Positions 1 through 64,000 of a DNA stretch of 64,000 nt are shown here, piece by piece. Source of the DNA: a virus; the IMG/VR virus record IMGVR_UViG_3300025322_000015, positions 8,666 to 72,665 of that record. One strand, written 5' to 3'. How positions within the stretch are numbered: position 1 is the first letter of the stretch; each line of letters starts with the position of its first letter. The translations under genes were made by a program, and so were the position numbers. Below the pieces are notes generated by a model. That model worked only from the letters and a program-made list of their open reading frames with translations. It made no database searches and was not told the origin of the DNA.

Positions 1-102
1 CTGCTGCTGGTTGAGTGCGACGATTTTATTCAGATCACCGGTGAAATCTTCACCAGCCGTCTCCGAATACATGAATTCCGCAGGCACACGAAAGATTGCC
101 AT
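1..102 (-). CDS. 5' part of a probable capsid decoration/cement protein (DUF2190-like), running off the window edge
   Basis: Not in ORF track. ATG at 102 with GGAG upstream; MAIFRVPAEFMYSETAGEDFTGDLNKIVALNQQQ; follows the scaffold gene. Confidence 0.45.
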   Translation of the reverse strand, partial: MAIFRVPAEFMYSETAGEDFTGDLNKIVALNQQQ

Positions 103-172
103 TTCCGTTTTCTCCAAATCTTCAGTAAGGAATCAAGGTCGGGGGCTGAGATTCTACACCCAGCCCTCTCGA

Positions 173-1423
173 CTAGTTGGCGTCGGACTCACGATACGCA
201 GCGAACTCGTCCGGGTATTCCGTGCGCGCCTTGGTCATCGCAGCGGCGTGGCCGAGACTGTCACGCTTTTGGATTTCACGCACCTTGCCCATGAACGGAT
301 GCGAAGCACCCTTCCGCAGGCCCGACTGCCGGCCGATGTCTTCGCCGCCACCATCACCGAGACGAGTGAACGCCGATTTGATGGCACCCTCGCCGGCCGC
401 CAGCATCTTCACGATGGAAGCCTGAACATCTTCGGAAAGACTCTCGATCCCCTTCAGGACGTGGGCCTTCTCGATATCGGTGCCGGGCAGGTTCGTGTAA
501 GCAGCCTTGGCCACCTTCTCGTATTCGCCCATCTGGCGAGCAGCCTTCTCGGTAGCGGCCGACTTCACCGCCGACTCGATTTCCTCGGACTGCGCCTTCA
601 GGATAGCGAACATCTCGTCGCCGACCGAAGACTTCCGAATCGTCTGGCCCTTGACCGTCAGGGTCTCGTCGTCGGCAGCCTTGCCCATCTTCTTCTTGCG
701 ATCGCCGGCCGACAAACCGCGGAAAGCCTTCTGCTCCTCGCGGCCCAGGCTGGACATGTAAGCCTTTTCCTGGTCGTTCATCGAGGCCTTAGCGGTCTCC
801 ACCTCGAGCGAAGTGGTGAGCTCCTCGACCTTAGCAGTCAGGGATTCGACCTGAGTCGTCAGTTCAGCAGCCACACCAGCATCCGTAGAAGCCTTCGTGA
901 GATCCTCGAGCTTCTTCTCCAGATCAGAAATCTGAACCTTCATCTGCTCGGTGGTCAACACCTTCGCCATATCCTCAATCTCCTCAGTTGATTTACCCAA
1001 AGCTGACATCATTACCATGTCGGCTTCGCTCCACATCCGTCTGATAACGGACATGAAATCTTCTACCGTGTTCCTAGCCATGGTAAGTTTAGTTTCCGGA
1101 GGAGTAACAGGATCTCCGGCAATCGATCTGAGCGACGTTTCCATTGCATTGATAATGGGCCCAACGTGCTCAAGCGCTTCGTAATACTGCTCGCATCGCA
1201 TCGTCTCGGAAAGAACAGTCGAGAACGGAACGGCGCCATCCATCGGATCAATATATCGTTTTGTAAGGGCTCCAATATCGAGTTTCGTCATATCAACATC
1301 TCCATCCGCACTTTTGGCAATGCGCATGAGTGCGCCCTGTTGGGCCGGAGTATCAACAGCACTGATTTCGCCGATCTCAAAAGCGCGCATAATCTTCTGT
1401 TCTTTGTTCTTACCCTTACTCAT
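173..1423 (-). CDS. head scaffolding / maturation-associated protein
   Basis: N-terminal EISAVDTPAQQGA motif typical of head maturation proteins, long coiled coil, position between protease and capsid genes. Confidence 0.6.
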   Translation of the reverse strand: MSKGKNKEQKIMRAFEIGEISAVDTPAQQGALMRIAKSADGDVDMTKLDIGALTKRYIDPMDGAVPFSTVLSETMRCEQYYEALEHVGPIINAMETSLRSIAGDPVTPPETKLTMARNTVEDFMSVIRRMWSEADMVMMSALGKSTEEIEDMAKVLTTEQMKVQISDLEKKLEDLTKASTDAGVAAELTTQVESLTAKVEELTTSLEVETAKASMNDQEKAYMSSLGREEQKAFRGLSAGDRKKKMGKAADDETLTVKGQTIRKSSVGDEMFAILKAQSEEIESAVKSAATEKAARQMGEYEKVAKAAYTNLPGTDIEKAHVLKGIESLSEDVQASIVKMLAAGEGAIKSAFTRLGDGGGEDIGRQSGLRKGASHPFMGKVREIQKRDSLGHAAAMTKARTEYPDEFAAYRESDAN

Positions 1424-2592
1424 GCGCCTACCTCTTCATCAAGTAACCGGCGACCGCCAATACTAAACCCGGTGTACGTCCCGTTCTTAAACTTCTCGAG
1501 GATGTCAGGCCGGTCTACTTTCATGCCGATCATCAATCCTGTAGTTGGGGAAGCAATACCCATCGCCTTCGCAATATCTGTTGTCAAGGGAAATGCGAAG
1601 ATTACTTCTCCGGCACGTTCTACTGACTCCGCATCATTTCCCCGATAGCGATGCATGTGTCCACCGATGCGGGATTTCTGCATGTAGTTGGCCGAAGCGA
1701 CGAGCATCGAATCCTCAGGAATGTGATCGCCCTGGACGTCAAAATACTCCTTGCCGCGAATCTTCGAGATGATTGCCCAACCGAAGACGATACCGAGTTC
1801 TTCGTTGACTTCCTCGACCTTGGCAACGTGGAACACCTTCTCGGTGATCGAATCGTGCCAATCATCTTTTACAACGTTGAAGCGCTCAGGACCGAAGAGC
1901 AGCACACCTGTAAAGGGATGCACCTTGGTAAGATCAACGTCACCGGCATCCCAGGATATCGTCACGTGCGGGGTGTATTGGAAGTGATCCCAGGTCGCAC
2001 CAACGGAGCGCAGATAATCCCAGCGCTCGTTCAACTCATTAGATTTGAATTGCAGAACGACAGCACCACCATCACCCAACGCGACAACTTCCCGCCCAGC
2101 TGTATCCTCAGCAGCAAGAGTAGAAGTCACGGAAGCGGGCCACTCAAGCGGAGCGTGCGAGTACGCGATGGTTACGTGAAGGTCTCCAGGCTGTAGCACT
2201 GTCTTGAATCCCTGTGCCTTCGCCCACTTAATAAACTCATCGGAATTGATTAAACGACGACTGACATACATCGAACGTTCAGCTGAACGTTTCTCAATCC
2301 CAGGACCATGAGCTTCGCATACAGCACCAAGCCGTACAGCAGCATTATGTATTGATTGGATGTCTGTAAGATCGTTACGGGAATTCCGCGCACCAATCTT
2401 GGCAATCCACCGGTCATCGTCACCCCTCTCCCAGTTTTCCTTGACCGCCGCCCATGCCGATTGCTTGGCAACGGGTTCGGATGCTCCGGATTCTATTTGA
2501 GAGTTTGCGACTTCTCTGAATACAGTCTGTGCTGCCTCGGGGAGAGCTGATCTCACCGACTCAGGAAGGTCAGCGTTCGATTGCCATGGCAT
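1420..2592 (-). CDS. ChaB-like + Acb1-like 2H phosphoesterase + XkdF-like prohead serine protease fusion
   Basis: MPWQSNADLPESVRSALP (ChaB); LHVTIAYS and PHVTISW (two HxT motifs); GIVFGWA...DVQGDHI...GHMH...TYTGFSIGG (XkdF). Start taken at ATG 2592; ORF is open to 2745. Confidence 0.85.
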   Translation of the reverse strand: MPWQSNADLPESVRSALPEAAQTVFREVANSQIESGASEPVAKQSAWAAVKENWERGDDDRWIAKIGARNSRNDLTDIQSIHNAAVRLGAVCEAHGPGIEKRSAERSMYVSRRLINSDEFIKWAKAQGFKTVLQPGDLHVTIAYSHAPLEWPASVTSTLAAEDTAGREVVALGDGGAVVLQFKSNELNERWDYLRSVGATWDHFQYTPHVTISWDAGDVDLTKVHPFTGVLLFGPERFNVVKDDWHDSITEKVFHVAKVEEVNEELGIVFGWAIISKIRGKEYFDVQGDHIPEDSMLVASANYMQKSRIGGHMHRYRGNDAESVERAGEVIFAFPLTTDIAKAMGIASPTTGLMIGMKVDRPDILEKFKNGTYTGFSIGGRRLLDEEVGA

Positions 2593-2933
2593 ATGTGCTG
2601 GGGAGCTACGGAGAGCGCTGGCAGCCACCGTAGTGCGGTAGGGGCCGGTCCTCGTAGGACGACAAAAGTAGCATACCCCTTTACGTGACGCAATATAGGA
2701 AAATTCGACGAAACATGCGAATGGCTCCGAAATCCATGGAGCCATTCATTCTCGATAGATTGTTATGAAGTCTTTAGCATTGCACGGCTCTCGGCGAGCA
2801 GCGCCTCTATAGTTTTCCTCCGAGCTTCGTCGTCGTAACGAATGATATCAAACTCCCGTTCGCTGTCATCCCAGACGAATCTACTCACTACTTTCTTCTG
2901 TGCAACCTTCTTTGTTCTTGCCATCATCTCCAC

Positions 2934-4997
2934 CTATGGTAGTAGTTCGAGAACTACTGCATTCGCTTTAATTTCTCGAACGATAAACTTGGAACCTCTA
3001 TCAAGAAGTATTTCGAATTCGGTTTTGTTGGATGTCAACTTTTCCATGGAGATCGCTCTAGAGCCCTTAGGAAGAAGAATCTCGACAACAAAACCGCTGC
3101 CGTGTATCCAATTCGCCGCAAAGCTCCTGCTCATGCTAGTGCTTAACACAGCTTGATCTATAAGCACTGTTTGCCCAATTTGCAAGCTCGCAAAGGTGCG
3201 TTTCCACCTACTGCCCTTCATGCCGCGGTAGACGATGACGTCCTCAGCGAGAACGGCTTTTGCAAAAGCACTGTCAAGCTCAGCTATCATCCTGTCGGCA
3301 CTACGCATCGTATCAGCATAACCAAGGAATGGAGCGTCACCGTACCGCAACCGCTTCACTACCTGTTTATTGATTATTTCATAACCGTAACCAGAAGTGT
3401 AGTGCTTTAGCGTATCCATTTCGGCTAGTGTTAATTTTGCCGTGAAACCTTCTTTATACAAATCGTCTAAAAGTTCACGCATCTCCATTGTTTTCAAATT
3501 ACTGATAAAATCTTCTGGATTTTTCCCAGTACCTTTCGGAGGTTTCGTAACTGTTGTAGGCACACCATATTCATACTTAGCAGCCTGTACAACATCTTCA
3601 CCGGCGATAGTCTTAGTTGATGTCGACGTGATGCCACGGTTCTTTGCAGCTTGTCGAACAACCTCAGTATACTTCTTTGCCGCTTTCAATTCAGCAAGTT
3701 CTAAAGCCTCCGCCGTCTTCAAGGCCGCGCTGAGTATCTTGTCTGCTTCAGCAATTTGAGCAGCTTCTACATTCTTTAGAACATCAGCCACCTGCGAGTT
3801 CAGCTGATTGAATGCTCCTCGTGCTGCATCATTATCAGCAAAGGTGACAAAGCCATCAGCGTAGTCAGTATCGTACGAGGTTTTAAGACTCGTGTATATT
3901 GGCGGAGGGGCAGGTTTTGGCGTAACAACAATCGGGCGTTGTAACGCTGTACTCTGACCCGGTGGAAGTATTTTCGTGAGCGTAGTACAGCGGCATTGAA
4001 TAGTCTCCGCCGCTGGTGCTGATCTATCTCCAGGATACATCAATTTCGCACCAGATACGCTAACGAAATGTTCTTCAGCACCGCGCTCTTGTTTGTTTAG
4101 AAAGAAGTGTGTCTGACGCTCACGACCATCTACATTCGTACGCCAGGTGCGGCGGATGCGGCCCATCTCCAAATCAACTTTAGTAGCCGTCTGCATCATC
4201 GCTTGATGTCGTGCCACATTGGTCGTACTCAGCATCTCCGTACGCGCGATAGTTTCCGCGCGCATAGACAACATCCGTTCCTGGTAGCGACCCACCATCC
4301 TATCGATTTGAGAAGTAGATAATTGAACACCTCGATCGATTGCACGAGATACAGAGGAATCAAATCGACGATCCCGAAGAGTACGATCCAGCGCTTCCGA
4401 ACTTCCACTCTGTAGAAGGCTACGATAGTTGGAGACTGCTCCCATCTGGCGTTGTGTCAAGCCAATCTGATCACGAAACAACCTTGAGGCCTCGATGGGA
4501 CTCATACCTTCTTTCAACGCACGTGCGAGGACAGTACGAATTGCTTTCCTTTGCGCATCTACTATCTCACGAATGAATTCAAGAAGTGATTGACGCATCA
4601 AGCGTGCAGCATCAGCACTACCAGGATCGAACGATAGATTGACTGTCGGGCTAACTTCTATCTTCTTGACTTGCGTGATATCCAATTCTTTAATCAGCCA
4701 GCGCGTCTCGAAGTTTCCTGCGTTCTCGAAGACGGTAGGAAGAACCTCTGAAAAGTCTTCTACAAGATCGTCGGTGACGGATAAGCACTGCACAAGCCTG
4801 TTGGCGGCGTACATGTCACGGAACTTGCCGACCACATCATCTGACTTACAGCCCTCCAGAAATGTATTGAAGGCTGCGCGAATCAGAGTCTCTTGACCGG
4901 TCTCGAATGTAACGATACGTCGCACATCGGGAGGTAAGGCCTTACCTAGAACGGCGTGCTTGCACTGCACGATTCGAGACTGCGGAATAAACTGCAT
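2934..4997 (-). CDS. MuF (gpF/SPP1 gp7-like) minor head protein fused to a C-terminal VIP2-like ADP-ribosyltransferase
   Basis: ETIARTE...RTWRT..DGRER.TH...LMYPGD...ETIQCRC (MuF); VYRG, LSTS, TEFEILL (R-S-E ART motifs). Confidence 0.88.
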   Translation of the reverse strand: MQFIPQSRIVQCKHAVLGKALPPDVRRIVTFETGQETLIRAAFNTFLEGCKSDDVVGKFRDMYAANRLVQCLSVTDDLVEDFSEVLPTVFENAGNFETRWLIKELDITQVKKIEVSPTVNLSFDPGSADAARLMRQSLLEFIREIVDAQRKAIRTVLARALKEGMSPIEASRLFRDQIGLTQRQMGAVSNYRSLLQSGSSEALDRTLRDRRFDSSVSRAIDRGVQLSTSQIDRMVGRYQERMLSMRAETIARTEMLSTTNVARHQAMMQTATKVDLEMGRIRRTWRTNVDGRERQTHFFLNKQERGAEEHFVSVSGAKLMYPGDRSAPAAETIQCRCTTLTKILPPGQSTALQRPIVVTPKPAPPPIYTSLKTSYDTDYADGFVTFADNDAARGAFNQLNSQVADVLKNVEAAQIAEADKILSAALKTAEALELAELKAAKKYTEVVRQAAKNRGITSTSTKTIAGEDVVQAAKYEYGVPTTVTKPPKGTGKNPEDFISNLKTMEMRELLDDLYKEGFTAKLTLAEMDTLKHYTSGYGYEIINKQVVKRLRYGDAPFLGYADTMRSADRMIAELDSAFAKAVLAEDVIVYRGMKGSRWKRTFASLQIGQTVLIDQAVLSTSMSRSFAANWIHGSGFVVEILLPKGSRAISMEKLTSNKTEFEILLDRGSKFIVREIKANAVVLELLP

Positions 4998-5552
4998 CTA
5001 ACCCTCCAACCACTCAACAGTAGGGGAACCTAAAAGAGTGGCTGTCCAACCACTCATGCTCCGTACTCGATCCCTGAACTCTGATTCTTTAGCTGCGATC
5101 CAATGCTTCTGATATTTGGAAGCCTCTGTCCACGGCAGACCCCGCTTGTGAGCGTGGTAATGGGGCATCGCCGGGTCGATAGGCACGCCGCACAAAACGA
5201 CCGCTGTCGCGCCAGCTCGCAAGGCTGCGAACGCTGCCAGCATGCCGGACGATCCCCCAACCGCGTTCACGGTCCGCGTTCCCTTTGGAGCCGCCCGCGT
5301 TGGGCCGCCCTTCCCTGCCCAATATGTGCCTGCTGGATCTAATCCACGCGCCGCTCGCTCCCTAGACCACTTGCCCAACTGATCCGAATGATATGAAACC
5401 CAGTGATCTATTTTTCCTGGGTAGTCGATACCGATGTCGTTGACGACAACCACCATGTCAGGCATACACAGATCCTGGGCTGACGCAAGGTCAGCCCAGA
5501 CGCACTTAGCACCTCCGAGAACGAAGGCTATAACCCTAGCTGAGGGAGCCAC
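4998..5552 (-). CDS. putative GT-D/Maf-like glycosyltransferase-related protein
   Basis: VLGGA...VVVVND...GGSSGMLA...AGATAVVLCGVPID pattern; position in the GT cluster. Confidence 0.5.
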   Translation of the reverse strand: MAPSARVIAFVLGGAKCVWADLASAQDLCMPDMVVVVNDIGIDYPGKIDHWVSYHSDQLGKWSRERAARGLDPAGTYWAGKGGPTRAAPKGTRTVNAVGGSSGMLAAFAALRAGATAVVLCGVPIDPAMPHYHAHKRGLPWTEASKYQKHWIAAKESEFRDRVRSMSGWTATLLGSPTVEWLEG

Positions 5553-6318
5553 CGCGATTCGCCCACGAGTTTAGTACACGATGGTAGTCATCGTAGAATT
5601 CAGTATTCTCACGGGCGAGGATATCAGGACTGCCGAGCGTCCAGTGAATCAAGTTCAATGGCTCAGAGCCGATTGCAAGCTCGCTCACGGTAACAAGGTG
5701 GTTCCACGTCGGCGGCAGCTCGCCGATCTCGTCATCCTGTAGCCAGCAGAAGCGATGTAAGTCCCGGCCAGGAAGAGTGTTGACCATTTCAACGGTCAGC
5801 TTCTCGTTCGCCGGATGCTCGCAGTTGAACAGCATCACCGAAGACCAGTTCTTCCTTGGGTAGACCGTCTGCACCTCACCGCTCTTCTTCTTGGTCTCCA
5901 CAGGAACGTGATTATGCTTTACGCACATCACAGCTTTGGAGGAATCGGCGAGTGCGAAGACGTCGGCCGGATCGGCCAGGAACATCGTATCGCAGTCAGC
6001 AAACAATGCCCAACCTTCCTTTTGGATGACCGGAACAAGGAAGCGGGAGTTGGCGAACTCCGAAGACATTGGAGCCTCGCTGATGCAGTCCCACAACTTG
6101 CCCTCGCTGCTCACAGACGTCTTGCGTGTATACAACCCCTGCCGGCGAAGCGTGTCGAGAACCAGGCCTCGGATCTCGATACTCTCACGCATGTGGCCGA
6201 CCGCCGACTTCACGCACACGACGAAGTTATTAGTCTCACGAGAGTCGAACCCAATAAAAATGCTACGCGTAGGTGACAACGTAATCTCCTGACTTTTCCC
6301 AAACAAGTTTATAACCAA
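5536..6318 (-). CDS. glycosyltransferase (GT-A, GT8-like)
   Basis: IFIGFDSRE, SEFANSRFLVP, ALFADCD (DxD), YPRKNWSSVMLFN; exact start uncertain. Confidence 0.75.
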   Translation of the reverse strand: MVINLFGKSQEITLSPTRSIFIGFDSRETNNFVVCVKSAVGHMRESIEIRGLVLDTLRRQGLYTRKTSVSSEGKLWDCISEAPMSSEFANSRFLVPVIQKEGWALFADCDTMFLADPADVFALADSSKAVMCVKHNHVPVETKKKSGEVQTVYPRKNWSSVMLFNCEHPANEKLTVEMVNTLPGRDLHRFCWLQDDEIGELPPTWNHLVTVSELAIGSEPLNLIHWTLGSPDILARENTEFYDDYHRVLNSWANRGGSLS

Positions 6319-6934
6319 GTGCGATCAGATACTCCAGGGCTGCCAAACGTCTGATGTTGAATCGTTCGGCATTCCCAGGTTTCTGCTCGAGTATAATGAC
6401 AGGCTTGTCTTCTTGTATTGTTCTTTTTGCTCCTTGTACTACAAATAATTCCCAGCCCTCTACATCGATCTTGAGGAGATCGATCTTGCGACCTAGAGGG
6501 AAGTTGTCCAACGCGTACGTGCGCGTAAAACTAGCGCCTTGCGCAGGCTTATCGACAACATGGGCGTTGCCGCTGTTGCCTTGAACATACGCGATACTGA
6601 TATCGTCGTTCGTATGCGACAGTGCCATATGGTAGCATATCGCATTATCGATATCATTGCAGTTGCGATTCCAACACTCGTAAAGCGCGAGGTGAGGCTC
6701 GAATGCTACGACTTCCTCGAACATCGTAGAGAGCACATGCGACCACAGTCCAACATGGGCCCCGACGTCGACCGCGAGGCCGCGTGCAGACTCGGGAACG
6801 AACCCCACAGCAGCCTGAAGCTTCTTCAGCTGATACGTCCCTCTCTCATTGAGCATCGGGCTGCTCTCGAGGTGATGCTGGAAGTGCGTATCGTCGTCGG
6901 GGAACCACATCCCCTTAATTTCTTTCATCTCCAA
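6263..6934 (-). CDS. FkbM-family SAM methyltransferase
   Basis: VDVGAHVGLW, VAFEP, LLKIDVEGWE. Confidence 0.9.
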   Translation of the reverse strand: MEMKEIKGMWFPDDDTHFQHHLESSPMLNERGTYQLKKLQAAVGFVPESARGLAVDVGAHVGLWSHVLSTMFEEVVAFEPHLALYECWNRNCNDIDNAICYHMALSHTNDDISIAYVQGNSGNAHVVDKPAQGASFTRTYALDNFPLGRKIDLLKIDVEGWELFVVQGAKRTIQEDKPVIILEQKPGNAERFNIRRLAALEYLIALGYKLVWEKSGDYVVTYA

Positions 6935-7716
6935 TAAGGCTCCCGTCTCTCATTCCTGACTTCTACTTTTGACGTCCTGCCGATCTTCTTCCGAGCGCCC
7001 TTCGCATGATCAAGCCGAGCGGCAAGCTCACACCGAACGAATGGATGATGGTAGCGACTGGCATCACCCGATAGGCTGTGGGGATCAGTCATCCAACCCT
7101 CAGCGATTCCCCTACGAACGATCTGCTGAAAGATGTAAGAATCGTGAGTCTCATCCTCCTCAAAAATCTTTCCAGATTCATATATCGTCCGCAACTCCGA
7201 CATGAATCGCACATGCTCAGGGCGCCAACACTTGAACATCATAAAGCCGCATTCAGGATAACCACGATTCCTATGCAACCATGCGAGATAGGTGTCAGAT
7301 CGAAATAGATTGTAGAGCCATTCACAATCGACGTTGTCATGCGCCAAGGTATCGGCATCGATCATGATCAGCAGATCTTCTCCTACGTTTGAAGCTACGT
7401 CTGTCAAGGCTGCGACCTTGTGTCCGAACTTCAAACAATCTCGGCGGAAGTCGTACTCTCGCTTTTCTCTATTCCTCCTTCTGTCACGACCAACAGCATC
7501 AGGGACAGCAGAATACTTCTCTTTGAACTTTGTATACCAGTCCGGAATCTGCCGATATACAACATTGTCGATGACGGGAAGCGTGTTCCGAGGTATGTCC
7601 TCGCTGTAGAAGTAGAGTTTAATCTCCTTCGCCCAATAACGCTGGAAGGTCTTCAACATGCGATGGCCGTATTCGTCGTATCCTCTCTTACTCGTCGTCG
7701 TAACAAGTCGGATCAT
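6925..7716 (-). CDS. glycosyltransferase (GT-A, DxD)
   Basis: KFGHKVAAL, LIMIDADT, YPECGFMMF, HDSYIF, LDHAKG; start taken at MIRLVTT. Confidence 0.7.
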   Translation of the reverse strand: MIRLVTTTSKRGYDEYGHRMLKTFQRYWAKEIKLYFYSEDIPRNTLPVIDNVVYRQIPDWYTKFKEKYSAVPDAVGRDRRRNREKREYDFRRDCLKFGHKVAALTDVASNVGEDLLIMIDADTLAHDNVDCEWLYNLFRSDTYLAWLHRNRGYPECGFMMFKCWRPEHVRFMSELRTIYESGKIFEEDETHDSYIFQQIVRRGIAEGWMTDPHSLSGDASRYHHPFVRCELAARLDHAKGARKKIGRTSKVEVRNERREPYWR

Positions 7717-8227
7717 CGTTAACCTCGTAGTCCGCGCGGATGATAAAGTTCTTGCGATTGTACTTTTTAAGTACATCGTTCCACCACCGAGGTGTACGGA
7801 CCGTCAGGTGTACGTTGACACCGTCATTGAACGACTTCCTCGCCGGCCGGCAGCAGATCGCGAAATACGCAAACTTAGTCGCGTATTGGCAAACGTCTGC
7901 TAAAACTTCTTCGACGTTGTCGTGCGCAATGTGTTCCATCACATCTGTGCAGATAGCTCCGTCGAATCTACCTGTAGGTTTATTCTTGAGTTGTATGACA
8001 CCGACGTCGTAGCATACAGGAAGGATACCGCCCCAGGCTTCATGTACACGAGTCGCAAGATACTGATAGCCTTTCCCGCTTCCGTAATCAAGAAGGGTCT
8101 TGGCTCCGGTATCGCGCACCAGGTCAGTAATATTCTGAACTGAGACTGGTTTTAGAGCACCACTGAACCACTTCGGATGCTCTTGGTGAAGTTCCCTATA
8201 ACGCTTTTCGTATTTGAACGCACCCAT
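7688..8227 (-). CDS. class I SAM-dependent methyltransferase
   Basis: LLDYGSGKG, DGAICTDVMEHI. Confidence 0.85.
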   Translation of the reverse strand: MGAFKYEKRYRELHQEHPKWFSGALKPVSVQNITDLVRDTGAKTLLDYGSGKGYQYLATRVHEAWGGILPVCYDVGVIQLKNKPTGRFDGAICTDVMEHIAHDNVEEVLADVCQYATKFAYFAICCRPARKSFNDGVNVHLTVRTPRWWNDVLKKYNRKNFIIRADYEVNDDPTCYDDE

Positions 8228-9059
8228 TCAACGTACTCCAGAATTTCCCGTCGTTGATTTCGTCAGTACTCCATTGGCAATACGCCAAATCGTTCAGTAT
8301 AGCGTTAACTTCTTCTGCACTTGCCTCCTTTGGTGAAATTACGTCTTCCAGTGTCCGCGATGATATTCCAGCAGTGACAGCATCGCCGAGACAGATTGCA
8401 GGAATGCCGGCAGTTATCGCCTCCATGACAGCATTGCTGCCATAGGTAACCATCGCATGCGCGCCACGAAGATCATCGAGAATATTGTATTCCGTCGAGA
8501 AATCACTGCCAGGAAGTTTCTCAGCGTGGTGCCAGGATTTCTTCGGACGGTACAAAACCTTACGGTCGGTAATCTTCGCAAGCCGATCAACAACATCTTG
8601 CCAATACGGCGTGGGATGTTCGAGGTGGTGAAACATATGATACTTCAAGCTGGATCCCGCGATCAGCACGTGACCCTTCTTTGTCTTCGGACGCCAGCCT
8701 TTGAAGCACCAACCTTCCGCTTCCCTACGATCAGAAGGTGAGTTCAACTTGCCGAGGTACTTCGTGGGTTGGTGGCCTCCATAAGAAATCTTCCACCAAT
8801 TCTTCTCACGGTTGTAGGGCTTGTCGAAGTAGATGTACGGAACGCCCGCCTTGTCGCAGTTGCCGGAAAGGAACACCTGCTTCACGCCGATGAACCCGAC
8901 GACATCGAACTGCGTAACATCTTCGATATAGCCAAGACAATGCACCTCCCAGCCGTGCATCTCCGCGCCGCGTTTGAAAGCCTGGCCTAAGGCGTATTCT
9001 AATTCTTTCCAACCACCACGCTCGGGTCGCTTCTCGGGAACCTGGAAACCTATCTTCAT
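8196..9059 (-). CDS. GT-B / capsule-synthesis (KpsS/KpsC-like) glycosyltransferase paralog 3
   Basis: VLYRPK, MVTYGSNAVMEAITAGIP, LAYCQW; ATGA overlap at the start. Confidence 0.6.
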   Translation of the reverse strand: MKIGFQVPEKRPERGGWKELEYALGQAFKRGAEMHGWEVHCLGYIEDVTQFDVVGFIGVKQVFLSGNCDKAGVPYIYFDKPYNREKNWWKISYGGHQPTKYLGKLNSPSDRREAEGWCFKGWRPKTKKGHVLIAGSSLKYHMFHHLEHPTPYWQDVVDRLAKITDRKVLYRPKKSWHHAEKLPGSDFSTEYNILDDLRGAHAMVTYGSNAVMEAITAGIPAICLGDAVTAGISSRTLEDVISPKEASAEEVNAILNDLAYCQWSTDEINDGKFWSTLNGCVQIRKAL

Positions 9060-9889
9060 ATCGTCAATACCCCCTTGATGTAATCCCAACACTCACCGCT
9101 GCGCATCTCGTTAGGCGTCCATTGCGCGTAAGCCGTGTCATACAATAGTTGCATTTTATCTTCAGTAGTGGGATGTGTTGGGTTAAGTAAAGTATCCTCA
9201 CTGAAATCAGGATTGGAGAGTAAGGAACCAACGCCCTTCTTCGCATAAAAAGGGATACCGGCGACAAGACAATCAACCGCTACATTGCTGTGATGACTGA
9301 CAACGAAGTAGGCCTCGCGCAATGCAGCGTCAATAGTCCCAATCTTCGTTGTTCTGAGATTCTGCTTATTCGGTTTTTGTCTGACGTAGACTGATCCTTG
9401 CGGAAATATCTTCTCAACGGCGTCCTTCGTTTGTTGTTCCCATTGTCCATCTTTGTATCCATGGGTCCAAGCTGCTTTTCCCGACATCCCAACAATCATG
9501 ATGACATTGCTGGTATGATCCCACTCGTCCCTGACGTTCACCTTCAGGCGATTAAATCGATCAGGGGGACAATTCCTACGCATGCGTACAGCTGTATCCC
9601 AATCGTCGATGCCTAGCCGATAATGACCCTCTGTACCTCGATCCCAGTAACCAAGGTCGAGAAAGACAAAATGCTTTCCCGCTGCCTTGTATTTGGAAAA
9701 TAGGTGAGTGGTCAGCTCATTGATCCAACCATACGCGACAGCAACGTCGGCAATTACATTGCCATCAAACTTTTCTGGAGTAAGACAATTAATCCCGTGG
9801 CGACGAAAACCTGTGCGGAATGCATTGCCTAGAAGATTTGGCTTGTCCCGGCCCCAGCCATTGTTTATACCGTATACAGCTACCTTCAC
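9056..9889 (-). CDS. GT-B / capsule-synthesis (KpsS/KpsC-like) glycosyltransferase paralog 2
   Basis: YVRQKP, VVSHHSNVAVDCLVAGIP, TAYAQW. Confidence 0.6.
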   Translation of the reverse strand: MKVAVYGINNGWGRDKPNLLGNAFRTGFRRHGINCLTPEKFDGNVIADVAVAYGWINELTTHLFSKYKAAGKHFVFLDLGYWDRGTEGHYRLGIDDWDTAVRMRRNCPPDRFNRLKVNVRDEWDHTSNVIMIVGMSGKAAWTHGYKDGQWEQQTKDAVEKIFPQGSVYVRQKPNKQNLRTTKIGTIDAALREAYFVVSHHSNVAVDCLVAGIPFYAKKGVGSLLSNPDFSEDTLLNPTHPTTEDKMQLLYDTAYAQWTPNEMRSGECWDYIKGVLTI

Positions 9890-10704
9890 AAAACTCTCCG
9901 TTTGTGGATTTCCAAAAGCCGTGCCATCGGCTCACCTGTTAAAACCTCATCCAGGGTCCATTGCGCCCAGGCGAGGTTACTCAACATCGCCACACGGTCA
10001 CCCATCAGAGTGTGCGCGCTAACATCCATCGAGATGTTTTTGATCCCGAAGCACGCCGCTGGTCCAGCAATCCATCTATCAAATTCGTAGAAGACCGGGA
10101 TACCAGAAACCAGAGCCTTCGTCGCTGCACTACTTCCCCAAGTCACCGAACACCAAGCATGCTGGAAATCTTCAGAGAGGGGTGTTGTCTCCTTACTTGT
10201 TCCTGGGTGTCTACGAACATGCACCATAGAAGATTTGGTTATCCTCCTGATGCGCGGGACAACACTTCCTTCCCAGTCACGTGGCATCGCGACACCAGGC
10301 AACCCAACACCGCGCTGCGGTAGCACGAGGATATGAGTCCCTGATTCCTTCCAGGGTTGCAGCTCGATATCCAGCTTCTCGTATCTGGAGTAATCAGGAC
10401 CTGGCCAGACACCTGCGCCGTTATGACGATTTAACGCCATCGCGAAAGACTTCTTAGACTTCCGCATGTTGAGATAAGAGTTCTCAACAACAATAACAGC
10501 GGCGCCGTGATCCTCGAACAGCGTCGCTTGTTTGTCTCCTGTACCATATCTGTTCCAGATCAATACGACGTCATCTGGAGTAGGTCGGCGACCTTTACTG
10601 AATGGTTGGATCTCAACTTGATAGCCGAGCTTTTGCATTCCCGCTATAAACGCGTCGTGGCGGTATACAGGATTGGGGCGGATTAGGCATAGAGCTGTTT
10701 TCAT
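9886..10704 (-). CDS. GT-B / capsule-synthesis (KpsS/KpsC-like) glycosyltransferase paralog 1
   Basis: HVRRHP, SVTWGSSAATKALVSGIP, LAWAQW. Confidence 0.6.
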   Translation of the reverse strand: MKTALCLIRPNPVYRHDAFIAGMQKLGYQVEIQPFSKGRRPTPDDVVLIWNRYGTGDKQATLFEDHGAAVIVVENSYLNMRKSKKSFAMALNRHNGAGVWPGPDYSRYEKLDIELQPWKESGTHILVLPQRGVGLPGVAMPRDWEGSVVPRIRRITKSSMVHVRRHPGTSKETTPLSEDFQHAWCSVTWGSSAATKALVSGIPVFYEFDRWIAGPAACFGIKNISMDVSAHTLMGDRVAMLSNLAWAQWTLDEVLTGEPMARLLEIHKRRVL

Positions 10705-10722
10705 TGCTTGGTGCTCAAAGTA

Positions 10723-11277
10723 TTACAGGGATTCGCTGTATCCAAAATCATCAGCCGTCACCGACTCATTATCGGTACCGGAAGAAATAACCCCGAAGGA
10801 AGTTGACGTCCCTGCAAGGTAGTCACGAATCAACTCCATGATGTTGAACGGGAAGCGAGAAGGCTCACCGCCAGCTCCGCGAAAGAACGTAATCGCGGCT
10901 GATCCGGCCCGCAGCGATTGGATGCTCTGCTCGGTATTCTGAGAAGTTACCGAAGCTGTATCATCGACCAAGGCCGCGGCTAGCTCGATGCACGCGTTGA
11001 TGATAGCCTGAGGAACTACAGTATCCTCGACACCATCGATACCTGTACCCGTACGCGGCCACGCGAGGGGCTGAGCAGCATCAGTCTTCTCGCCTAGCCA
11101 GTTCTGCCTATCGAGTGTGCGGGTAGCTGTCACCAGGAATCTGGCTTTGTCATCGGGATCAGTGAGCGCCCTCCACGAAGCTGCGGTCGCCGATGCGTCC
11201 AGGTACTCATCCGCCTGCTCGACCGTAGCGTAGGTATCGTAAAACGCCCCACTGCCGATTTGTACGAATTCAGTCAT
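10723..11277 (-). CDS. DnaT-like head-tail adaptor/connector protein
   Basis: YATVEQADEYL...LVTATRTLD...WLGEK...QPLAWPR signature. Confidence 0.75.
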   Translation of the reverse strand: MTEFVQIGSGAFYDTYATVEQADEYLDASATAASWRALTDPDDKARFLVTATRTLDRQNWLGEKTDAAQPLAWPRTGTGIDGVEDTVVPQAIINACIELAAALVDDTASVTSQNTEQSIQSLRAGSAAITFFRGAGGEPSRFPFNIMELIRDYLAGTSTSFGVISSGTDNESVTADDFGYSESL

Positions 11278-11339
11278 TGTCCTATCTCCTTCTTTGCGCT
11301 ATACAGGACTAATCAACCACAGGGTAAAAGGACAAACCA

Positions 11340-11636
11340 ATGAAACATTTTAAAGTCTCAAAAATCTTCCGGGTTATCGAACCGGGTGAGTTCATCGAAG
11401 TTGGTACTGTCTTTGCCGTCGGGGAAGATGGCATATACATTTACACCTTCTGGAAGAACGTACCAAAACTCACTGAAGCTGCCGTCGCCATCTGGCCGAA
11501 GAAAGATAAAGACGGGAAAATAGAACTCTTCAGGGACTACTGGAAGTATGCTGTTGATGCTGAAGACTCACTGCATTACGGAAAACGCTACACCGAAGTC
11601 TTCAAACTGGTAACCGAAACTCTATCCGTATCCTAG
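11340..11636 (+). CDS. hypothetical protein, the only plausible plus-strand gene
   Basis: AAAGGA before ATG, protein-like composition, fills an otherwise empty gap. Confidence 0.55.
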   Translation: MKHFKVSKIFRVIEPGEFIEVGTVFAVGEDGIYIYTFWKNVPKLTEAAVAIWPKKDKDGKIELFRDYWKYAVDAEDSLHYGKRYTEVFKLVTETLSVS

Positions 11637-12054
11637 GCTCTCTGAGGATCCGGGCCTTGACAGCTTGGATCCTTACTCCTTCTTTCGCGCGCATGCGCAG
11701 CTCAGCTTTCCGTTTCACAGTCTGCAAATACAACTTCCTCTGCAATCTTCTCCACTCGATATCGGCCAAGTAGTGCTTTGGCAATCTCCCAGTCACGCGT
11801 CGTACGAAACTCATGTACGACAGCTCACGCAGGGTTACTTCAATCACCCCTTGCGCTATCGCCAGCTTCCTCTTCGATATCGCGATGTCATAATGCGGAC
11901 CGCTATGTGTGTTCTGGAACCACTTCCGCTTGATCCCAATCGCATCAGCCATCTCATGCAGTTCGTCAAGGTTGTCGGCGATCATATGCGACATCTTCAT
12001 CTTGCCGAACTGACCCATCGGACGTAGATACATGTCGTCGACGTAGACAGTCAT
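11602..12054 (-). CDS. DUF4031-like protein
   Basis: MTVYVDD, SHMIAD..DELHEMA..IG..RKWFQ, PHYDI. Confidence 0.8.
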   Translation of the reverse strand: MTVYVDDMYLRPMGQFGKMKMSHMIADNLDELHEMADAIGIKRKWFQNTHSGPHYDIAISKRKLAIAQGVIEVTLRELSYMSFVRRVTGRLPKHYLADIEWRRLQRKLYLQTVKRKAELRMRAKEGVRIQAVKARILREPRIRIEFRLPV

Positions 12055-12425
12055 GGAAACATCCAGATCGCAAGTCCGTTGATGATGATATGCAAAGTAT
12101 TGTCAACGATGATTAACAACCAGACTGCCAAGAACGGTGGAGTGTCTTTCGGGAAACCATGCGATCCTACATCTCTGGGAAATCCATTCTTGGCCCAAAC
12201 CACCCAGGCTGCTAAACCAAATCGATCAATAAAGAAATGCGTAATTGAGATGATCAACAACGCATAGATGTTTTGCGTGATGAGCGTAAACGGTATTGTG
12301 TAGGTAACGGCATGAATTCCTGCCGCGATGCTACTTTGTCTTTTAGAAGTTGCCATCCAATGTGATTGTAGTATGTAATCACCCACAAGGTGTGCGACAA
12401 TCTGATCAGCTGTTATCAATGGCAT
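12051..12425 (-). CDS. DUF3307-like membrane protein
   Basis: AHLVGDYILQ..WMA..K, IHAVTY, THFFID. Confidence 0.8.
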   Translation of the reverse strand: MPLITADQIVAHLVGDYILQSHWMATSKRQSSIAAGIHAVTYTIPFTLITQNIYALLIISITHFFIDRFGLAAWVVWAKNGFPRDVGSHGFPKDTPPFLAVWLLIIVDNTLHIIINGLAIWMFP

Positions 12426-12670
12426 CGTGCCCTACGCGTTCTTTGTCCAATTGGATAAGTAGTAGAAGATTCACCAGTCTCGCTGTTGTAGACAGTGAAG
12501 TAAGCTACGTGTCCCCAAGCCATTCGCTGTTGCCACACTAGCACTTCTACGTCCTTGCTGCTGTCACTCAGGTGTCGAGTTTGGACAAGAAGATCGCCAT
12601 ACTTGACTTTCGGATGCGGATGCTTGTCACTCGCGAATCCAGTAACGACCCATTTCCATTTTCCAGCCAT
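12416..12670 (-). CDS. hypothetical protein
   Basis: Tightly packed ORF in operon. Confidence 0.55.
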   Translation of the reverse strand: MAGKWKWVVTGFASDKHPHPKVKYGDLLVQTRHLSDSSKDVEVLVWQQRMAWGHVAYFTVYNSETGESSTTYPIGQRTRRARCH

Positions 12671-13671
12671 CAGAGATCTCGAATGATTGCAGCTTCCAGA
12701 ACACCCTCGACGTAGTAGACACAGACGACGGCCCCATCCGATCGAGCGAACAGTTGAGGATACCCAAAGTCTCGACAGCCAACCAACTTAATGACGTGCG
12801 TCCGCCAGGTCTGTCCTTTGGTGTAGTCCGAGACCGCTACCATCATATTTCCAGTAGACCGATTACCGTACGCAGCAATCAACCTACCCTGATGCGAAAG
12901 CAATGCGGGAGGGTTACCGTTATGGTCCCCAGTCACAGCTACTATCTCAGTCCGCGTGCGCCACGAGACTCCTTGATTGTCGGAGACGTATGCTGAGATC
13001 CAGCTCTGCTTATTCAATCTACGTCGGCAAAGAACGATAATCTCGTTATCAAGAGCGGCGGCGGCGGGCATCACCTGCCTACTACCATCTCCATAATCAG
13101 GCAACTCCGATATCTCGAAGAACGGCGTGTATTTTCCACGTTGTGCGACAACTACACGATCGCTACCAAACACACCTTTATGCGCGTGCGAGAGAAAGAC
13201 GAGATCACCCAGCTGGCAGGTTCGAGTAGTACAGATACGCTTTCCGCCCTTGGTCAAATCTAAATCTTCGATAAGGAAAGGACCAGCCCAGTTGTATCCT
13301 TTGTCATTCGAGTAGTAGAAAGCTCCCCGAGGATCACAGGCCTCGCCACCGTGATCGTAGAATCCACAAAACCGTAGAATTGAACTATCAGGTTCTGCTT
13401 CTCCTAAAGATTGATAGACGTGTCTGGGATCCGCACCTTCAAAATCAACATCAGGTAAGGTGCTGATCCAACTCTCTCCACCGTCCTTACTGCGAAAGAG
13501 AAACTTCTGAAGAATACCAGTAACCTTGTGCATACTCTTTATAGTAGTATCACGCATGCCGACAGCAGCACCGAAAAGTAATTCATCTCCCCATTGCCAA
13601 TGCCCGTGGTTCGCCGGCCAGCCAAAGAACAAGGTCGACGAATTGGTAATGCGAACAAAATCAACTTTCAT
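12670..13671 (-). CDS. sialidase-like BNR/Asp-box beta-propeller
   Basis: Asp boxes RSKDGGESW, YSNDKGYNW, VSDNQGVSW; C-terminal DFGYP..VCVYY. Confidence 0.8.
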   Translation of the reverse strand: MKVDFVRITNSSTLFFGWPANHGHWQWGDELLFGAAVGMRDTTIKSMHKVTGILQKFLFRSKDGGESWISTLPDVDFEGADPRHVYQSLGEAEPDSSILRFCGFYDHGGEACDPRGAFYYSNDKGYNWAGPFLIEDLDLTKGGKRICTTRTCQLGDLVFLSHAHKGVFGSDRVVVAQRGKYTPFFEISELPDYGDGSRQVMPAAAALDNEIIVLCRRRLNKQSWISAYVSDNQGVSWRTRTEIVAVTGDHNGNPPALLSHQGRLIAAYGNRSTGNMMVAVSDYTKGQTWRTHVIKLVGCRDFGYPQLFARSDGAVVCVYYVEGVLEAAIIRDL

Positions 13672-13702
13672 AGTCTTTCTCCTGTGTGAGAAATCTTATT
13701 GC

Positions 13703-14041
13703 TTACTGGTCGATACCAGCAGCCCATAACGGTTTACATCCAGTTATATGTATGCCTGCATCATCCACACCGTCCGACCAGGGATTGATGCACAGCAAAT
13801 AAATGCCAACCCGAAGACCTTGATCCCAATTAGAATCGAAGTTGTTATCTTCCGCCGTCTCTTCGAGAAGAATATCACGCTCAATAATATCATCAGATCG
13901 TGCGAGGATATAACCTGTACCGTCCTCCGAAAGCGCAACAATGCACTGATCTTTTGCCAAGGTCAGCGATCCGTGTATTGACGGCAGGTCGTCTTCTACA
14001 GAAGCTGATACACCGTTTAGACAACTACAATGCTGGGTCAT
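13703..14041 (-). CDS. hypothetical protein
   Basis: Packed ORF. Confidence 0.5.
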   Translation of the reverse strand: MTQHCSCLNGVSASVEDDLPSIHGSLTLAKDQCIVALSEDGTGYILARSDDIIERDILLEETAEDNNFDSNWDQGLRVGIYLLCINPWSDGVDDAGIHITGCKPLWAAGIDQ

Positions 14042-14604
14042 TACACATCCTCCTCAAGTGAGCAATACAGCCAGTCATGTACTCGGATCCGTCCATAATG
14101 ACTGCGAGCCGCTGCGTATAAAATTATCGTTCCAACGGTAAATCCCATTCCGAAGGGAAGATGTATACCCATGAAGCAAATTGCGAGTAAGATGAAGTTA
14201 ACAAAGGTGATTACCGGAAATCGTACGTCTCCACGAATCTGTGTTGTTGATACGTTTGGAGTACGCGGAAATACAACTACTTCCCAGCGAGGATCTCGCC
14301 GAACCGAGTCTGCCCAATCATCGCCGACGAATAACACATCAAACTTGTGCCGCTCCCAAAGTGCAGAGATATCCGTATCGTGTACCTTCACAATTACATC
14401 TACACAGACAACTTCAGCGATACGTGCCGCACGATCGTGAACAGAGGATGACGTCTGTCTACCTTTTCGAGCAACAACCAACGCATCATCAATAATACCA
14501 ACGGTGAGATGCTTGCTTCGACTACTACACCTTTGTAGTAATTCAAGATGTCCGGTATGTAGCATACCAAACGTCCCCATCGTAAATCCACGTTCATATG
14601 TCAT
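14041..14604 (-). CDS. TagD-like cytidylyltransferase with a hydrophobic C-terminal extension
   Basis: GTFGMLHTGH (HxGH), FDVLFVGDDW, RTPNVSTTQIR, then a TM-like segment. Confidence 0.8.
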   Translation of the reverse strand: MTYERGFTMGTFGMLHTGHLELLQRCSSRSKHLTVGIIDDALVVARKGRQTSSSVHDRAARIAEVVCVDVIVKVHDTDISALWERHKFDVLFVGDDWADSVRRDPRWEVVVFPRTPNVSTTQIRGDVRFPVITFVNFILLAICFMGIHLPFGMGFTVGTIILYAAARSHYGRIRVHDWLYCSLEEDV

Positions 14605-14873
14605 CTCATGTTCTCCCGTCTCCCACCTTCGCCGCCGTGGCCGCCGATAGCTTTTGAATTCGATCCCAGAACGATAGCATGACCACCGGTACCACCTGAA
14701 CCCGTGATCGATCCCTTTCCGCCTGATCCCCCTTTGGCGAAGTTGCCCGGACCCACAGCAACGCTCCTACCGTCTTTGCCATCCTGAGACTTACAGCGCT
14801 TCGGGAAGACGAGGCTAAGGTAAGAGAATAGATTGCCGAACATGACACTCTCCTGTTGTATTGAGTAACACAT
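14601..14873 (-). CDS. small glycine-rich protein
   Basis: GGSGGKGSITGSGGTGG; start uncertain. Confidence 0.45.
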   Translation of the reverse strand: MCYSIQQESVMFGNLFSYLSLVFPKRCKSQDGKDGRSVAVGPGNFAKGGSGGKGSITGSGGTGGHAIVLGSNSKAIGGHGGEGGRRENMR

Positions 14874-15051
14874 CGCGATACACGCAGTACCTAAATCGAG
14901 AGTCGGCTAAGAGCTGGTTTGCTCTCCACGGCGACATTTCGAGTAATTGGAGCCTAGTAATATAAGGTTCGTTAGCCCAATCCCTCGAATCCAGCTTAAT
15001 CCGTTCTCTGTGAATCGCAATGAATTCCTTTTCAGCTTCTGTTAGCTTCAT
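14815..15051 (-). CDS. hypothetical protein
   Basis: Packed ORF. Confidence 0.5.
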   Translation of the reverse strand: MKLTEAEKEFIAIHRERIKLDSRDWANEPYITRLQLLEMSPWRANQLLADSRFRYCVYRDVLLNTTGECHVRQSILLP

Positions 15052-15052
15052 T

Positions 15053-15322
15053 CTATTTCCTTATGAAGCGGGTCCGCTCGGCTTTTCCGTCAAGCATAAC
15101 GAACTCGACATCGTAGTGGGGAATCGCTAACCCCCGCTTAACAACATCAAAGTCGGCATGCATCAGGTCCATGTGGAAGGATGAGTCACTGACCCTGTAC
15201 TCACATCGCAATACTGCACAGTCCTTTTGCGCAGCCATCAAGTCAGCAGGCCACCTCGGACCCACAACCTCGAGACGAACCTTACCAATCCGTTGTTCTG
15301 TATCTTGAGTAAACAACATCAA
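15053..15322 (-). CDS. hypothetical protein
   Basis: Packed ORF, ATGA overlap. Confidence 0.55.
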   Translation of the reverse strand: MMLFTQDTEQRIGKVRLEVVGPRWPADLMAAQKDCAVLRCEYRVSDSSFHMDLMHADFDVVKRGLAIPHYDVEFVMLDGKAERTRFIRK

Positions 15323-15501
15323 TTGCGATCCTTTGTTTTAGCAACACCTGTACGAATATACTCCTCGAATACGCGCGCACGCTCAACATACGCGTTTGTT
15401 GTCGTGCTCGTGGGCTGGTCACTCGTCACAGAGCAGAACAATGCTACTGCTCGAATGACAGGATCCATATCAGGATCTTCAGTGATAGGTTTATTCGCCA
15501 T
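15319..15501 (-). CDS. hypothetical protein
   Basis: Packed ORF. Confidence 0.5.
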   Translation of the reverse strand: MANKPITEDPDMDPVIRAVALFCSVTSDQPTSTTTNAYVERARVFEEYIRTGVAKTKDRN

Positions 15502-16102
15502 TTGTAGTATCCTTGATTAATGCTGCTGATTTAAACTTCTTGTGTTTATGCTTAGCACGTATTTTATCGATGTTATCCCAATTCCGAGTAAGGATGCGAT
15601 GCGTCTCTTCTTGTAGATCAACCTCATGCGTTGTTGCAAGTGCTGAAAGGCAGATCAGTACGTCGGCGCACTCCTCTGAGATCTTACCAAGGTCGGCGGG
15701 ACTCTTTCTCGCCTCCTTGCTATAGACAGCTTGAATTACTGAGATGATGGTAATGAGTGGAGCCTGGCACGCTGCCATCAACTCAGCAAACTCTTCCGCA
15801 AGACGAAGATAGCGCTCGTCTGCATTATCAGCAACCTCATTACCCATACACGTGCGCAACCAGTAGTTGGTGCGCTGTTGTATTTCATCGATGTTAGAAG
15901 GACCTAAGGGGGTCCACCACTTACCGTTGTAGTAATTCATCTCTCCATTTGTAATCCCCATCTGCTGTTCTGCTGTCAAGGGCATGCCCGGACATTCTTT
16001 TGCAAGAGTGATCTCACCTCCTTGGCAAACAGTACAGGAGGATAGACCTCCCTCGCAGATGTAACATCTTTCTTTATCGCACTTATGTAAAGTATGTTTC
16101 AT
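15491..16102 (-). CDS. MazG-like nucleotide pyrophosphohydrolase with a Cys-rich N-terminus
   Basis: RLAEEFAEL...EECADVLICL (EExxE/ExAD); CxxC clusters at the N-terminus. Confidence 0.7.
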   Translation of the reverse strand: MKHTLHKCDKERCYICEGGLSSCTVCQGGEITLAKECPGMPLTAEQQMGITNGEMNYYNGKWWTPLGPSNIDEIQQRTNYWLRTCMGNEVADNADERYLRLAEEFAELMAACQAPLITIISVIQAVYSKEARKSPADLGKISEECADVLICLSALATTHEVDLQEETHRILTRNWDNIDKIRAKHKHKKFKSAALIKDTTNGE

Positions 16103-16335
16103 TTTAAAGTTCTTTCAAATGCCCTAACTCGATGTTTAATCTCATTGTAGATGGCAGTACGCTCTTCTGCATTCGCGTACTCTAGTCTACGCCATTTGCC
16201 GTCTCGACTACAAACATACCAGAATCCATTTCCAGGATGGTAGGATGTCTCACCCGTAATCTCAACTACATCAAGGTCAAGGAAGTCCACGCCCAGGAAG
16301 ATAGGCTTCACCAATGATCCTTCCTCGCGTTTCAT
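16099..16335 (-). CDS. hypothetical protein
   Basis: ATGA overlap, AGGA upstream. Confidence 0.55.
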   Translation of the reverse strand: MKREEGSLVKPIFLGVDFLDLDVVEITGETSYHPGNGFWYVCSRDGKWRRLEYANAEERTAIYNEIKHRVRAFERTLK

Positions 16336-16359
16336 TCCTGATTCCTTTCATTCTCCCCT

Positions 16360-16476
16360 GCGACAGCCTGCGAATCTGGCTGCTCTAGCTGGGCTGAGCT
16401 TTCCTAGCGGCTGAGGTAGCGGAAAGCTCGCTAACCCGGCTCATTCGCGCTCGCTCACAGGCTCGTTCTGCGTCGC
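16360..16476. repeat. intergenic imperfect palindrome E1
   Basis: Nested stems GCGAC/GTCGC, GCGAAT/ATTCGC, GAGCTTTCC/GGAAAGCTC; shares GCGAATCTGGCT and TCATTCGCG with E2. Confidence 0.6.
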
Positions 16477-16479
16477 TAC

Positions 16480-17172
16480 CTACTCCCGCAACAGACCCCC
16501 GCAATGCGAGCAGCGACCGGACCCATGCGGAATTGATACGTCACAGGAGCAGTCATGCAGGACAGGAGGCGAGGCCCATTTAGCTTCACCCTTCTCTACT
16601 ATCAACGTCTCGGGCCAATTGGCTTGTCCGCCGCCGCCACCAGAGCTTTGCGAAGGTTCCTGAGGACCTACCGATGCCGATCCACCCCCACCATTTACAC
16701 TAAGCCCACCACCTGCATGTAAATTATTTCGTGCTTCCTTCCTTGACGCCATCTGACTCTTAATCCGAGTAACGCGATGTTGAAGTTTTGTAAACTTCTC
16801 CTCAGCGCCCTCTAAGGAAATAGAATCAATCACCTGAAGGAGACTCTCTAGTTGTCTCGTGTACCACGCGGCGTCACCTATTGCTGCCTGGAGTAGCACA
16901 TCAGCAGTGAACGTATCCTCGCGTTCTTCGACTACAAGGTTGGTGGAATGCGTGTCTACTGCCGCTTCTAATTCTTCGATCCGCTTACCTTGTTGTACGT
17001 TCGCAATACAACACTTATCTCTATCCGAACGCGCATCGTCTAAAGCTGTAGATAAATAGGATACCTGCCTATCAAGTTTTGTATTACGCTCTAACGCATC
17101 ATTCGAAAAGCGAAGAAGTTGAGAGATAAAATCAGCATCAACTACTATAGGATTTTTAAGAGCAGTCATCAT
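16480..17172 (-). CDS. coiled-coil protein with a Gly-rich linker and C-terminal Zn-ribbon-like motif
   Basis: Heptad pattern, GGG/SGG runs, HDCSC...CSHCGG. Confidence 0.6.
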   Translation of the reverse strand: MMTALKNPIVVDADFISQLLRFSNDALERNTKLDRQVSYLSTALDDARSDRDKCCIANVQQGKRIEELEAAVDTHSTNLVVEEREDTFTADVLLQAAIGDAAWYTRQLESLLQVIDSISLEGAEEKFTKLQHRVTRIKSQMASRKEARNNLHAGGGLSVNGGGGSASVGPQEPSQSSGGGGGQANWPETLIVEKGEAKWASPPVLHDCSCDVSIPHGSGRCSHCGGLLRE

Positions 17173-17230
17173 GTTCCTATCCGATCTGCGGAGTTGCTAT
17201 TGCTTACACATATTACATATCGCTGCGGAA

Positions 17231-17782
17231 TTAGGTGTCCAAAATCAGCGGAGAGGAGTAATGGTCACAACCAACGAACGCCACCTGCGCGCCTCCAGAT
17301 CTGTTCGTCACGCGCATCAGATAGTTAATGCCCGTCTGCAGAATCCATTCCGCTTCAAATGATGATGCTCCGCCACTCGCTTGATTCCTAGATCCCGCCG
17401 GAAGCATCTGAGAGATAAGACGAGTACCCAAATCAGAAATACTGGGGTTAGAAACCATCGTACCTCCCCATACACGAGAGCTTGTACGCTTATGGTTGTA
17501 TACAGCTTCTACGTCACCTCCAGTTGCAGCAACACCTTCGAAGAATCCCAATTCAGCAGTACCGCCGCAACCGACCTCCATAATCATATGAATGGGATCT
17601 CCCGCAGGAGCGTTAATCATCATGTCAAGGTTAGCGTTGTTCGCTAACGCAGCATCAATCAGAGAGCAATGATACATCACTCCTTCGTTAATCCGACTTA
17701 TTGGATCATCGGCAACTTTCCGCCCTGACGCTGTTAATGGATATACACCTCCGAGTCGTAACAGTCGTGACCATGAACTCAT
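17231..17782 (-). CDS. putative virion protein, paralog of 17809-18366
   Basis: Shared GVM(Y/F)H.S, NLD, KRTSS..WGG, EWIL motifs. Confidence 0.5.
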   Translation of the reverse strand: MSSWSRLLRLGGVYPLTASGRKVADDPISRINEGVMYHCSLIDAALANNANLDMMINAPAGDPIHMIMEVGCGGTAELGFFEGVAATGGDVEAVYNHKRTSSRVWGGTMVSNPSISDLGTRLISQMLPAGSRNQASGGASSFEAEWILQTGINYLMRVTNRSGGAQVAFVGCDHYSSPLILDT

Positions 17783-17808
17783 GTCTATATCCCTTCGTTG
17801 AAAAGAGT

Positions 17809-18366
17809 TCAGCTCTTTGTATCGAACACCTCAGGTGAGGAGTAAAAGGTACAACCGATAGAAGCTGACTGTGCTTGACCCGTAACGCGGTTGGTCAGCC
17901 GAATGAGGTATCGCGTACTTGCCCGCAAGATCCATTCCCCGTCAACTGTTTGTACGGTACCAGAGGAATTTGATTTATTTCCTCCAGGAAGTAGTTGCAA
18001 GGCTAAACGCGTACCAGCATCTGATACGCTGGGATCAACTACAATAGTACCTCCCCATAGCAAACTACTTGTTCGTTTCTGATTGCGAGGAACAACAGTA
18101 GTACCTCCTGTTGCAACAGCATCCTCGTACAAGGCTAATTCAGCATTGCCCTGACAAGCTCCCTCCACCACCATATGGATGAAATCATTCGCTGGAGTAG
18201 TAAGGATAAGATCGAGGTTAGCATCACTCGCCAGACTAGCTAACGAGGAGACATGAAACATCACGCCCTGGTTAACTCTATCGAGAGACGAATCTGACGT
18301 TATCCGATCTGTTGCGGTAAGTGTGCGCAAACCACGAAGCGCTAACAACTTAGTCCAGGATGTCAT
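17809..18366 (-). CDS. putative virion protein, paralog of 17231-17782
   Basis: Same shared motifs; directly downstream of portal. Confidence 0.5.
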   Translation of the reverse strand: MTSWTKLLALRGLRTLTATDRITSDSSLDRVNQGVMFHVSSLASLASDANLDLILTTPANDFIHMVVEGACQGNAELALYEDAVATGGTTVVPRNQKRTSSLLWGGTIVVDPSVSDAGTRLALQLLPGGNKSNSSGTVQTVDGEWILRASTRYLIRLTNRVTGQAQSASIGCTFYSSPEVFDTKS

Positions 18367-18426
18367 TTACATATCTCCTTACACCAATCAAACTCGTGAG
18401 CGCGAGCGAAAACGCTCAATAGTAAT

Positions 18427-19923
18427 TTACTCTTCTGAGATTCGAGTTCTCCTTCTTGCAGGTTTGTTCGACGATCCAGTATCCTCAGGATTGTTTTCTT
18501 CCGGAGGATTCAATATTGCTTCCGTCGCAGCTTGCGATGCTGCCATTGAGTTCTCGGCCATCATCGTCGGATCGATAACTCCGTCATATCTACTGACACC
18601 AAGGAGATCTCGAACATCATCGATAACAGGATCGTCTGGTGCGAGCACTGCTCCAGCTGTCGCCATATCGCGCAGAGCAGATGTCACCTGACCAACATCC
18701 TTGAACGATACATCTTCGGCAGAGAACCAGGGTTTGGACTCTTCTGGAAAACCATTTAGTGCCCAGGCGGCTTCGACCAAATCTGCATCATATGCTGCCG
18801 TGACGGTACTCAGAGTCGCATTCGCGATCAAATACAGGTTTCTGCTCTTATCTACTGCTAAGGCTCGGTTGCCTCCCTGATCACCCATCATCAGATGTTC
18901 CGTGCCGATGATACGCGCCATCTCTCTTTGCAGTCTATCGATCGCAGTAGACAGCTCAGGCAAACCATTCGCAGTACCCTGGAGCAGATCCATGCCATAC
19001 TGATAGACGGACGACACCTTAAAGCCATCAGCGGCTTCAGACTCATAAGGCATCGAGTCGAGAACGATACCTGTATTTGAATCCTTAACCTGCAACTCCA
19101 CAAACTGGGTCATCTGCGCAATCGAGGTATCCATCTGATCTTTGGTGATAGTACCAGCCTTAACCAGTTCTTGTAGTTTTGCTATCGGCATCCGACCAAT
19201 TGGAATACCGCGGAGGTCTCTTTCAAACGTCCTGGCTTCCAATGCAAGGTACTGCTTCAACCTGTTATGCGGCTCAAGCAAGTTGCGGAAGATGCCGAAA
19301 CCTTCAGGTGAATCAGTAAACGTGTCGTCTACAAGGTAAACGAGTTTCGATCTCGGTATGCCCAGAAGGTTATTGCTCTGAGGTGACCGCTGCCATACAC
19401 CGAGAACACTACCCTTCTCAGACACCTCCCAGCGCTCAACTGTATGCTGCATTCTCGGCTCGAGACTCTCGAAGCCAATCTTGCCGTCCATTCTCTTCTT
19501 TGCAGTCCACTCCTGTATTCCAAAGCCATGGAACAGATATGTCGCTGCTCGCCGGACAGAGGATTGAAAAGGTGTTGACATGTCATGGATGATGTCCTCC
19601 ATGAACTCAGCATACATCTTATCGTCAGGTTTATCGCTTGCCGGCACCACAGTCCACTGCGGATGCGCAATCAGGTTTAGGAAGTATCTGACGCTCGCTG
19701 CGACAATCGAGATGTTCGACAGTATCTCAGAAGAGATTGTATAGCGCTCTCTGCCATACCACTGAGCGCTTTTATCTTTCCTCTGTACGAACCCACCAAA
19801 GATGGCAGTACCTGATCCGCCCATCTCTTTGAACGGAGTAGCAGGAGGCACACCCCGACCTGGTGTATTAAATCCCCGGAAACGATTCAACGTCTCCTTA
19901 TTCAATCGTACGCGCTCAACCAT
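18427..19923 (-). CDS. portal protein (DUF935/Mu gp29-like)
   Basis: 498 aa directly after TerL; YLFHGF..QEW, PEGFGIFR, RDLRGIP, DDVRDLLG. Confidence 0.8.
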   Translation of the reverse strand: MVERVRLNKETLNRFRGFNTPGRGVPPATPFKEMGGSGTAIFGGFVQRKDKSAQWYGRERYTISSEILSNISIVAASVRYFLNLIAHPQWTVVPASDKPDDKMYAEFMEDIIHDMSTPFQSSVRRAATYLFHGFGIQEWTAKKRMDGKIGFESLEPRMQHTVERWEVSEKGSVLGVWQRSPQSNNLLGIPRSKLVYLVDDTFTDSPEGFGIFRNLLEPHNRLKQYLALEARTFERDLRGIPIGRMPIAKLQELVKAGTITKDQMDTSIAQMTQFVELQVKDSNTGIVLDSMPYESEAADGFKVSSVYQYGMDLLQGTANGLPELSTAIDRLQREMARIIGTEHLMMGDQGGNRALAVDKSRNLYLIANATLSTVTAAYDADLVEAAWALNGFPEESKPWFSAEDVSFKDVGQVTSALRDMATAGAVLAPDDPVIDDVRDLLGVSRYDGVIDPTMMAENSMAASQAATEAILNPPEENNPEDTGSSNKPARRRTRISEE

Positions 19924-19946
19924 CGATTCGATACTCCTTACTTCTT

Positions 19947-21752
19947 TTATCGGTTTCTAACTATCACCATACCAAGGCTGGCGATCATTCTATCTCTCTT
20001 CTTCGCTGGCCAAAACGCCATCATGCACGAATCACCTAAGTTCGGCGATTTCGAATTCTCTGGTGTCTTCTTAACCATCATCTTCAAGGTGCCGCTCTTG
20101 GCGAATATCGGCTGGCTCAACTCTTTCATTAACTTCTGAAGTAGTTTAGCTGGCAAGGTCGAAGGCAGCGATATCAACATATCAGGAGTCCATACGAAAC
20201 CTTCTTCATATATCGCCTTATACGTGTTCTCGAATCTTCTTGCGAGCTCCCACCAAGCCTGTGCTTTGATGTTCTGAAAGAAGTCTCTATTCTTAGGTGA
20301 CCGCTTATCTACGTCGTCTTTAACTACACGGTCTAGCGGATTGAGAACTGCTCCACCTGCTGCCCAAGGTGAGATGCTCCAATGCTTCGGTATCTTACCT
20401 TTTTCGTTTAGGCGATTGGTTTCAGCTTTCACACCAGCACCAACCCCAATGCAGTCATACTCGAACTCGAGGAAATCTTCTTCCGGGACAATCGTCTTGC
20501 AATTCGATACACTACGTCTTGCAGTCAATCCTGTATCCCGATCTCCCCACTCATCTATGAATCGGACGACAGAACCTTTCCGAATGGTTTGAGCGTTCTC
20601 ATCCTGCCCCTCGTCACCAACGTCAAGTCCTGATGCCCAACCGCCGCTGTCATCAAAGCCGAGTCGAAGGTGCGCGTCAAGTGCTGCCTTAACATGATCT
20701 GGTGAGATAATGACACCTTCGACAGATGCGGCGGAATCTCTATCAACCTCTCTTGCGAATACGTGACTGAGACCATCTGACTTGGCTTTGGCTTTTCTCT
20801 GCTGATACCACTCTTTAGTCTTTTCAGGATGATGCGACCAATCCATGACAAAGACGTTCGTCTTGCCATTCTGAATCTGATCACCTGGTGCCCATTCAAT
20901 TCCGGTATCTCGCTTGCGGTAGAAGATTGTAGTCGTGTCGCCAACTGAGGAGATATCAATCTGGCAACGCGTATTATCCATAAGCGCCGCTTCGATTGAT
21001 TCCGCTTTATCGTAATGGGCTGACTCATCCTTAAAATAACAAAGGGTTCTGCCACCACGTCCGATCTGATCGCCAATTTCCCCGATAATACTTGATCCAT
21101 TAGCAGGGTTTGTAATCCGCATGAAGTGGGCATTGCCATCGAACGTAAATCCCTTGGGTAACAAGAATGGTGGGAACAATCTTAAGATCATTCTCATCTT
21201 CTCAAAGATGCTACTCGGATCACCTATCCGATCTACTAGCTCCTGTTTCCTACTGCCCCAGCCTATTGCCGAACCATCCTTAAATAACCACAACCATATG
21301 CTTATCGCGCAGCAAGCCCAAGTAGCGCCCATATCACGGCTTTTCTCTACTAAGCCGTCTGCCTCTTTATTTATGCACGCAAGTATGAACTGTACAAACT
21401 CATCTTGCCTGGTGAACATAATGAATGGCATCTTAGCAGTCTTACCCTGCGATATCATTCTGGGGTCGTATGTAGTACACCAGTCATTAATAAAGTCTAT
21501 CGCACCAGTCTTATTATTCTTGTAGTGATCTAATGCAGCTTCAGCCAACTCAGGATCTAATGCAAATCTTTCTAACTGCTGTTGTCTCCATGCCTTGATC
21601 AAATCATAGTTAGGTGGCCATTCATTCAGCTGTAAGGTCGAGGGTGCGGGAATAGTTTTTAACTGGCTTCTTATCTTTGTTATTCTCACCTTCTCGGCTA
21701 TCTCCTCTTCCGAGGAGTTTACCGAATACCTTTTCAAAGGTTGCGAGTTCAT
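19947..21752 (-). CDS. terL: terminase large subunit
   Basis: EKSRDMGATW (Walker A), YFKDESA (Walker B), GLDVGDEGQD (RNase H-like nuclease), SPNLGDS. Confidence 0.92.
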   Translation of the reverse strand: MNSQPLKRYSVNSSEEEIAEKVRITKIRSQLKTIPAPSTLQLNEWPPNYDLIKAWRQQQLERFALDPELAEAALDHYKNNKTGAIDFINDWCTTYDPRMISQGKTAKMPFIMFTRQDEFVQFILACINKEADGLVEKSRDMGATWACCAISIWLWLFKDGSAIGWGSRKQELVDRIGDPSSIFEKMRMILRLFPPFLLPKGFTFDGNAHFMRITNPANGSSIIGEIGDQIGRGGRTLCYFKDESAHYDKAESIEAALMDNTRCQIDISSVGDTTTIFYRKRDTGIEWAPGDQIQNGKTNVFVMDWSHHPEKTKEWYQQRKAKAKSDGLSHVFAREVDRDSAASVEGVIISPDHVKAALDAHLRLGFDDSGGWASGLDVGDEGQDENAQTIRKGSVVRFIDEWGDRDTGLTARRSVSNCKTIVPEEDFLEFEYDCIGVGAGVKAETNRLNEKGKIPKHWSISPWAAGGAVLNPLDRVVKDDVDKRSPKNRDFFQNIKAQAWWELARRFENTYKAIYEEGFVWTPDMLISLPSTLPAKLLQKLMKELSQPIFAKSGTLKMMVKKTPENSKSPNLGDSCMMAFWPAKKRDRMIASLGMVIVRNR

Positions 21753-22083
21753 CTGGACTTAAACTTTCTAAGGCTTCTGCGTTAAACACCATCTGCTGAG
21801 TAGGTACCGGATCGACATCTTCTTTCACAGCTAACGAACCCAACTTCGGTACAAAGTATTGTGCGCACGCCTTTGCACAATCTATACGCTCTTCCATAGT
21901 AGGGCGATGATTATCTATCATCTCTCCCCTACTTATCCTCAATAGAAACAAGTGCGGCATCTCACCTGTTTGAAAAGCGTATTCACGTGCTGCCTTAGCA
22001 GTCCATACAATAGGAACCGTAACCGGTACCTCTGTCACCTTAGGTGTTTTTGGCCTATCATTCAACCTTACTCGCTCAACCAT
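21622..22083 (-). CDS. terS: terminase small subunit (probable)
   Basis: Immediately upstream of TerL; RIDCAKACAQYFVPKL motif. Confidence 0.65.
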   Translation of the reverse strand: MVERVRLNDRPKTPKVTEVPVTVPIVWTAKAAREYAFQTGEMPHLFLLRISRGEMIDNHRPTMEERIDCAKACAQYFVPKLGSLAVKEDVDPVPTQQMVFNAEALESLSPDELATFEKVFGKLLGRGDSREGENNKDKKPVKNYSRTLDLTAE

Positions 22084-22213
22084 GGTCCTTCTTTCTATTA
22101 CTTGCTTTCTTTAACTCAACCCGTTATCTTCCGTCGTGTACTTTCTTGCTCATACAAATAATCGTCTAGGTTATACTTGTATGGTTCGTAACATCTTGTG
22201 TTCAGGAAAACCT

Positions 22214-22795
22214 TTACTTCAAATAAAGCATTGCCTTCTTAATATACTCTGCTCTATCTTCTGGGGTCGTATTCGGTAACAACCAATACTGGATATTAAA
22301 CTGATGTAATAGGCCGAGCATCAAGGTCGAGCAGGCTACCCTGTACGCCTTATTACTCTGCCTAAATCCATCCTCATTTGCCTTTTCCCAATCATACATC
22401 GGGAAGAAGAAGATTAGGTTATATCGCTGCGTATACAGGCGTACTAGGTTTTCTACATTCTCATAATCATCATCGCTGATATGCGATCCACAACGATAAA
22501 GACAATAAGCCATATGATCAATTGGTGTCCGATCGAAGATGCCTGTACTGCATGCTGCATCTTGTGCGCACTTCTCTGCTAAGATTTCTCTCTGCAGATA
22601 CCATTGATGTTCTGCTGACATGTTTAATTGGGTGGATTCATCAGGAACATCCAACCTCTTATATACTTCTCTAACTATCGAGGGTCGGAAGGTTTCTTTG
22701 ATCTCCTCATCTTTTGCCATCAGGTTTGCTACCGATGTCTTTCCTGTTCCGCCGGCACCAACAAAACCTACCTTGAGTAATCTACGCTCTTTCAT
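22214..22795 (-). CDS. P-loop nucleotide kinase (NadR/AAA_28-like)
   Basis: GAGGTGKT, FDRTPID. Confidence 0.75.
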   Translation of the reverse strand: MKERRLLKVGFVGAGGTGKTSVANLMAKDEEIKETFRPSIVREVYKRLDVPDESTQLNMSAEHQWYLQREILAEKCAQDAACSTGIFDRTPIDHMAYCLYRCGSHISDDDYENVENLVRLYTQRYNLIFFFPMYDWEKANEDGFRQSNKAYRVACSTLMLGLLHQFNIQYWLLPNTTPEDRAEYIKKAMLYLK

Positions 22796-22796
22796 C

Positions 22797-23282
22797 TTAT
22801 TCTGCCTCTCTTATCAACCTGGCTTGTTGCGGTCCCGGATCCTGATTCTGGTATCGACCCTCGTAAACCTGATCGGTGGCTTGTACGAGCATATGAAATA
22901 CAATCTGCGCGATAGGAGTGCCGCGCCGGATCATTATCACTTGGTCGCTACAGTTGCTCAGCTCTAGCGTCAAATATCCTGACCAGCCTGGTTCGATAAC
23001 TGTATTCTGAACGACGAGGCCTTGTCTTGCCCATGTCGACTTGTCATGTACTATCGCCATGAGATCATTCGGCATCGTAAATCTTTCGATTGTCGATGCG
23101 AGTTGGAAGGATCCACGATAAGATGTTGGGCTTACCGTAACATCTTGATCGATTCTGACGTCGTATCCAGCTGGGGACAATCCGTACGTCAACCCTTCTG
23201 CTGTAGAACGCTCGCTGAACGGCGATATCAGCGGTGGGTTAGATAAACACCGTACACGGATATGCTGCGCAGGTAAAATCAT
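22797..23282 (-). CDS. dcd: dCTP deaminase (trimeric dUTPase superfamily)
   Basis: GLSPAGYDVR, HDKSTWARQGL, NTVIEPGWSGYLTLE. Confidence 0.85.
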   Translation of the reverse strand: MILPAQHIRVRCLSNPPLISPFSERSTAEGLTYGLSPAGYDVRIDQDVTVSPTSYRGSFQLASTIERFTMPNDLMAIVHDKSTWARQGLVVQNTVIEPGWSGYLTLELSNCSDQVIMIRRGTPIAQIVFHMLVQATDQVYEGRYQNQDPGPQQARLIREAE

Positions 23283-23293
23283 CTGCTATTCCT

Positions 23294-24199
23294 TTAGTTG
23301 GTAGTTAAACCACCATTGCCATTAACTACTGGAGCCTGTGTGTATTCGTGTAGTGCCTCAGTTGGATACAACTTCCGATGCTGTATCCAACCATGAAAGT
23401 TACCCCACAAATGTCGTCCCTGCTCGAACGGATCAGGAGTTGCTTGATGTTCCATTGGTGAGGCGTGCAACGGATCACCTGTTGTCAAGCGCAATCCTAA
23501 TTTGTAGTCATCTTCGCATGACCGCCTACTGTGATTGAATAGGGTGTAGGATACTCGGGCGCATCGCGCAGTCGAGATTAGCCTGAGTTTCATACTGAGT
23601 TGTTTGATATCGGTCAATACAAATTCATCGGAGTAATCGTCAGATACAATAAACGGAAGGTGCCAACCGTCAATGCCTATGCGTCTCGGTCTGCTCAAAT
23701 TGTACCAATGCAACATCTTCTCAGCGAGATCTTTGAACTCTGGTTGAGCATCCTTGTGCGCTCTTAAGTGAAAGAAGTTTGCCCACTGCGTTGATGTTAC
23801 AAGAACAGTGATGTGGGCATGCGATTCGAGTAGGCGGTTGGCGAGCTGTTTGTGCAGCCCCAGCTTGTTTAACAGATAGACGCACGCGAGGCTGTACCAG
23901 CGATGTATAAACCACACGAACTTGACAGCGCGAAGACGCCAACCTGTGACTTGCGTGTAGGCCTGCATACCCGTCTGATGCTTGCCCCAGAAGACTGGAA
24001 GAGCGGGAGTCTCGACAATCGACTCCAACATCTTCTTGATCGGGATCGCTCGACTTGATGCGCTATTCCTCGAGAACACTCGATGAGTCATCAGCTCAGC
24101 GTGAATGAATCTCGGGTACGTCAACAGGAAAGTAGTAATCCGAACATCTGCTTCGGATATGCTGTCGGCGATTATCTCAGCTTGTATCATCTCTACCAC
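23294..24199 (-). CDS. thyX: FAD-dependent thymidylate synthase
   Basis: IHAELMTHRVFSRNSASSRAIP; HASPMEHQA. Confidence 0.92.
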   Translation of the reverse strand: MVEMIQAEIIADSISEADVRITTFLLTYPRFIHAELMTHRVFSRNSASSRAIPIKKMLESIVETPALPVFWGKHQTGMQAYTQVTGWRLRAVKFVWFIHRWYSLACVYLLNKLGLHKQLANRLLESHAHITVLVTSTQWANFFHLRAHKDAQPEFKDLAEKMLHWYNLSRPRRIGIDGWHLPFIVSDDYSDEFVLTDIKQLSMKLRLISTARCARVSYTLFNHSRRSCEDDYKLGLRLTTGDPLHASPMEHQATPDPFEQGRHLWGNFHGWIQHRKLYPTEALHEYTQAPVVNGNGGLTTN

Positions 24200-24765
24200 C
24201 CAAACAAGAATGTTCTATTGCTTACTGCGATCTGTTTCATATCCAAATGAAGTAGATGTGTACTTGCATACCGATGCGGATCCATATCTTCATTGAGAAG
24301 AACAATCGGCTTGCACTTCTTTATCGTCTCTGTTGCCCCCTTGACGACTCTGTATTCGTTACCGTTGGTGTTTATCTTGATAAAATTAACATCAGGAAGT
24401 CTCAAAGTATCAATTGTTGTAATATCAACAACTTCTTGCATTCCTACAGCGCTGGGACCTGTACGCCAACCACGAGCTGGGAACAGAAGATCTTTGCAAT
24501 GCATAACTGCTTTGCCCGCTCTGGAACCTAAAGCCTCTTGTCGAACAGTCACGTTAACAAGATGGGCTTCCTTGATTCGCTGTTCGAGTTTCTTGAAGTT
24601 GCTACCAATCGGTTCGAAAGCCATCACAAACTCGAAGCGTCTTGACAGATGTGTCGTGCATTCCCCGACATAGGCACCAACGTCAATTGCCGTCTTCTTT
24701 GCACTACAGGCATCAACACCTGATAGCAGAAAATCTATCGCATCTGGAACATCGATTATTGCCAT
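24193..24765 (-). CDS. FkbM-family methyltransferase
   Basis: IDVGAYVG, MAFEP, FIKINTNGNE (degenerate KIDxEG). Confidence 0.8.
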   Translation of the reverse strand: MAIIDVPDAIDFLLSGVDACSAKKTAIDVGAYVGECTTHLSRRFEFVMAFEPIGSNFKKLEQRIKEAHLVNVTVRQEALGSRAGKAVMHCKDLLFPARGWRTGPSAVGMQEVVDITTIDTLRLPDVNFIKINTNGNEYRVVKGATETIKKCKPIVLLNEDMDPHRYASTHLLHLDMKQIAVSNRTFLFGW

Positions 24766-24792
24766 TGCTTACTTCCTAGTCCCGATTAAAGT

Positions 24793-24957
24793 TTACGAGG
24801 TCGGCCAGGCTGCGAGAACAGTCTTCCGCTTGCGCCGCATGATGTTACGAATCAGAGCGGCCCGCGCTGTCCCTGTACTCTCGTTCGGAAGCAACCGAAC
24901 CAACTTCGTCGTGGCGCCCTGACGAATCAACGCGCGAATTGTATTGTTCAACAACAT
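24793..24957 (-). CDS. 54-aa basic hypothetical protein (not in ORF track)
   Basis: AGGAG 8 nt before ATG; MLLNNTIRALIRQG...RRKRKTVLAAWPTS. Confidence 0.6.
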   Translation of the reverse strand: MLLNNTIRALIRQGATTKLVRLLPNESTGTARAALIRNIMRRKRKTVLAAWPTS

Positions 24958-24999
24958 CTGCACTTCTCCTTTTCAGCTACTACTTCAGTACAACTACGA

Positions 25000-25365
25000 C
25001 TACTCCACCTCCCTAAACAACAAACAGATTTTAGAGGAAATCGTGGCCGAGGGAAACTCCACAACAATGGGCCAATACCAACGCATGGGCGGAGGCATGG
25101 GATTAGGTGTATTCGCATAAGGAATCAAAATCTGTCCAGGAATAGCTAGAGCCAACGCTACTCCCGCAGTCGGAGCTTGTGAATAGTTGCTTACCAAAAG
25201 TTCGCACTGCACGCCGTCATTCGATAACGCGTGAATACTTAGAAGCTCACAATCCTCCACCTCGAACGGCGCTCCAGTCTGCACACCTGATTGAGTAGGA
25301 TCAAGTTCCCACTCAACGGTAAACAACTTATTGCCCAACTCAAACTTTGTATAAGGAATTGTCAT
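25000..25365 (-). CDS. hypothetical protein
   Basis: GAGGAG upstream. Confidence 0.6.
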   Translation of the reverse strand: MTIPYTKFELGNKLFTVEWELDPTQSGVQTGAPFEVEDCELLSIHALSNDGVQCELLVSNYSQAPTAGVALALAIPGQILIPYANTPNPMPPPMRWYWPIVVEFPSATISSKICLLFREVE

Positions 25366-25383
25366 ACGTCGTTCTCCTCGTCT

Positions 25384-26043
25384 TTACCAAGCGAATAGGT
25401 AATCATGTTTTCTACTACGCCAAACATTACGCATACCTAAGTCCAACAGTAGTTTAGTAGCGCGCTTCTTCGGGTCTAATTTCTCCTCAATAATTACTAC
25501 GGGTTTAAACTTCAATAAAGTAGAAGATGCTCCTTGCAGCACCCAGCATTCATGACCCTCAACATCAAGTTTTAGCAAATCCAAAGCTTGAACACCGTAA
25601 CTATCTAGAGATCGAGTTAGGGTAGGAAGTGTATTAATAACTTGATGTCGACCATACGTATCAAATCTATGGCCGTATTCCTTACCGATATCTAAAAGAA
25701 CTCCGGTACCTGAGGTCTCACTAAGGGCTGTTGTTTCAATCTCCCAAGAGTGTCGCTTCGGTCGTTGAATAAACTCCATATTCTTTTTGTAACAACTAAC
25801 ATTCTGCTCAATCGGTTCAAAAGCCAGAACATGTTTAAAATGCTGAATCAAATGCATCGACCAAGTTCCAACGTAAGCCCCGCCATCAATAGCAAAACTC
25901 CGCCGAGACGGATCCAGAAACGCTAGGCACGCCTTAACTTCAGGTTCACAATACGAGGGCAAACCTCTTTTCGTGATACCCTTAAAAAAGGAGTTACCGT
26001 AGATTTCCCCAGGAACCCAAAAACCGGAAGGCAACTGTTTCAT
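25384..26043 (-). CDS. FkbM-family methyltransferase
   Basis: IDGGAYVG, LAFEP, LLKLDVEGHE. Confidence 0.88.
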   Translation of the reverse strand: MKQLPSGFWVPGEIYGNSFFKGITKRGLPSYCEPEVKACLAFLDPSRRSFAIDGGAYVGTWSMHLIQHFKHVLAFEPIEQNVSCYKKNMEFIQRPKRHSWEIETTALSETSGTGVLLDIGKEYGHRFDTYGRHQVINTLPTLTRSLDSYGVQALDLLKLDVEGHECWVLQGASSTLLKFKPVVIIEEKLDPKKRATKLLLDLGMRNVWRSRKHDYLFAW

Positions 26044-26049
26044 GATGTA

Positions 26050-26580
26050 CTACACCTTCCTAAGCCACAACCTTAGACTCTTCTTACCTATATTTTGTCT
26101 TACAACACTCCATGGTAATCTATTGATTTCACGCACCCACCACTCACCTGATTTTAGTGTGATGTGTGCGTTTCTCCCATCAGGTAGATTTCGTTTAGCT
26201 TTCGTGAGAGCTATGCAGAAATACGCGCCCACCTGAGTGAGTTCACAAATCTTGGCTAAGGTAGCAGGTACAAACTGCTCTTCGACGTGTTCCATCACAT
26301 CGGTGCAAACCACAAATTGCATAGCAGTAGGAAGATCTGCATACTCAATAATTCCTGGGTCGTACCCAACAACGTCAATCTCTGGATAAAGTTCAGCGAG
26401 ATGTTGTTTTATTGTACCGCGCCCACATCCGTAATCGAGAATGTTAGTACACCCTAATTTACGACAATACGGCAAGAACTCCTCGATGTATCGATAGCCT
26501 TTAGTTCCCCAAGGAGCAGCATCATGCATATCCTCACAGAGTTTCCGATACTCATTTGAAATCAGTTGCATCATACCCAC
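26050..26580 (-). CDS. class I SAM methyltransferase, paralog of 7688-8227
   Basis: ILDYGCGRG, VVCTDVMEHV, NAHITL...WW. Confidence 0.85.
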   Translation of the reverse strand: MGMMQLISNEYRKLCEDMHDAAPWGTKGYRYIEEFLPYCRKLGCTNILDYGCGRGTIKQHLAELYPEIDVVGYDPGIIEYADLPTAMQFVVCTDVMEHVEEQFVPATLAKICELTQVGAYFCIALTKAKRNLPDGRNAHITLKSGEWWVREINRLPWSVVRQNIGKKSLRLWLRKV

Positions 26581-26581
26581 C

Positions 26582-27223
26582 CTATCGAACGAAAATGAAT
26601 CGTGAACACTTCTCCGAAAACGATGGAAGCTCCTGGTCTACAAGGAATCCGGCCTCCAGCATCTTTTCTTTTCCATTCGTATTCCTGCGGATATCAAGAA
26701 TAACGCTGCCGGTTGTACTCAGGATTGCCTTTGCCTGTTCCACATACATCTCAACAGGGAAGTGATGTCCCCATGCCCGAGTTGAGATGATCAGATCAAC
26801 CTTGATGTCCGTTGGAAAAGAAGTGTGCGCAAATGATTGAACACCACCCTGAACATTTGGAACGTTTGCAGCGACGACACCATGCCCGATCTCAACGTTG
26901 TACCAAGGTCTCGACTTGGGATCGAATGAGTGACTTTGCTTACCAGTACCGTCACCGTCGAGAAGGTGTATTGTGTGTACACCGCCAAACCTTGCAAGTA
27001 GCACATCAATAACAGCGAAGCCGCAGCCAACATCGAGCACGGATGTTGGTCTGAAATACTCGAAATACTCCTTCATTGACGCGTATCGAACGCTAATCCG
27101 ATCAACGTGGTCAACAAGGTAGTTGGTGATCGACTGCGCAGTCCTGCCGAGTCCGCAGTAGGCATAGACGTTAGGCGGGAAGATAATCGTTCCGGAATCT
27201 TTTGAGTGGACAGTGATTTCCAT
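26582..27223 (-). CDS. class I SAM methyltransferase
   Basis: VLDVGCG, DLIISTRAWGHH. Confidence 0.8.
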   Translation of the reverse strand: MEITVHSKDSGTIIFPPNVYAYCGLGRTAQSITNYLVDHVDRISVRYASMKEYFEYFRPTSVLDVGCGFAVIDVLLARFGGVHTIHLLDGDGTGKQSHSFDPKSRPWYNVEIGHGVVAANVPNVQGGVQSFAHTSFPTDIKVDLIISTRAWGHHFPVEMYVEQAKAILSTTGSVILDIRRNTNGKEKMLEAGFLVDQELPSFSEKCSRFIFVR

Positions 27224-27244
27224 CGTACTTTCTCAGGATTACTG

Positions 27245-27343
27245 TTAGAAAATCAGCAGGCCTAGGACGAACCCAATACCGAGCAGCACGATCGCGTAAA
27301 AGATAACAACCGTGCCGATGCCGTCGAACATCCCGCCAGTCAT
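27245..27343 (-). CDS. 32-aa single-TM peptide, holin candidate (not in ORF track)
   Basis: ATGA overlap with the endolysin stop; MTGGMFDGIGTVVIFYAIVLLGIGFVLGLLIF. Confidence 0.5.
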   Translation of the reverse strand: MTGGMFDGIGTVVIFYAIVLLGIGFVLGLLIF

Positions 27344-28140
27344 AGATTTGCCGCCTGTATGTGCATCCAGTCATAATTGCGTTCGCGTCCGAGCGAGATC
27401 CAACCTTCCTCTTCCCACATCTCCCACCACTTCATAGCAGATGGCTTCGCGAGGTTCGCGCGATCGCGTCCCCAACGCAACTGGTTCCTTTCGGGATCAA
27501 AATCAATCGCAATTCCGTAGTTATGCGTCGAAGGAGATGATTTGCTACCCCGCTTAAACCTTGGTGGATTTGCAATGCAGCCTCCGAACAGATCAAGCCC
27601 GAGTCGTTTCAAGGCTGGCAAGCCGTAGTGCGCAAGTGCCTTTGTAAGAACACGATGAGCTGAGTCTGCACATTTCCCGTGGATCGTGATTTTAGTGACC
27701 ACCTCATCGAGATCCCAGGCGATCTTCATCGGGTAGGGCAGGTCCATCATAATGAGTCCGGTTCCTGCTTTCCCGTAGAACTTCTCGACATCTTTCTCGC
27801 GAGGCCAGGAACTCATGCCGATCGCCTTGACGACCTTCTTTGAAACCTCGACATCGCGAATGAGATTCTGCCACTGCTCAAGCGCATTGCGCGTGCCTGG
27901 GCCGACGAGTCCGTCGATGGTTCCTGGGGCTGCTCCAGCGTCCTTGAACATCAGCTGTTGCACGGCGATAGATTTCCGCCCTTCCGACCATCCCTCCGTT
28001 TTTATTTTCCTCTTTATAAGAAATAAAGTTAACGTATCAGATGGTGAATCTACTCCGGGGACGGAAACAGAAACCCCTTGACCGAGAAGATAGCGATCAA
28101 TCTCTTTCTCACTAACGAGCATTACATCTTCCTTAGCCAT
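27340..28140 (-). CDS. endolysin: PG-binding domain + M15-family peptidase
   Basis: IDGLVGPGTRNALEQWQ; STHNYGIAID; DWMHIQ. Confidence 0.9.
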   Translation of the reverse strand: MAKEDVMLVSEKEIDRYLLGQGVSVSVPGVDSPSDTLTLFLIKRKIKTEGWSEGRKSIAVQQLMFKDAGAAPGTIDGLVGPGTRNALEQWQNLIRDVEVSKKVVKAIGMSSWPREKDVEKFYGKAGTGLIMMDLPYPMKIAWDLDEVVTKITIHGKCADSAHRVLTKALAHYGLPALKRLGLDLFGGCIANPPRFKRGSKSSPSTHNYGIAIDFDPERNQLRWGRDRANLAKPSAMKWWEMWEEEGWISLGRERNYDWMHIQAANL

Positions 28141-28172
28141 ACATCTTCTCCTATTGCTTTTCTTTCGTCGAG

Positions 28173-28814
28173 TCAGACATCCAGAGGTGTAATTCGTGGA
28201 TATGATTCTACGTACGCGATGATTGCATCAACCTTATGTTTTAGATTGAAATGCTCGCACCACATTTTCAATCGCTTCAGCTTCCGAGCGACATCTTTCG
28301 CGGTCTCATCTGTAGAGGGAAGCATCTCGCACTTGGCCCCACGAGTCTCGCCATCAACCTGAAGCATCGCATGTGCGCGGCCGTACAACTTCTGAGTAAG
28401 AATATTCGAATGAGCAGCGCTTGAATAGCGAAGGAAACGAATCAATTCGAAGTCGCAAGAAAAGGGATGCTCACCATGAATGTCGCATCGGCCATCGTCC
28501 TTGACATTCCGACAATGGTGATTGGTGTGGTCGTCCTGCGCATCGGAGTAGATCAAGATGCTGTTACCGTTGAACTCAACAGTACGTTTGGTGAGCCGAT
28601 ACGGATGAGCTTCGAGAGGCTTGGGAAGATAATCAAGCGAGAAGCGGCCACAACAAGCTGCGCAGGCAGCTGGACAGGTGTAACCGCGGAAGATGTAAGG
28701 ACTAACGCGCAGACGCTTAGGCTCAAACCTTTCTCCGTTGTAGGTAAAAGGTTCCGCGGTGACGCACGCGAAATATGAATTCACGATCTTATCGATGGAG
28801 TCGCGTTGTGGCAT
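28173..28814 (-). CDS. YkgJ/CxxCxxCC cysteine-cluster (Fe-S/Zn) protein
   Basis: CPAACAACC...HCRNV.DDGRCDIHGEHPFSC. Confidence 0.7.
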   Translation of the reverse strand: MPQRDSIDKIVNSYFACVTAEPFTYNGERFEPKRLRVSPYIFRGYTCPAACAACCGRFSLDYLPKPLEAHPYRLTKRTVEFNGNSILIYSDAQDDHTNHHCRNVKDDGRCDIHGEHPFSCDFELIRFLRYSSAAHSNILTQKLYGRAHAMLQVDGETRGAKCEMLPSTDETAKDVARKLKRLKMWCEHFNLKHKVDAIIAYVESYPRITPLDV

Positions 28815-28833
28815 GGGTTCATCGCCAGAATTT

Positions 28834-28902
28834 CTGCGAATGACTCACGAAACGCCCGGGCCCTTAGGTAGGGTAGCGGACCGGGATCTCGCCAGTCGCT
28901 CG
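28834..28902. repeat. intergenic imperfect palindrome E4
   Basis: GCGAATGACT and CTCGCCAGTC match E2 segments; contains GGTAGC. Confidence 0.45.
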
Positions 28903-29048
28903 TGGACGTCGTGGTCCACGTCTCGCACTCGGTTTCGTTTCAGTCATACATAAACTAGAACAATCGGCTCTCTCCAATATACCCTCGGTTTCGAAGGCCC
29001 GCAACCACTTCTTAGAGCAAATTACTTCACCAATATCGTACAGATAGT

Positions 29049-29080
29049 AAAAAAAGCTCTAGGGAGTTACCCGCTAGAGC
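29049..29080 (-). terminator. intrinsic terminator
   Basis: GCTCTAG..CTAGAGC stem followed by T7 on the minus strand. Confidence 0.75.
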
Positions 29081-29110
29081 TATCTGTGAGCAGTAACACT
29101 ACAATCAATC

Positions 29111-29308
29111 CTAACGCCGCAGCGCCCGCACTAAGGCGACAACCCAACCCACGACAGTCCACCCAAGAAATAAATTGAGTAGAAATATCTTACGACTGCT
29201 ACGCGGGTTCCACTCTACAGCGATAAGGGTTGGTGTGAAATACATGGCTGCGACGGTAACCGTTGCAACAACCCGAAACAGGCGTGTAACGAAGTCGACC
29301 TCTTCCAT
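29111..29308 (-). CDS. imm: superinfection immunity protein (T4 Imm-like)
   Basis: YFTPTLIA...IFLLNLFLGWTVVGWVVAL. Confidence 0.85.
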   Translation of the reverse strand: MEEVDFVTRLFRVVATVTVAAMYFTPTLIAVEWNPRSSRKIFLLNLFLGWTVVGWVVALVRALRR

Positions 29309-29320
29309 TCCTGGATGCCC

Positions 29321-29785
29321 CTACCGGCCGCGGAACGCAGGCTGCGGCATTGCTGGAATATCGTGGACGGACAGCTCGCTGGGTACGCGACCGTGATAGA
29401 ACCAGACGTCAATCGGGATGCCACCGCGAGCATTGAAAATCCCCGCGACACGCATCCAAACCGGGTTGAGGATCTCAGCCAAGGTCTCGCCGATTTGGTT
29501 CACGACAGCCTCGTGGTAGGCGCCGTGGTTCCTAAAGCTGAACATGTAGAGCTTCAATGACTTCGACTCGACCAGATATTTCCTGGGAATGTAATCGAGG
29601 ACGATCGTCGCGAAGTCAGGTTGTCCGGTCTTCGGACACAGACTCGTGAATTCGGGGATCGTGAACCGGCAAACATACAAGCGCTGCGGGTTGGGATTCT
29701 CGATCCTATCGAAGACATAGCCTTCGGGATCCTGGGGAATCTCGGCGAGTCTACCGAGCACGCCCTCATCGTCGATTGCACTCAT
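29321..29785 (-). CDS. queF: preQ0 nitrile reductase, unimodular type
   Basis: EFTSLCPKTGQPDF (Cys, Asp), ESKSLKLY QueF motif, HE. Confidence 0.95.
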   Translation of the reverse strand: MSAIDDEGVLGRLAEIPQDPEGYVFDRIENPNPQRLYVCRFTIPEFTSLCPKTGQPDFATIVLDYIPRKYLVESKSLKLYMFSFRNHGAYHEAVVNQIGETLAEILNPVWMRVAGIFNARGGIPIDVWFYHGRVPSELSVHDIPAMPQPAFRGR

Positions 29786-29911
29786 ACTCGTCTCCTGGGT
29801 GGGTGGGAGAGCGGAGGCAGCTTTGAACTGCCAGATTCCCTATGAGCATCACCGGTCTATGCTTCTGGCCAACCGTATATTGCAGTCTAGGATATCCCCC
29901 TGCGGGGCCGC

Positions 29912-29968
29912 TCGAAAGAAAAAGCCCCGGCTAGGGGAGAGGGAGAGAGAGAGGGAACCTAGCCGGGG
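29912..29968 (-). terminator. intrinsic terminator with a 22-nt GA/CT microsatellite loop
   Basis: 11-bp stem 29925-29935/29958-29968 followed by CTTTTTCTTT on the minus strand. Confidence 0.7.
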
Positions 29969-30008
29969 AATACAACCGAGCTGGAGCGGGGGCGCCAGCC
30001 GAGGCGTA

Positions 30009-30962
30009 TTAGTAGATCTGGTAGATCAACTTCGCTTTCACTTCCCAGAGGCTCGGATCGCCGCTGACCTGATCGGAAGTGGTAGTGGTGAGCACATCAC
30101 CGCCAACCTCATTGCCATCAATGATGGGATTTCCACGCCGGGAAGAACCAATCTTCAGCTCTTCGTAACCGATGTGGTAACCTTCCAAGCCAACCGACCA
30201 GCGCTTATCTTCGCCGAAACGAGTCTGGATACCAATGCCGAGTTTCAGGCCGACCAGCGTCTCATCCTTATTGAAAGACGACCCCGGATACGGCTGAATG
30301 ATGCCTTCGATCAACGTCAGATCAGAATTGCCTTTGGCATTGAACCGACCCCAGTTGGCGCCGATGATGCCATAGACCAGCGTGTTCGGAGTAACAAGGG
30401 CGCCGGGCGTAAAGTCAACGCCAGCGCTCCACTCCCGCTCGACCGACAGAGTGCCACGCTCTTCGCCGAGCTGAAAATCATCTTCGAATCCGAAGTTCGA
30501 TGTATTCAGCACAACCTGCCGGCTGTAAGAGTCGGATCCCTTGAACTTGCCGAAGTCGAAGTAGGCATCGACGCCGATGACGAAAGTCGAGCCAAGCTGT
30601 TGTTTAGCTCCGATGTTGCCGCCGCCGAAGAATCCTTCGAGGCCGAGATCGAGTTTGTCCTGGCGCGAGTCAGTCAGCACACGGATGGGATCGCCGACAG
30701 CCACCTCGCCGTCAAACTTCTGATAGTCGACGCCGTTCTCGACATTGCGAATCGCTTCAAAGATGCCGGCGCCACCGCCCGCCTCGACACCGATGTAGAA
30801 ACCAGTCCAGCTCTTGGTAGCGGGTTCGACCGCATAGGCCGACAGCGGTGCTTCGTATCTCGACTTCGAGGTAATGTCAGCGGCCGAGGCCCCGTGTGGA
30901 ATGAACATACCCATCGATAGAACGATGGCTGCACGTAGAACGTATCTCATTGTATTCCCCAA
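30009..30962 (-). CDS. Omp25/Omp31/RopB-like outer-membrane beta-barrel
   Basis: Signal peptide, SWTGFYIG.EAG, alternating beta-strand pattern, aromatic C-terminus. Confidence 0.85.
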   Translation of the reverse strand: MGNTMRYVLRAAIVLSMGMFIPHGASAADITSKSRYEAPLSAYAVEPATKSWTGFYIGVEAGGGAGIFEAIRNVENGVDYQKFDGEVAVGDPIRVLTDSRQDKLDLGLEGFFGGGNIGAKQQLGSTFVIGVDAYFDFGKFKGSDSYSRQVVLNTSNFGFEDDFQLGEERGTLSVEREWSAGVDFTPGALVTPNTLVYGIIGANWGRFNAKGNSDLTLIEGIIQPYPGSSFNKDETLVGLKLGIGIQTRFGEDKRWSVGLEGYHIGYEELKIGSSRRGNPIIDGNEVGGDVLTTTTSDQVSGDPSLWEVKAKLIYQIY

Positions 30963-31005
30963 TTCCCAGATTATTTCAGAAGTAGGACCACCCCACCTCC
31001 GTAGT

Positions 31006-31290
31006 CTACTGTTCTATATCCTCTTCCCGTTTACAATCCCAACCCCGAGGCTCGACGTGTTCTACGCCAGAAGCATACTGCGGACGCAGCAAATCATCTT
31101 CATCGCAGTCGCCAGGACGCAGAGCAGCATCACGAGCTTTCTTGTCACCGACGATAGTAGTCAAGGGGAGCTGGCCCTCTGACTCACACTCGCAATACTC
31201 AAAAGGTTCGAGTACCTCAGCGGTGACCATCGTCGCCAACGGAAACAGGACAAGGAAGGCGACGGAAAACAGCTTCATACAATCCCCCAC
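31006..31290 (-). CDS. small secreted Cys-containing protein
   Basis: MKLFSVAFLVLFPLATMVTA signal peptide; four Cys. Confidence 0.55.
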   Translation of the reverse strand: MGDCMKLFSVAFLVLFPLATMVTAEVLEPFEYCECESEGQLPLTTIVGDKKARDAALRPGDCDEDDLLRPQYASGVEHVEPRGWDCKREEDIEQ

Positions 31291-31321
31291 TATTTAGTGT
31301 TTCAACAATACGCAGAACAAA

Positions 31322-31702
31322 CTAGATGTAGCCGGCCAGGCGCGCGAACTGAAACGCGAACTGAAACGCGAACTGAAACACGAATGACCAGCAGAACACA
31401 AATACAAATCGAGAAGCCAGCGTCGGCCAGAACCGCCAAATCATCGCCAGATGATACTGCAACCTCGCCGGCAGACGAATGTGTTTCACAGACGGACGCA
31501 TAAAGAAATCATAAACGCGATCGGAGATTTGCAGAGTGGCATAAACCGTAGAATCGATGCCGCCGAGGACGACGTTCGCGGCACTCATGAACGATTGTAG
31601 TATTACCGTGCGAAGACACGACATCAACATACGCGAGTGGAAGCTGGCTTGGTACATCATTGCACGCGAGTCAACGGGATCATACGTCATCACTAACGCC
31701 AT
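31322..31702 (-). CDS. hypothetical protein with a hydrophobic (QFAF)n tail
   Basis: AGGAG upstream. Confidence 0.55.
   Translation of the reverse strand: MALVMTYDPVDSRAMMYQASFHSRMLMSCLRTVILQSFMSAANVVLGGIDSTVYATLQISDRVYDFFMRPSVKHIRLPARLQYHLAMIWRFWPTLASRFVFVFCWSFVFQFAFQFAFQFARLAGYI
31343..31378. repeat. 12-bp tandem repeat x3 (CGCGAACTGAAA)
   Basis: Three perfect copies plus a partial fourth. Confidence 0.9.
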
Positions 31703-31742
31703 CGGAGTCTCCTAACGCTACATAGACGAAGCACTGCAATTT

Positions 31743-31772
31743 CTTATAGAACTTAAATAAGCCACAGGTCAA
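31743..31772 (-). promoter_or_regulatory. sigma70-like promoter
   Basis: TTGACC-N18-TATAAG in an AT-rich gap. Confidence 0.5.
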
Positions 31773-31877
31773 GTTCAAAATTCTACTTATGAAGTCTACG
31801 ACAAACACAAATGCTTAGAATATACAACTACAACTACAAGTATTCATAGTAACTATACTTGATGCAATACTAAATAG

Positions 31878-32120
31878 TCAACCGCGATTTAGTAAGGCCT
31901 GCATATACGGGGAAAGCCGATCCGACGGCGTAACATCTATGACGGGTTCAGCAACGACACCTGCGACGACATCCACGTCCGGAACAGCACACAACGCCAG
32001 CAACGCCAGGATAGGCGTAAGGAAGATCGCGATCAGGAACCAAACAAATGCATTACGATTCTTCTGCGCTGCAACAAAGGCGCACAGGATCGAGACAGCA
32101 AGCCAGAGTACGATAATCAT
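31878..32120 (-). CDS. small membrane protein
   Basis: AAGGAG upstream; two TM segments, FVAAQKNRNAFVWF. Confidence 0.7.
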   Translation of the reverse strand: MIIVLWLAVSILCAFVAAQKNRNAFVWFLIAIFLTPILALLALCAVPDVDVVAGVVAEPVIDVTPSDRLSPYMQALLNRG

Positions 32121-32197
32121 AAACTTTCTCCTTCCTAAGATTTTGCCACTCTCCCTTCGAGAGCCAACGCAAGGATTAGCGGCAATTTTACCATAGG

Positions 32198-34045
32198 TCA
32201 AGTGGTAAAAATTTGTGATCCACAGTCAACGGTTTTACGCACAGTTACAACAGCAGAAAACAATGAGCTCTCCGTTGTGTGGTGATCGGTGTACCAAATC
32301 TGCTTCTGGAGATCACGGGCCCGAGTGTGTAAGAACTCACACAAATCTCTCACACCACCTTCGGACAAACTACGCGTAGGCTCATCGAAGATCTCTAGGT
32401 TGACAGATACAGAGGCGTATGAGAGCAGCACCTCAGATAACGCCATCGCCCCAACAAGCCGTAAGCGCTGTCGTTCTCCCCCAGACCAGCATTCCCATCG
32501 TACTGGTGTTGTATTATACGGCGAGAGCACCTTAACAACGAGACCACGCTTTGTCGTCCCCGACTTCGTCTCCTGCTCTACATCGTACTCAATAGACCAA
32601 TCATGCAGACCTACGTCACCGAGCATTGAATTCGTCGCCAGTTGTAATTCAGTAAGAATCTCCTGCAGGATAAATAGACGCACATCCTTGAAACCTCTAA
32701 TCCAGAACTTGGTGCGCTCAAGTCGTGCGGCTCGTTTCTCAATCTCCTGTTCAAGGTCGGTGGCTACCATCTTCTGTTTCTTCAGATCCTTCTTGAACCC
32801 ACCAACCTGGTCATGATAAGGATTGGTGTCAGCCTCCAGTCGCGCAGCTTCGCGCTTCTTCGAAAGTAGATTAACCTGGATCTCACGAAGACGGATGTCC
32901 CACATATCGATCTCGGATCGAGCCTTCTTCGCAGTCGCTTCTTTTTCTTCTAGAGCTGGGCGTACTCTTTCAACTTTCTTGTCTTGCGCGTTGTACTTCT
33001 TCTCAAGAGTCTGGAGATCCAGATCGTGCGAGTCCTGAATGAGTTTGCGAACCTTCGCTTTCAACTTCTTCTTATGCTCTAGAAGCGAGGTGCCTTCGAG
33101 CGACTGACCGCACGTAGGACAGTCATCCATCTCACCCAACCCATCAATTTCTTTCTTCAGTTCGACTACGCGTCGCCGAATCTGTTCGACTTGTGCTTCG
33201 CCTGTGGAAAGTTTATCGCGAAGTTTAAACAGCTCGTCGTACAGATCACGGAACTGCTTATCTAATGCATCCTTCTCAGTAAGAGCACCATCCTCGATAA
33301 GCGTGGCCGTTCCCCGCTTCGCGACAGCGGAATCATTTGCGGCTGCGAGCTTCTTTATCTCGCTTTTCAACTTGTCTAGGTCCGCGAGACGATTCTCCTC
33401 GAACTCAGAAGATTCCTTCTGGGCTCGATCCAACAACTCCTTGGTTCGAGTAATCTGAGCTTTCGCGGCAACAAGGTCGCGGTCGGCTGCTACTTGTTTC
33501 ATCTCCAGAGTACGAACTTCTGTAGAAGCATGCTGGGACCGCTCGTCCCACCTATTCAAATCGAGCGCATCAGTGAAGAGTCCGAGCTTGTCGCTTGCGG
33601 ACAAATCAAAAAACAAATCACGGTCCTGACCGAACAGAACCGTGTGCGTGAACGTCTCGAAGTTGAGTCCTATGAGTCGTTCTACTTTTTCTTGGTTCGC
33701 ATCTTTATCGTTGATGCGCAACGTATTTGGAGCCGCTGTTCGCTTGATCTTGTAGAGCACATCATCAACATTCACCGCGACAGTAACTTTAGGAGATGCC
33801 GTCAACCCCCATGGAGCGATATCAGGGTTGCGCAGACCATCAGGTGTCTTGCCGAACAAACACCACGACAAGGCGTTCCAGATAGAAGTCTTCCCCGATC
33901 CATTTGCGCCGAGGCTTTCCTCGACATCGTTCTCACCTCGAAGGAAACATACTCCTAGCGGTAGAGCTGCAAGGTCTAGGTTCTGAGTATTGCCAACAAA
34001 GCTCCTAAAGTTCCGGATCGCGATGTGTTGAAACTGGATTTTCAT
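32198..34045 (-). CDS. SbcC/Rad50/gp46-like ATPase
   Basis: GANGSGKT, CPTCGQ zinc hook, SGGERQR, IFDEP. Confidence 0.92.
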   Translation of the reverse strand: MKIQFQHIAIRNFRSFVGNTQNLDLAALPLGVCFLRGENDVEESLGANGSGKTSIWNALSWCLFGKTPDGLRNPDIAPWGLTASPKVTVAVNVDDVLYKIKRTAAPNTLRINDKDANQEKVERLIGLNFETFTHTVLFGQDRDLFFDLSASDKLGLFTDALDLNRWDERSQHASTEVRTLEMKQVAADRDLVAAKAQITRTKELLDRAQKESSEFEENRLADLDKLKSEIKKLAAANDSAVAKRGTATLIEDGALTEKDALDKQFRDLYDELFKLRDKLSTGEAQVEQIRRRVVELKKEIDGLGEMDDCPTCGQSLEGTSLLEHKKKLKAKVRKLIQDSHDLDLQTLEKKYNAQDKKVERVRPALEEKEATAKKARSEIDMWDIRLREIQVNLLSKKREAARLEADTNPYHDQVGGFKKDLKKQKMVATDLEQEIEKRAARLERTKFWIRGFKDVRLFILQEILTELQLATNSMLGDVGLHDWSIEYDVEQETKSGTTKRGLVVKVLSPYNTTPVRWECWSGGERQRLRLVGAMALSEVLLSYASVSVNLEIFDEPTRSLSEGGVRDLCEFLHTRARDLQKQIWYTDHHTTESSLFSAVVTVRKTVDCGSQIFTT

Positions 34046-34047
34046 TA

Positions 34048-34194
34048 CTACTTACTTCCGTACCGCTCACGATATAAATCGGTAATCTGAAGGTGAATAG
34101 CCGCCTGTTGCATGAGTGAGGCAGTTTCTGCTTCTGCAATCAATTCGTCAATCAATACATCGAATTCCTTTTCGCCCAAATCTCTTGCAGTCAT
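34048..34194 (-). CDS. 48-aa hypothetical protein (not in ORF track)
   Basis: Exactly fills the gap between the sbcD-like and sbcC-like genes. Confidence 0.5.
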   Translation of the reverse strand: MTARDLGEKEFDVLIDELIAEAETASLMQQAAIHLQITDLYRERYGSK

Positions 34195-34195
34195 C

Positions 34196-35206
34196 CTACT
34201 TCACCTTCTCCATGAGTTTCTTACCTCGAACCAACAACCTGGATTCAAGGTTGCGCTGACTTCCATACGACTCCAGTACTTCTACATCAGACAAACGCGA
34301 TCGCTGTACTGTGTCTACTTTTCGAGACACAGCTTTATCCGCAACCGCCTGTATCGCGTAAATGATGTATCCATGCGTATGCCCCCATTGCTGTATTTCT
34401 GTCTTGATTGCCGCCCATCTAGCGTACTGCTCTGAGGTCACAGCAACTCGAACCTTAAGGATATCACCTGCGTTCAGAGTCTGCTCCGGCCAGATGGTCT
34501 TGCCTTTGGAAATACTACATTCTACCAATCGCTTCTGAGGACCAGGAACGGTGATGCTCTTTCGCTTGAGTGTCTCAGAATCAATGAGCAGCATACGCGG
34601 ACGGAAGTCATCGCCGAAGTCGATCAGATACGGAGATCCTGTATAGGTAATCGGGCCGATTGTATGCGGGACATGAACATCACCCGCGATGACGTTCGTG
34701 TACGAGTTGAAGATATCAGTGGGGATACCATCCAATTCTCGATGCTGACCCGATGCTCCCTTGAATGTATTGTGCGCGAAGATGTAATCGTACTTGGTGT
34801 CCTTCAGATTGATCATTCCCCAATCTTCTTTGTAGTTTGTCGAATGAGGAAGGAACAGGCATTGACCAATTCCGGGGATTTCTTTCTCAGAAGGATTGAC
34901 GACAAAACTGATGTTGGAAAAGATTCTAAGAAAACCAAAGAAGGGAAGCGTGGGATCAACACCGTCATGGTTCCCACGCAGAATTGTAATCGGACACCAC
35001 GAGGCGAGAGCGACCATCTCAGCCACGATGTTATTGGTAAGCCAGGCTCCGTGGTTATCTTTCTGTTCAGTCAAATCACCGAGAATCAACAGATGCTTGA
35101 CGTCGTACTTATTGATTAAATTGATAAGGGTCTGGGTGATCAGAAAACGATAGGCATCGCGAGGATTGTCGCTGAAGTGCAAATCAGCAGTTATCAGTAC
35201 GCTCAT
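34196..35206 (-). CDS. SbcD/Mre11/gp47-like nuclease
   Basis: TADLH, ILGDL, RGNHD, FAH, GDVH. Confidence 0.92.
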   Translation of the reverse strand: MSVLITADLHFSDNPRDAYRFLITQTLINLINKYDVKHLLILGDLTEQKDNHGAWLTNNIVAEMVALASWCPITILRGNHDGVDPTLPFFGFLRIFSNISFVVNPSEKEIPGIGQCLFLPHSTNYKEDWGMINLKDTKYDYIFAHNTFKGASGQHRELDGIPTDIFNSYTNVIAGDVHVPHTIGPITYTGSPYLIDFGDDFRPRMLLIDSETLKRKSITVPGPQKRLVECSISKGKTIWPEQTLNAGDILKVRVAVTSEQYARWAAIKTEIQQWGHTHGYIIYAIQAVADKAVSRKVDTVQRSRLSDVEVLESYGSQRNLESRLLVRGKKLMEKVK

Positions 35207-35535
35207 GCTCTCCACTTTCCGATGCCAGCCCATTTCCTATCAAGAACTTCGGTAATCAGCCTAGGAGGGATGTTAGTCACCTTAAATCTATCGAGAGCAC
35301 AATCGCGTGCTGCTATCATCACAGGTAGACCTCCCATGGCATCTAGATACTCGCCGAGCATCCTGATCCCCACCTCCAGACAGAATAGATAGGGTTCCTC
35401 ATGTAGAGCCTCAATGTCATCTCGAATGTCCGAGCGATCGCGGCGAACTGCTTCTACATCTTTCGCCTTTGACAAGTAGGGAACCAACAACGCGACAAGG
35501 GCATTACAGGATCTATCGAATGGATCTACATACAC
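35203..35535 (-). CDS. hypothetical protein
   Basis: Packed ORF. Confidence 0.55.
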   Translation of the reverse strand: MYVDPFDRSCNALVALLVPYLSKAKDVEAVRRDRSDIRDDIEALHEEPYLFCLEVGIRMLGEYLDAMGGLPVMIAARDCALDRFKVTNIPPRLITEVLDRKWAGIGKWRA

Positions 35536-35828
35536 GGCTTAAATCCTCGTGGACAGTTATTCGTCATGCAGCCGTCGAACATGGGCGCCAGTGTGTCTCG
35601 CCTGCATGTAGTACAAATCTGCGGACGTCGCGTCCCGTCAGTAGTACGAGCTTCAGCACGATCTACTACGAACTGTTGTCCCTGAACCACAAACAGGTCC
35701 AGGATTCGCTGGACCTGTGCTACTGCGGTTCTACCGGTCACGGGCTGACCGAATCTGATATCAACAAGAACTTTGTGTTTCCGCTTCCGGAGGATTCGCT
35801 TCCCCGGAGCCTTCGGCAGCTTTTTCAT
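35526..35828 (-). CDS. hypothetical protein with C-terminal CxxC motifs
   Basis: CTTC...GCMTNNC. Confidence 0.5.
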   Translation of the reverse strand: MKKLPKAPGKRILRKRKHKVLVDIRFGQPVTGRTAVAQVQRILDLFVVQGQQFVVDRAEARTTDGTRRPQICTTCRRDTLAPMFDGCMTNNCPRGFKPCM

Positions 35829-36339
35829 AATGTTTCACCAGCTCCATCTTCTTGGCATCGGGGGCCTTGATCAAATGACACGGCACACCCTCTTCGGTAA
35901 ACATATCGACCACGATTTGGCGATCGTCGAAAGCCATGAAGACGTTCAAACCTTTGGCCCGTAACTCATTCAACATCTCGCGCTTGATGACGTAATCGGG
36001 TCGGTAGTCACCGGCAAACCGCATCAACAAATCATCGTAGCCCTCACCCAGCTTACACTGAGCCTCCGCAAACCATGCATTAGTCAACGTACGCGTACGC
36101 TCATTACGACCCGTAAGTAGCGCGATATAAATTCCCGCATCCGATAAAGCGCGCATCAACTTCAAGTTGTGGTGAATCGGAGTATCACCATCAACAGCAG
36201 AAAAGAAACTTTCCCAATCAGGAGTAGGGCGATCAATAAAGTGCAATCGATGCGTACAGTCCGCAAGTACGCCATCAATATCGAAGATCGCACAGTCGAG
36301 GTTGGTCTTGGCAATCGCAATAGATGTGCTGTATCTCAT
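35761..36339 (-). CDS. HAD phosphatase, T4 PNK 3'-phosphatase-like, no kinase domain
   Basis: IFDIDGVL, LTGR, LLMR, AFDDR. Confidence 0.85.
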   Translation of the reverse strand: MRYSTSIAIAKTNLDCAIFDIDGVLADCTHRLHFIDRPTPDWESFFSAVDGDTPIHHNLKLMRALSDAGIYIALLTGRNERTRTLTNAWFAEAQCKLGEGYDDLLMRFAGDYRPDYVIKREMLNELRAKGLNVFMAFDDRQIVVDMFTEEGVPCHLIKAPDAKKMELVKHYEKAAEGSGEANPPEAETQSSC

Positions 36340-36391
36340 AGCTAATTCCTAACTTAGGTGGTTGATATCGATAACATATGAATACGAATTA

Positions 36392-36928
36392 CTACAACCT
36401 AATTCGCGTATTCTTTGCCCTAGGCGTAACAACGTAATCTGAGGCCATGATATCTTGAAAACGATAGATCATACATTTTCGATGTACGACCTCAAGCCGC
36501 CAACTGCGCGAATTCCGAGTCCAGTGCAAGGGTGTCTGCCCGATCTGCGAAATCCATAAGATTGGCATCCGATTCTGCTTCACGATCAAGATTGGGATGA
36601 GTCTGTACGTATTGGCTTCGACTATTGTACGACGCCAGAATTCAGTCAACACGCCCTTCCCCTTGACTAGGAAGGGTGCGAAATCTAGATTCTTATAGTG
36701 TTTCAGCTCGAAGTAGTAAGTATCAGTTAGGGCATGACCTTCTGGAGCTATCGCACAGATGTCTCCCGATTGTCGAAAGAGTGAACCCTTCTTCTTGAAT
36801 ACTGTAGCTCGACCGCCTGACATGGAATTGCGCCAAAAGACGTCTTGCTTCTGTCCACCGGTAACCCACTCAGACATCTTGACGCAAATCTCACGCTCGA
36901 ACTGTGATCCTTTTTGCTGAATAGCCAT
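36392..36928 (-). CDS. Holliday junction resolvase (Hjc-like PD-(D/E)xK)
   Basis: KGSQFEREI, SGDI, FELKHY. Confidence 0.8.
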   Translation of the reverse strand: MAIQQKGSQFEREICVKMSEWVTGGQKQDVFWRNSMSGGRATVFKKKGSLFRQSGDICAIAPEGHALTDTYYFELKHYKNLDFAPFLVKGKGVLTEFWRRTIVEANTYRLIPILIVKQNRMPILWISQIGQTPLHWTRNSRSWRLEVVHRKCMIYRFQDIMASDYVVTPRAKNTRIRL

Positions 36929-36932
36929 ATGA

Positions 36933-37040
36933 CCCTACGAATCTCCGCGAATGACTGGCGAGTCGCGCTCGCCGCTGCTACCATACCGACAATACCGCTT
37001 CCGCGAGCGATTGAGCCAGATTCGCGGAGAGCGATAGGGG
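36933..37040. repeat. intergenic imperfect palindrome E2
   Basis: TCTCCGCGAAT/ATTCGCGGAGA, CTGGC/GCCAG, GCTCGC/GCGAGC stems. Confidence 0.65.
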
Positions 37041-37514
37041 TTACTCCGTGAGCCGTGTTCCTTTGAACTGCCCGACACTCTCCGCATGCTTCATCGGAGC
37101 AAAGAGCCAGAAGATCGTCTTCCTGGCCTTCGTAAACGTCCAGATCTCAACGTCGACGTAGTGCATCTCTGTTCCCATGTGTTTGAACAATCCTGTCATT
37201 TTGTTGAAGTTGCATCGGGTCTGTTTCTTCTCGAGAGCAAACTTCGCAGCAGATCCAAGCGCGAGCTTCTTCGTAGGCATAATGCGAAGCCAGAGCCCAT
37301 GCCTCTCAACGTCCCACGCCATCTTGTAGGAACTCTCTGAGAACTTGATTCCTACTTTTTCCGCGGCTGCGGTACTGATGAATGATAGACGAGGATACCC
37401 TGTATGCTCAGGATCTTCATCACGTTTCTTGACAACCGCCCAGGTCGCGTTAAGTCGAAGGGTTTCAAGAGTGGCGCCTACCGGGGGTCGAAGTGGATCT
37501 GTGAAGGTGACCAT
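37041..37514 (-). CDS. hypothetical protein
   Basis: Packed ORF. Confidence 0.55.
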   Translation of the reverse strand: MVTFTDPLRPPVGATLETLRLNATWAVVKKRDEDPEHTGYPRLSFISTAAAEKVGIKFSESSYKMAWDVERHGLWLRIMPTKKLALGSAAKFALEKKQTRCNFNKMTGLFKHMGTEMHYVDVEIWTFTKARKTIFWLFAPMKHAESVGQFKGTRLTE

Positions 37515-37765
37515 TAGAATCCAATCTCCTCATCATCTTCATCCTCTGAGAACTCTTCCTCTTCCGGCCACAGAGTAAAGATGTAATCTTCGTTATCTCG
37601 GTAACTAAGCACAACACCCATGTTGAATTTAATCCCGATTCCACCTGCGCTGTTCAGCCAGCCTGCGCCGATCCTGACAGCACCTTTTTTCTTGCGATCT
37701 CTCGATTTCATCTTCAGTATGAAATCAGGTTGATCGCCTGTCTGAGCTTTCTTACGCTTGCGCAT
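37514..37765 (-). CDS. small basic protein with an SSB-like acidic C-terminal tail
   Basis: IGAGW core; tail EEEEFSEDEDDEEIGF. Confidence 0.55.
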   Translation of the reverse strand: MRKRKKAQTGDQPDFILKMKSRDRKKKGAVRIGAGWLNSAGGIGIKFNMGVVLSYRDNEDYIFTLWPEEEEFSEDEDDEEIGF

Positions 37766-37777
37766 CTTATCTGTAGA

Positions 37778-38791
37778 TTACCTCTTGTATTTTTTCCTCG
37801 TTGGCATGAACGAACTCTCGATGTCGTACCAGCGGTCGGTGACTACCGTATGCAGCTTCTTAACTTCTGCACGATACTCACGATCGCCCATCTGGTCGAG
37901 CGACTTCAGGTATCCTTTGATTCCCTCCTTCTCAACGCCAATAAGGTCGAGGGCCTTCACAGCCTTCAACCATTCTACGCACGATGGTACATCGTCAATG
38001 CCGTACCCGAACGAGACTTCGAAGTCAGCTTCTCGATAAGGCAGGCTGACTTTGTTCTTATCAACCTTAACCCGCAACGCAATTCCGATCGGACGCTCAA
38101 CACCTTTTATCGTCTTCTTGATTGTCCCCCGCTGCGCAAGGAATATCGTCTGGCTGGAGTAGAAATCAAGTGCGCGACCGCCGGACCGGGTCGTCTTCCT
38201 GCCGAAGGTAACTCCGATGTTGTCACGAACCTGCGACACGATAATGAGCGTCACCTTGGAGTCCTGCATCTTCCGAACAAGCCTGCGAAAGATCTGCGAC
38301 ATCATCTTCGCTTTGCCAGTCCCGTACGATCCTTCATCGAGACCCCGGTCCATCTCTGCTTTGTCCGAAAGCGAGTCCAGCGAGTCCACAATATACAGCG
38401 TCGGTACCTTGGCTTTATCAACTACAGCAGTAAGGTCCACGAACAGATCTTCTACTGTATCGAACGAGGCTCCGAAATCGACACGATCCAGAGGCATTCC
38501 CAACGCCTCGGCATACCCGGGATCGAATGCAGCTTCGCATTCACGATACTTGATTTGCCCTCGGTCGTGCTTCGCGACAAAATTAGCGCAAGCCTCAATA
38601 CAAAGTAAACTCTTCCCAGTAGCCTTATCTCCCACGATGTTGGCGATACGGTTTTCTACCCATCCGCCACCTAGAGCCAAGTCCAACAGCTTGGATCCTG
38701 TTGGTATGAAGGATAGATCAGTTTTGGGAGCTGAAAAATACGAACCAGCTCCCTCCACCCGCTCCTTCAATAAGCGTTCGCGTTTTACCAT
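37778..38791 (-). CDS. recA: RecA/UvsX recombinase
   Basis: GDKATGKS, IVDSL, SGGRALDFYSS, VDKNKV. Confidence 0.92.
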   Translation of the reverse strand: MVKRERLLKERVEGAGSYFSAPKTDLSFIPTGSKLLDLALGGGWVENRIANIVGDKATGKSLLCIEACANFVAKHDRGQIKYRECEAAFDPGYAEALGMPLDRVDFGASFDTVEDLFVDLTAVVDKAKVPTLYIVDSLDSLSDKAEMDRGLDEGSYGTGKAKMMSQIFRRLVRKMQDSKVTLIIVSQVRDNIGVTFGRKTTRSGGRALDFYSSQTIFLAQRGTIKKTIKGVERPIGIALRVKVDKNKVSLPYREADFEVSFGYGIDDVPSCVEWLKAVKALDLIGVEKEGIKGYLKSLDQMGDREYRAEVKKLHTVVTDRWYDIESSFMPTRKKYKR

Positions 38792-38860
38792 TCATACCCA
38801 CTCCTGTGTGCAAAAAGTCCCGAGGAGAACGAATCCCCCCGAGACTGCTTAGATCACATC

Positions 38861-40114
38861 CTAACGCCCGAATCTCTTCGCGCGTGCCGACTTTCCTCCA
38901 GAGCTTGAACTCTCCTTAGAAGAGGATTTCTTCTTAGGACGCTCGTCTTCCTCTTCTTCCTCGTTATCCTCATCATCATCGTCGTCATCGTCGTCATCGC
39001 GAGAAGACTTTTTAGAGGAAGCTTTGCCAGCCTTCTTCTTAGGCTGCTCATCCTCATCTTCTTCATTCTCGTCGTCGTCATCGTCGTCATCGCGACGCTT
39101 CTTCTTTTTGTCGTCCTTCTTGGAAGATGACTTCTTCTTGGGTTTCTCGTCCTCGTCATCATCCTCATCGGGATCCTCATCCTCGAAGGGATCCTCGTCT
39201 TCATCGTCATCATCACGCCGCTTGGACGACTTCTTTTTCTTCTTCGGCTCGTCGTCTTCCTCGTCAGGATCCTCGTCTTCGTCTTCGTCCTCGTCACGGG
39301 ACTTCTTTTTCTTCTTGGGCTCGTCCTTTACCTTGCCGCCCTTCTTTTTCTTCTTCGGCTCGTCGTCTTCCTCCTCCTCGTTCTCGTCGTCTTCCGAGAC
39401 CGTGCCAGAGATCACACCCTTGAGGTAATCCGCCGTATAGTAGTGCAGAATGTCAGGGAGGGGGTTCTCACGAATCTCCTCGAGGATCGAATCCTGCTGA
39501 TCCTCATCGTCGGAGATCGGGCTGGGATCGCTGTCAATCCTATGTCCGAAATATTTCGTGTTGATTCCCTGCCCGCGCTTCTGGATTGTAACGTCGCGAC
39601 CATCATCGGGATGATCGATGGCAATTACCTTCCCCGACCGCTTGTGCGTACACAAGGCTGCGACCGCTTGATCCATCGACCAACTGAGATCGGCGATCTT
39701 CGGACCGGTGCCCTCATCGTCACGATCGAGGACCCAGAAAAGGTAACGCTGCTTTGCCGAAAGTTCAGCAGCCTCCTCCTTGTCGCCGACATCGCGAGCA
39801 TCCTTGGCGGCGTCGCAGATCGGGCACTTCTGCTTCTTCATATGCGCCAGGCACAGGTACGTGCCGTTGTTGGCGCCAACGAAAGGATGCACGAAAACTT
39901 CCAGGCCGTAGTATTCCGCGTTGTCCCAAGTCGGCGGGAGGATGCGGAAGGTGTTGTCGCCAGGCTTAAACTTGAACAGCTCAACGCCGTTTTTCAGGAT
40001 GCCGTCGAAACGACTCCCAGTCTGCTCAGCCTGGCGCTTCAGGCGTTCGGGACTTGTGGCCTTGTACGCAAAACCACTGCCCTTCTTTTTCTTCTTCTTG
40101 TCTTTCACGGCCAT
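38861..40114 (-). CDS. gp32-like ssDNA-binding protein with a very long D/E/K low-complexity tail
   Basis: FRILPP, CPIC, VLDR, TKY core; C-terminal blocks of D/E and K. Confidence 0.8.
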   Translation of the reverse strand: MAVKDKKKKKKGSGFAYKATSPERLKRQAEQTGSRFDGILKNGVELFKFKPGDNTFRILPPTWDNAEYYGLEVFVHPFVGANNGTYLCLAHMKKQKCPICDAAKDARDVGDKEEAAELSAKQRYLFWVLDRDDEGTGPKIADLSWSMDQAVAALCTHKRSGKVIAIDHPDDGRDVTIQKRGQGINTKYFGHRIDSDPSPISDDEDQQDSILEEIRENPLPDILHYYTADYLKGVISGTVSEDDENEEEEDDEPKKKKKGGKVKDEPKKKKKSRDEDEDEDEDPDEEDDEPKKKKKSSKRRDDDDEDEDPFEDEDPDEDDDEDEKPKKKSSSKKDDKKKKRRDDDDDDDENEEDEDEQPKKKAGKASSKKSSRDDDDDDDDDEDNEEEEEDERPKKKSSSKESSSSGGKSARAKRFGR

Positions 40115-40137
40115 GCTACTTCTCCTTACAGTTAACG

Positions 40138-40692
40138 CTATTGACGACGAAGACGTTCTCTAGTCGCTTGCTTTGTGGTCTCCGCCTTACTATTCCGAAC
40201 GGTCCTGTTGGCCCGCTCATCTTCCGAACCTCCATAGTAGTTGGAGATCCATAACGACACCATGTCCTTCAACACATACGAGCGTTGTGTGTAGGCGTCC
40301 TTCAGCGCGGTGATATCTCTCACTCGCGCTTCCGCATCCATAAGAATATGAGTGGCTGCAAGAACTTCTTCATCAGAAATCCTGCGAGCCTCAACTCCTG
40401 GTTCAGTGATCTTCTCACCATCGTCCTTCGCCTTACGCCGTATCTTAGAATCGACACGAGCCTCGACCGATTTCAAATACTGCTTAGCAGCATCGCGTCT
40501 CGATACCTCGAGACTGAGTTGCTTCGACACAGCATAATAAGAAGTAACCTGAAGCTGAAGAGCCTCCTCCAAACCGTGCTCATCGATCTGAAGACCGTCC
40601 TCGTGCTCCTCAATAAATTCAACGTGCTCCGTACTCACAATCGGCATCCGAAACTCGAAACCCAACTCAGATACCTTCGGCCGTCTTGCCAT
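40138..40692 (-). CDS. UvsY-like recombination mediator
   Basis: LQIDEHGLEEAL...KIT...AYTQRSYVL helical pattern; adjacent to SSB and RecA. Confidence 0.65.
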   Translation of the reverse strand: MARRPKVSELGFEFRMPIVSTEHVEFIEEHEDGLQIDEHGLEEALQLQVTSYYAVSKQLSLEVSRRDAAKQYLKSVEARVDSKIRRKAKDDGEKITEPGVEARRISDEEVLAATHILMDAEARVRDITALKDAYTQRSYVLKDMVSLWISNYYGGSEDERANRTVRNSKAETTKQATRERLRRQ

Positions 40693-40731
40693 GGCGCTAC
40701 CTCTCACATATTACATATCACTGCGGAGAAA

Positions 40732-41661
40732 CTACTGAAGCAGCACACGACCTAATGACAGGAGTAGCGGAGCCATCTTCTCTGAAGGATTATAGTACCC
40801 CTCAAACGCTTCAAGGATGGCCAGCAGTCGAGCAGCATCCTTATCTGATTTCGCACCTTTCAGAACAGCGGCGACGTAGTTGCACATGATGATGCGAACA
40901 GACTCGGGATTCTCTTCCTTGAGACGACTGACGATCTCCATTGCCTTTGCCCATGATCCTCCAGAACCTACGAGGAAGCGGCAAAGCTCAATCGTCGCGT
41001 CAGAGGCGATCGCCGACTTCAGGATCTCAGCAGCCTGCTTCTTCGTCTCGGACTCAGCACACAGGTCGAGATTCACGATCGCCTGGCGCGGAGAGCCGCG
41101 AGCCTCAGAAATGATGACTTCGAGCACGTCATCAGAGACCTTCATCTTCTCCGCTTTGATCACCCGCTTGACAACGATCTTCAGCTGATCAGATGACAGC
41201 AGGCTGAGACCAAACGCACTACAACGCGTCTTGATCGTCGCCGGAACCTTGTCGAGCTCAGTTGTGCAGAGGAACCAGTACACATGCGGAGGAGGATTCT
41301 CAGTAACCTTCAGAAGTGAGTTCCACGCCGACTTCGTCAGCATGTGCGCCTCATCGAGGATGATCGCTTTCTTGCTGTTTCCCATCGGAAGGTAGCGAAG
41401 CGTCTCCTGAATATCACGAATGTTTTCTACGCCCGTATTCGTCGCGGCGTCAACCTCGAGGATGTATTCAGGAAGACAACCAACCTCAGCGGCAATGATA
41501 CGCGCCAGAGTCGTCTTACCTGTTCCTGAGGGTCCGTGGAACAAGAAGGTTCTGGAGGACTTCCGTTTGATTACGCTCTCGATAGACTTCAAAATAACCT
41601 TGTGCCCAACAACCTCTTCAAAGGATGCCGGGCGATACTTAACAGGCAATGATTGTGTCAT
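40732..41661 (-). CDS. DnaX (gamma/tau)-like clamp loader AAA+ ATPase
   Basis: KYRPASFEEVVG, GPSGTGKTT, ILDEAHML, LLK. Confidence 0.9.
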   Translation of the reverse strand: MTQSLPVKYRPASFEEVVGHKVILKSIESVIKRKSSRTFLFHGPSGTGKTTLARIIAAEVGCLPEYILEVDAATNTGVENIRDIQETLRYLPMGNSKKAIILDEAHMLTKSAWNSLLKVTENPPPHVYWFLCTTELDKVPATIKTRCSAFGLSLLSSDQLKIVVKRVIKAEKMKVSDDVLEVIISEARGSPRQAIVNLDLCAESETKKQAAEILKSAIASDATIELCRFLVGSGGSWAKAMEIVSRLKEENPESVRIIMCNYVAAVLKGAKSDKDAARLLAILEAFEGYYNPSEKMAPLLLSLGRVLLQ

Positions 41662-41662
41662 C

Positions 41663-41974
41663 TTATCCCCGTAGCCTAACTCGAGTGTTCATCCGAACTC
41701 GAGGCAATGGTTTCTTCTTCGTAATCATCTTGTTAGGATTCTTAATCAAATCCTCGTAACTCACCCAAGCTCGACCCTCACCCGATACCTGCCGCCAAGC
41801 TTGGCGTAGACAGATGCCGAGATCCTTATCACGACCGTAATAGTAGTTACCGTTCAACCCAACGGAGATAAACCACGTACCCTCGTTAGCTTGATAGAAG
41901 TTGTTAACACGATAATTCTTCGTTGCTATCTTAGTAAGAAACTCGTCCATGCCTAACTTATCGTCTAACGACAT
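41663..41974 (-). CDS. hypothetical protein
   Basis: AGGAG upstream; C-terminal RVRM/RVRL. Confidence 0.6.
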   Translation of the reverse strand: MSLDDKLGMDEFLTKIATKNYRVNNFYQANEGTWFISVGLNGNYYYGRDKDLGICLRQAWRQVSGEGRAWVSYEDLIKNPNKMITKKKPLPRVRMNTRVRLRG

Positions 41975-41983
41975 GGTCCTCTC

Positions 41984-44536
41984 CTATACAGCGATGCGGC
42001 CATTCCACTCGTCAGAGAAGTATTCTCCGACGTGTTCTAGGTTTGCCCAATTTGTACCAACTGACATCTCAACGCTCATCGGGACTATCTTGACCCAATC
42101 ATATGACGAATCTAGCATAATGGTGATCACAGTCTCAGCATTACGGTCCACATCTTTCTTCGGCCAGATGAATGTCAAATCATCGTGAATTTCGAATACG
42201 GGAATGAATCGATCATCATCAAGGTCGGCTAGGCGTATCAGAGCATCGAGAACAATCACTGATTCATCTGACTGTATCGGGGTGTTGATAATCTCCGTTG
42301 GGGCGACTGGCGCGCGACGCCGGAACCCCGATAATCCTGTTACATATCCGTTCTTGCGATAGAAGGTTCGCAAAGTCTTATGCCACTTCGCGATGCCTGG
42401 AAATTCATCGCGGAACTCTTGACCGAGATCGTGGCCGATCGATTCAGGAATACCGAGCCCCGAAGAAGTCGTTCTGGCGCCCGCTCCGAAGAATAGCGGA
42501 AACACCAACTTGTTCTTGGACTGCTGCCGATAGTGCTTCGCGAGCTTCTTGTCCGTCGCTAACTTCTTCGCTCCTTCAGTGACCCATTTCGGATGTCTGC
42601 GAATGATCCGTTCCATCCAGTCCGTATGAATATCATATCGCTCTTTGAAATACTTGACGAGAGTCTTATCTTTTGACTCCATCGCAACATTTCGAGCTTG
42701 GATACCGCCGAAGTCAAACGCGACCACAACAAGGTCGCCACCGGGCTCGACAATCTCACGAACCTCCTTGCCATCGTACTTCGGCCAGTTCTGTGAGTTA
42801 GGAGAGTCCGAAGACGTACGCCACGTGCGCGTAGTCGTAGTAGATACAATTGGGTGGAAGCGATTGCCGAACAAGACGGGGGAACCGGGCAATGCTGCCG
42901 ACACATAAGTTGAGTGAAGCTTCGCAATCTTCCGGCGCTTCAAGATCAGCGTGGCCTCGCCACCTAGGCCTTTGATCGCCTCTTCATCAGCTGAAGTGAT
43001 TACGTGCTTAAGTACATCAACCATCAACTTCTTGACGTCATCGTTGGACCCCGGTTTAAACGGGCGTTGAAAACGCTTCTGGAACGTCTTAACAGAAGGG
43101 TACTCGATAATATCCTTATCAATCACCTCGATCTGTTTTGTGTACTTCTTATCAAACGTCGCAGCCTTCAGAGCATTGACAGGAACACCCTTGACTTGCA
43201 TCAATACAAGAGCGGCGACTCTTTCGAGGTTGTGGTGATACTGCTCCACGAGTTCGTCGGCGACTAGCCTCGCGGATTGAACAATGTACAACAGCCGATG
43301 GTACTTCGAGTCAACACCATTGTAGAGCAGGACATCGCGCAGCGGAGCATTATCGAGATTGGCTCGATCTATCGGATTGATCGATTTTACGGAGATGCCA
43401 AAATACTGCTGGCATAGGCCATCGAGACTCAGGACACCCGATCCCGCGCGCTCGTCGAGAATGTAGGCCTGCGATTGCGAACATCCCCACCGACCGTTCC
43501 GCAGAGTCTCTCCGCCAAATTTCTCCACACTCCATTCAAGCTCAAATGGAAGGTTGTGAGAAACCTTTACGCAGTTCGAAGTCTCGAGAAATTCAACAAA
43601 GGCAGCTTCTAGCCGCTTGCGTTGTTTTGGTGTCCAGGGAGCCTGTTTATGTCGAATTGGAAATACGTACGTGAGTTTAGCCCCACTCAAAGCAACCGTT
43701 AGGATCTTCGATCCCTCTTTGAAGGGGCGGAGGCCATTCGTCTCGTAGTCAAGCCCGACGATATCTTCTTTCGCGAACCGCTTCAAAGTTCGAATGATAT
43801 CCAGAACATCGTCGTCGCCGTTGGAACCATCGACAATCTGAATATCTGCCAGCGCCTCTTCTCGTGAATGCACTCGAGCCTTTGGCAGCTTTTCTACAAG
43901 CTCGAATGCTTTCTTGAGTTGAATCTCGAATGCGAACTCTTCCTCGGAGGCGTAAGCAGAGTCACCTCCGCGACCTCCACCACCTCGAACAATAAAAGAA
44001 GGATGGTACATCGGGAAGTACCAACAGACGTGCAAGCCGATCTTGACTGGCATGTACCGACCGCACCAGCGGGAGATGCCAGATAGTCCCGTTGCCCAGG
44101 TTAGGGCGATGTTCCCGAAACCAAATATTGCTTTGGGCTTGGCCTTCTCGATGTCACGGACGATGCTGGGCCGGCAGCACTCAATCTCGATGTATGTCGG
44201 TGTCTTGTTGTTTGGCGGACGAGTTCGAACTACATTGTTCCAACGGATCTGGTCCTTCCACTTAGGCGGGATCCTGTCGCGCAGCACTTCACCTGATTTG
44301 CCAATGAAGTGTTTTCCGGTTCTATCTTCGTCCTTGCCTGGAGCCTCTCCTAGGATGTACACCTTTGGCGTGTCCGAGCCCGTCGGCTTCATATGCGGGG
44401 TCTTCAAACCAACTTGGCTGTTCAACGGACATGCCGAGCACTCCGCTTTGTGCAACATCTCCTTGGAATACTTCGCAGCACTAGGCTTAGATTTCTTCTG
44501 TGAAGTTTCTAATCCGACGAAGCCAATAAGACCCAT
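41984..44536 (-). CDS. polA: family A DNA polymerase with an N-terminal family-4 UDG-like domain and 3'-5' exonuclease
   Basis: CSACPL, GEAPG..E, HPS (UDG4); DYETNG (exo); FDFGGIQAR, K...F..FFG, EIHDD (Pol motifs A/B/C). Confidence 0.92.
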   Translation of the reverse strand: MGLIGFVGLETSQKKSKPSAAKYSKEMLHKAECSACPLNSQVGLKTPHMKPTGSDTPKVYILGEAPGKDEDRTGKHFIGKSGEVLRDRIPPKWKDQIRWNNVVRTRPPNNKTPTYIEIECCRPSIVRDIEKAKPKAIFGFGNIALTWATGLSGISRWCGRYMPVKIGLHVCWYFPMYHPSFIVRGGGGRGGDSAYASEEEFAFEIQLKKAFELVEKLPKARVHSREEALADIQIVDGSNGDDDVLDIIRTLKRFAKEDIVGLDYETNGLRPFKEGSKILTVALSGAKLTYVFPIRHKQAPWTPKQRKRLEAAFVEFLETSNCVKVSHNLPFELEWSVEKFGGETLRNGRWGCSQSQAYILDERAGSGVLSLDGLCQQYFGISVKSINPIDRANLDNAPLRDVLLYNGVDSKYHRLLYIVQSARLVADELVEQYHHNLERVAALVLMQVKGVPVNALKAATFDKKYTKQIEVIDKDIIEYPSVKTFQKRFQRPFKPGSNDDVKKLMVDVLKHVITSADEEAIKGLGGEATLILKRRKIAKLHSTYVSAALPGSPVLFGNRFHPIVSTTTTRTWRTSSDSPNSQNWPKYDGKEVREIVEPGGDLVVVAFDFGGIQARNVAMESKDKTLVKYFKERYDIHTDWMERIIRRHPKWVTEGAKKLATDKKLAKHYRQQSKNKLVFPLFFGAGARTTSSGLGIPESIGHDLGQEFRDEFPGIAKWHKTLRTFYRKNGYVTGLSGFRRRAPVAPTEIINTPIQSDESVIVLDALIRLADLDDDRFIPVFEIHDDLTFIWPKKDVDRNAETVITIMLDSSYDWVKIVPMSVEMSVGTNWANLEHVGEYFSDEWNGRIAV

Positions 44537-44556
44537 GTACCCACCACCCTCATGAT

Positions 44557-44636
44557 CCTGCGAATCTGGACGAGAGACGGGCGAAGCGCGATCCGGGTAG
44601 CGAGGGGCAGCGGACTCGAGGAACGCCCGTCTTTCG
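44557..44636. repeat. intergenic imperfect palindrome E3
   Basis: CCTGCGAATCTGG identical to 16367-16379; CGAGAGACGGGCG/CGCCCGTCTTTCG stem. Confidence 0.55.
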
Positions 44637-44650
44637 CTGAGCTCGACCGC

Positions 44651-45739
44651 TCAGCCCTGGACAGCGACTAAGTGATACGTATCACGGCCGCTTGCGAGAA
44701 CGATACAGCCGGCATCGAAAATAATCTTATCGAACTTCGTCAGATCGCACTCGCGGAAACGTGCCAGGTCAATCTTCAAGCTGACCTCAGGATGATCGCC
44801 TATCTCGACAGATTCCGTAACTTCACCGGTCTCGGACTTCGAGGAAATACGAAGGAGCCTCTTCCCTTTCGAATTCTCAGCCACCCGAAGCTTCGTTACC
44901 GGCTCCAACGCTTTATGCACAACAAGGTAGGCGCGCTCTAGTGCTGCCGACAGTCCGGCCGGAACCGGGACCATTCCGTTGCCCTTGCCCTTCGGGAGAT
45001 AGTTCCCCACGATCTCCTTGAACTTCGGAGGATTAGGATCATCGATGAGTCGGCCATACAGTTTGACGCCGTTGTCAAACAGCATGAGGGCGTACTCATC
45101 GTCAAGGTATAGCTTCACTTCCTTCACGTCTTTGCGCTGCATCAACTTGAGCGCACTTTCGCAGAACAACTTGGACATGGTGACGTGCTTCTCAAGACCA
45201 TGTCCGTCGGCCGCAACAGGAGCGGAAGACAACGTTACGGAATCAGTGCTGTAGAACGTAAGAGCCTTTTTCGACTCAGGGACAACAGTAATTCCCAGCC
45301 GCTGCGGTTCAGATACACGCCGGCTGAGCGATTGCAGGCAAATGTCAAAGGCTCGGATCAAAGCCGGCTTGCTTTCCTCATCGAGGGACAACATTGCGTC
45401 GTCCTCATCAACCTTCGGAAAGGTGAATAGGAAGGAATCAGGCGGCAACAGAGGAACCTCGAGCCGGGACCGACCCGACTTGATAACCATAGAGTTGTCC
45501 CCTTGTGTGAACAAGACATCGTCGCCGGCGAGCTTGCTCAGGACACCGCCAAGAAGTGATCCGCGGATCGCTCCTTTAAACTCGGTCTTGTACGGCGCTG
45601 CAATAGCGACGACATCGTTGTATGCCATTACCGCCTTACCCGTAAACCAGTAGTGGGTCAGGACCGGGATCAGATCGTTCGCCGCCAACGCGGGATCGAC
45701 AGTAGAAAGGACTCCTAGTAGACTCTCACGCTTCATCAA
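44651..45739 (-). CDS. beta sliding clamp (DnaN-like)
   Basis: 362 aa; IPVLTH, STDS, GRLI..P.F..I patterns; adjacent to the polymerase. Confidence 0.75.
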   Translation of the reverse strand: MMKRESLLGVLSTVDPALAANDLIPVLTHYWFTGKAVMAYNDVVAIAAPYKTEFKGAIRGSLLGGVLSKLAGDDVLFTQGDNSMVIKSGRSRLEVPLLPPDSFLFTFPKVDEDDAMLSLDEESKPALIRAFDICLQSLSRRVSEPQRLGITVVPESKKALTFYSTDSVTLSSAPVAADGHGLEKHVTMSKLFCESALKLMQRKDVKEVKLYLDDEYALMLFDNGVKLYGRLIDDPNPPKFKEIVGNYLPKGKGNGMVPVPAGLSAALERAYLVVHKALEPVTKLRVAENSKGKRLLRISSKSETGEVTESVEIGDHPEVSLKIDLARFRECDLTKFDKIIFDAGCIVLASGRDTYHLVAVQG

Positions 45740-46952
45740 GTTTATCCTTTATCTGCTCTAGCCAATAGGCATCTTTGGGGTCAATGTAAGGAGGAGTAGA
45801 ACCTCTACGAAACACTCTGTCAGCTAATTGGATCTTCCGACGATTCCAATACTCCTCGCGATGGATGTTCTTAAACTTCAGAGTCCTTCGAGCCGGCGGC
45901 GCCTTCACTGCCCCATACTTCGCGTAAGCAATAATCTCCGCAGGGTCGGCATCACGCAAATCGAAGTAAGACAAAAGCCTCTCGGCGATACCGAGTCTGT
46001 TTAAAATTGCAGACCGGCGCACGTTTCCAGTAGGGCCTACCGCAAAGATCGCTTTCTTCATCTTCCACGTCGGAAGGTCGTAAGTACTCTGGCTTGGTAG
46101 CAGCGTGCCTTTCTTCCGATACGGTTTGTAAGGAAGCATGCGCGACAAGTTCTGATAATAGATCGCCATGGCTTCCATACGTACATATGGATCATGTCGA
46201 AGGTAATGCATCTGCGTCTTCACCTCGTCTTCGATGAAGCGCCGCGCCAACCTCTGATACTCTGGACCCTGCATCTCCATCTCGTATCGGTCGTTCTTTC
46301 TAGGAGATCCTGTCACCCAAACTGATATCGGGTTGCAGCTGTAGTTAAACCCAGAGCCCTTGCCGTTCAGCTCAGGAGGAACGAAGATACAACCATATCC
46401 TGACTTGATCACCCAAGTCACACTATCGAAGCTGTACCAAGGATACGTGTGCAGCACGGGCACGGCTGTGACGCCGAACCCATGAGTCTTAACATATGGA
46501 CGGCCAGAGGAATCAGTGATGTAGTCGAACACCTTATCGAACCATCCCGAGTTCTGCGAGATGGAATCACCTGATGGCGATACCCCAATATAAGGTTCAC
46601 CGTCGTCTAGGAGTCGCTCAAGGTGATGGAATTCCTCACCTTGGTGAAACACAGGAATAGGCGACAAACCTGCCGCCTTCATTTCTTGAAGATTGTCGTA
46701 AGAACGTTGTGCTCCGATCTCAACGTCCTTGGGTGTCTTCGTCCTTCCAAAATCACCTGGAATAATATCAAGGTTGACGACGGAATGAAAGTACTGACCA
46801 TACTCCTTGACGAACGCAATGTAGTCCTGGACCTTGATTTCCTGGCCGCGAGTCCACGCTCCAAAGGCCCCCGAGTCCAGCATGAGCTCTACATCGATAG
46901 GCTGCAAACCCTCAGTTCGCACCTTGGGAGCATGTACTCGAATTCTTTTCAT
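45726..46952 (-). CDS. dpdA: 7-deazaguanine DNA transglycosylase (TGT-fold, phage DpdA)
   Basis: LDSGAF, NLDIIPG, PVFHQGE, THGFG, YPWYSFDS..W; clustered with folE/queC/queD. Confidence 0.85.
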   Translation of the reverse strand: MKRIRVHAPKVRTEGLQPIDVELMLDSGAFGAWTRGQEIKVQDYIAFVKEYGQYFHSVVNLDIIPGDFGRTKTPKDVEIGAQRSYDNLQEMKAAGLSPIPVFHQGEEFHHLERLLDDGEPYIGVSPSGDSISQNSGWFDKVFDYITDSSGRPYVKTHGFGVTAVPVLHTYPWYSFDSVTWVIKSGYGCIFVPPELNGKGSGFNYSCNPISVWVTGSPRKNDRYEMEMQGPEYQRLARRFIEDEVKTQMHYLRHDPYVRMEAMAIYYQNLSRMLPYKPYRKKGTLLPSQSTYDLPTWKMKKAIFAVGPTGNVRRSAILNRLGIAERLLSYFDLRDADPAEIIAYAKYGAVKAPPARRTLKFKNIHREEYWNRRKIQLADRVFRRGSTPPYIDPKDAYWLEQIKDKLDEA

Positions 46953-47563
46953 ATATGTAACCCCGAGTCTGCCATCTCAACAAACTTCATGAATTCAGCC
47001 CTGGCCTCAGGCTCATTCAGGAAATCACCTGATAGATGCGAAGTGTACGTCACCGTCCCCGACTTCTGGACGCCTCGCATCTCCATGCACATATGACGGC
47101 AGCGAATAACCACGCCCACAGCCGCAGGTTGTAGATACTCGTCAAGAGCATCGGCGACTTGTCGGGTCAATCGTTCTTGTACCTGGAACCGCTGCGCAAA
47201 CATATTCACGATGCGCGCGATCTTCGACAGGCCAATAATCTTTCCTCGGGGAATGTAGCCAACGTGTGCTACTCCGAAGAACGGGAGCATATGATGCTCA
47301 CACAAACTGTAGAGCTGAATCTGCCCTTGAAACACAAGACCGTTGTAGCCCTCGGCCCCATCCTCAAACGCCTTTAGGAACGTCGTGGGATCAATATGAT
47401 AACCCTGCGTCAAGGACTGCATGGCCTTCATGTACCGCGCAGGCGTCTCACTAAGACCCGCCCGACGCATCTCATCGGGACCGACGAGGCGCTCCATAAA
47501 ATTCTCGATACAATCAGATCCGAGTACGTGAGGAGTGCCCGCCTGTGGCAGTCGTTGGGTCAT
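46949..47563 (-). CDS. folE: GTP cyclohydrolase I
   Basis: ETPAR, SLCEHHMLPF, GLSK, QERLT, HMCMEMRG. Confidence 0.97.
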   Translation of the reverse strand: MTQRLPQAGTPHVLGSDCIENFMERLVGPDEMRRAGLSETPARYMKAMQSLTQGYHIDPTTFLKAFEDGAEGYNGLVFQGQIQLYSLCEHHMLPFFGVAHVGYIPRGKIIGLSKIARIVNMFAQRFQVQERLTRQVADALDEYLQPAAVGVVIRCRHMCMEMRGVQKSGTVTYTSHLSGDFLNEPEARAEFMKFVEMADSGLHI

Positions 47564-47653
47564 GTAAAAGATCCTGGGAAGTTAGCAATGTAGCAGGACC
47601 AGGATCTTGTCAATCCTGGCCCCAACTCTAAACGAGATGCCCTACAGGTGGGT

Positions 47654-48469
47654 CTACTCGTCGTCCATCTTCGAAGAGAGCGCCTTGCTGAGGCCGCCTT
47701 CTTCCTTCATGATCCGCAGCGTGTGGCGGAAGTCGGCGCGAACGGTCGTGACAGTCATATTACTGATCGTATCGAAACCCTTCTCCTTGAGAGCGTCGGT
47801 GAGGTTCTCGACCGATATCTGCGGGTCGCCGAGCATGATCTTCTTGATGCTCGCCGTGACACCCTGCGCACCCGAGCGCTTGCCGGCCTTGGCTTCGGGC
47901 TTGGCAGCCTTCTTATCGGACTTGGCAGACTTCTCGTCCTTCTTGCCCTTCTTCTTCGGAGCCTCGTCTTCGTCGTCGTCCTCGGTCTCCTCCTCTTCCT
48001 TCTCTTCCTCTTCCTCTTCGTCGTCGTCCTTCGCCTTCTTCTTCGCCGGCTTCTTCTCTTCCTTCGCCGGCTTCTTATCTTCCTTGGCTTTCTCCTTGCC
48101 CTTCTTCTTCGCCGGCTTCTCTTCTTCTTCTTCTTCCTCGCCGTCCTCTTCTTCCTCGGTCTCCTCTTCCTCGTCGTCGTCCTTCTTGGACTTCTTCTTC
48201 GCCGGCTTCTCTTCTTCTTCTTCCTCGCCCTCTTCTTCCTCGTCTTCCTTGTCCTTCGGGAAGTCGGGGATATCCTTCTTCGCCTTGGCCTTCTTGGCCG
48301 CGTCGTTTGCCCACTTCTGCGCCGCCTCGGAAAGCTCAGCCCAGCCGTCATCGTCGAGATCGTCGATGGCCTTGAGAGCCCGAGCGAGATAATCGTCCCG
48401 ACCTTCGCTGGATTTCTGCTTCTTGAGTTTCAGCGCTTTGACGAGTTCGGCTTCGACTTTCGATACCAT
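47654..48469 (-). CDS. block-charged E/K low-complexity protein with small folded termini
   Basis: Repeats of EEEEKPAKKK; helical N- and C-terminal domains. Confidence 0.75.
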   Translation of the reverse strand: MVSKVEAELVKALKLKKQKSSEGRDDYLARALKAIDDLDDDGWAELSEAAQKWANDAAKKAKAKKDIPDFPKDKEDEEEEGEEEEEEKPAKKKSKKDDDEEEETEEEEDGEEEEEEEKPAKKKGKEKAKEDKKPAKEEKKPAKKKAKDDDEEEEEEKEEEETEDDDEDEAPKKKGKKDEKSAKSDKKAAKPEAKAGKRSGAQGVTASIKKIMLGDPQISVENLTDALKEKGFDTISNMTVTTVRADFRHTLRIMKEEGGLSKALSSKMDDE

Positions 48470-48520
48470 AATACTTCACCTTTGTTATTGCTGTTCAATC
48501 AGAACAAACAGTTTTAAACC

Positions 48521-49231
48521 CTAAGCGGCGTAGTGAGTAGGATCAGCGACCCCAGCCAATTCGAATCCTGCGCGGCGTGCCCGACACGTGGGACACTCTC
48601 CGCAATGCATTTCACCTCCTTTATAACAACTCCAAGTGTTGCTCCACCACACACCCAGTTCCTGCCCCTTGCGGATGATATCCGCTTTCGTCAACCATTG
48701 CAAGGGCGTATGCAACCGCACCTGAGAGTAGGTGCCGATGTAGATAGCATTCGCCATCGCACCATTGAACTCAGGCGAACAGTCGGGGTATGCCCAACCT
48801 TGAGCATCTTCGGCGTGAGCACCGTAATACAGAATGTGCTCACCAGAATCCTCGACGGAACTGACGTCTCCGAATTCACCATTCAGGAGACCGCCGTGAA
48901 AGATAGATGCCGCCGCCGAAAGCAGCAATCCGTTTCGATACGGAACATACGTAGGAGAGGTGCCGACAATATCTTTGTAAGAGATACTGGGTACCTCACG
49001 CGACTCGTCGGTCAACATCGTCGAGGGAATGATCGAGCCGATATCGACGACTTTCCGAAGCACGCCGAGCACCTCACAACTGCGATCCGCGTACTCGATT
49101 TCCTTCCGGTGGCGCTGACCATAAGTAAGCGACAAACCGAGTACGTTCGCCGCGCCGTGCTCCTTCGCTGCCATGTACAGAACTGTAGTGCTGTCGATAC
49201 CACCACTCAATAAAACTGCTGCTTTCGACAT
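48521..49231 (-). CDS. queC: 7-cyano-7-deazaguanine synthase
   Basis: SGGIDS, YGQRH, YVPYRN, YPDC, SCY..G..HCGECPTC. Confidence 0.97.
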   Translation of the reverse strand: MSKAAVLLSGGIDSTTVLYMAAKEHGAANVLGLSLTYGQRHRKEIEYADRSCEVLGVLRKVVDIGSIIPSTMLTDESREVPSISYKDIVGTSPTYVPYRNGLLLSAAASIFHGGLLNGEFGDVSSVEDSGEHILYYGAHAEDAQGWAYPDCSPEFNGAMANAIYIGTYSQVRLHTPLQWLTKADIIRKGQELGVWWSNTWSCYKGGEMHCGECPTCRARRAGFELAGVADPTHYAA

Positions 49232-49240
49232 GCTAGACTC

Positions 49241-49846
49241 CTAGTGCGTTGCTTCGAGAAGATATTGCTTTGTCATTCCCAAGAGGTCGAGATTCTCCCC
49301 CTTACCTATGTATCGACGAATGCGAGCGTTTACGGTCTCCCTCGATCCATCAAGTCTGCGTCGAAACGGACGGCGCATCACATCTATTCCATGATCAGAT
49401 ACCAAGAATTGCAGGACTGACCGAATAGGCTCTGAGGCTTCAATTATCGTCCGCTGCACGCTGGAGTCACTGAACAAATCACCTGACTGACCGTTCCGTA
49501 GACAAACCCGATCAAGAAAGGCGTACCACTGCTCTAACGATACATGCTCTCCAGGATGGACTAAGTCGTCCATACGAACTTTTAATTTGTTGTATTCTTT
49601 GTCCTTGTCCCGTGAAGCGACCCATCGAATATGATTCACGAACGTCATCTTGAACAAGCTCATCAGACGTCCATCCTGTGTCAGATCGCCGACGTCTGTA
49701 TACTTGTTTACAACGATCCCCCAACACATATGCCCGTCTTGTATCAGGTCGTTCACGTCATCGTAGATATGACGAACCTTCCAATAATTCTTCCACGCGT
49801 ACCTTTCCAACCATCGCGTTCCCCCTACGTCCAGTTTCACCACCAT
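49241..49846 (-). CDS. putative sigma-factor-like protein
   Basis: DLIQDG...F.M.FVNHI resembles sigma region 2. Confidence 0.45.
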   Translation of the reverse strand: MVVKLDVGGTRWLERYAWKNYWKVRHIYDDVNDLIQDGHMCWGIVVNKYTDVGDLTQDGRLMSLFKMTFVNHIRWVASRDKDKEYNKLKVRMDDLVHPGEHVSLEQWYAFLDRVCLRNGQSGDLFSDSSVQRTIIEASEPIRSVLQFLVSDHGIDVMRRPFRRRLDGSRETVNARIRRYIGKGENLDLLGMTKQYLLEATH

Positions 49847-49935
49847 ACAAACCTCCTACGCCGTACGGAGGCTTAGCTTAAGGGTACTTTTATATTTTGC
49901 AATAGGTAAGGAAGGTACGCTACAGTAGGGCGTTA

Positions 49936-50436
49936 CTATAGCGGTTGGAAGTGCCTCTTGTTGAAGCAAACCGCTGAATTGCCGCCGTGCTCTGCGACTT
50001 CAACAGAGATAAGGAAACAGCGAGGACTGTAGCCAACGTCGACAAGCCACTGCTCAGCGTGCTCAAGAATCAGCACGGAGACGGCTTCGCAGCCAACAGC
50101 AGGAAGTACCCGAATACAAAGAAGGCCACGACGGTCAGCCTCTTGTAGGAATGCCAACTGAGGATCATCCGCAGCCACGAGACACGTGTGATCGAACATG
50201 TCTTCCAGGTAGGCCTTAAGGGGCTTCAGACTGCCAAAGTCAACTACCCAGTTGTTATCGTCAAGCTCGGAGGCGCCGAACGTGAACTTTACTTTTAGAG
50301 GGTAGCCATGCAAATACCGACAATGGGAGTTGGCCCGCCATTGTCGGAAGCAGCAGGAGAGTCCTGCTTCATGCATATACGTTTTTGTGGAGATGTGACC
50401 GCGGTTCGGGTCTGGCGGGATATTTGACATACGCAA
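49936..50436 (-). CDS. queD: 6-carboxytetrahydropterin synthase
   Basis: CRYLHGY, VDFG, FDH, VEVAE. Confidence 0.9.
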   Translation of the reverse strand: MRMSNIPPDPNRGHISTKTYMHEAGLSCCFRQWRANSHCRYLHGYPLKVKFTFGASELDDNNWVVDFGSLKPLKAYLEDMFDHTCLVAADDPQLAFLQEADRRGLLCIRVLPAVGCEAVSVLILEHAEQWLVDVGYSPRCFLISVEVAEHGGNSAVCFNKRHFQPL

Positions 50437-50531
50437 GCCTTGTTGTCATTACTTATTACTTTGGGGGTTTCTCGATAAACGGGACCCCCAGCTCCGCCAC
50501 AGGAGAACCATGATGTGCTTCATGGTTATGC

Positions 50532-51551
50532 CTATCGAGATAAGGCAAACACTTTCAGGAAATCTGTTTTAGACAGTTCTCCCGGATCCTTTACACCTTC
50601 TGGCAGATGTAGGACCTCAATATCAGCAGATGCAAGAACCCAGTCAAATTCGGTCTTCAGCGTAAGAGATTTCGAAAGGGTTCCTGCATCCAGTAGTAAA
50701 CATCTTCTCTTGTATTTCGGTAGCAGTCTGTACAGTAGTCCTATTTGCCGATGTGACGGCTGGGCGGTGAAAAAGCATGTTGCGATTAGAGCATGGCGGT
50801 CTCCTAACACTCTCAGCCTTAGCGCATCAAACGGACCCTCTACGATCACCAAGGTCTCGAAGGTTCCTGCACTTGCTTCATCATACCACAACAGGAAATC
50901 ACTAATGTTGCCTGCTGCGTATTCTTGCCCGAGCACACTAGCACGATCGGGATCGACGGTCAATGTTTTATAGCGCAAAGTGTCAGACTGAAATATAGAT
51001 CTCCCTGTCCAGGTAACAAGCTTTCCTTCATAAAAAATGGGGAACATGATCCGTCCTCGAAATGGACCATGTTTACAATACCGGATCCCGTACTTAGCCG
51101 TCAGGGAGTCGATCTTCTTGTTGGAATACCCACGCCGTAGCAGGTACGATCGGTAGTACCGCTCACCAGGTTTATTGGAAAACGGAAGAAATTCTTCAGG
51201 CATTTTTAGGCTACGCAAAGGCGCAGGGTCTGGAACGGACGTCGACAGCAACGCTTCCACGCTCCCTAAGAGATCACCCGGTAGACTCGCGGACTCGCCG
51301 GCAAGACGCTGGGCTTGCTCCCATGAGCAACCGAGAAGCAATTGAACCAGACGCGCCACGCTCGTGCCGCGATGCGCATGGTCTCGCCAGCAGCCCCACC
51401 AGGGCCCCACGAGAGAGATGCCTAAGTGGTGCGAGGGATCCCCCGCACCACAAAGGGGACAATGAACGTTGATATTATTCCGAGCAACGTTAGGACCGGT
51501 GGTGATATACTCAATCCCGTTCCGGTCCAAAAAATCTGGCCAATCAAACAT
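50532..51551 (-). CDS. DNA primase (Zn finger + TOPRIM)
   Basis: CPLC...H...GCW, VEGPFDA, LLDAG, KDPGE. Confidence 0.85.
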   Translation of the reverse strand: MFDWPDFLDRNGIEYITTGPNVARNNINVHCPLCGAGDPSHHLGISLVGPWWGCWRDHAHRGTSVARLVQLLLGCSWEQAQRLAGESASLPGDLLGSVEALLSTSVPDPAPLRSLKMPEEFLPFSNKPGERYYRSYLLRRGYSNKKIDSLTAKYGIRYCKHGPFRGRIMFPIFYEGKLVTWTGRSIFQSDTLRYKTLTVDPDRASVLGQEYAAGNISDFLLWYDEASAGTFETLVIVEGPFDALRLRVLGDRHALIATCFFTAQPSHRQIGLLYRLLPKYKRRCLLLDAGTLSKSLTLKTEFDWVLASADIEVLHLPEGVKDPGELSKTDFLKVFALSR

Positions 51552-51552
51552 G

Positions 51553-52200
51553 CTACTTCTTCACCAGGTCCTTGACTTCGATCTCCGAAAGATCGGGTAT
51601 TTCATCGTTCATGTTCATCAACCAATATGCGTCGTCTTCAAGGTCGCTGACATCCTTAAACGCCAGCCTGGTGAGGTTGCGATAGAAGGCGCCCATGATC
51701 CCGTAGTTGGCGATGCCGACGGAAGGATCACTCATCTGGTACAGCTCATGCCCTTGCGGAACAAAGGCGATACGAGTTAGTGCTGCGGGCGGGATACGGC
51801 CGAAATACGTACAGGTCCCCATATGCTGAACAGATGCGGGAGCATGCTGCTTGAACTCGACAAGGGCTCGCTTGCGGAACCATAGAGTACGCTCTTTCAT
51901 ATCCTTTCCGCAGTTCGAGTACTTCGGATCTTTTCGAGTTGCTTGCTCGAGGAAATCCTCATCGGGAGCGAGTAAATCGAATGACAAAAGTTCTGTGTCT
52001 ACCTCGAGCAGCGCGAGGCGTTCTTCCCTCCGCACGCACGCCTTAGCGAAGTGAATGGGATACGCTGTAGTGAGGTATACAGCACGACTATTCGAGGTAA
52101 CAGTGTTCTGCCAATTACCTTTGCGATTGCCGCGAGGCGTAATGCCGTTCCGAAGAATCGACTCCACGTACCGCTCACTTGTTCCATGATAGAGTTTCAT
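51553..52200 (-). CDS. ART-superfamily protein (H-Y clade, Tpt1/PARP-like)
   Basis: LYHGTS...GI.P...VYLT; start taken at MKLYHGT. Confidence 0.55.
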   Translation of the reverse strand: MKLYHGTSERYVESILRNGITPRGNRKGNWQNTVTSNSRAVYLTTAYPIHFAKACVRREERLALLEVDTELLSFDLLAPDEDFLEQATRKDPKYSNCGKDMKERTLWFRKRALVEFKQHAPASVQHMGTCTYFGRIPPAALTRIAFVPQGHELYQMSDPSVGIANYGIMGAFYRNLTRLAFKDVSDLEDDAYWLMNMNDEIPDLSEIEVKDLVKK

Positions 52201-52202
52201 TC

Positions 52203-52649
52203 TCAAACTCCGTCTTTGTCTGAATCGTCGGAGTGCTCGGCACGATCCCAACCGTTCTGCCAAGCTCGATCGAGAGTCGAACCTAACTCATACGGCCGCC
52301 CAGACATGCGCGCAGTATCTCCTTCGAGGAACGCGGAGTATCCTTCGAGGTCGGCCGCGTCGATATCATCTTGAGTCACGATGCCGTCCGGCTTTGGTTT
52401 GTCGAACGTAGGCATCGATCCCGTAGGTTTGAGATCACGGTGGACATACCCAGAGTGGCGCGGGCGAGGGTCTCCGTAAGGCTGGTACGTACAGGCGGTG
52501 GGTGTCCGATCGAGATAGGTATCCGTGCCGGGCACTTTCGGAGCGCTGGGAACCTCCCGCATAACTATAGATGTCGCCTCCGCCAGCTGAAGCACATTGC
52601 CGAGAAAGGGCCGTGTCGGAAATTTAACTGTAACTTCCCAGTCCATCAT
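52203..52649 (-). CDS. protein with a C-terminal ribosome-modulation-factor-like motif
   Basis: EGYSAFLEG...PY......AWQNGW. Confidence 0.5.
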   Translation of the reverse strand: MMDWEVTVKFPTRPFLGNVLQLAEATSIVMREVPSAPKVPGTDTYLDRTPTACTYQPYGDPRPRHSGYVHRDLKPTGSMPTFDKPKPDGIVTQDDIDAADLEGYSAFLEGDTARMSGRPYELGSTLDRAWQNGWDRAEHSDDSDKDGV

Positions 52650-52698
52650 CTTCTCCTGTGTTGAGAAGCGGAGGCGTTGCCGCCCCCGCAGTGCTGTT

Positions 52699-53676
52699 CT
52701 AGCGCTTTACCAACTCGAGGGCAATCTCGAATGCCTTCCGTTTGATATCGCCCGTGTAGCCGAACCAAGCCGAAGTCAGACCGTTATCACGAGTCCGACC
52801 CATGTCGTGGTCGATGACGTACGTGACGGCGTTCAGAGCTCCCCACAGCGTGCCCTTGCAGGACTTGAAATCCTGGCCGGGAGCGGACTCGAGAGCCTCG
52901 TTGAACTTATTCAACATGCTGGGTAGACGTACCGTTCCGTCTTTCCGCAGCTTGGCAGTTTCTGGATCGAACTTCAAAATCGTGTTGAAGTATGAATCGA
53001 GGGCCTCCTGCTTGAGCTTCGTCTTGGCGAACAACTTAGTCGCCTCCTCAAACTCCGCAGACTGCGTCAACGCAATCCCGAGGGCCTTCTCCGCAGCAGC
53101 CCTAGAGACCTCATCGAAATCGATCGAGTGCGGGATATTGAAAGTCAGCCCCCGAGTATTCCTCCCCGTAAGGTTGGCTCCGAGTGCAAAGTTCAACGTG
53201 TTCCAGCACACCACACGCACGCCTGTAAATTTGATCGAGCGGCTGTACCCGTAGATGTGCGGGTTGCAGAAGAGTAGATACGTACGAACCTCGTCGTCCT
53301 TGCCGATGACAAAATCCCGCTTGACGCGAGCCAGACACCAGACATACTGGCCACCATGTAGTGAGCCGGCCGTCTCGAGTTCCATATTCCCCGCTTCCAC
53401 GAACTTGTGAAAGAATCCGAGGACTTCGTAATTCTGAGTCACCTTGTAGGTGGAACCGACGATCGAGATGATCTTCTTGTCCGTGTCGCGCACAATAGCG
53501 CGCATCTTCGGAACCTCGGTATTATCACCAAGGTAAAGCTTCTCCTTGGTCACCAGCCAATCGAGACCGGAGAGCTTTAACATCTCGTCGGTGCTGACAC
53601 CGGGAGGAATTTCTGTGCCGAGGCCGTGCCAGGGGGTTTCACCCGCGTACGCCATTGTTTCTACATGATCAGCCAT
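52699..53676 (-). CDS. DUF932/DUF945-family protein
   Basis: PWHGLG, AGSL.GG..VW, VRVVCWNT, GTLWGALNAVT. Confidence 0.88.
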   Translation of the reverse strand: MADHVETMAYAGETPWHGLGTEIPPGVSTDEMLKLSGLDWLVTKEKLYLGDNTEVPKMRAIVRDTDKKIISIVGSTYKVTQNYEVLGFFHKFVEAGNMELETAGSLHGGQYVWCLARVKRDFVIGKDDEVRTYLLFCNPHIYGYSRSIKFTGVRVVCWNTLNFALGANLTGRNTRGLTFNIPHSIDFDEVSRAAAEKALGIALTQSAEFEEATKLFAKTKLKQEALDSYFNTILKFDPETAKLRKDGTVRLPSMLNKFNEALESAPGQDFKSCKGTLWGALNAVTYVIDHDMGRTRDNGLTSAWFGYTGDIKRKAFEIALELVKR

Positions 53677-53700
53677 TGTAGTCTCCTGTGGTGGGAAGGG

Positions 53701-53720
53701 GCGGAGGATTTCTCCCCCGC
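53701..53720 (-). promoter_or_regulatory. GC hairpin with GAAA loop upstream of the SD
   Basis: GCGGGGGA-GAAA-TCCTCCGC; near-identical to 55575-55594. Confidence 0.6.
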
Positions 53721-53727
53721 GCAAGTG

Positions 53728-53910
53728 TTACTTCGCTTCGACAACTTCGTAGGTAAACGTCCTTGGACCGCTTCCGGTCAGGCGAACAGCCATGGCGTCC
53801 ACCTTCTCCTTATCATTACCAATGCGGCCGAGAATACGAGGCAGCGTAGTACGGAGGTCAGTAACTTCACCGGTGGCCGTGCGCGTCTCTAGAATCGTGT
53901 ATCTAGTCAT
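53728..53910 (-). CDS. early hypothetical protein
   Basis: CACAGGAGAAG SD. Confidence 0.75.
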   Translation of the reverse strand: MTRYTILETRTATGEVTDLRTTLPRILGRIGNDKEKVDAMAVRLTGSGPRTFTYEVVEAK

Positions 53911-53947
53911 CTTCTTCTCCTGTGATTAGGAAGGGGAAAGGTGGGGG

Positions 53948-54190
53948 TTATTCCCCCACCACCACAAGTCCGAAAGCTGATTTGGGATCGTTGTCTTCTG
54001 GGCGGTAAAGACCTTTCTTGGTTAGGCTTGACAAGACTCCTGACCAAGTGCGGCGAGGCATTTCAACTTTTGCTGACGCGTTGTCGATATAAACCGATTT
54101 CCAGATCTTTCCGGCTTGGCTGATTTCTCCGCCTTCGACGTTGGAGCGGAGGGAGGCAAGGGCTTTCGTTTCGAGATCCGTGAGCTTCAT
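53948..54190 (-). CDS. early hypothetical protein, possibly winged helix
   Basis: CACAGGAGAAG SD; GVLSSLTKKGLY. Confidence 0.75.
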   Translation of the reverse strand: MKLTDLETKALASLRSNVEGGEISQAGKIWKSVYIDNASAKVEMPRRTWSGVLSSLTKKGLYRPEDNDPKSAFGLVVVGE

Positions 54191-54226
54191 CTTCTTCTCC
54201 TGTGTGTCGTCTTCGTCTGCCTATGC

Positions 54227-54259
54227 ATTATGTGTAAGGCATAGACTCTACCTACGCAA
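54227..54259 (-). promoter_or_regulatory. phage early promoter copy 1
   Basis: TTGCGT-N17-TACACATAAT. Confidence 0.8.
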
Positions 54260-54279
54260 TGGAAAAAATTAGTTCAAAC

Positions 54280-54305
54280 AAAAAAAAAGCGGGGACCAGC
54301 CCCGC
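54280..54305 (-). terminator. intrinsic terminator
   Basis: GCGGGG/CCCCGC stem plus T9. Confidence 0.8.
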
Positions 54306-54308
54306 CTC

Positions 54309-54536
54309 TCATTCTCCAATATCACTGTAAAGCTGCTCTAGGTGAAGCGCCAGGAGGAACTTCCGGCGCCGCATGCGAGCCGCACTCATCTTCGCATGCT
54401 TCTTGCTCTTGGGGGAACCGACAGGCTCACCTCCGCAATCGGGATACACCTTACCCTCGACAACCTTGTAGCAGCCGCGACCCCAAATCTCTCCGTTGAT
54501 ACGACGGCCCTTCTGATCGTGCTTGGAGCGGCTCAT
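54309..54536 (-). CDS. small basic early protein
   Basis: AAGGAG SD. Confidence 0.65.
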   Translation of the reverse strand: MSRSKHDQKGRRINGEIWGRGCYKVVEGKVYPDCGGEPVGSPKSKKHAKMSAARMRRRKFLLALHLEQLYSDIGE

Positions 54537-54549
54537 TGTATTCTCCTTT

Positions 54550-54744
54550 CTACGTGTATTTACCAAACAGGCCCTTAGCTTCAAAAACTTTCTTTTGGGC
54601 ACTTTGAAAAGCTATGCCAGTACTCCTCGCATCTTCTTCGTATTCAAGGCTGTGGAGGATCTGTGCGAGGACTTGAAGTTCCGCTTCCGTAAACTTCACG
54701 GTCGCAATCTTCTTCCTCGTTGTCGCATTCTTGACTGCCATCAT
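54550..54744 (-). CDS. early hypothetical protein
   Basis: CAGGAG SD. Confidence 0.65.
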   Translation of the reverse strand: MMAVKNATTRKKIATVKFTEAELQVLAQILHSLEYEEDARSTGIAFQSAQKKVFEAKGLFGKYT

Positions 54745-54798
54745 TCTTCTCCTGAATAGGTGTGGAAAGTCTCCTCCCCACACCTTAGCTACAACTGG

Positions 54799-55557
54799 CT
54801 ACGTCAGCAGATTACTGGTGTTGCCCCCTCCGCCGATCTGAGTGTCCAGGCCGATCGAATCGCCAGCGACTCGACCAGCTCGCAGCCCAGCAGCATCGTA
54901 CATCTGCTTCTTTGTCTTCCCCGGGCTCAGAGACATCTGACTTTCCAGGAAAGCTCGGATCTCAGAGTCGGCCCGATCGTAGAGGCTCGCGAGGGCCGGA
55001 AGATTACCACCGGAAGTCGTCGGAGCCGTGACAGCCTGAATCTTCGCCATGACACGATCGGCAACTCGATGCGCAGCCGCCGTCTTGAATGCTGTCATGA
55101 AGCTCCAATACTTCTTCTTGTCCTCGATCTGGTCAGCAGCCTCCTTCGCGAGACGGTCGATCGTAGCAACAATGTAATCGAACATCATATTCGCGATATC
55201 AAGGTTGTGCTCCTCACCGGCGAAGCAATGCCGCTCGCGCTTGTACATATTCTTGCCCTTCGACTGAACGTGAACCACGCTGTAGAAGTATTTGCAGAAA
55301 TACATCTTCCCAACTGCGACACCGATCTGCCGTTTGTGCGCGAACACGTCGCCTACCTTGCCCTGCGTGATCTTGAACTTCGCTGCCGACGTCGCGTCGG
55401 TAACGTCCTTGATAGACAGGTTGTGCTTCGCGAGCAGCGCCTGCACCTTGTCCATCGCAGCGGCAGCTTCATTCTCGTTTGGGGAAGCGGCCAGCGCGAT
55501 CAGGGCCCGGATCTTCTCCTGGATCGTCATCTTCGTTTTCGGCTTGGTCATTTTCAT
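54799..55557 (-). CDS. DUF2786-domain protein
   Basis: EKIRALIALA.S.NENEAAAA..K...LLAKHNL. Confidence 0.85.
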   Translation of the reverse strand: MKMTKPKTKMTIQEKIRALIALAASPNENEAAAAMDKVQALLAKHNLSIKDVTDATSAAKFKITQGKVGDVFAHKRQIGVAVGKMYFCKYFYSVVHVQSKGKNMYKRERHCFAGEEHNLDIANMMFDYIVATIDRLAKEAADQIEDKKKYWSFMTAFKTAAAHRVADRVMAKIQAVTAPTTSGGNLPALASLYDRADSEIRAFLESQMSLSPGKTKKQMYDAAGLRAGRVAGDSIGLDTQIGGGGNTSNLLT

Positions 55558-55574
55558 TCTCCTGTGTGGGTGGT

Positions 55575-55594
55575 GCGGGGGATTTCTCCCCCGC
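55575..55594 (-). promoter_or_regulatory. GC hairpin with GAAA loop upstream of the SD
   Basis: GCGGGGGA-GAAA-TCCCCCGC. Confidence 0.6.
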
Positions 55595-55601
55595 TAGTAG
55601 A

Positions 55602-55829
55602 TTAAACCGTGATGCCGTTGTAGTGATCAAGCGCGTTCTGGAGAACATCCTCCCCATACGATGCTACGAGGGTTGTCTTCGCCGTGGCATTGGACCGCCG
55701 TGTAATCTCGAACGCGAGCCGGTGCGCAGTGAATACCAACAGATACCGATACTGTTTGTTGCCTTTGGATGCGATCTCAATCGGACGATCAAGAACATCT
55801 TTGACGTGTGCTGGGGTAACCTGAATCAT
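55602..55829 (-). CDS. early hypothetical protein
   Basis: CACAGGAG SD. Confidence 0.75.
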   Translation of the reverse strand: MIQVTPAHVKDVLDRPIEIASKGNKQYRYLLVFTAHRLAFEITRRSNATAKTTLVASYGEDVLQNALDHYNGITV

Positions 55830-55864
55830 CTTCGTCTCCTGTGATGTGTTTCGTCTACCTATGC

Positions 55865-55897
55865 ATTATGTGTAAGGTAAAGCGATTACTAACGCAA
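55865..55897 (-). promoter_or_regulatory. phage early promoter copy 2
   Basis: TTGCGT-N17-TACACATAAT. Confidence 0.8.
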
Positions 55898-55916
55898 TGC
55901 AGAAATTGTCTGAGCC

Positions 55917-56144
55917 CTAAGAAACTTTCCGGTACTTGTTAACAGCGCGTCCTTGCACAAACCTACGCACAGCAGCAACCATATTACGTTCATTTCTTGG
56001 GCCCGGTTGACTCCTACCGAAATAGGTGACAATCTCACCCCCGACAACAATAGCGTCATGGTTGGTTCGCTGCCGCACGTGCCAATCAAGGCCGCTGCGA
56101 TCCAGCTCTGTAGCCACTGAGTCTGGTAGTCCTGGATACCGCAT
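55917..56144 (-). CDS. small protein, weakly HicA-like
   Basis: W.V...NH..I.V.G...RNERNMVAAVRR; AGGAG SD. Confidence 0.4.
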   Translation of the reverse strand: MRYPGLPDSVATELDRSGLDWHVRQRTNHDAIVVGGEIVTYFGRSQPGPRNERNMVAAVRRFVQGRAVNKYRKVS

Positions 56145-56153
56145 TTCAATCTC

Positions 56154-56576
56154 CTATATACTACGCGCAGCCAGCGCTGTTAGAATCACTGCGTAGAAGC
56201 CCCAGTACTTCGGAGCCAGGCTGGTCGAGTTGATCTCAGTCACGACACCGTAAACTAACACCTGAGGATCGTTGTTCGCATCGGCGACAGCCTCTGCAAA
56301 GGTCTTGAATTCACGACGGTCCTTGGGCACGCCTCGGCCGACGTTACGAACGGTCGTGAAATACTTTGCAGCGATCAGAACACCAACCTCGTGATCGTCC
56401 ACAGCATATGCCCGACCGTCCCCATACTTGAAAGACTCAGGATCGGATAGGATAATCTTGAAGCACTCAACAGAAGCAAGATCGCCGTGATCGGCAACAA
56501 GCTTGTCCCATTTCTTCTGAGCAGTCTTGCCTGGGACCTTCGCCCAGGATTTGTATACACGAATTGCCATCTTCAT
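56154..56576 (-). CDS. early hypothetical protein
   Basis: CAGGAG SD. Confidence 0.75.
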   Translation of the reverse strand: MKMAIRVYKSWAKVPGKTAQKKWDKLVADHGDLASVECFKIILSDPESFKYGDGRAYAVDDHEVGVLIAAKYFTTVRNVGRGVPKDRREFKTFAEAVADANNDPQVLVYGVVTEINSTSLAPKYWGFYAVILTALAARSI

Positions 56577-56602
56577 CTCCTGTTGTGTGCGTCTGCCTAT
56601 GC

Positions 56603-56635
56603 ATTATGTGTAAGGTAAAGCGCCTACTTACGCAA
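56603..56635 (-). promoter_or_regulatory. phage early promoter copy 3
   Basis: TTGCGT-N17-TACACATAAT. Confidence 0.8.
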
Positions 56636-56688
56636 GCGCCCTTTTGTATATGAAAGAAAATAGTGGCCCAGTCTCCTGGGCCACCTTA

Positions 56689-57789
56689 CTAGGCGCTGAT
56701 CTTCTCCTGACTGCGCACGAGCTGGACAACCTTCGGGCTGGTCTTGCGCGTAGCCTTCTTCTCGGCTGCAACCTTGCGAGCGGCTGCCTTCTTCGCTGCG
56801 GCGGCAATCTTCTTGGCCTCGGCCGCTGCCTTCTTCGCGGCTGCGACAGCGCGACGTTTCGCGGCAGCAAGGTTCTTCTTCTCGAGGGCAATCTTCTTGG
56901 CTTCGATAATCTTCTCTGCCGCTGCAAGCTTCTTCGCCGCCTCAGCATCCTGACCTTCGGTAGCCGCCTTCTTCTTCGCTGCCGCTGCCAACTTCCGGGC
57001 CGCAGCCGCTTTCTTCTTTGCCGTCTCTACCTTCTTCGCGGCAGCAGCAATCTTCTTCTCAGCAGCAACCTTCTTGGCAATGATCTCCGCTTTCTTATCT
57101 GCGGAAAGCTTCATAGCGTGGCCAATCATCCCAGCAGCAAAGCCGGACATTAGGCTGATCATCTCCATCATCACCATCTGGAAGACGACAATCATCGCCG
57201 TCGTGTACGTGTCGATTTTGGTTCCAGCAACCTCGAACATCGTCTGGCCGAGAATCGCCTTCCCCGACATCGCTGCGGTCGTGTTCGCTTGCTGCTTCAC
57301 AACCTGGACCTTAATCTCTTTCTCCAGGATGTCTACGCGAGCAACAAGAGCGGTGCACTTGTCCTTACAACCTTTGTTCTTCGACTCAGCGAGCATCATC
57401 GCGCGCGCCACATCGAGAGAAGCGCGGAGGTCCTTTAGGTTCTCAGCACCAACCGTTTCGATCTTCTGCGCCGTGTGCGTCGTTACAAACTGCGTACCGA
57501 ACATATCGGCAGTGGCTAGGAAGGCGCAGACGAAAGATACGAGTGTGACCATCCAGTAGATGCTGCGCAGCAGCACCGTCTTGCCCACCGCCTGCATGGC
57601 AACCGGCAGAACCATCTTCGTGACGTCGCCGATAGCGAACATCACCGCACCAGCGATACCCATCGTCAGACCGACGACGACGTTAATATACAAGCTTAGG
57701 CCACCGGCTACGAGCACGATGGCGAAAATCACCGTACCAAAGATCCAAGCTGCGGCGATAGAAACGGACTTCTTAGCGGACTGGTTCAT
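56689..57789 (-). CDS. membrane protein with a coiled coil and an Ala/Lys-rich (histone H1/TolA-like) tail
   Basis: N-terminal TM helices, CKDKC, further TM, AAAKK repeats; AGGAG SD. Confidence 0.75.
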   Translation of the reverse strand: MNQSAKKSVSIAAAWIFGTVIFAIVLVAGGLSLYINVVVGLTMGIAGAVMFAIGDVTKMVLPVAMQAVGKTVLLRSIYWMVTLVSFVCAFLATADMFGTQFVTTHTAQKIETVGAENLKDLRASLDVARAMMLAESKNKGCKDKCTALVARVDILEKEIKVQVVKQQANTTAAMSGKAILGQTMFEVAGTKIDTYTTAMIVVFQMVMMEMISLMSGFAAGMIGHAMKLSADKKAEIIAKKVAAEKKIAAAAKKVETAKKKAAAARKLAAAAKKKAATEGQDAEAAKKLAAAEKIIEAKKIALEKKNLAAAKRRAVAAAKKAAAEAKKIAAAAKKAAARKVAAEKKATRKTSPKVVQLVRSQEKISA

Positions 57790-57807
57790 GACTAACTCCT
57801 ACTTGAT

Positions 57808-57884
57808 CGGGATGCCTCATCGGGCCGTGAGCTCCCACCTCACAACGACCATCGGGGAAGCTTTCGCTTCCCCTAGGTTTCGGC
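57808..57884 (-). ncRNA. type II hammerhead ribozyme HHR-A (U4C core)
   Basis: gcc GAAAC-stemIII(GAAA loop)-GUC | 8-bp stem I-CCGAUGA-ggc; loop I UGGGA pairs with the 3' tail UCCCG; predicted cut between 57847 and 57846. Confidence 0.85.
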
Positions 57885-57885
57885 T

Positions 57886-58299
57886 CTACTTCGTTAGCAC
57901 GATGGAACCAAGTTCCACCCAGAAGGCGCGAACAGCGTCCTCGGCCAAGTTGCTTGCAGCCGATGTGGACCGGCTACCCAACTTCATGCTCGAAAGAACG
58001 TTCCGAAGCGCCTCAGACTTAATCCGCTCCGGAATTGCATCGCCGTCGGCAGCATCCTTAATCTCGATAAGGACCCGCGCCGCCTGATCTGCCGTGAACG
58101 CCGCTACTGGAAGCTCGATGGCATACCAGCCCAACCAATGCGCCTGATGATGAAAAGTTACATCACCGTGCTCGCCGGCATAGGCAGCGTCCATCTCTGC
58201 TTGAGTCTTGAGATTCTCCAGCATCGACGTATAAAGATTCATCTTCGCGTTTAGCAAGAGACGAAGATTACCGACGTTTTTCGCTTCTCCGAGGAACAT
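57886..58299 (-). CDS. hypothetical protein flanked by HHR-B and HHR-A
   Basis: CAGGA SD. Confidence 0.75.
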   Translation of the reverse strand: MFLGEAKNVGNLRLLLNAKMNLYTSMLENLKTQAEMDAAYAGEHGDVTFHHQAHWLGWYAIELPVAAFTADQAARVLIEIKDAADGDAIPERIKSEALRNVLSSMKLGSRSTSAASNLAEDAVRAFWVELGSIVLTK

Positions 58300-58317
58300 T
58301 TTCTAATCCTGTGTAGT

Positions 58318-58396
58318 TGAGATGCCTCATCGGGCCGGGGTCTCTCACACCTCAGCGATCATCGGGGGCAGCTTTCGCCACCCCCTAGATTTCGGC
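58318..58396 (-). ncRNA. type II hammerhead ribozyme HHR-B (U4C core)
   Basis: gcc GAAAU-stemIII-AUC | stem I-CCGAUGA-ggc; loop I UGAGA pairs with UCUCA; predicted cut between 58357 and 58356. Confidence 0.85.
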
Positions 58397-58699
58397 TTAC
58401 TTCGTCGGATACTTTACGGCGTGCAGTTCTAGGAAGCGCTTGCACTCGGCAGCTTGGTAAGCTGCGCGATTGCGATACATCTGAGCAGCGTCGAGGTCAC
58501 CGTCGACCTCTGCATGCTTGACCCTATTCTCATACTTTGCAGCTAGGGTACAATGTGCCTTCGCGTCGTTTAGGCTAACGATACACCAGACGCCTTTCCA
58601 GGTCACCTTCTCACCGCACCTCTCGGTACCTTCCCCAGCTAAAACCGTTGGGACTGTAAGCAGTACAACTGAAGCAGCGAGGGCGATAACTTTAAGCAT
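58397..58699 (-). CDS. small secreted Cys-containing protein flanked by HHR-C and HHR-B
   Basis: Signal peptide MLKVIALAASVVLLTVPTVLA; four Cys. Confidence 0.75.
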   Translation of the reverse strand: MLKVIALAASVVLLTVPTVLAGEGTERCGEKVTWKGVWCIVSLNDAKAHCTLAAKYENRVKHAEVDGDLDAAQMYRNRAAYQAAECKRFLELHAVKYPTK

Positions 58700-58714
58700 C
58701 TTCTACTCCTGTGA

Positions 58715-58789
58715 ATGAGCTGTCTTATTCAAGCCGGGTAGCTCATCTCCCGACGACCTTCGAGGAATTTTTTTCCTCTAGGTTTCGAC
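58715..58789 (-). ncRNA. type II hammerhead ribozyme HHR-C (U3-A8 core with a 1-nt insertion)
   Basis: guc GAAAC-stemIII-GUC | stem I-UUGAAUAA-gac; loop I AUGAGCU pairs with AGCUCAU; predicted cut between 58755 and 58754. Confidence 0.8.
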
Positions 58790-59022
58790 TTTTCGTCTTC
58801 TCCGGTGTGCTTTCGCGGCCGGTAGGTTTAAGGTCCAGGAAGTCCTTTTTCTTTTTATCGTGAGCTTCTTTTGATGTTCCCAGCTTCCGCTCCGTTCGGT
58901 GCCTGGTTCCCCTTCTCGGGTCGGTAGTCCTCTCTACCGTCTTCTCTAGTCGCTGGTCGGGCCTGGAGCCTTTCCTTTCGGAGCCTTGAGGGGTCTTTCG
59001 ACACTTGCTCTGCAGCTCCGAT
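58790..59022 (-). ncRNA. structured purine-rich leader / candidate ncRNA
   Basis: Several hairpins (GUC-GAAA-GAC, CGGUAG-AGAGGA-CUACCG, CCGG..GC-GAAA-GC..CCGG), A-rich linkers, no credible ORF; TSS approximate. Confidence 0.55.
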
Positions 59023-59028
59023 AAATAC

Positions 59029-59057
59029 AATATAGTAACTTCTTTGTAGTAATGCAA
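59029..59057 (-). promoter_or_regulatory. sigma70-type promoter of the ribozyme operon
   Basis: TTGCAT-N17-TATATT with an AT-rich upstream tract. Confidence 0.75.
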
Positions 59058-59201
59058 TACCTTTTATATAAAATAAAGCAAAAAAACTAAAAAGATTTTA
59101 CTACCCCGGAATATACTTGCTCTGCTTGAATATCTTTGCTGTCTATCCGTTGTATTTAAGACCAACTACAACCTTTTGCAATAAAAAACCTTGTCGAATA
59201 C

Positions 59202-59232
59202 AAAATAAAAGGCCGGGTGTTTCCACCCGACC
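59202..59232 (-). terminator. intrinsic terminator
   Basis: GGTCGGGTG-GAAA-CACCCGGCC followed by TTTTATTTT. Confidence 0.85.
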
Positions 59233-59241
59233 CGATTTCAA

Positions 59242-59577
59242 CTAGCGCAGCTTTGCGACGTCTGCAGAAGTGCCAAGAACCCAGCGACCCTTGAAAAGGT
59301 AAGCTTGGAAAACATCGCCAGTCGACAGGTCTTTAAACACCGCGTAAAAGTGATGCCCGTACTCGAGATTTTGCGCATCCTGATACTCCTCCAAAGCGGG
59401 GAAGCTGGTTACGCCTGCGAACTTAAGCATCTCAGCGGCAGTTTTAAATACTGGCGTTTCGCTGTACTTCGTCTTGTTGTCCGTGAAACCAAGGAATTCG
59501 CAGCGGTCGAGGTGACCACGATACCCAACCTCAAGAACATCGCCGGTCTTAATGCTGCGGAATGTATGCTTGGTCAT
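59242..59577 (-). CDS. early hypothetical protein
   Basis: CAGGAGAAG SD. Confidence 0.75.
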   Translation of the reverse strand: MTKHTFRSIKTGDVLEVGYRGHLDRCEFLGFTDNKTKYSETPVFKTAAEMLKFAGVTSFPALEEYQDAQNLEYGHHFYAVFKDLSTGDVFQAYLFKGRWVLGTSADVAKLR

Positions 59578-59617
59578 TTTCTTCTCCTGTGAGTTGTTGT
59601 AAGCTTGCTGCCTACTC

Positions 59618-59650
59618 ATTATATGTAAGCTAAAGTTACTATCAACGCAA
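59618..59650 (-). promoter_or_regulatory. phage early promoter copy 4
   Basis: TTGCGT-N17-TACATATAAT. Confidence 0.8.
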
Positions 59651-59670
59651 GCAAATACTTTACGTCATAC

Positions 59671-59699
59671 AAATAAAAAGCCCCACCTTTCGGTAGGGC
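59671..59699 (-). terminator. intrinsic terminator
   Basis: GCCCTACC-GAAA-GGTGGGGC followed by TTTTT. Confidence 0.85.
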
Positions 59700-59709
59700 C
59701 TCTGTTTGA

Positions 59710-59880
59710 TCAGAAGCTGAAGTGTTTTTCAGTGTACCGATTTAGCGTATATTCATCTTCGCAACCGGCCATAAAACCCTCTTCGATAACTTGCCGGACC
59801 TCGTCCTCAGCAGCGTCAGGAAAGTTCCGAAGAATGCGAGCAAGCACTGTATCCAAAATCTTCATTTGCTCTTCGTTCAT
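59710..59880 (-). CDS. 56-aa acidic early protein (not in ORF track)
   Basis: GGAG SD; sits between its own promoter and terminator; MNEEQMKILD...KHFSF. Confidence 0.75.
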   Translation of the reverse strand: MNEEQMKILDTVLARILRNFPDAAEDEVRQVIEEGFMAGCEDEYTLNRYTEKHFSF

Positions 59881-59912
59881 AATCTTTCTCCGTTGTGTTT
59901 GTCTGCCTATGC

Positions 59913-59945
59913 ATTATATGTAAAGTATAATTACTACTTACACAA
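59913..59945 (-). promoter_or_regulatory. phage early promoter copy 5
   Basis: TTGTGT-N17-TACATATAAT. Confidence 0.8.
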
Positions 59946-59964
59946 GAAATACTTTAAATCAAAC

Positions 59965-59993
59965 AAAGAAAAAGCCCCACCTTTCGGCAGGGC
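59965..59993 (-). terminator. intrinsic terminator
   Basis: GCCCTGCC-GAAA-GGTGGGGC followed by TTTTT. Confidence 0.85.
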
Positions 59994-60016
59994 TTCTCTC
60001 TACTCGAGGGCGATTA

Positions 60017-60301
60017 TTACCACCCAAAAACTTCGATTATCCTCGAAACGGTGTGAGCAGCTTGCTCACGCTCCCAATTGAACATCCGCACGATATTCTC
60101 GAAGTTCTGAATGGCCGCCTCCATGCGCTCGGCATCCAGGTCTGTATAAATGATCAGACCGTTCACTGGAGTCTGCGCTAACCCGATAGCTGTGAGCGCG
60201 ACCGCCTCGTTCACCGCACACACGTTGTGCTCGGCAAACTCGATCTCGGCCGCAAGTTCAACAAGGCGTGCAGCTATCTGGGTATTTGTAGGGTTGGTCA
60301 T
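60017..60301 (-). CDS. early hypothetical protein
   Basis: CAGGAGAAG SD. Confidence 0.8.
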   Translation of the reverse strand: MTNPTNTQIAARLVELAAEIEFAEHNVCAVNEAVALTAIGLAQTPVNGLIIYTDLDAERMEAAIQNFENIVRMFNWEREQAAHTVSRIIEVFGW

Positions 60302-60336
60302 TTTCTTCTCCTGTGTATATAGGCTACTGCCTACTC

Positions 60337-60369
60337 ATTATGTGTAAGCTATAATCCATACTAACGCAA
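60337..60369 (-). promoter_or_regulatory. phage early promoter copy 6
   Basis: TTGCGT-N17-TACACATAAT. Confidence 0.8.
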
Positions 60370-60390
60370 GAGAATACTTTACTTCAAACA

Positions 60391-60417
60391 AATAAAAATC
60401 CCAATCTTTCGACTAGG
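60391..60417 (-). terminator. intrinsic terminator after the helicase
   Basis: CCTAGTC-GAAA-GATTGGG followed by ATTTTTATT. Confidence 0.7.
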
Positions 60418-60428
60418 CTGAAGGAGCT

Positions 60429-62015
60429 CTACTTTCCGAAAATAAAATCTTTTGCTTTCCCGCGGAGCACCTCTTCCAGCAAGTTCTTGCCTTCTTCTAG
60501 CGCTGCAAGATTTGCGTGGTCGTATGTGCCACGAGTGATTAGGTCGTAGATGAAAACACTACTGTGATCCGAACCTTGCCGCTCCACTCGTCTTCGAGTC
60601 TGCTTTCTCATGATAGGTGAAATAGGACTCTCGAAGTATATCCCGTATCTCGCTATCTGTAGATTCAAACCAAAACCGCCGCAGTCATTATTCAACACGA
60701 GCACTCTACAGGATTCGTCTGTCTTAAAAGCTTCCAATACAACTTTCTGATCCTTTGTCCCACCATAAATTCTTTGATGACCTATCTTCACCTTAGTTAA
60801 TTCTCGGCAAATCATCGCGCCAGAGATTGTAAACTGGCAATAGACCACAACCTTGTATCGAGGTGTAACCTCATCAAGTATGCTCAGCAGCAGATCGAGC
60901 TTAGGATTGTCTTTGAATTCGAGCGAGGCGCGCTCGCCCGTCTCATCATCGTGGTAGCCAATGAACCCAGAAGATATTTGCCGGAGACGTAAAAAAGAGT
61001 TCTTGATTACCGTTAGGTCTTTCGGGCCCTGAACCTCTAGGGCACTACGAAACTCATCCTGTACAGCGTAGTAATGCGCCTCAGCATCAGAAGACATATT
61101 GACTTCTTTTACTACGGGGATCAACTTAGGTAGCGACGTCGCCTCGGCCTCGTACGTAATCGACCGCGCTGCAATGAATTCATGAAGTAGTTTAGCCTTC
61201 TTCTTCTCGAAATGATACTCCGGAAATCCAGACATCTGGTTCATCGTCTCGGAGTAGAACGCGGACCGGAACAGACCTAGGGTCTCACCCAAGCTGTGGC
61301 CGAGATCTACCAAGAACATCTGAGCCCATAGTGGCTTTGGATCTTTTCCGAAAGGCGTACCCGTTAGAGGGTATACAAGCTTGTTCTTGGCTTTTGCAAA
61401 ACGTCTACAAATGCGATACGTCAAACTGTCGGGGTTGCCGAGTTCAGTAGACTCGTCGAAGAAGAATCCATCCACAATACGGAGTAGGGCGTTGATCTGC
61501 TTATCCCAGGGTGTCATCTTCGTGACACCTTTCTTGGTCACAGTCGTCTTGCAGACCATATGCAGCAGGCCCATGTACGTCGTCACGTAGAGCAGCGAGT
61601 CACCTTTCTGAACCGCTGCCCACTTCTCCTTGCTTGATCCTCCTAGGATCGTATACTTCGTGTTCGGAGAATGCTTGGTTATCTCGTCTCCCCACTCGAA
61701 CATGTTGATTCGATTTGGGACTAAGACGAGGAACACCTTACCGCGCTTCACCTTTTCAAAGTATCGAGCGAGGGCAATCGACAGCAGAGTCTTCCCACAA
61801 CCCGTATCAAGGAAGAAGGCCCAGCTACCATGCCGGGCCCCTAACAGAAGACAGACGCGTTGGTGCTTCCGTAACCTACGCCAGATGGGAGGTCGAGCTG
61901 GAAGCTTCTCCATCAGCGCATCGAGCTTGTTAAATTTGTAGTTCTTCCACTTTCGGTAGTCCCCGCGCTCGCGCGCGAGGAACTGTCGAATGGCCGCCTT
62001 AGGAATAACACCCAT
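60429..62015 (-). CDS. SNF2-like SF2 helicase
   Basis: DTGCGKT, FDES, LTGTP, GFGLNLQ. Confidence 0.9.
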   Translation of the reverse strand: MGVIPKAAIRQFLARERGDYRKWKNYKFNKLDALMEKLPARPPIWRRLRKHQRVCLLLGARHGSWAFFLDTGCGKTLLSIALARYFEKVKRGKVFLVLVPNRINMFEWGDEITKHSPNTKYTILGGSSKEKWAAVQKGDSLLYVTTYMGLLHMVCKTTVTKKGVTKMTPWDKQINALLRIVDGFFFDESTELGNPDSLTYRICRRFAKAKNKLVYPLTGTPFGKDPKPLWAQMFLVDLGHSLGETLGLFRSAFYSETMNQMSGFPEYHFEKKKAKLLHEFIAARSITYEAEATSLPKLIPVVKEVNMSSDAEAHYYAVQDEFRSALEVQGPKDLTVIKNSFLRLRQISSGFIGYHDDETGERASLEFKDNPKLDLLLSILDEVTPRYKVVVYCQFTISGAMICRELTKVKIGHQRIYGGTKDQKVVLEAFKTDESCRVLVLNNDCGGFGLNLQIARYGIYFESPISPIMRKQTRRRVERQGSDHSSVFIYDLITRGTYDHANLAALEEGKNLLEEVLRGKAKDFIFGK

Positions 62016-62016
62016 T

Positions 62017-62241
62017 TCACTTTGTATCCGTATCAGTACGACGAGGTAATGGAGGTTTCACCAGGTATGGGTAAGCGTAGTCTTTCCGATGGCACCAGCA
62101 TAATGTGCGTTTTTTAAGAACCAGCCTACGCTCGAATTTACGAATGTTATTCTCGCACTGCTTCCAGCTCTTGTAATGTCCTCGGGGATACCAATCCGTG
62201 CCGCTGCCGAGCAGACAACTAACGATTATGAGAGCTTTCAT
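62017..62241 (-). CDS. hypothetical protein
   Basis: TAATG overlap with the queE stop. Confidence 0.5.
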   Translation of the reverse strand: MKALIIVSCLLGSGTDWYPRGHYKSWKQCENNIRKFERRLVLKKRTLCWCHRKDYAYPYLVKPPLPRRTDTDTK

Positions 62242-62960
62242 TAATCTACCCCCACAAGCTTGTGCAACTGGATCGACAAACGGTAACCAAACTTCATGCA
62301 AACCGCAGCAGTTTCCATTATGTTCTTCGTGCGTTCAGTCTCATTCTCTTCGTCCATCGGCTGAACGTAGATAGGCGTACCTTCGGGAAGACTTTGACAA
62401 GGTCGATAAATCTTCGTGATCTTTCCGGGGATCTGAGTTGACATACAAGGAAGGCCGTCCTCATCATCAACCTCTCCGGCTCGAATGATGTATTTCAGCG
62501 AGTGGATGTGCGGAATGAGGTTCGGGCTCAACTGCGGGGTCTTCGGCGAGCATACAATCTTGTTTACCGAATCTTTCGCGAACAAGCGAGGAATGCTAGG
62601 AAGAAACACGGTGCCGGCCGTCTCGATCGATACAGCAATCCCGGCCTGATTCAACAAAACAATAAATGGTCCCACGTTCTGGAGGAACGGTTCGCCTCCG
62701 GTAATCACCACCAACGGGCATTTGTTGGTCATCGCAAGCTTAACTACATCGTACGCAATCTCCACGCACTCACGCACCTCACCGGTATCGAATTGAGTGT
62801 CGCAGAAAAAACACCTTAAATTGCAATGACTTAACCGCACGAATACTGCTGGTCGGCCAGCATCAGGACCCTCACCCTGAATAGTGTACCAAAACGAGTG
62901 TACCTTCAATGAACCATCGTCATGGGGATACGGTTTTGTTATTACATTCTTTCCGAACAT
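62241..62960 (-). CDS. queE: 7-carboxy-7-deazaguanine synthase (radical SAM)
   Basis: TIQGEG, CNLRCFFCDT, ITGGEP, IETAG, VCSPK, RLSIQLHK; start taken at MFGKN. Confidence 0.95.
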   Translation of the reverse strand: MFGKNVITKPYPHDDGSLKVHSFWYTIQGEGPDAGRPAVFVRLSHCNLRCFFCDTQFDTGEVRECVEIAYDVVKLAMTNKCPLVVITGGEPFLQNVGPFIVLLNQAGIAVSIETAGTVFLPSIPRLFAKDSVNKIVCSPKTPQLSPNLIPHIHSLKYIIRAGEVDDEDGLPCMSTQIPGKITKIYRPCQSLPEGTPIYVQPMDEENETERTKNIMETAAVCMKFGYRLSIQLHKLVGVD

Positions 62961-62970
62961 TTCTTTTCCT

Positions 62971-63501
62971 CTACGTCCTCTCAAACATCTTAGAATCGTA
63001 CGATACTGCTGTTGTCTTCTTGCCTGTCTTGGCTTTCCGTGTTCGCGCCACTGCGGCTTGACTAGATCGGGGGAGCGCAAGTCGAAACCCCATGTGCTCC
63101 CCAGGTCCACCTCCTACAAAGATAACAGGGCAGAACATTGGAAGTTCATTGAGGTCGCTCGGAATTACGCGCGACAGAGCATCTCGATACTCTTTACATA
63201 GCTGTCGCGGTAGATACCCGACAGCATACTCCAAAAAATAAACAGCAACGGCCAGCTGGTCGTGTGAATTATTATTCTCGTAAACAAGCTCGGCGCGGCG
63301 CTCATACGCTCCGTTAGCCGCCTTAAAGTCGCGAACAGCTTGTCGAACCTCTGATTGCCGATAGCTCACACCAGCAACCGCAATCATATGCATCTTCGGG
63401 GGATTCAGCAACCTAGCCTTTTTCTTGAATCCTTGCCGCTGCGGAACGTCGGAACTCGGAATAAAATACTCAACCTTGAATGGTCCCAGCGGCATCTTCA
63501 C
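62971..63501 (-). CDS. HIRAN-domain protein
   Basis: VAGVSYR, N.HDQLAVAV, VGYLP. Confidence 0.8.
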   Translation of the reverse strand: MKMPLGPFKVEYFIPSSDVPQRQGFKKKARLLNPPKMHMIAVAGVSYRQSEVRQAVRDFKAANGAYERRAELVYENNNSHDQLAVAVYFLEYAVGYLPRQLCKEYRDALSRVIPSDLNELPMFCPVIFVGGGPGEHMGFRLALPRSSQAAVARTRKAKTGKKTTAVSYDSKMFERT

Positions 63502-63988
63502 CTTCCTGCATAATTTGTTTCATCACTTCGAGAACTTCACGGCGTTTCGAGGGTGCGGTCTTACTCGTACGAACTACTGCACAGAGAACAATGATCGCAC
63601 GAAGTACAGCTAGAAGTGGACCCGGAGCAGTAATATTCTCACGCCATCCGTAGTCAACAGTAACAAACCAACAGGTTGTACCCGTCGGCCAACCTTCAAG
63701 TGTCAAGTAATTTGACCGAGGCTTGTAGTCAACGCCGCGAACAGTAATTGTGTACGACCAGTCATACTCGTATTCCGGAGAATGCAATACCTGCCAAGGC
63801 TGCTCCTCTTGCTTCCGAAAACCCGCATGCATTTCTACGAAACCAGCCATCGCGGCGAGCAAGAACTCCAAATCAATAATAGCATAGGGCGTATCGACAT
63901 TGAAGCATTCAAACAACGAACGACGTACCGCAGCGTTCAGCGCATCGCCCGGTGGTAGTACTGAATCCAGCACTTCTCGAGTAAACAT
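63470..63988 (-). CDS. hypothetical protein
   Basis: AGGAGG SD at the window end. Confidence 0.65.
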   Translation of the reverse strand: MFTREVLDSVLPPGDALNAAVRRSLFECFNVDTPYAIIDLEFLLAAMAGFVEMHAGFRKQEEQPWQVLHSPEYEYDWSYTITVRGVDYKPRSNYLTLEGWPTGTTCWFVTVDYGWRENITAPGPLLAVLRAIIVLCAVVRTSKTAPSKRREVLEVMKQIMQEGEDAAGTIQG

Positions 63989-64000
63989 AAAAACCCTCCT

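Follow-up and report, generated by a model that had tools for sequence, protein, structure and literature searches.

A minus-strand gene in the window (the whole stretch of 64,000 nucleotides of viral DNA that was analysed) encodes a prohead protease preceded, in the same polypeptide, by a ChaB domain and an Acb1-family 2H phosphodiesterase. Fusions of 2H domains to head proteins, and the C-terminal assemblin-like peptidases of "polyvalent" proteins, were published in 2017 (PMC5512222). What is added here is that the protease fold is incomplete, its last strands probably being encoded at the start of the scaffold gene. We propose that the product is a head-maturation protease with two N-terminal passengers that, tethered to the scaffold, would take both of them into the prohead, and that the Acb1-like enzyme would degrade cyclic-oligonucleotide immune signals. 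We give this reading, taken as a whole, an even chance of being correct.

Domain organization and gene model

The fusion gene and its parts are as follows.

1420..2592, minus strand: ChaB-Acb1(2H)-prohead protease fusion gene (P0001), 390 amino acids plus stop; open frame with three Pfam domains
2398..2568, minus strand: ChaB domain, residues 9-65; PF06150, sequence and fold matches to 1sg7
2314..2397, minus strand: linker module of ~28 amino acids, 'IGARNS...IHNAAVRLGAVCE', residues 66-93, followed by a floppy stretch at 93-103
1852..2274, minus strand: Acb1-family 2H phosphodiesterase, residues 107-247; PF23474, fold match, T4 Acb1 alignment
2170-2178 and 1960-1968, minus strand: predicted 2H catalytic residues H139/T141 and H209/T211, respectively; also Y109 and lid residue W245
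1825..1851, minus strand: flexible linker 'SITEKVFHV', residues 248-256; candidate processing site after K252
1423..1824, minus strand: XkdF-type prohead protease domain, residues 257-390, without the final strands of the fold; PF14550
1651-1653 and 1462-1464, minus strand: protease residues H314 and S377, respectively; also D285

Translation of positions 1420-2592 on the minus strand gave a single stop-free ORF of 390 residues, and a search with this protein returned 472 homologues. All three domains scored above their Pfam cut-offs and lie in the order ChaB, Acb1-family 2H, XkdF-type protease; the first-pass annotation had described one ORF with this arrangement, which Pfam and the open frame bear out. 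Its two HVT motifs are also real (H139-V-T141 and H209-V-T211), and their coordinates were verified. A database gene model of 441 amino acids starting at ATG 2745 is over-extended at its 5' end and was not adopted. ATG 2745 falls within an 11-bp hairpin directly after the stop of the preceding gene, and the majority of the other aligned homologues begin at an MPW/MPY equivalent of ATG 2592; for these two reasons the start at 2592 is the better gene model. The fusion did not arise by accident in assembly, since the identical protein is present on independent contigs of ~100 kb and hundreds of metagenomic proteins show the architecture again.

No cultured phage matched the first 12 kb in a Megablast search, an Rfam scan of positions 1-6000 found no family and a tRNA scan found no tRNA. 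The number of sites in a promoter and terminator scan was not above that in shuffled sequence.

The fusion gene lies in a head module

Two further genes of the module were identified in the window.

2934..4997, minus strand: MuF head-morphogenesis protein with an ADP-ribosyltransferase (ART) domain; PF04233, PF03496; neighbour of the fusion gene
18427..19923, minus strand: Mu-type portal protein; PF06074, E 5.3e-14; upstream end of the head module

The MuF-ART gene matched PF04233 (E 8.7e-9), PF03496 (E 3.8e-17) and the head morphogenesis family phrog_3517. The gene order is portal, MuF-ART fusion, ChaB-2H-protease, scaffold and capsid protein, an order shared with the cultured Rhizobium phage RHph_TM3_3_9 and Roseobacter phage RDJL Phi 1. 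The fusion gene thus occupies the place expected of a head protease, with the portal and MuF genes on one side and the scaffold and major capsid genes on the other.

The 2H domain belongs to the Acb1 family

Residues 107-247 matched the Pfam Acb1 model PF23474 from position 2 to 143 of its 144 positions (E 7.7e-38, 129.9 bits, cut-off 27). T4 Acb1 itself scores 202.7 bits on this model, and the generic 2',5'-RNA-ligase and LigT models reach 14-17 bits on the domain compared with 130 for Acb1. The top Foldseek matches were the Acb1 structures 7t26/7t27 (E 1.7e-8, TMt 0.70-0.71), and the next was phage BCSR5 PDE-9. Acb1 and BCSR5 PDE-9 have both been placed in the broad-spectrum structural group 3 of a study that offered 18 messengers to viral 2H enzymes and saw no cleavage by two other structural groups (10.1101/2025.08.21.671373).

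Identity to T4 Acb1 was 33% over the core. In a MAFFT alignment made without structure, T4 residues Y12, H44, T46, H113, T115 and W147 correspond to Y109, H139, T141, H209, T211 and W245. H139, T141 and H209 are invariant in 34 homologues, and position 211 is Thr in 32 of them and Ser in the other two. The alignment reaches the extreme end of T4 Acb1, pairing 'KDDWHDSITEK' with the C-terminal 'KLDWADDLK' that forms the lid, and the chain here runs on into a linker instead of a free end. From these comparisons we conclude that the domain is an intact-looking Acb1-family phosphodiesterase with all of its catalytic residues conserved; the family assignment made in the first-pass annotation therefore stands on both sequence and fold. 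By analogy with its family, the enzyme would hydrolyse cyclic di- and trinucleotide immune signals of the CBASS type.

Other positions are less uniform. According to the MAFFT alignment only, two of the base-stacking aromatics of T4 Acb1 (Y12, W74, F107 and W147) are retained, as Y109 and W245, family members have His or an aromatic residue at position 203, T4 W74 aligns to V170, and the adenine-contacting T4 E141 aligns to N239 in a column where Glu is the commonest residue of the family. R112, R167 and R190 are invariant in the subclade alignment of 34 sequences, and no Acb1 role has been described for them. Because W74 and E141 appear not to be kept and three arginines are invariant in the subclade, the choice of substrate may differ from that of Acb1. 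The closest relatives of the domain are fused to portal proteins rather than to proteases: in a 2H sequence search the Pam3 portal scored E 1.3e-17 (66 bits) compared with 2.3e-7 (33 bits) for FBB1 Acb1. No assayed member of this head-protein-fused 2H subclade was found, and the paper on the Pam3 structure does not discuss the portal 2H domain.

The ChaB domain and the linkers

Residues 9-65 matched ChaB PF06150 (E 1.8e-13, 51.3 bits, cut-off 27) and resembled E. coli ChaB (1sg7) both in sequence (E 1.8e-8) and in fold (TMt 0.70, 39% identity). We know of no established function for the ChaB family. The ~28-residue module that follows is exclusive to these protease polyproteins, where it stands after a Lys every time, and its position between domains varies from locus to locus; the structure model makes it a helix with modest confidence. 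The linker between the 2H and protease domains appears flexible, with pLDDT below 50 at residues 246-254. E251 and K252 are kept in 28 and 27, respectively, of the 34 aligned sequences, homologues have other domains inserted just past the K252 linker, between 2H and protease, and the C-terminus of T4 Acb1 falls at the position aligned with this linker.

The protease fold is predicted to be completed by the scaffold protein

The Peptidase_S78_2/XkdF model PF14550 matched residues 257-381 (E 1.9e-9, 38 bits, cut-off 24). The closest structural match was T4 gp21 (5jbl; Z 9.2, rmsd 2.4 A, 112 residues aligned), followed by VZV protease (Z 5.5); the top Foldseek match, to HCMV protease, was weak (E 0.065). 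H314 and S377, the latter within 'GFSIGG', are invariant in 52 and 55 sequences, respectively. Their spacing is consistent with that of H65 and S114 in HK97 gp4, on a partial and weak hhalign match of the protease profile that was confined to the N-terminal part (E 0.2). A PDB sequence search with the protease-domain profile returned only chance matches to EPSP synthase (E ~0.9). With HK97 gp4 as the single-chain comparator, the fold is not contained in one polypeptide, as the chain stops 13 residues past Ser377. The next gene and its putative docking peptide are as follows.

173..1423, minus strand: scaffold-like protein, 416 amino acids; its start codon overlaps the protease stop (ATGA)
1310..1402, minus strand: putative scaffold N-terminal docking peptide, residues 8-38, '...IMRAFEIGEISAVDTPAQQGA...K'; candidate for the missing protease strands

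The scaffold-like protein is coiled-coil-like, has no Pfam family and falls in PHROG families of unknown function; Pfam applied to its N-terminus alone gave nothing meaningful. The docking peptide is kept in 32 loci with E19, S21, V23, P26, A27, A31 and K37 invariant, and it aligned with residues 131-165 of HK97 gp4, shortly after Ser114 (hhalign E 5e-4). Among ~60 IMG/VR loci examined, the downstream gene opens with the conserved peptide in most. A model of the protease-scaffold complex reached an ipSAE of 0.86 compared with 0.00 for the best control (the mark used is reached by 58 of 80 solved complexes and by 2 of 110 mismatched pairs), a value that is to be read as likeness and not as binding because the halves of a split fold can pass by resemblance to solved proteases. 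The model runs had at least 79% of contacts in common with partner pLDDT of at least 55, and they place protease residues 376-384 antiparallel with scaffold residues 14-21, beside S377. Conservation, homology with HK97 gp4 and the complex model together support the assignment of the final protease strands to the first ~35 residues of the scaffold gene. With the missing strands on the scaffold, the polyprotein would be tethered there by strand complementation, and might be active only there.

A programmed frameshift or readthrough that fuses the protease to the scaffold was also considered, and was rejected. The scaffold start is offset by -1 to +26 nucleotides and larger distances, in all three frames, across loci, and the peptide is kept whatever the spacing or frame. 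The first-pass annotation had missed both the incompleteness of the protease and its completion by the next gene.

Distribution of the fusion and its passengers

A 2H domain and the protease occur in one stretch in at least 48 of the best 150 representative clusters (50% identity). Across 34 aligned homologues, at 36-79% identity, the architecture is repeated and its catalytic residues are invariant, and in each of them, as in the long forms, the protease stands at the C-terminus. Among the cultured phages of the collection no triple fusion was found by tblastn, with no record covering at least 80% of the protein, although cultured Rhizobium and Pseudomonas phages do carry 2H-protease or 2H-portal fusions. 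The recognisable passengers of 55 relatives were most often Acb1 (16) and ChaB (15), a tally skewed by the use of a ChaB motif as one of two search patterns; at the same protease N-terminus we also found ParB-like nuclease and VapB-like domains and many unknown ones. Our search found no literature combining Acb1 with XkdF, and searches on XkdF and on ChaB were unhelpful.

Proposed mechanism and alternatives

ChaB and 2H are joined by floppy linkers to an XkdF-type serine protease domain of the HK97/T4 gp21 fold. In the mechanism that we favour, scaffold strands would complement the protease, tether the polyprotein and perhaps switch on its activity, and the scaffold would thereby bring the protease and its passengers into the prohead. 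There the protease would cut the linkers, possibly after K65 and K252, two conserved lysines. Once released, ChaB and the 2H enzyme would be too large to exit, and would remain in the shell with the DNA and be delivered to the next host in the manner of T4 internal proteins. The 2H enzyme may thus act twice. It would do so late in infection in the cytoplasm, while still part of a polyprotein awaiting assembly and at a time when CBASS can be triggered by protease activity, and it would do so again as soon as the next host is infected. Its late synthesis and its fusion to a normally self-destroying protein might, however, mean that the enzyme is simply degraded.

The first-pass annotation had placed an anti-CBASS enzyme beside a likely trigger of CBASS. 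The background to this proposal holds: Acb1 2H enzymes degrade CBASS signals (PMC9117128), the prohead protease is where mutations that escape CBASS are located (bioRxiv 10.1101/2023.05.21.541620), and the protease activity of T4 gp21 directly activates a CD-NTase, an activity that cuts the CD-NTase activation loop and by itself suffices to switch on CBASS (PMC12991175). The fusion could accordingly be a dedicated one in which each trigger molecule brings its own antidote, both being present together in the cytoplasm late in infection, and packaging would then be irrelevant. The frequency of the 2H-protease fusion and the lead of Acb1 and ChaB among recognisable passengers fit this explanation. 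That lead reflects in part the ChaB search pattern, however, and a hydrolase acting on a diffusible signal needs no proximity to the activator of the cyclase. The nearest 2H relatives, moreover, sit on the C-termini of portals, and portals are not known to trigger CBASS. MuF proteins, too, can carry a 2H domain (PMC5512222), and the same protease bears unrelated passengers. The portal-fused relatives and the unrelated passengers favour a general rule of loading cargo into the head; what stands of the earlier proposal is the identity and order of the domains and the published background, whereas the coupling of antidote to trigger is a hypothesis worth testing. We consider the dedicated fusion unlikely. 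Equally doubtful is its more elaborate form, in which a split protease that is complete only on the scaffold would spare cytosolic CD-NTase sensors from free protease activity and, with an Acb1-type enzyme on every protease, constitute a selected trigger-plus-antidote unit.

The 2H passenger may instead have no anti-CBASS role. It could process RNA ends (2',3'-cyclic phosphate, LigT-like), have RNase activity or break down nucleotides, 2'-5'-linked or otherwise, and, once delivered with the DNA, counter RNA-targeting or nucleotide-based defences. Head-fused 2H domains were at first proposed to act in this way (PMC5512222, section 20), and the explanation agrees with LigT and other cyclic phosphodiesterases being the next fold matches, with the apparent loss of Acb1 W74 and E141, with the subclade-specific arginines and with the two viral 2H groups inactive on tested messengers (10.1101/2025.08.21.671373). 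The difference between 130 bits for the Pfam Acb1 model and 14-17 bits for the generic ones argues against it, as do the place of Acb1 at the top of the fold matches and the retention of the Acb1-specific C-terminal Trp lid and N-terminal Tyr; on balance we hold this explanation to be rather improbable. As for an assembly or frame error, or a decaying gene with inactive relic passengers, the protease domain is shorter than single-chain proteases and the database gene call was over-extended. These points are outweighed by the identical protein on independent contigs, by recurrence across hundreds of clusters, by catalytic residues invariant in 34 sequences and by the shortened protease being a conserved split with a conserved partner peptide, and such an origin is very improbable indeed.

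Comparison with known systems

If the passenger degrades CBASS signals, many uncultivated phages put an anti-CBASS enzyme on the capsid assembly machinery that CBASS senses. The architecture is thus a natural system in which to ask whether counter-defence is pre-loaded into virions and whether it is coupled to the trigger, and the split protease makes a simple and testable example of how an assembly partner can complete an enzyme.

With Acb1 (T4 gene 57B; Erwinia phage FBB1, PDB 7t26/7t27; PF23474) the passenger shares the 2H fold, the HxT/HxT tetrad, the N-terminal stacking Tyr and the C-terminal Trp lid. Acb1 is a stand-alone protein of ~150 amino acids, whereas the domain described here is internal to a late head-module polyprotein. 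Relative to assayed Acb1 it appears to lack equivalents of W74 and E141, has three subclade-specific arginines and is nearer to portal-fused domains. Several effector domains and a C-terminal assemblin-like peptidase are present in one virion-module polypeptide, as in polyvalent proteins. With the published polyvalent or head-fused effectors, whose 2H domains were predicted to degrade defence nucleotides (PMC5512222), the system has in common a 2H domain on a virion-assembly protein, the C-terminal assemblin-like peptidase and a MuF-ART neighbour. It differs from them in having ChaB as a second passenger and a split protease with its last strands apparently on the scaffold gene. In cyanophage Pam3 (PDB 8hds) the 2H domain is on the C-terminus of the portal; here the carrier is the head protease itself.

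The HK97 gp4 and T4 gp21 proteases (assemblin fold; S78/S77) share with this protein the fold, the His and Ser residues and the position before the scaffold and capsid genes. In contrast to both, the fold here appears to be divided over two genes, the N-terminus bears enzyme cargo, and a separate scaffold would give the final strands where those proteases have a C-terminal capsid-targeting tail. A capsid-targeting sequence brings the T4 internal proteins (IPI and others) into the head; gp21 cleaves them, and after injection they block host defence. The route proposed here would be the same in that the passengers enter the prohead with the core, are trimmed by the protease, travel with the DNA and counter immunity. 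T4 internal proteins use a short leader peptide, whereas targeting in this virus would depend on covalent fusion to the protease and docking on the scaffold.

The fusion gene and its domains

Translation of the minus strand gave an uninterrupted frame of 390 codons at window 1420-2592. The first-pass annotation had described three domains on this frame, and a Pfam search confirmed all of them, in that order and above their curated cut-offs:

residues 9-65: ChaB, E 1.8e-13
residues 107-247: Acb1 (PF23474), the 2H phosphodiesterase domain, E 7.7e-38
residues 257-381: Peptidase_S78_2/XkdF, E 1.9e-9

Sequence matches in the PDB agreed with these assignments (Pam3 portal C-terminus, E 1.3e-17; E. 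coli ChaB, 1.8e-8; phage FBB1 Acb1, 2.3e-7). An AlphaFold model built from 34 homologues had a mean pLDDT of 82 and contained three well-folded domains, with floppy stretches at 93-103, 246-254 and 381-390. We conclude that the fusion gene is real and well conserved.

Databases call a 441-aa protein that starts at an upstream ATG (2745). This ATG lies inside an 11-bp hairpin, immediately after the small upstream ORF ends, and an MPW/MPY start forms the N-terminus of most other homologues in alignment A1. The longer model was rejected on account of the hairpin and the MPW/MPY starts, and the gene coordinates of the first-pass annotation were retained. The leader of the fusion gene spans 170 nt (window 2593-2762, minus strand), carries the GC-rich 11-bp hairpin at about 2718-2751 and had no match in Rfam. 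When translated, it is ~90% identical to the matching N-terminal extension of homologue P0004, compared with 73% for the P0004 protein, a pattern that suggests conservation of an RNA or DNA element and not of a reading frame.

Relation of the 2H domain to Acb1

The best PDB fold matches of the 2H domain were Acb1 (7t26/7t27; E 2e-8, TMt 0.70), then phage BCSR5 PDE-9 and then LigT; Acb1 and PDE-9 both fall in structural group 3, the broad-spectrum group of Doherty et al. (10.1101/2025.08.21.671373). BLASTP aligned T4 Acb1 with the fusion protein at 33% identity over 85 residues (E 5e-12). Equivalents of the functional residues of T4 Acb1 (PMC9117128) were taken from a MAFFT alignment.

Functional residues of T4 Acb1 and their equivalents in the fusion protein
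Y12: Y109
H44 / T46: H139 / T141
W74: V170
F107: H203 (His or aromatic across the family)
H113 / T115: H209 / T211
E141: N239 (Glu commonest in the family)
W147 (lid): W245

Among 34 homologues (42-79% identity) the catalytic residues show little or no variation, and R112, R167, R190 and E236 are invariant as well. By sequence and predicted fold the 2H domain is a member of the Acb1 family with its lid kept, and its subclade lies closer to domains fused to portals than to any enzyme that has been assayed. Hydrolysis of cyclic oligonucleotides by this domain is likely rather than established.

Protease domain and scaffold peptide

For a model of the protease domain alone (pLDDT 86.5), gp21, the prohead protease of T4, was the closest fold (112 residues aligned at rmsd 2.4 A, Z 9.2), followed by a herpesvirus protease (score 5.5); the top Foldseek matches, to HCMV protease, were weak. 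H314 and S377 ('GFSIGG') do not vary across 52-55 sequences, and all homologues terminate about 10-15 residues past the catalytic Ser. The domain is real but incomplete. In most of the ~60 IMG/VR loci with a readable protease ORF, the next gene begins with the conserved peptide RIMxxFxxxEISAVDxPAQxGAxxxIMKR, and a peptide of this type likewise opens the next gene in cultured Rhizobium and Roseobacter phages. Examples are:

window 1310-1402, minus strand: scaffold N-terminal peptide
L002:6366-6470: the same peptide in a second locus
L003:6371-6475: the same peptide in a third locus

E19, S21, V23, P26, A27, A31 and K37 of the peptide are invariant in a 32-locus alignment. Profile comparison aligned it with HK97 gp4 131-165 in a short match (E 5e-4, probability 30%). 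In HK97 gp4 these strands come after the catalytic Ser114 on the same chain, whereas here their counterpart opens the scaffold gene. The offset from protease to scaffold varies among loci (-1, +2, +3, +4, +6, +13 to +26 and larger), as does the frame, which rules out a conserved recoding site joining the two. The two genes yield separate chains.

Complex prediction with protease 252-390 and scaffold 1-45 yielded an ipSAE of 0.86 (best control 0.00). Solved complexes attained this mark in 58 of 80 cases, mismatched pairs in 2 of 110. As the two partners together make up a known fold, this pass may reflect likeness to solved proteases. At least 79% of contacts were common to the runs, and partner pLDDT was at least 55. 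In the predicted complex scaffold 14-21 runs antiparallel to protease 376-384, and S377 touches scaffold I20/S21. This result supports, but does not show, binding of the scaffold N-terminal peptide by the protease domain. Sequence and model together point to a prohead protease fold that is split over two genes, protease and scaffold.

Prevalence and passenger domains

A word-indexed search returned 472 relatives; most of the best 120 contained Acb1 plus XkdF, and many also ChaB. When 1.84 billion representatives were searched exhaustively, 4073 matches had E <=1e-3 and 379 had E <=1e-30. About 48 of the best 150 matched 2H plus protease in a single stretch (residues ~103 to ~385), and the 2H domain was also present in proteins of 1000-2770 aa. 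No phage in the cultured-phage collection covered at least 80% of the fusion protein; matches there were to portal C-termini for the 2H part (Rhizobium, Pseudomonas phiPSA1 group, Synechococcus) and to 'DNA methyltransferase/prohead protease' genes for the protease part. Passengers in 55 IMG/VR protease relatives were Acb1 (16/55), ChaB (15/55), ParB-like nuclease (2/55) and VapB-like (2/55), proportions that are biased in that the ChaB motif was one of two search patterns. Many relatives had N-terminal extensions of no recognised family, and 1/55 had a thioredoxin-reductase-like C-terminal extension.

Long homologues carry their extra domains precisely at the boundary of the 2H domain with the protease, an apparent hot spot for cargo addition. 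Homologues P0046, P0087, P0092 and P0110 (620-660 aa) have extra segments there, one with a globular domain of no recognised family and three with a long Ala/Val-rich hydrophobic segment. A ~28-aa module, 'K|xGARH(S/T/N)...Q.(I/V)H(D/N).A..LGA.C', is encoded at window 2314-2397 (minus strand) and in loci L005, L011-L013, L020, L021, L061, L064 and L067. It was found only in these protease polyproteins, always after Lys, at a domain junction that differs by locus, and may serve in processing or targeting, or form a small metal-binding helix.

Genomic neighbourhood

The source record (IMG/VR virus, 72.7 kb; window, bases 8666-72665) has an estimated completeness of 69%, and the same protein is also found on contigs of about 100 kb. 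From the 601-aa ORF onward to the tail genes, the order is:

19947-21752, minus: 601-aa ORF without a Pfam family
18427-19923, minus: Mu-type portal
about 5000-18400, minus: ~13 kb of sugar- and methyl-transferase genes between portal and MuF
2934-4997, minus: MuF fused to an exoenzyme-type ADP-ribosyltransferase
between the MuF fusion and the fusion gene, minus: 56-aa ORF
1420-2592, minus: fusion gene
ATG overlapping the TGA of the fusion gene, minus: scaffold-like gene, 416 aa
past the scaffold-like gene, minus: small head protein, major capsid protein, then tail genes

The fusion gene occupies the canonical site of the head-maturation protease. This gene order recurs in two cultured phages, with a ParB-like/protease fusion in Rhizobium phage RHph_TM3_3_9 and a bare protease (132 aa) in Roseobacter phage RDJL Phi 1. 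The MuF-ADP-ribosyltransferase is a second head-associated enzyme fusion, adjoining the protease gene. The ~13-kb stretch is an unusual interruption of the head module; it encodes FkbM-type and other methyltransferases, putative glycosyltransferases, a cytidylyltransferase, a BNR-repeat protein and a DnaT-like protein, and may reflect sugar modification of virion or DNA.

Discussion

The fusion gene belongs to a published class, head-protein-fused 2H effectors. Iyer et al. 2017 (PMC5512222) reported MuF and portal proteins with fused 2H domains, predicted that these 2H domains might degrade defence nucleotides, and found assemblin-like peptidases always C-terminal in polyvalent proteins. Of the 75 viral 2H enzymes of Doherty et al. 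2025 (10.1101/2025.08.21.671373), 13 carry additional domains, proteases among them, a point made there in passing. Prohead protease genes are a site of CBASS escape mutations (Richmond-Buccola et al. 2023, bioRxiv 10.1101/2023.05.21.541620), and T4 gp21 protease activity cuts a CD-NTase loop, resulting in CBASS activation (Hobbs and Kranzusch 2026, PMC12991175). The latter paper does not mention natural Acb1-protease fusions, and our literature search found no paper naming both Acb1 and XkdF. Prior description of the class lowers the interest of the fusion gene; the protease-CBASS link and the split protease add to it.

The fusion protein is most parsimoniously read as a head protease that bears cargo. 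The scaffold N-terminal strands would complete and tether the protease, and both passengers, ChaB and the 2H enzyme, would reach the prohead with the assembly core. Cuts would likely fall in flexible linkers at conserved lysines, K65 past ChaB and E251-K252, the latter matching exactly the C-terminal end of native T4 Acb1. The passengers, still folded, would then stay with the DNA, as T4 internal proteins do. The first-pass annotation had proposed that an anti-CBASS enzyme is made and localised together with a likely CBASS trigger. The data are consistent with this idea, which has recently become topical, but lend it no specific support, and action of the 2H domain on a non-CBASS substrate is a serious rival. 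We regard domain identity, conservation, synteny and predicted docking as directly supported, and infer the rest.

As both the carriers (portal, MuF, protease) and the passengers are varied, the comparison argues for a general loading principle for head-fused cargo. In T4 (L084:1592-2411), acb1 (gene 57B, annotated 'RNA ligase') directly adjoins ipI, whose product is an internal virion protein injected to block a host defence; this adjacency may be a coincidence.

Follow-up and report, generated by a model that had tools for sequence, protein, structure and literature searches.

Does the transcript of a small phage operon cut itself ahead of each of its genes, and can it do so with ribozymes whose catalytic cores all depart from the hammerhead consensus? 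This is the question raised by a locus in IMG/VR virus record IMGVR_UViG_3300025322_000015, of which the window analysed here is a stretch of 64,000 nucleotides (positions 8,666 to 72,665 of the record). Our answer comes in parts of different strength. We are highly confident that three elements on the minus strand are homologous RNAs of the type II hammerhead family, that they belong to a phage subfamily and that they are under selection. That they cleave themselves at a useful rate seems to us probable.

What are the three elements?

When the minus strand is read from 59000 to 57600, three related elements of about 75–80 nt come into view, each with type II hammerhead topology, as a first-pass annotation of this DNA had claimed, and a relaxed structural descriptor finds the same three. 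Element 1 lies at 58714–58789, element 2 at 58318–58396 and element 3 at 57808–57884, and they score 63.9, 83.3 and 85.9 bits, respectively, with a covariance model (R1) that we built from 16 elements. In all three the order is the 5′ strand of stem II, GAAA, the stem III hairpin, U-C, the stem I hairpin, a core of 7–8 nt, the 3′ strand of stem II and a tail, so that loops close both stem I and stem III and stem II is open, as in type II. The minimum free energy fold of element 3 is a three-way junction, and that of element 2 is largely the same.

Stem II is only 3 bp long (GUC/GAC in element 1, GCC/GGC in elements 2 and 3). Stem III is a hairpin of 25–27 nt with 11–12 bp and an internal loop; it is closed by three pairs, which are followed by the internal loop (UA/GAU or UA/GAA), a G+C-rich helix and a GAAA or A-rich cap, while stem I is a hairpin of 6–8 bp with a loop of 7–10 nt. 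The GAAA segment (G12 A13 A14), the A15.1-U16.1 pair and C17 (position H17) are present in every element; C17 stands at 58755, 58357 and 57847, which places the predicted cuts at 58755/58754, 58357/58356 and 57847/57846, exactly where the first reading had put them. One nucleotide past the 3′ strand of stem II begins a tail complementary to loop I, and the resulting pseudoknots span 5, 5 and 8 bp in the three elements (UGGGA:UCCCG in element 3, UGAGA:UCUCA in element 2 and GAUGAGCU:AGCUCAUU in element 1). The covariations proposed at the outset between the three copies, in stem II (GCC:GGC against GUC:GAC), at 15.2-16.2 (C-G against U-A), in stem I and between loop I and tail, are all present.

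How is the transcription unit arranged?

The three elements sit within a single transcription unit of about 2.4 kb on the minus strand, which runs from a promoter near 59057–59029 to a terminator at 56685–56662 in the order leader, element 1, cistron 1, element 2, cistron 2, element 3, cistron 3. Its upstream limit is the intrinsic terminator of the preceding single-gene cassette (59210–59233, from a consensus scan and from reading the sequence), and another intrinsic terminator, found by the same scan at 56662–56685, closes the three-gene unit. Between them, at 59029–59057, stands the sigma70-like sequence TTGCAT-17 nt-TATATT, which is conserved in the syntenic contig L080 and which we infer to be the promoter, with transcription predicted to start near 59022; the consensus scan does not list it because its −35 hexamer matches at only three of six positions. 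The conserved host-type promoter, together with neighbouring helicase and QueE-like genes, makes early expression plausible. The phage context is evident from neighbours that include an SNF2 helicase and a QueE-like protein and from PHROG matches, and a blastn search with the region against GenBank phages gave no match.

From the putative start site to element 1 extends a purine-rich leader of about 230 nt (58790–59022). It has no conserved reading frame, since the insertions and deletions that distinguish it from L080 are not multiples of three, and it is predicted to form conserved hairpins with compensatory changes, three such pairs surrounding the AGAGGA loop of one of them. The leader gave no match in Rfam. 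Cistron 1 (58397–58699) follows, encoding 100 amino acids with a signal-peptide-like N-terminus behind the Shine–Dalgarno (SD) sequence AGGAG at 58710–58706; then come cistron 2 (57886–58299; 137 aa) and cistron 3 (56689–57789; 366 aa, with membrane segments near the N-terminus and a C-terminal part rich in Lys and Ala). Searches of protein families and of the Atlas assigned no function to any of the three: cistrons 1 and 2 match no family, and cistron 3 resembles unnamed phage proteins only.

All three elements lie within 1 kb, each 22–24 nt ahead of a start codon (58699, 58299 and 57789). Element 2 begins directly past the TAA of the frame 58699–58397 and element 3 begins 1 nt past the TAG of the frame 58299–57886, in agreement with the earlier statement that ribozymes lie within 1 nt of the upstream stop, and the pseudoknot tails end 3–7 nt upstream of the SD sequences. 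The two elements that follow cistrons thus repeat one layout of stop codon, ribozyme, SD (AGGAG or AGGA) and start codon. The annotation had described one ribozyme between each pair of cistrons, which is right for elements 2 and 3 but not for element 1: because the latter follows the non-coding leader, the first ribozyme separates a leader RNA from cistron 1 and not two cistrons from each other.

Would a standard search have found them?

At the gathering score, Rfam reports no match in the window, and a search of 1.2 kb gave none at E≤10 either. The Rfam test suggested with the original claim therefore came out negative by the usual standard, although element 3 does give a sub-threshold, full-length alignment with RF02276 (Hammerhead_II; model positions 1–66, 20.0 bits, E 0.034 in a 106-nt search), in which all boxes are in register and a C stands opposite U4. 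The gathering score of that model is 37 bits, which none of the three elements reaches, and elements 1 and 2 gave no Rfam hammerhead match at E≤10 in a 501-nt search. However, a control with a canonical CUGAUGA core (L002:6697–6769) reaches just 17.8 bits, and Rfam at its gathering score finds nothing in 12 loci with canonical relatives. Since a canonical core fares no better, the miss mainly reflects the long stem III (25–27 nt here, against about 13 nt expected by RF02276), and the negative says little on the identity of the elements.

Our own descriptor required that the two 3-nt strands of stem II be complementary and that GAAA be present, together with a closed stem III that ends in U-H, a stem I of at least 4 bp and a core of the form Y-Y-G-A-N(1–2)-R-A in which positions 3 and 8 are C/G or U/A. 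In the whole 72,665-bp genome it matches these three elements and no others, and 100 dinucleotide-preserving shuffles gave a mean of 0.12 matches and a maximum of 2. A search of the window with model R1 at E≤10 likewise adds no other copy. A separate observation is that CGAAATCTAG has a single exact match, on the plus strand at 36679, which is within chance expectation.

Are the elements conserved among phages?

The closest comparison comes from L005, a 100.9-kb IMG/VR contig of a syntenic soil phage (sampled also as L061 and L080) that carries the same operon, with one hammerhead ahead of each of three homologous genes. Their cores read UUGAUAA (U3-A8, without an extra A), CCGAUGA and CCGAUGA, and a fourth hammerhead, again with a UUGAUAA core, lies further downstream; no counterpart of this fourth copy was found here by R1 in the window or by the descriptor across the genome. 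Window and L005 elements are 84–87% identical in nucleotide sequence, against 66–67% for the genes (44–57% in amino acids), so the elements are more strongly conserved than the genes that flank them. Across the three orthologous pairs there are no substitutions at core positions, and the changes in the helices are compensatory, as in U-A to C-G at 15.2-16.2 and UGGGA:UCCCG to UAGGA:UCCUA in the pseudoknot. In a variant contig from a soil metagenome, the core of element 3 is altered solely at position 7, where A replaces U and which is the only core position that hammerheads leave free, and contigs from four DNA sequencing runs contained few variants.

The L005 locus came to light through a DNA pattern; an IMG/VR search with the proteins of cistrons 2 and 3 gave no confirmed relatives. 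A search of IMG/VR for nothing but the stem III motif (CCGAAAYCUAG...CGAWGRUCG) gave 33 contigs, and this unusual motif, GAAACCUAG...CGAUGGUC, is common to hammerheads with CUGAUGA or CUGACGA cores in many IMG/VR contigs, where the canonical-core relatives adopt a type II or a type I arrangement. It is this sharing that ties the window elements by descent to ordinary phage hammerheads. Some candidates did not survive inspection. Among species genomes, 79 loci with the core pattern were rejected, with model scores of at most 27 bits and a 2-nt insert after C17, and these include a conserved chromosomal stretch of Arthrobacter/Paenarthrobacter; L034 and L035, which match in a 17-mer around the core, were set aside as they have no counterpart of the half with GAAA and stem III.

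A search of the fetched loci with R1 produced an alignment (A3) of 62 phage type II hammerheads, in which standard pairs fill 94.6% of pair cells (69.7% in shuffles), the score for covariation reaches 0.502 (0.127 shuffled, and at most 0.076 with partners slid) and 16 of 19 pairs have changed on both sides, figures that for stems I–III lean towards structure because the alignment was fitted to those stems. The pseudoknot, which was absent from the search model, is paired in 83.7% of cells across these relatives, with both-sided changes at four of its five pairs, and the original claim of a loop I/3′-tail pseudoknot in each element is upheld. The A15.1-U16.1 pair is invariant in 62 of 62 sequences, and there are many G-U pairs that are valid on the minus-strand RNA only. 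In 39 of the 62, the stop codon of a frame of at least 45 codons ends no more than one base away from the base that opens stem II, and the succession of stop codon, ribozyme, SD and start codon is the rule among family members.

How unusual are the cores?

The hammerhead core consensus is C3 U4 G5 A6 N7 G8 A9 (CUGANGA), and all three elements depart from it. Element 1 has UUGAAUAA at 58732–58725, that is U3 U4 G5 A6, an additional A, U7, A8 and A9, while elements 2 and 3 share CCGAUGA (58333–58327 and 57823–57817) with a C at position 4 (58332 and 57822). Each of these deviations corresponds to a rare natural variant (U4C, U3-A8 and an insertion after A6, known as A6a), so that membership of the hammerhead family by descent and fold still holds. 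The literature on such variants gives a mixed picture. U4 is otherwise nearly invariant, and U4C strongly lowers activity in vitro, yet a viroid U4C variant that has lost much of its activity in vitro is functional in vivo (PMC3088659). The exchange of C3-G8 for U3-A8 is a covariation found in natural, active hammerheads, and A6a insertions give low activity (PMC3088659). The same paper lists an ‘Aedes(cCgauga)’ construct in its oligonucleotide table and has two Aedes examples in a figure of inactive RNAs (PMC3088659), which together suggest that one C4 RNA is probably inactive in vitro, with the proviso that Aedes hammerheads may need dimers. In another study, an A6C variant of the core prefers Mn2+ (PMC7151607).

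Do such cores recur? In A3 we count CUGAUGA 35 times, CCGAUGA 16 times (a number inflated because one metagenome scan had asked for a C4 core) and CUGACGA seven times, with UUGAUAA twice, UUGAUGA once and UUGAAUAA once, in element 1 itself. A like-for-like IMG/VR scan gave three C4 elements on two contigs against 17 U4 elements on 13 contigs. The C4 cores are spread over about 12 distinct contigs; the stems I and III around them pair well and differ greatly from one another, and loop I and tail match. In L088 and L230 these cores stand in arrays adjoining hammerheads with canonical cores. For most of the metagenomic C4 examples the intactness of the rest of the core is not independent evidence, because the search pattern required it; L005, located through the stem III motif and synteny, is exempt from this bias. 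Taken as a whole, the C4 core looks recurrent and apparently selected in phage type II hammerheads. Our literature search returned no report of U4C/C4 hammerheads in phages, and as far as that search extends no operon has been described whose ribozymes all have non-consensus cores.

Is the serial arrangement new?

It is not, and here the first-pass annotation, which had seen in this operon a candidate for an undescribed system, has to be corrected. Perreault et al. in 2011 described type II hammerheads with a loop I/3′-tail pseudoknot and a stem II of 2–3 bp, as well as clusters in prophage operons in which two or three ribozymes flank single genes, whose functions are varied or unknown (PMC3088659). 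Triple arrays in A. tumefaciens (around ardA), C. scindens and A. caulinodans cleave in vitro, that of A. tumefaciens also in E. coli, and the role proposed for them is to divide long transcripts of phages into mRNAs of one gene each; a search for circular or spliced products of similar arrays found none (PMC3088659). Type II hammerheads near phage genes have likewise been found to cleave in D. vulgaris cells (PMC8782182), while a 2019 review still regarded the biological purpose of bacterial and phage hammerheads as open (PMC6765202). Among the IMG/VR loci that we fetched, L228, L230, L233, L234, L236 and L237 hold arrays of four to six hammerheads within 2–4 kb. With these precedents and the layout that the family shares, several hammerheads in the same direction within a few kilobases of phage DNA, flanking single genes as they do here, are not a novelty.

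The window elements resemble the arrays of Perreault et al. in type II topology, pseudoknot, short stem II and the flanking of single phage genes. They differ in that the arrays tested in that work cleave, whereas ours are known from sequence and have non-consensus cores in all three members, and in that the first ribozyme of the window follows a conserved non-coding leader and not a gene. With the natural core variants they share the U3-A8 exchange and A6a-type insertion (element 1) and the U4C change (elements 2 and 3); unlike in the viroid U4C case, two diverged phages here both retain C4 at two sites, and C4 appears on about 12 metagenomic contigs besides.

Two further systems serve as working analogies, without family membership. 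In the early region of phage T7, RNase III sites cut the polycistronic transcript between cistrons, and synthetic ribozyme insulators such as RiboJ cut transcripts in synthetic operons and give them defined 5′ ends. The outcome proposed for the window would be the same, with a protective 3′ hairpin upstream and a defined 5′ end downstream. In contrast to T7, the proposed catalyst is the RNA itself and the ends would be 5′-OH and 2′,3′-cyclic phosphate.

What would the ribozymes do, and what else might they be?

In the mechanism that we favour, each element would cleave 3′ of C17 during or after transcription, with the pseudoknot stacking on the 3-bp stem II. The products would be a leader RNA of about 268 nt ending in the stem III hairpin of element 1, and three monocistronic mRNAs; the placement of the elements supports this outcome should they cleave. 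The upstream RNA of each cut would end in a long G+C-rich stem III hairpin with a 2′,3′-cyclic phosphate, and would be a poor substrate for 3′ exonucleases; the unusual length of stem III would suit a further role as a protective 3′ hairpin. The downstream RNA would start with a 5′-OH right inside the stem I hairpin, after which come the pseudoknot and a free SD, and such an end would be a poor substrate for 5′-end-dependent decay. The stability and translation of each cistron could in this way be uncoupled from the others without a host RNase, much as happens through RNase III sites in the T7 early region and through ribozyme insulators in synthetic operons. Fold, homology to canonical-core hammerheads and selection on the core are established by the comparisons given above, at the level of sequence. 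For the catalytic step we have to reckon with the reduced activity reported for U4C and for insertions after A6 (PMC3088659), with a stem II of just 3 bp and with two elements that find no Rfam hammerhead match; as the cores are not consensus, cleavage would probably be slower than in canonical hammerheads, or condition-dependent.

The most serious rival grants the ancestry and denies the activity: the elements would be hammerhead-derived modules, catalytically crippled, in which the fold is kept and useful cutting is lost, and which would serve as structural insulators or stabilisers between cistrons, or offer a protein or host RNase a place to bind or enter. All three cores do deviate at places where a change (U4C or A6a) has cost published variants much of their activity, the Aedes cCgauga construct is probably inactive (PMC3088659), and an RNA that is never cleaved could still gain stability from a long, G+C-rich stem III and its GNRA loop. 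Even so we think this reading unlikely, since a dead ribozyme need not keep G5, A6, G8/A8, A9, G12-A14, A15.1-U16.1 and C17, and these positions are unsubstituted in the three orthologous pairs despite about 33% divergence of the flanking genes, the sole core polymorphism that we have seen being at the free position 7. Moreover, positions 3 and 8 have altered jointly, to U3 and A8, in element 1 and two of the L005 elements, as one would expect were the catalytic C3-G8 pair still important.

The two remaining explanations dispense with the hammerhead altogether. One would have a protein nuclease, of host or phage, process the elements by cutting within stem III, as happens at the RNase III sites of T7, with the hammerhead likeness incidental; hairpins of 11–12 bp with an internal loop, located between cistrons, might be taken to suit such a role. 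RNase III substrates, however, are typically about 20 bp, longer than these stems, the same stem III module is present in canonical hammerheads, and the GAAA and CYGAUGA boxes, the three-way junction, the covarying stems I and II and the pseudoknot would all be left unexplained, so we consider this very improbable. Less credible still is that the likeness arose by chance, or that we are looking at nothing more than a DNA repeat between genes (a promoter or mobile repeat, for example) with no role as RNA. The absence of an Rfam match at the gathering score is what speaks for it. Against it are three sites where 0.12 were expected, G-U pairs valid on the minus-strand RNA only, compensatory changes both towards L005 and across the 62 relatives, and conservation that exceeds that of the neighbouring genes; the covariation counts effectively refute it.

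To return to self-cleaving hammerheads, we have of course speculated on why the cores should be as they are. One possibility, which we hold tentatively and on balance rather doubt, is that the C4 hammerheads are a selected phage type II subclass and not decayed ribozymes, in which slower or conditional cleavage tunes the share of polycistronic and monocistronic RNA. The U4C and U3-A8/A6a cores may then set the rate, for example through pH, Mn2+ or the concentration of Mg2+, and the abutment on stop codons could let terminating ribosomes delay the folding of the ribozyme. On the same reading, the first ribozyme would also set free, as a molecule of its own, the conserved and structured leader RNA (about 268 nt).

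Why does this operon matter?

We see in this locus no new kind of system and instead a compact test case, in which one promoter and one terminator enclose three small genes and their three ribozymes, a syntenic relative permits comparison and the core deviations have apparently been retained under selection. Should C4 hammerheads cleave, the core consensus now accepted would be too narrow and phage hammerheads would have been under-counted; the Rfam model rests on that consensus and also misses canonical relatives with long stems III. And if their cleavage turns out to be slow or conditional, these elements would be natural examples of tuned intercistronic processing, of interest for phage gene dosage and as design parts.

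Hammerhead arrays, variants and look-alikes

Type II hammerheads are found in series on other single viral contigs, with four to six elements inside 2-4 kb in L234, L236, L233, L228, L237 and L230 (the arrays span 298-3781 in L234 and 317-4153 in L236), and some of these arrays mix canonical and variant cores. An element with C at position 4 (core CCGAUGA) adjoins elements with the canonical CUGAUGA core in L088 and in L230, one such element in each, and the syntenic soil phage L005 carries a fourth hammerhead, with core UUGAUAA, two cassettes further downstream (L005:129-48, minus strand), of which the window holds no counterpart. The GAAA box varies as well, being replaced by GAUAA in L230:4779-4857 (+) and L238:9122-9213 (-), the form described as the U13a insertion by Perreault et al. 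2011. Across 33 viral contigs from IMG/VR (L001-L033), phage hammerheads of both type II and type I have in common a stem III module, A-CC-UA-G...C-GAU-GG-U, whose UA/GAU internal loop is asymmetric.

Repeats of the motif CCGAUGAG(R)CA...AAAACACGCUAACGUAU occur at L035:4380-4520 (+) and were rejected as hammerheads by the descriptor, the GAAA/stem III half being absent. The pattern GCCGAAA...GGCCCGAUGAGGC is also matched by a chromosomal stretch conserved in many species (Arthrobacter/Paenarthrobacter loci including L152, L153, L156 and L165), which reaches no more than 27 bits with our covariance model and carries a two-base insert after C17; this match is probably a coincidence of coding sequence.

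Gene context and the leader RNA

In our alignment of type II phage hammerheads (62 sequences, taken from loci in IMG/VR and in metagenomes), the stop codon of the upstream ORF (counted for ORFs of at least 45 codons) ends no more than one base from the first nucleotide of stem II in 39 elements, frequently as UAA|GCC or as UAG sharing the G, and the following start codon lies 20-30 nt past stem II in most. Genome compaction alone could account for this abutment; alternatively, folding of the ribozyme could be coupled in this way to the termination of translation.

Upstream of the three-cistron operon on the minus strand, the window has two single-gene cassettes (59703-59210 and 60417-59969). 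Each possesses a GAAA-loop terminator together with a sigma70 promoter close to the consensus, such as TTGATA-16-TATAAT at 59645-59618. Within the operon itself, a leader (59022-58790, minus strand) runs from its own predicted promoter to element 1, the first hammerhead; it is conserved though non-coding when compared with L080:483-722 (-), from the soil phage also sampled as L005, and has no match in Rfam. The leader's predicted hairpins show compensatory changes, with CGGUAG-AGAGGA-CUACCG in the window, for instance, becoming GCCUAG-AGAGGA-CUAGGC in L080, and cleavage by element 1 would free this leader as an RNA of ~268 nt.

Follow-up and report, generated by a model that had tools for sequence, protein, structure and literature searches.

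Type II hammerheads with variant cores precede each cistron of a three-gene phage operon and are candidate self-cleaving ribozymes

A phage operon carries a type II hammerhead before each of its three cistrons, and we consider it likely, with a probability of about three in four, that these elements are functional, pseudoknot-stabilised self-cleaving ribozymes, one per cistron of a single phage transcript, which tolerate their departures from the canonical core. The operon lies in a stretch of 64,000 nucleotides (the window) taken from a 72.7-kb IMG/VR viral record, and all relevant features are on the minus strand. The fold of the elements, their homology to canonical hammerheads, the covariation, the conservation of the variant cores and the recurrence of such cores in unrelated phages are established by comparison.

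None of the three elements, hammerheads A, B and C, has the strict core C3 U4 G5 A6 N7 G8 A9. Hammerheads A and B carry a C at position 4, with the core letters CCGAUGA (U4C; CCGATGA in the reverse complement). Hammerhead C has U3, A8 and an extra nucleotide between A6 and A8; the reverse complement of its core positions reads TTGAATAA, so that the RNA core is UUGAAUAA, a U3-A8 core plus one extra A. All three retain G5, A6 and A9, and also the 3-8 pair, as C-G or U-A. An earlier note on this DNA had described the three cores as non-canonical, and its coordinates and letters were reproduced exactly on the minus strand.

Folds, descriptor, covariation and alignment to a canonical model agree that hammerheads A, B and C are of type II, with stem II open and stems I and III closed as hairpins, and in each of them loop I pairs with the tail 3' of stem II as a pseudoknot. 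Read 5' to 3', an element consists of a 3-nt stem II strand (GCC or GUC), GAAA, the stem III hairpin closed by the A15.1-U16.1 pair, C17, the stem I hairpin, the variant core, the stem II partner (GGC or GAC), an invariant A, and 4-6 nt complementary to loop I. Stem II, which closes the three-way junction, is thus 3 bp long, either GCC/GGC or GUC/GAC. G12 A13 A14, the A15.1-U16.1 pair and a non-G nucleotide at H17 are present in 3/3 window elements and in 28/28 distinct elements of the clade of related phages. The cleavage triplet is GUC in hammerheads A and C, and AUC in hammerhead B. Stem III has a conserved 2x3 internal loop (5'-UA / 5'-GAU or GAA) 2-3 pairs from the junction. This loop is found in nearly the whole clade and also in canonical type II hammerheads of Melainabacteria MAG contigs (L138, L146), and may be a tertiary or protein-binding motif. 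The positions of all parts are collected in Table 1.

Table 1. Positions of the hammerheads, their parts and the surrounding operon features in the window, listed in the direction of transcription
Feature	Position	Strand	Remark
Promoter-like TTGCAT-N17-TATATT	59057-59052 and 59034-59029	minus	upstream end of leader
Leader, ~270 nt	58790-59057	minus	purine-rich, without ORF; between promoter-like sequence and hammerhead C
Hammerhead C, type II	58715..58789	minus	first of operon, upstream of 100-aa gene
Hammerhead C, stem II	58787-58789 paired with 58722-58724	minus	GUC with GAC
Hammerhead C, GAAA	58786-58783	minus	
Hammerhead C, stem III internal loop	58758-58760 with 58779-58780	minus	
Hammerhead C, C17	58755	minus	predicted cut 58755/58754
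Hammerhead C, stem I hairpin	58733-58754	minus	
Hammerhead C, core	58725-58732	minus	UUGAAUAA; U3-A8, extra A at about 58728
Hammerhead C, pseudoknot	58741-58746 with 58715-58720	minus	AUGAGC with GCUCAU
Cistron 1, 100 aa	58397..58699	minus	between hammerheads C and B
Stop codon UAA upstream of hammerhead B	58397-58399	minus	directly adjoins stem II
Hammerhead B, type II	58319..58396	minus	upstream of 137-aa gene
Hammerhead B, stem II	58394-58396 paired with 58324-58326	minus	
Hammerhead B, GAAA	58393-58390	minus	
Hammerhead B, stem III internal loop	58350-58352 with 58386-58387	minus	
Hammerhead B, C17	58357	minus	predicted cut 58357/58356
Hammerhead B, stem I hairpin	58334-58356	minus	
Hammerhead B, core	58327-58333	minus	CCGAUGA; C4 = 58332
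Hammerhead B, pseudoknot	58343-58346 with 58319-58322	minus	GAGA with UCUC
Cistron 2, 137 aa	57886..58299	minus	between hammerheads B and A
Stop codon of ORF upstream of hammerhead A	57886-57888	minus	near first base of stem II
Hammerhead A, type II	57809..57884	minus	upstream of 366-aa gene
Hammerhead A, stem II	57882-57884 paired with 57814-57816	minus	
Hammerhead A, G12 A13 A14-A15.1	57881-57878	minus	
Hammerhead A, stem III hairpin	57848-57878	minus	
Hammerhead A, stem III internal loop	57840-57842 with 57874-57875	minus	
Hammerhead A, C17	57847	minus	predicted cut 57847/57846
Hammerhead A, stem I hairpin	57824-57846	minus	
Hammerhead A, core	57817-57823	minus	CCGAUGA; C4 = 57822
Hammerhead A, pseudoknot	57833-57836 with 57809-57812	minus	GGGA with UCCC
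Cistron 3, 366 aa	56689..57789	minus	downstream of hammerhead A
Intrinsic-terminator-like hairpin and T-run	56662..56685	minus	closes three-cistron unit
Promoter-like modules, downstream intergenic	55830-55916; 56577-56688	minus	in place of hammerheads

The earlier note had stated that strict searches would miss all three elements, and this is indeed the case: Rfam hammerhead models give no match at gathering score and none at E<=10 on 57600-59200, while canonical relatives are matched. As Rfam gave no match, a covariance model (R2) was built from 11 canonical CUGAUGA type II hammerheads of unrelated viral and bacterial contigs, with no member from the window or from its clade. On the 64 kb of the window, R2 returned only three matches, namely hammerheads A, B and C, at 55.6, 47.2 and 39.9 bits (E-values of 6e-13, 1e-10 and 1e-8, which are rough because the calibration was short). 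The R2 alignment places the C of the window cores opposite the consensus U4, and the extra A of hammerhead C as an insertion after A6. This contradicts alternative core registers; moreover, with stem I shifted by one base or U4 assumed to be deleted, either an extra nucleotide stays unpaired or the 1.1-2.1 pair is lost.

The window elements do not reach the gathering threshold of the Rfam family RF02276 (37 bits), and the Rfam Hammerhead_II model has no match at E<=1 on the clade loci L009, L153 and L129. Among the controls, the canonical L136 reaches 50.9 bits, and L134 reaches 29 bits. Some C4 hammerheads of other phages score above the threshold, at 41-48 bits, and C4 alone therefore does not hide an element from Rfam. 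It is the combination of the core change with a long, interrupted stem III that causes the window clade to be missed. The failure of Rfam to detect the window elements and the tested clade loci nevertheless counts against our preferred explanation.

Syntenic operons were found by pattern scans and protein look-ups in a 99%-complete IMG/VR phage (G001, the same as L009) and in Logan and JGI contigs, and exhaustive enumeration together with a clade model (R1) gave a set of 28 distinct elements from about eight related phage contigs. A blastn search of the operon against the phage GenBank collection had no match, and a search for related loci with the 366-aa protein found no relative. The first pattern scan of genome contigs had no match either, and the second returned only canonical-core hammerheads and chance matches in coding sequence. 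Among 23 distinct members of the clade, pairing holds in 93.9% of cells, compared with at most 47% when the partners are slid, and compensatory changes occur at 19 of the 24 base pairs (the alignments, A3, A5 and A6, come from model fitting and are thereby biased towards the structure that was modelled). For the pseudoknot of the same 23 members, all four pairs covary and 97.8% of cells are paired.

With respect to the core, the clade elements form two main classes. In one, C3-G8 is combined with C4 (CCGAUGA or CCGAAGA; 13 distinct sequences from 7 contigs), and in the other U3-A8 is combined with U4 (UUGA(A)NAA, with or without the extra A; 12 distinct sequences). C4 always occurs with C3-G8 and U4 always with U3-A8, an association that may be phylogenetic, and the core class tracks the operon position across phages. 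Orthologues of hammerhead C are polymorphic for the extra A, with the cores UUGAAUAA, UUGAUAA, UUGACAA and UUGAACAA. A canonical core was found among the close relatives only in L134. Three clade elements are odder still, two in L154 and one of L157/L158. At L154:3-89 and L154:288-373, one core is CGUGAAGAU, with an extra G and U, and the other is UAUGAAGA, with a mismatched stem II; at L157:245-332 and L158:174-262, the core UUGAAUAA is accompanied by an A.C mismatch at the 10.1-11.1 pair. These may be decaying copies or further tolerated variants.

The earlier note had suggested a relaxed search of related phages, and the search described here found C4 and U3-A8 conserved among the homologues. 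Canonical homologues next to decaying window copies were looked for in the relatives, which instead keep C4 and U3-A8. In the C4 class, 12/13 core columns are invariant and only N7 varies, compared with 4/30 free and 15/48 paired columns outside the core, at a mean identity of 67%; from phage to phage, the proteins that flank the elements share 48-59% identity. Given that about 13% of free columns are equally invariant in the class, the invariance of C4 alone is weak evidence of selection, and the class may descend from one ancestor.

The variant cores are not sequencing errors, since independently assembled contigs (IMG/VR, JGI and at least six different Logan SRA runs) have the same cores at syntenic positions. 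More generally, it is highly improbable that the elements are decaying relics or products of faulty assembly or sequencing. Apart from the deviation from the consensus, nothing points in this direction; it is contradicted by the identity of the cores between the independent assemblies, by the compensatory substitutions in stems and pseudoknot, and by the C4 elements of other phages, which are as well formed as U4 elements.

These other phages were found by scanning IMG/VR for a type II frame with CCGAUGA, in which stem II was fixed as GCC/GGC and N7 as U, so that the C4 frequencies are not unbiased. The scan returned 55 stretches, and R2 validated hammerheads in 36 loci, which contain 39 further distinct C4 type II hammerheads and 34 U4 siblings. 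Pairing amounts to 96.9% in the C4 elements and 97.3% in their U4 siblings, among which the C4 elements are interspersed, and the pseudoknots are equally long. The C4 elements are thus not decaying. At least six contigs hold C4 and U4 elements that are most closely related to one another, and the change therefore arose repeatedly. The control scan for a purine (A or G) at position 4 returned 44 stretches, 0/44 of which were hammerheads. The extra-nucleotide core is also present in other phages, in 12 distinct elements with CUGAAUGA and 2 distinct elements with UUGAAUAA. The rarity implied by the earlier note appears overstated in view of the recurrence of U4C in phage type II hammerheads, the viroid precedent, and a published descriptor, CYGANGA, that allows U4C (PMC13481778).

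In large clusters, C4 is in the minority, with ratios of U4 to C4 of 8 to 1 in L192, 9 to 1 in L201 and 8 to 0 in G002. In the last of these (IMGVR_UViG_3300037540_000380), the 8 canonical type II hammerheads lie within about 5 kb, at 24.1-29.4 kb. Arrays are similarly dense in L192 (at least 11 hammerheads in about 8 kb) and L201 (10 in about 5 kb), and most hammerheads of the three arrays begin directly after a stop codon. A different combination is seen in L129, a 1-kb metagenome contig, where a canonical type III hammerhead (L129:471-525, minus strand; 43.8 bits against Rfam Hammerhead_3, threshold 48.5 bits) lies about 300 nt upstream of a C4 type II one.

Could the elements have the fold of a hammerhead and not cleave? 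The earlier note had considered a non-catalytic role, and the fold might have been kept as a structural insulator, or as a protein-binding or RNase entry site between cistrons. We regard this as unlikely. G5, A6, A9, G12, A13, A14, A15.1, U16.1 and C17 are invariant in 28/28 distinct clade elements, so that the remaining catalytic-core nucleotides and the GUC/AUC cleavage triplet, including the C at the cleavage site, are preserved while stems and loops vary, and the only substitution found at position 4 is the pyrimidine transition. In favour of a non-cleaving fold are the report that position 4 is nearly intolerant to change (PMC9901934), the lack of an Rfam match, and the further oddities of the clade, namely the extra nucleotides in L154 and the A.C mismatch in L157/L158.

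In the three-gene operon, each hammerhead occupies the gap that separates a stop codon from the following ribosome-binding site. Searches of Pfam and PHROGs with the three cistron products gave no family match. In 19/20 elements of the window and its relatives, the upstream stop codon ends -2 to +1 nt from the first base of stem II. The distance from stem II to the next start codon, which is preceded by a CAGGAG-type Shine-Dalgarno sequence, is 16-36 nt (16-32 nt in the syntenic clade, 36 nt in L134). In G002, whose cluster is canonical, stop codon and stem II abut in the same way (TAAGCC, TGAGCC), so that this arrangement is not peculiar to variant cores. Ribosomes that terminate there would sit over stem II, GAAA and part of stem III, and translation may thus be coupled to ribozyme folding. 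No terminator-like site was called between the cistrons on the minus strand; together with the lack of a U-tract after stem III, this speaks against the elements being intrinsic terminators. The promoter-like sequence upstream of the leader was read directly, and a consensus scan made no promoter call there. In G001, L148, L150 and L153, a fourth or fifth hammerhead is found before homologous small genes. Since these relatives have extra hammerheads where the window has promoter-like modules, hammerhead presence is polymorphic among related phages.

Cleavage, its rate and the fate of the products are predicted here from the sequences. Each hammerhead would fold during transcription and cut 3' of C17, and cutting would free the leader, by the cut in hammerhead C, and three monocistronic mRNAs. 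The upstream product would carry the stable GC-rich stem III hairpin and a 2',3'-cyclic phosphate at its 3' end. The 5'-OH end of the downstream product would lie at the base of the stem I hairpin and of the pseudoknot, with about 10-20 nt separating it from the Shine-Dalgarno sequence. In bacterial mRNA decay, such ends resist 3' exonucleases and the 5'-monophosphate-dependent entry of RNase E. The product ends would therefore insulate and stabilise each cistron as a separate message. The variant cores are probably natural alternatives that are tolerated by a strongly stabilised scaffold, slower than CUGAUGA in vitro and adequate in vivo.

All components of this arrangement are precedented: type II phage clusters, U3-A8, A6a, the U4C viroid variant and the CYGANGA descriptor. 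For hammerhead clusters that flank single prophage genes, including triple arrangements comparable to that of the window, cleavage has been demonstrated both in vitro and in E. coli (Perreault et al. 2011, PMC3088659), and the type II topology with a pseudoknot was described in the same work. Type II hammerheads also cleave in vivo in Desulfovibrio (PMC8782182). The window elements share with the prophage type II clusters (PMC3088659; RF02276) the open stem II of 3 bp, the pseudoknot between loop I and the tail, and the presence of several copies around single phage genes whose function is unknown. They differ in having CCGAUGA or UUGAAUAA instead of CUGANGA, in the lack of an Rfam score, and in the long stem III with its conserved UA/GAU internal loop.

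For the individual core changes, the statements of the earlier note that U3-A8 is tolerated and that changes of U4 lower activity agree with Perreault et al. 2011 (PMC3088659) and Roberts 2023 (PMC9901934). U3-A8 is a natural and tolerated variant, and a hammerhead with the A6a insertion cleaves, albeit slowly (PMC3088659). Hammerhead C joins exactly these two described deviations, and only their co-occurrence is different. The position-4 substitution of hammerheads A and B is the same as in the U4C viroid variant, which, as cited in PMC3088659, is impaired in vitro and sufficient in vivo (Ambros & Flores 1998). According to this account the viroid U4C is a sequence variant within a viroid population, whereas the phage C4 is fixed at syntenic sites of a lineage and is met again in at least 36 further viral contigs, on a type II pseudoknot scaffold. 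Apart from the swap of the 3-8 pair, U-turn mutations gave low co-transcriptional activity in a type III hammerhead with tertiary stabilisation (Roberts 2023, PMC9901934), which counts against our preferred explanation. The phage Bcep176 hammerhead (A6C; PMC3088659, PMC7151607) is likewise intergenic and has a single core substitution, but at position 6 instead of 4, and the change alters the metal preference, in favour of Mn2+ (Naghdi et al. 2020, PMC7151607), rather than simply killing activity. The CYGANGA descriptor (Zhang & Zhang 2026, PMC13481778) allows C or U at position 4, as found here, in work that has neither a covariation test nor a control, nor the context of a phage operon. The C/T degeneracy reported there follows from the descriptor, which itself permits either letter.

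It is possible, although we hold it to be rather less than an even chance, that the hammerheads are deliberately attenuated or conditional (dependent on Mn2+, pH or a factor) and set the timing or relative dosage of three early proteins, with cleavage possibly gated by ribosomes that terminate at the stop codon next to stem II. The syntenic operons of this lineage hold no canonical hammerhead (0/3 elements in the window, 0/4 in G001, and none in L148, L150 and L153), whereas the clusters of other phages (G002, L192 and L201) are mostly canonical, and the core class is conserved by operon position. A contact between U4 and the A6/N7 phosphate has been described (PMC3088659). C4 and the insertion after A6 would both perturb this contact of the U-turn, and U3-A8 would weaken the 3-8 pair. 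The effect of both C4 and A6a on the contact, together with a lineage that lacks canonical cores, keeps a conditional function under consideration. The changed metal preference of the phage A6C core and the abutment of stop codon and stem II in nearly all elements point the same way, but the abutment is shared by the canonical G002 cluster. Moreover, C and U interchange frequently among close paralogues in other phages, which suggests that C4 is nearly neutral in the type II scaffold. It is somewhat more doubtful still that C4 marks a distinct functional core subtype, with deliberate rate-tuning or conditional mRNA processing in this lineage. Conditional control could be exerted via Mn2+, via pH (by protonation of C4), or via a terminating ribosome that covers stem II.

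Compared with the literature searched, what appears to be new about the tolerated variant cores is the controlled evidence for C4 as a recurrent, structurally intact variant of phage type II hammerheads, and the existence of a lineage without a canonical hammerhead in its syntenic operons. U4 is commonly taken to be invariant, and C4-type sequences are lost to strict descriptors and to the thresholds of Rfam. The conservation of C4 in a lineage, its apparently independent recurrence in dozens of viral contigs and the absence of purines at this position suggest that surveys undercount real ribozymes. The data also imply that the pseudoknotted type II scaffold buffers, or uses, a change that cripples other constructs. 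Finally, the window is a compact natural test set, in which one transcript holds two C4 cores together with a U3-A8 core that has an extra A. It could be used to address whether the speed of ribozymes is tuned by phages as a means of controlling how polycistronic mRNA is processed.

What the first reader, a model, noticed from the sequence alone, without database searches (positions are those of the whole stretch)
58755..59022. Structured purine-rich RNA of about 270 nt, defined by a sigma70 promoter at one end and a ribozyme cut at the other
Seen: downstream of TTGCAT-N17-TATATT lies an ORF-free, strongly A/G-biased stretch with GNRA-capped hairpins, one hairpin with an AGAGGA loop, many GGA motifs and A-rich linkers (e.g. 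GAUAAAAAGAAAAAGGA). HHR-C cleavage would free it as a discrete RNA. Established: GGA-in-loop arrays characterise CsrA/RsmA sponges, and (ARN)n tracts bind the Hfq distal face. Inference: an early phage decoy RNA titrating a host RNA-binding protein, or a new ncRNA class.
Basis: partly seen in the sequence, partly recalled or inferred. Interest (0 to 1): 0.72.

Follow-up and report, generated by a model that had tools for sequence, protein, structure and literature searches.

The report
Ribozyme-bounded structured phage leader RNA
An uncultured phage starts one early operon with a conserved, folded, non-coding RNA of about 268 bases that a hammerhead ribozyme should cut free; it matches no catalogued RNA family, and its motifs do not support the proposed CsrA/Hfq-sponge role.

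Summary
On the minus strand, a conserved promoter (TTGCAT-N17-TATATT, 59057-59029) is followed by a non-coding, U-poor stretch (37% A, 28% G, 10% U). It ends in a type II hammerhead whose cut site lies at 58755|58754.

I found the element in nine further metagenomic phage loci, about eight distinct sequences. It is always upstream of the same 100-aa secreted-protein gene.

- **Conservation:** the 5' 231 nt are better conserved than the flanking genes. Against L005 they are 94.8% identical, versus 67-68% for the genes.
- **Leader fold:** 47 pairs, 97% paired, 12 pairs with compensatory changes.
- **Hammerhead fold:** 26 pairs, 9 compensatory, including the loop I/3'-tail pseudoknot and C3:G8 versus U3:A8.
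- **Not coding:** the 104-aa frame is on the same strand as the RNA and is broken by indels in every relative.
- **No known family:** Rfam gives no match for the leader and only sub-threshold Hammerhead_II hits in relatives.
- **Sponge idea not supported:** GGA, ARN and SD-like motif counts equal what the composition predicts. Only one GGA sits in a proven hairpin loop.

Best reading: a new structured early-phage RNA, sealed by helices at both ends and released by the ribozyme. Its function and binding partner are unknown. Earlier notes of this scan describe analogous ribozyme-ended early leaders of other sequence families in at least eight other genomes.

The parts
59029..59057 (-). Sigma70-type promoter TTGCAT-N17-TATATT, preceded by an A/T-rich stretch (about 59058-59085)
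   Evidence: Read directly. Hexamers invariant or nearly so at 16-17 nt spacing in 8 relatives, with a variable spacer. The upstream gene ends in an intrinsic terminator at 59233-59210.
59022..59022 (-). Predicted transcription start: invariant A, 7 nt after the -10 hexamer
   Evidence: Invariant column 7 of A5/A7. Inferred, not mapped.
58978..59021 (-). P1 domain: irregular long hairpin starting at nt 2 of the RNA, capped by a GAAA tetraloop hairpin (59004-58992)
   Evidence: C:G to A:U at the second pair (3 sequences), U:A to C:G in the cap stem (4-5 sequences). Recovered by single-sequence folding.
58962..58976 (-). 5' strands of the long-range helix P2 (58976-58969) and P2' (58966-58962)
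   Evidence: Pairs with 58839-58824. RNAduplex gives 13-15 bp in all 9 sequences. Four pairs changed on both sides.
58940..58961 (-). J2/4 joining strand: variable 5' half, conserved GAGAAGA 3' half
   Evidence: Alignment A7. No supported pairing.
58922..58939 (-). P4 hairpin: 6 bp with hexaloop AGAGGA (AGGGGA in three relatives)
   Evidence: Three pairs flip C:G/G:C in L002, L021 and L022; 100% paired.
58880..58920 (-). Near-invariant core: P5 (CCC-GANAA-GGG, 58920-58910), GAA, P6 (CCAG..CUGG, 58906-58880) with an inner CCG/CGG hairpin and 7-nt loop
   Evidence: Only the loop positions vary among 9 sequences. The helices are predicted but never vary, so covariation cannot test them.
58840..58879 (-). 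J6/2: conserved GAACAUCAARRGAAG, then a variable A-rich linker carrying a 12-14 nt indel
58824..58839 (-). 3' strands of P2' (58839-58835) and P2 (58833-58824); the only pyrimidine-rich piece of the RNA
58802..58822 (-). P8: CCGG/CCGG stem around a GNRA-capped insert of variable length
   Evidence: G:C to A:U (4 sequences) and C:G to U:A (1 sequence). Loop is GAAA, GCAA, GCGA or GAGA, and the insert is 10 nt longer in four relatives.
58790..58801 (-). A/G-rich linker (AGAAGACGAAAA) between P8 and the hammerhead
   Evidence: Its length varies by 1-2 nt.
58714..58789 (-). Type II hammerhead HHR-C. Stem II 5' strand GUC 58789-58787; GAAA 58786-58783; stem III 58783-58756; C17 58755 (cut 58755|58754); stem I 58754-58733; core UUGAAUAA 58732-58725; stem II 3' strand GAC 58724-58722; pseudoknot tail 58721-58714
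   Evidence: 26 pairs, 96% paired, 9 compensatory, including stem II (GUC/GAC, GCC/GGC, CUC/GAG), position 15.2:16.2, the pseudoknot G:C to C:G in L031, and C3:G8 (L005) versus U3:A8. The homologue in L025 scores 26.3 bits on Rfam Hammerhead_II.
58397..58710 (-). SD AGGAG (58710-58706) and the 100-aa gene with a signal peptide (58699-58397), the first cistron after the cut
   Evidence: It follows the leader in every locus where the downstream DNA is held.

Best explanation
The region is the non-coding head of an early phage transcription unit with this order: promoter, 268-nt leader, hammerhead C, 100-aa gene, hammerhead B, 137-aa gene, hammerhead A, 366-aa gene, terminator.

Shown here:
- Nucleotides 1-232 fold into a defined structure kept by compensatory changes. 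It comprises a 5'-terminal hairpin domain (P1), a 13-15 bp long-range helix (P2/P2'), and a GNRA-capped hairpin (P8). P2/P2' closes a junction that carries a covarying hexaloop hairpin (P4) and a near-invariant core of about 55 nt (P5-P6).
- This part is under stronger purifying selection than the neighbouring proteins.
- The last 35 nt belong to a type II hammerhead whose fold, pseudoknot and core covariation are kept.

Inferred:
- The hammerhead cuts after C17 (58755). This separates a 5'-triphosphate, 2',3'-cyclic-phosphate RNA from an mRNA with a 5'-hydroxyl and a terminal stem I hairpin.
- The released RNA pairs from its second nucleotide to its second-last nucleotide and is poor in U. 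It should therefore resist end-dependent and RNase E-type decay, and it should accumulate early in infection.
- Its invariant single-stranded core then most likely acts in trans by binding a conserved host or phage macromolecule. The partner is unknown. The motif evidence does not point to CsrA or Hfq.
For: Homologues and synteny.
Conservation profile: leader 94.8% versus genes 67-68% against L005; 99% versus 74% against L004.
Leader covariation: 47 pairs, 97.2% paired, 12 compensatory, slid controls 26-58% paired. The whole element gave 20 compensatory pairs, reached by 0 of 500 shuffles.
Long-range helix present in all 9 sequences.
G:U pairs occur only if the minus strand is the one that folds.
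Hammerhead covariation, including the pseudoknot and the 3:8 pair. Sub-threshold Hammerhead_II hits in relatives.
These features match published type II hammerheads in phage and prophage operons (PMC3088659).
Non-coding: indels of 1, 2, 10 and 12-14 nt shift the frame in every relative.
Conserved promoter, terminator upstream, terminator after the third gene.
MFE of the exact 268-nt RNA recovers P1, P2, P4, P5, P8 and stem III, with z = -2.9.
Against: There are no expression data.

The window's own hammerhead core has 8 nt (UUGAAUAA) instead of 7. An insertion after A6 lowered activity in a published variant (PMC3088659). However, the same 8-nt core is kept in four lineages.

Rfam reports no hammerhead in the window itself at E<=10.

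The leader is always linked to the same downstream gene, which fits a cis role just as well.

Only about 8 distinct sequences from one narrow phage clade are known. Several compensatory changes are shared by one sub-clade, so independent events are fewer than cells. The P5/P6 helices never vary and are therefore untested.
Confidence: 0.5

Rival explanations
1. The leader is a cis-acting element that works before or through cleavage. It could modify or protect the transcribing polymerase (put/nut-like antitermination, Rho shielding). Or it could be a ligand- or protein-sensing aptamer that sets hammerhead folding and so the fate of the downstream mRNA. The cut-off fragment would then be a by-product.
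For: It sits directly after a strong early promoter at the head of a 2.3-kb operon with no internal terminator. It is always linked to the same first gene, while the upstream neighbour varies. P5 is a GANAA pentaloop hairpin reminiscent of boxB. RNAalifold offers an alternative pairing of the pseudoknot tail with the SD. A near-invariant core is also typical of aptamers.
Against: No boxA-like sequence is present, and P5 has only 3 bp. No conserved alternative helix links the leader to the hammerhead. Hammerheads B and A work in the same operon without any leader. After a fast cut the leader can no longer act on the mRNA in cis. No Rfam riboswitch or leader family matches.
Confidence: 0.25
2. 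One reading: a sponge that titrates CsrA/RsmA through GGA loops, or Hfq through (ARN)n tracts.
For: 11 GGA motifs; one hexaloop AGAGGA on a proven hairpin; A/G-rich linkers.
Against: GGA, AGGA, A.GGA, SD-like words and the longest ARN run all equal composition-matched shuffles (P 0.13-0.8). Most GGAs lie inside covariation-supported helices. The longest A-rich linker is missing in 5 of 9 relatives. There is no terminator U-tail for the Hfq proximal face. No CsrB, RsmY or RsmZ match in Rfam. The host is unknown.
Confidence: 0.05
3. The conservation reflects a recently exchanged DNA block or a DNA-level element (replication origin or R-loop site on a purine/pyrimidine-asymmetric tract), not a functional RNA.
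For: Phage genomes are mosaic. Identity to L004 is high over the whole upstream side (94%). Purine-rich transcripts favour R-loops (general knowledge).
Against: In L005 the high-identity block (94.8%) coincides with the RNA domain, while both flanks drop to 67-84%. More distant relatives keep the helices through compensatory changes and G:U pairs, which only an RNA (or single-strand) fold explains. There is no GC-skew inflection.
Confidence: 0.05
4. The 104-aa lysine/arginine/glutamate-rich frame (58743-59057, minus strand) is a real protein gene. Automatic gene callers annotated it in relatives.
For: Open for 104 codons. Genes of 93 and 88 aa were called on L004 and L006.
Against: Its only start codon lies inside the -35 hexamer, upstream of the predicted start. 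The frame is shifted by indels in every relative, and no frame stays open across the family. No Pfam match. Open frames are expected at 10% T.
Confidence: 0.01

Closest known systems
Type II hammerhead ribozymes clustered in phage and prophage operons (Rfam RF02276; Perreault et al. 2011, PMC3088659)
   Same: The 3' boundary element has the type II permutation, a short open stem II, a pseudoknot between loop I and the 3' tail, natural U3:A8 covariation, and several copies separating cistrons of one phage operon.
   Different: Here the first ribozyme follows a conserved structured non-coding RNA of about 230 nt instead of a gene. The window copy has an 8-nt core. Scores stay below the Rfam gathering threshold.
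CsrB/RsmY/RsmZ sponges and Hfq-binding sRNAs
   Same: Purine-rich, GGA-containing, non-coding, a few hundred nucleotides long.
   Different: GGAs are not enriched over composition and are mostly paired. There is no repeated GGA-loop hairpin array, no terminator U-tail and no Rfam hit.
Cis-acting early-leader RNAs of lambdoid phages (lambda/P22 nut boxB, HK022 put)
   Same: Position directly after an early promoter. P5 carries a GNRA-like pentaloop (GANAA).
   Different: No boxA, a 3-bp stem, far larger and more complex, and followed by a self-cleaving ribozyme. The resemblance rests on my own knowledge of boxB and was not tested by a model.
Orphan phage-associated structured RNAs (phi29 pRNA, GOLLD, ROOL)
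   Same: Phage-encoded, highly structured, conserved, made from its own promoter, with no coding role.
   Different: No sequence or structure match (Rfam). Much smaller than GOLLD or ROOL. Its 3' end is set by a ribozyme.

Membership tests
Hammerhead ribozyme, type II (RF02276) | Three helices around the core in type II order: stems I and III capped, stem II open | tested here: met
   stem II 3 bp (2 covarying), stem III 9 pairs (5 covarying), stem I 6 bp (invariant); 96% of cells paired.
Hammerhead ribozyme, type II (RF02276) | Core strand C3 U4 G5 A6 N7 G8 A9, 7 nt | tested here: inconclusive
   Window, L004, L023 and L031 read UUGAAUAA (8 nt, U3/A8). L025, L002 and L021 read UUGAYAA (7 nt). 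L005 reads the canonical CUGAAGA. The 3:8 pair covaries. The effect of the extra base is unknown.
Hammerhead ribozyme, type II (RF02276) | G12 A13 A14, A15.1:U16.1, H17 at the cut, G10.1:C11.1 | tested here: met
   GAAA invariant, A:U invariant, C17 (A in L005), C:G invariant.
Hammerhead ribozyme, type II (RF02276) | Pseudoknot between loop I and the tail 3' of stem II | tested here: met
   6-8 bp, with G:C to C:G compensation in L031. The feature is described in PMC3088659.
Hammerhead ribozyme, type II (RF02276) | Score at or above the Rfam gathering threshold (37 bits) | tested here: not met
   No hit in the window at E<=10. The homologue in L025 scores 26.3 bits, E=0.12.
Hammerhead ribozyme, type II (RF02276) | Self-cleavage | not testable with these tools
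   Needs in vitro transcription or cyclic-phosphate/5'-OH RNA-seq.
CsrA/RsmA sponge RNA (CsrB, RsmY/Z type) | Many GGA motifs, enriched and displayed in hairpin loops or single strands | tested here: not met
   11 GGA against 8.0+/-2.2 (mononucleotide) or 10.1+/-2.0 (dinucleotide) in shuffles. One lies in a proven hairpin loop. No Rfam hit.
Hfq-dependent sRNA | Intrinsic terminator with a U-tail, plus (ARN)n or U-rich binding sites above chance | tested here: not met
   The 3' end is a ribozyme cut. The longest ARN run is 4, against 3.6-4.1 in shuffles.
nut-type antitermination leader (boxA + boxB) | boxA sequence, plus a boxB hairpin of about 5 bp with a GNRA-like pentaloop | tested here: not met
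   Only a 3-bp CCC/GGG stem with a GANAA loop. No U-rich boxA fits an RNA with 10% U. The consensus is from my own knowledge.
Any Rfam 15 family (leader part) | Covariance-model match | tested here: not met
   No match at gathering in 64 kb. Nothing in the leader at E<=10 in the window or in four relatives.

The most novel reading that the evidence does not exclude
This RNA is one clear, small and well-covarying example of a wider, undescribed class. In that class, phages make structured non-coding RNAs first, from an early promoter, and a self-cleaving ribozyme sets them free. The RNAs then act in trans on a host target, for example as a decoy or inhibitor of a defence, decay or transcription/translation factor, or as a binder of a signalling nucleotide. 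Earlier unchecked notes of this scan report the same architecture, with unrelated leaders, in at least eight other phage genomes.
Probability: 0.2. Interest if true: 0.85.

Novelty: new variant of a known kind. Interest (0 to 1): 0.6.

Why it matters
Hammerheads between phage cistrons have been known since 2011, but their purpose is unsettled. Here one of them closes a separate RNA that selection preserves more strictly than the neighbouring proteins. This points to a use of self-cleavage that has not been described: making a defined non-coding RNA with protected ends at the very start of infection.

The element is short (268 nt), and its secondary structure is well constrained by compensatory changes. 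It can be synthesised and tested in E. coli without the uncultured phage. That makes it a practical entry point for asking what ribozyme-ended early leaders do.

Tried and rejected
- **Phage GenBank records:** no DNA match for the leader or for the 7-kb surroundings. The best helicase relatives are only about 31% identical, so the host and lineage stay unknown.
- **DNA-word scans:** scans of viral, metagenome and genome collections with 17-19-mers of the invariant core gave only chance hits, apart from the L002/L008 contig. A gapped pattern that does match L002 locally returned nothing from the collection.
- **Single-protein and profile scans of viral contigs:** the two single-protein scans (the 125-aa and 100-aa proteins) found no relative. 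The profile scan found only the L002 contig. Relatives came from the protein database plus contig look-ups.
- **Structures rejected:** the MFE pairing of the 5' end with ACGAUAAA, because that segment is absent in 5 of 9 relatives. The small P7 hairpin of RNAalifold, replaced by a 5-bp P2' that covaries. The UCC-GAAA-GGA hairpin.
- **Resemblances rejected:** the P4 loop shares GAGAGGAC with the sarcin-ricin loop (my own knowledge). It lacks the closing C, varies at a universally fixed position (AGGGGA in three relatives), and covariation supports a plain hexaloop. SRP-like and 6S-like ideas have no Rfam support.
- **Other readings rejected:** a replication origin (no skew inflection) and the 104-aa and 49-aa frames as genes.

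Full report
**What is there**

The window is part of a 72.7-kb IMG/VR phage contig, and every gene in it lies on the minus strand. The minus strand reads, in order:
- a 125-aa gene (59619-59242);
- an intrinsic terminator (59233-59210);
- an A/T-rich stretch;
- TTGCAT-N17-TATATT (59057-59029);
- about 320 nt without a credible gene;
- AGGAG and the ATG (58699) of a 100-aa protein with a signal peptide.

Further downstream come a 97-nt spacer, a 137-aa gene, another spacer, a 366-aa membrane protein, and a terminator near 56685-56650. The finding is therefore the head of one transcription unit of about 2.4 kb.

**Composition and motifs**

The 268 nt from 59022 to 58755 are 37% A, 28% G, 25% C and 10% U. 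The purine bias is about 2.3-2.8 sd from the window mean, and two acidic/lysine-rich coding stretches are more extreme. GGA (11 copies), AGGA, A.GGA, SD-like words, GNRA words and the longest ARN run all fall within shuffles of the same composition (P 0.13-0.8). GAAA exceeds only the mononucleotide shuffle. So the many GGA motifs follow from the composition and carry no extra signal.

**Relatives**

GenBank phages hold nothing similar. The helicase gene 1.4 kb upstream led to one IMG/VR relative, L002. The two flanking small proteins led to more relatives through the protein database and contig look-ups: L004, L005, L021, L022, L023/24, L025/26 and L029-31.

All of these carry the element with its promoter. 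Wherever the downstream DNA is held, the same 100-aa gene follows. The upstream side varies: a 47-aa gene (L025) or an 80-aa gene (L030) is inserted before the promoter. Word scans of three large collections found no other copy, and the window's own contig holds a single copy. More distant phages that keep the 125-aa protein family (L027, L028) have tightly packed genes and no room for such a leader. The family is rare and confined to one clade.

**Selection**

The 5' 231 nt of the leader are the best conserved segment of the neighbourhood:

| Relative | Leader (5' 231 nt) | Flanking genes |
|---|---|---|
| L005 | 94.8% | 68% and 67% |
| L004 | 99.1% | 93.9% and 74% |
| L002 | 70.6% | 64% and 53% |

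In L005 the conserved block coincides with the RNA domain. The promoter region (84%) and the hammerhead (77%) are lower. From P4 to the start of J6/2, only a few loop positions differ among nine sequences.

**Not coding**

The 104-aa frame lies on the same strand as the RNA, and its only start codon is inside the -35 hexamer. Indels of 1, 2, 10 and 12-14 nt shift the frame in every relative, and no frame stays open across the family. Gene callers did annotate it on two contigs. That is an artefact of a T-poor sequence with few stop codons.

**Structure of the leader**

RNAalifold on eight sequences, refined by hand on nine, gives these elements:
- **P1** (59021-58978): an irregular hairpin starting at nt 2, with a GAAA cap.
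- **P2/P2'** (58976-58962 with 58839-58824): a long-range helix of 13-15 bp.
- **P4** (58939-58922): 6 bp with an AGRGGA loop.
- **P5** (CCC-GANAA-GGG) and **P6** (CCAG/CUGG with an inner CCG/CGG hairpin).
- **P8** (58822-58802): with a GNRA-capped insert of variable length.

On alignment A7, 47 pairs are 97.2% paired and 12 have changes on both sides. With the 3' partners slid by 1-3 columns, only 26-58% pair and at most 3 are compensatory. G:U pairs occur that would be C:A on the other strand, so the minus strand is the one that folds. Folding the exact 268-nt RNA alone recovers P1, P2, P4, P5, P8 and stem III (z = -2.9).

Caveats: P5 and P6 never vary, so they are predictions only. Several compensatory changes are shared by one sub-clade.

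**The 3' boundary**

The last part has the order stem II strand, GAAA, stem III hairpin, UC, stem I hairpin, core, stem II strand. This is a type II hammerhead. On eight sequences (A8), 26 pairs are 96% paired and 9 are compensatory:
- stem II reads GUC/GAC, GCC/GGC or CUC/GAG;
- position 15.2:16.2 reads C:G or U:A;
- four further pairs within the distal part of stem III also covary;
- the loop I/3'-tail pseudoknot changes G:C to C:G in L031;
- the core 3:8 pair is C:G in L005, whose core is the canonical CUGAAGA, and U:A elsewhere.

These are the features published for type II hammerheads, which often lie in groups between genes of prophages. U3:A8 is also a known natural covariation (PMC3088659).

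Rfam's Hammerhead_II model gives 26-27 bits (threshold 37) for three copies in relatives, including the homologue of this one in L025. It gives nothing in the window. A pattern scan finds the two other copies of the operon at 58396 and 57884, and none in shuffles.

The window copy has one extra core nucleotide (UUGAAUAA). A published insertion after A6 lowered activity, yet this 8-nt core is kept in four lineages.

**How it most likely works**

Shown: a conserved promoter, a selected and folded non-coding domain, and a well-supported ribozyme fold.

Inferred: cleavage yields a 268-nt RNA with a 5' triphosphate and a 2',3'-cyclic phosphate. Its first helix starts at nt 2 and its last helix ends one nucleotide before the 3' end. 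Together with the low U content, this should protect it from exonucleases and from RNase E-type attack. The downstream mRNA begins with a 5'-OH and the stem I hairpin.

The other two hammerheads work without a leader, and a minimal leader of about 40 nt would be enough for the ribozyme. The extra 230 nt must therefore have their own function. I consider a trans-acting, stable early RNA that binds a conserved partner through its invariant core the most likely reading (about 0.5).

A cis role before or through cleavage comes second (about 0.25). That could be polymerase modification, Rho shielding, or an aptamer coupled to the ribozyme. The CsrA/Hfq sponge idea is weak (about 0.05) for the motif reasons given above. 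Rivals at the DNA level and the coding rival are unlikely.

**Comparison and novelty**

The ribozyme part is a new member of a known family. The leader matches no Rfam family, and I found no description in the papers searched. A promoter-to-ribozyme-defined structured RNA is, as far as I could find, not described in the literature. However, earlier notes of this scan (AI notes, unchecked by me) report the same architecture with unrelated leaders in at least eight other phage genomes, and none shares sequence with this one. I rate it a new variant of a known kind. Interest is moderate to high because of the clean covariation and the small size, and it is limited by the unknown function and the narrow distribution.

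Noticed in passing
window 58300-58396 and 57800-57884 (minus strand): Two further type II hammerhead-like elements start directly after the stop codons of the 100-aa and 137-aa genes. Both have the core CCGAUGA (C at position 4), kept in all relatives (CCGAAGA in two). Rfam Hammerhead_II scores 26.8-26.9 bits for their homologues in L021 and L025. L002 has a fourth copy at 12740 with core UUGAUAA.
   Followed up: partly
window 58701-58721 (minus strand): The pseudoknot tail AGCUC can pair either with hammerhead loop I or, in the RNAalifold model, with the GGAGU of the Shine-Dalgarno sequence of the 100-aa gene. This could link the ribozyme fold to ribosome access. Only 4 bp and no covariation.
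   Followed up: no
L004:2641-2922 and L006:2-268: Automatic gene calls of 93 and 88 aa lie inside the leader RNA of relatives. These look like false genes caused by the T-poor sequence.
   Followed up: yes
window 47654-48469 (minus strand): A 271-aa protein with a long Glu/Asp/Lys low-complexity centre (EEEEE/KKK runs). It explains the most purine-rich stretch of the window (up to 87% purine on the coding strand).
   Followed up: partly
L019 (end) and L023 (start), both from run SRR21686415; also L020/L024: In two runs the assembly breaks inside the A/T-rich promoter region just upstream of the leader. The same phage is therefore split into two contigs there. Repeated early-promoter sequence is a possible cause.
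   Followed up: no
window 59600-60420 and 56570-56640 (minus strand); L002 8583-9104: The small early genes upstream and downstream each have their own promoter with a shared initial transcribed sequence (ACAUAAUGAGUAGGCAG-like), and GAAA-capped terminators. This repeated promoter-leader cassette is different from the one studied here.
   Followed up: no
window 58992-59004 versus 58722-58789 (minus strand): The cap hairpin of P1 (GUC-GAAA-GAC) uses the same three-base strands as hammerhead stem II (GUC/GAC). The two change together to GCC/GGC in L025 and L002, but not in L005, L021 or L022. This may be coincidence or a possible alternative pairing.
   Followed up: no
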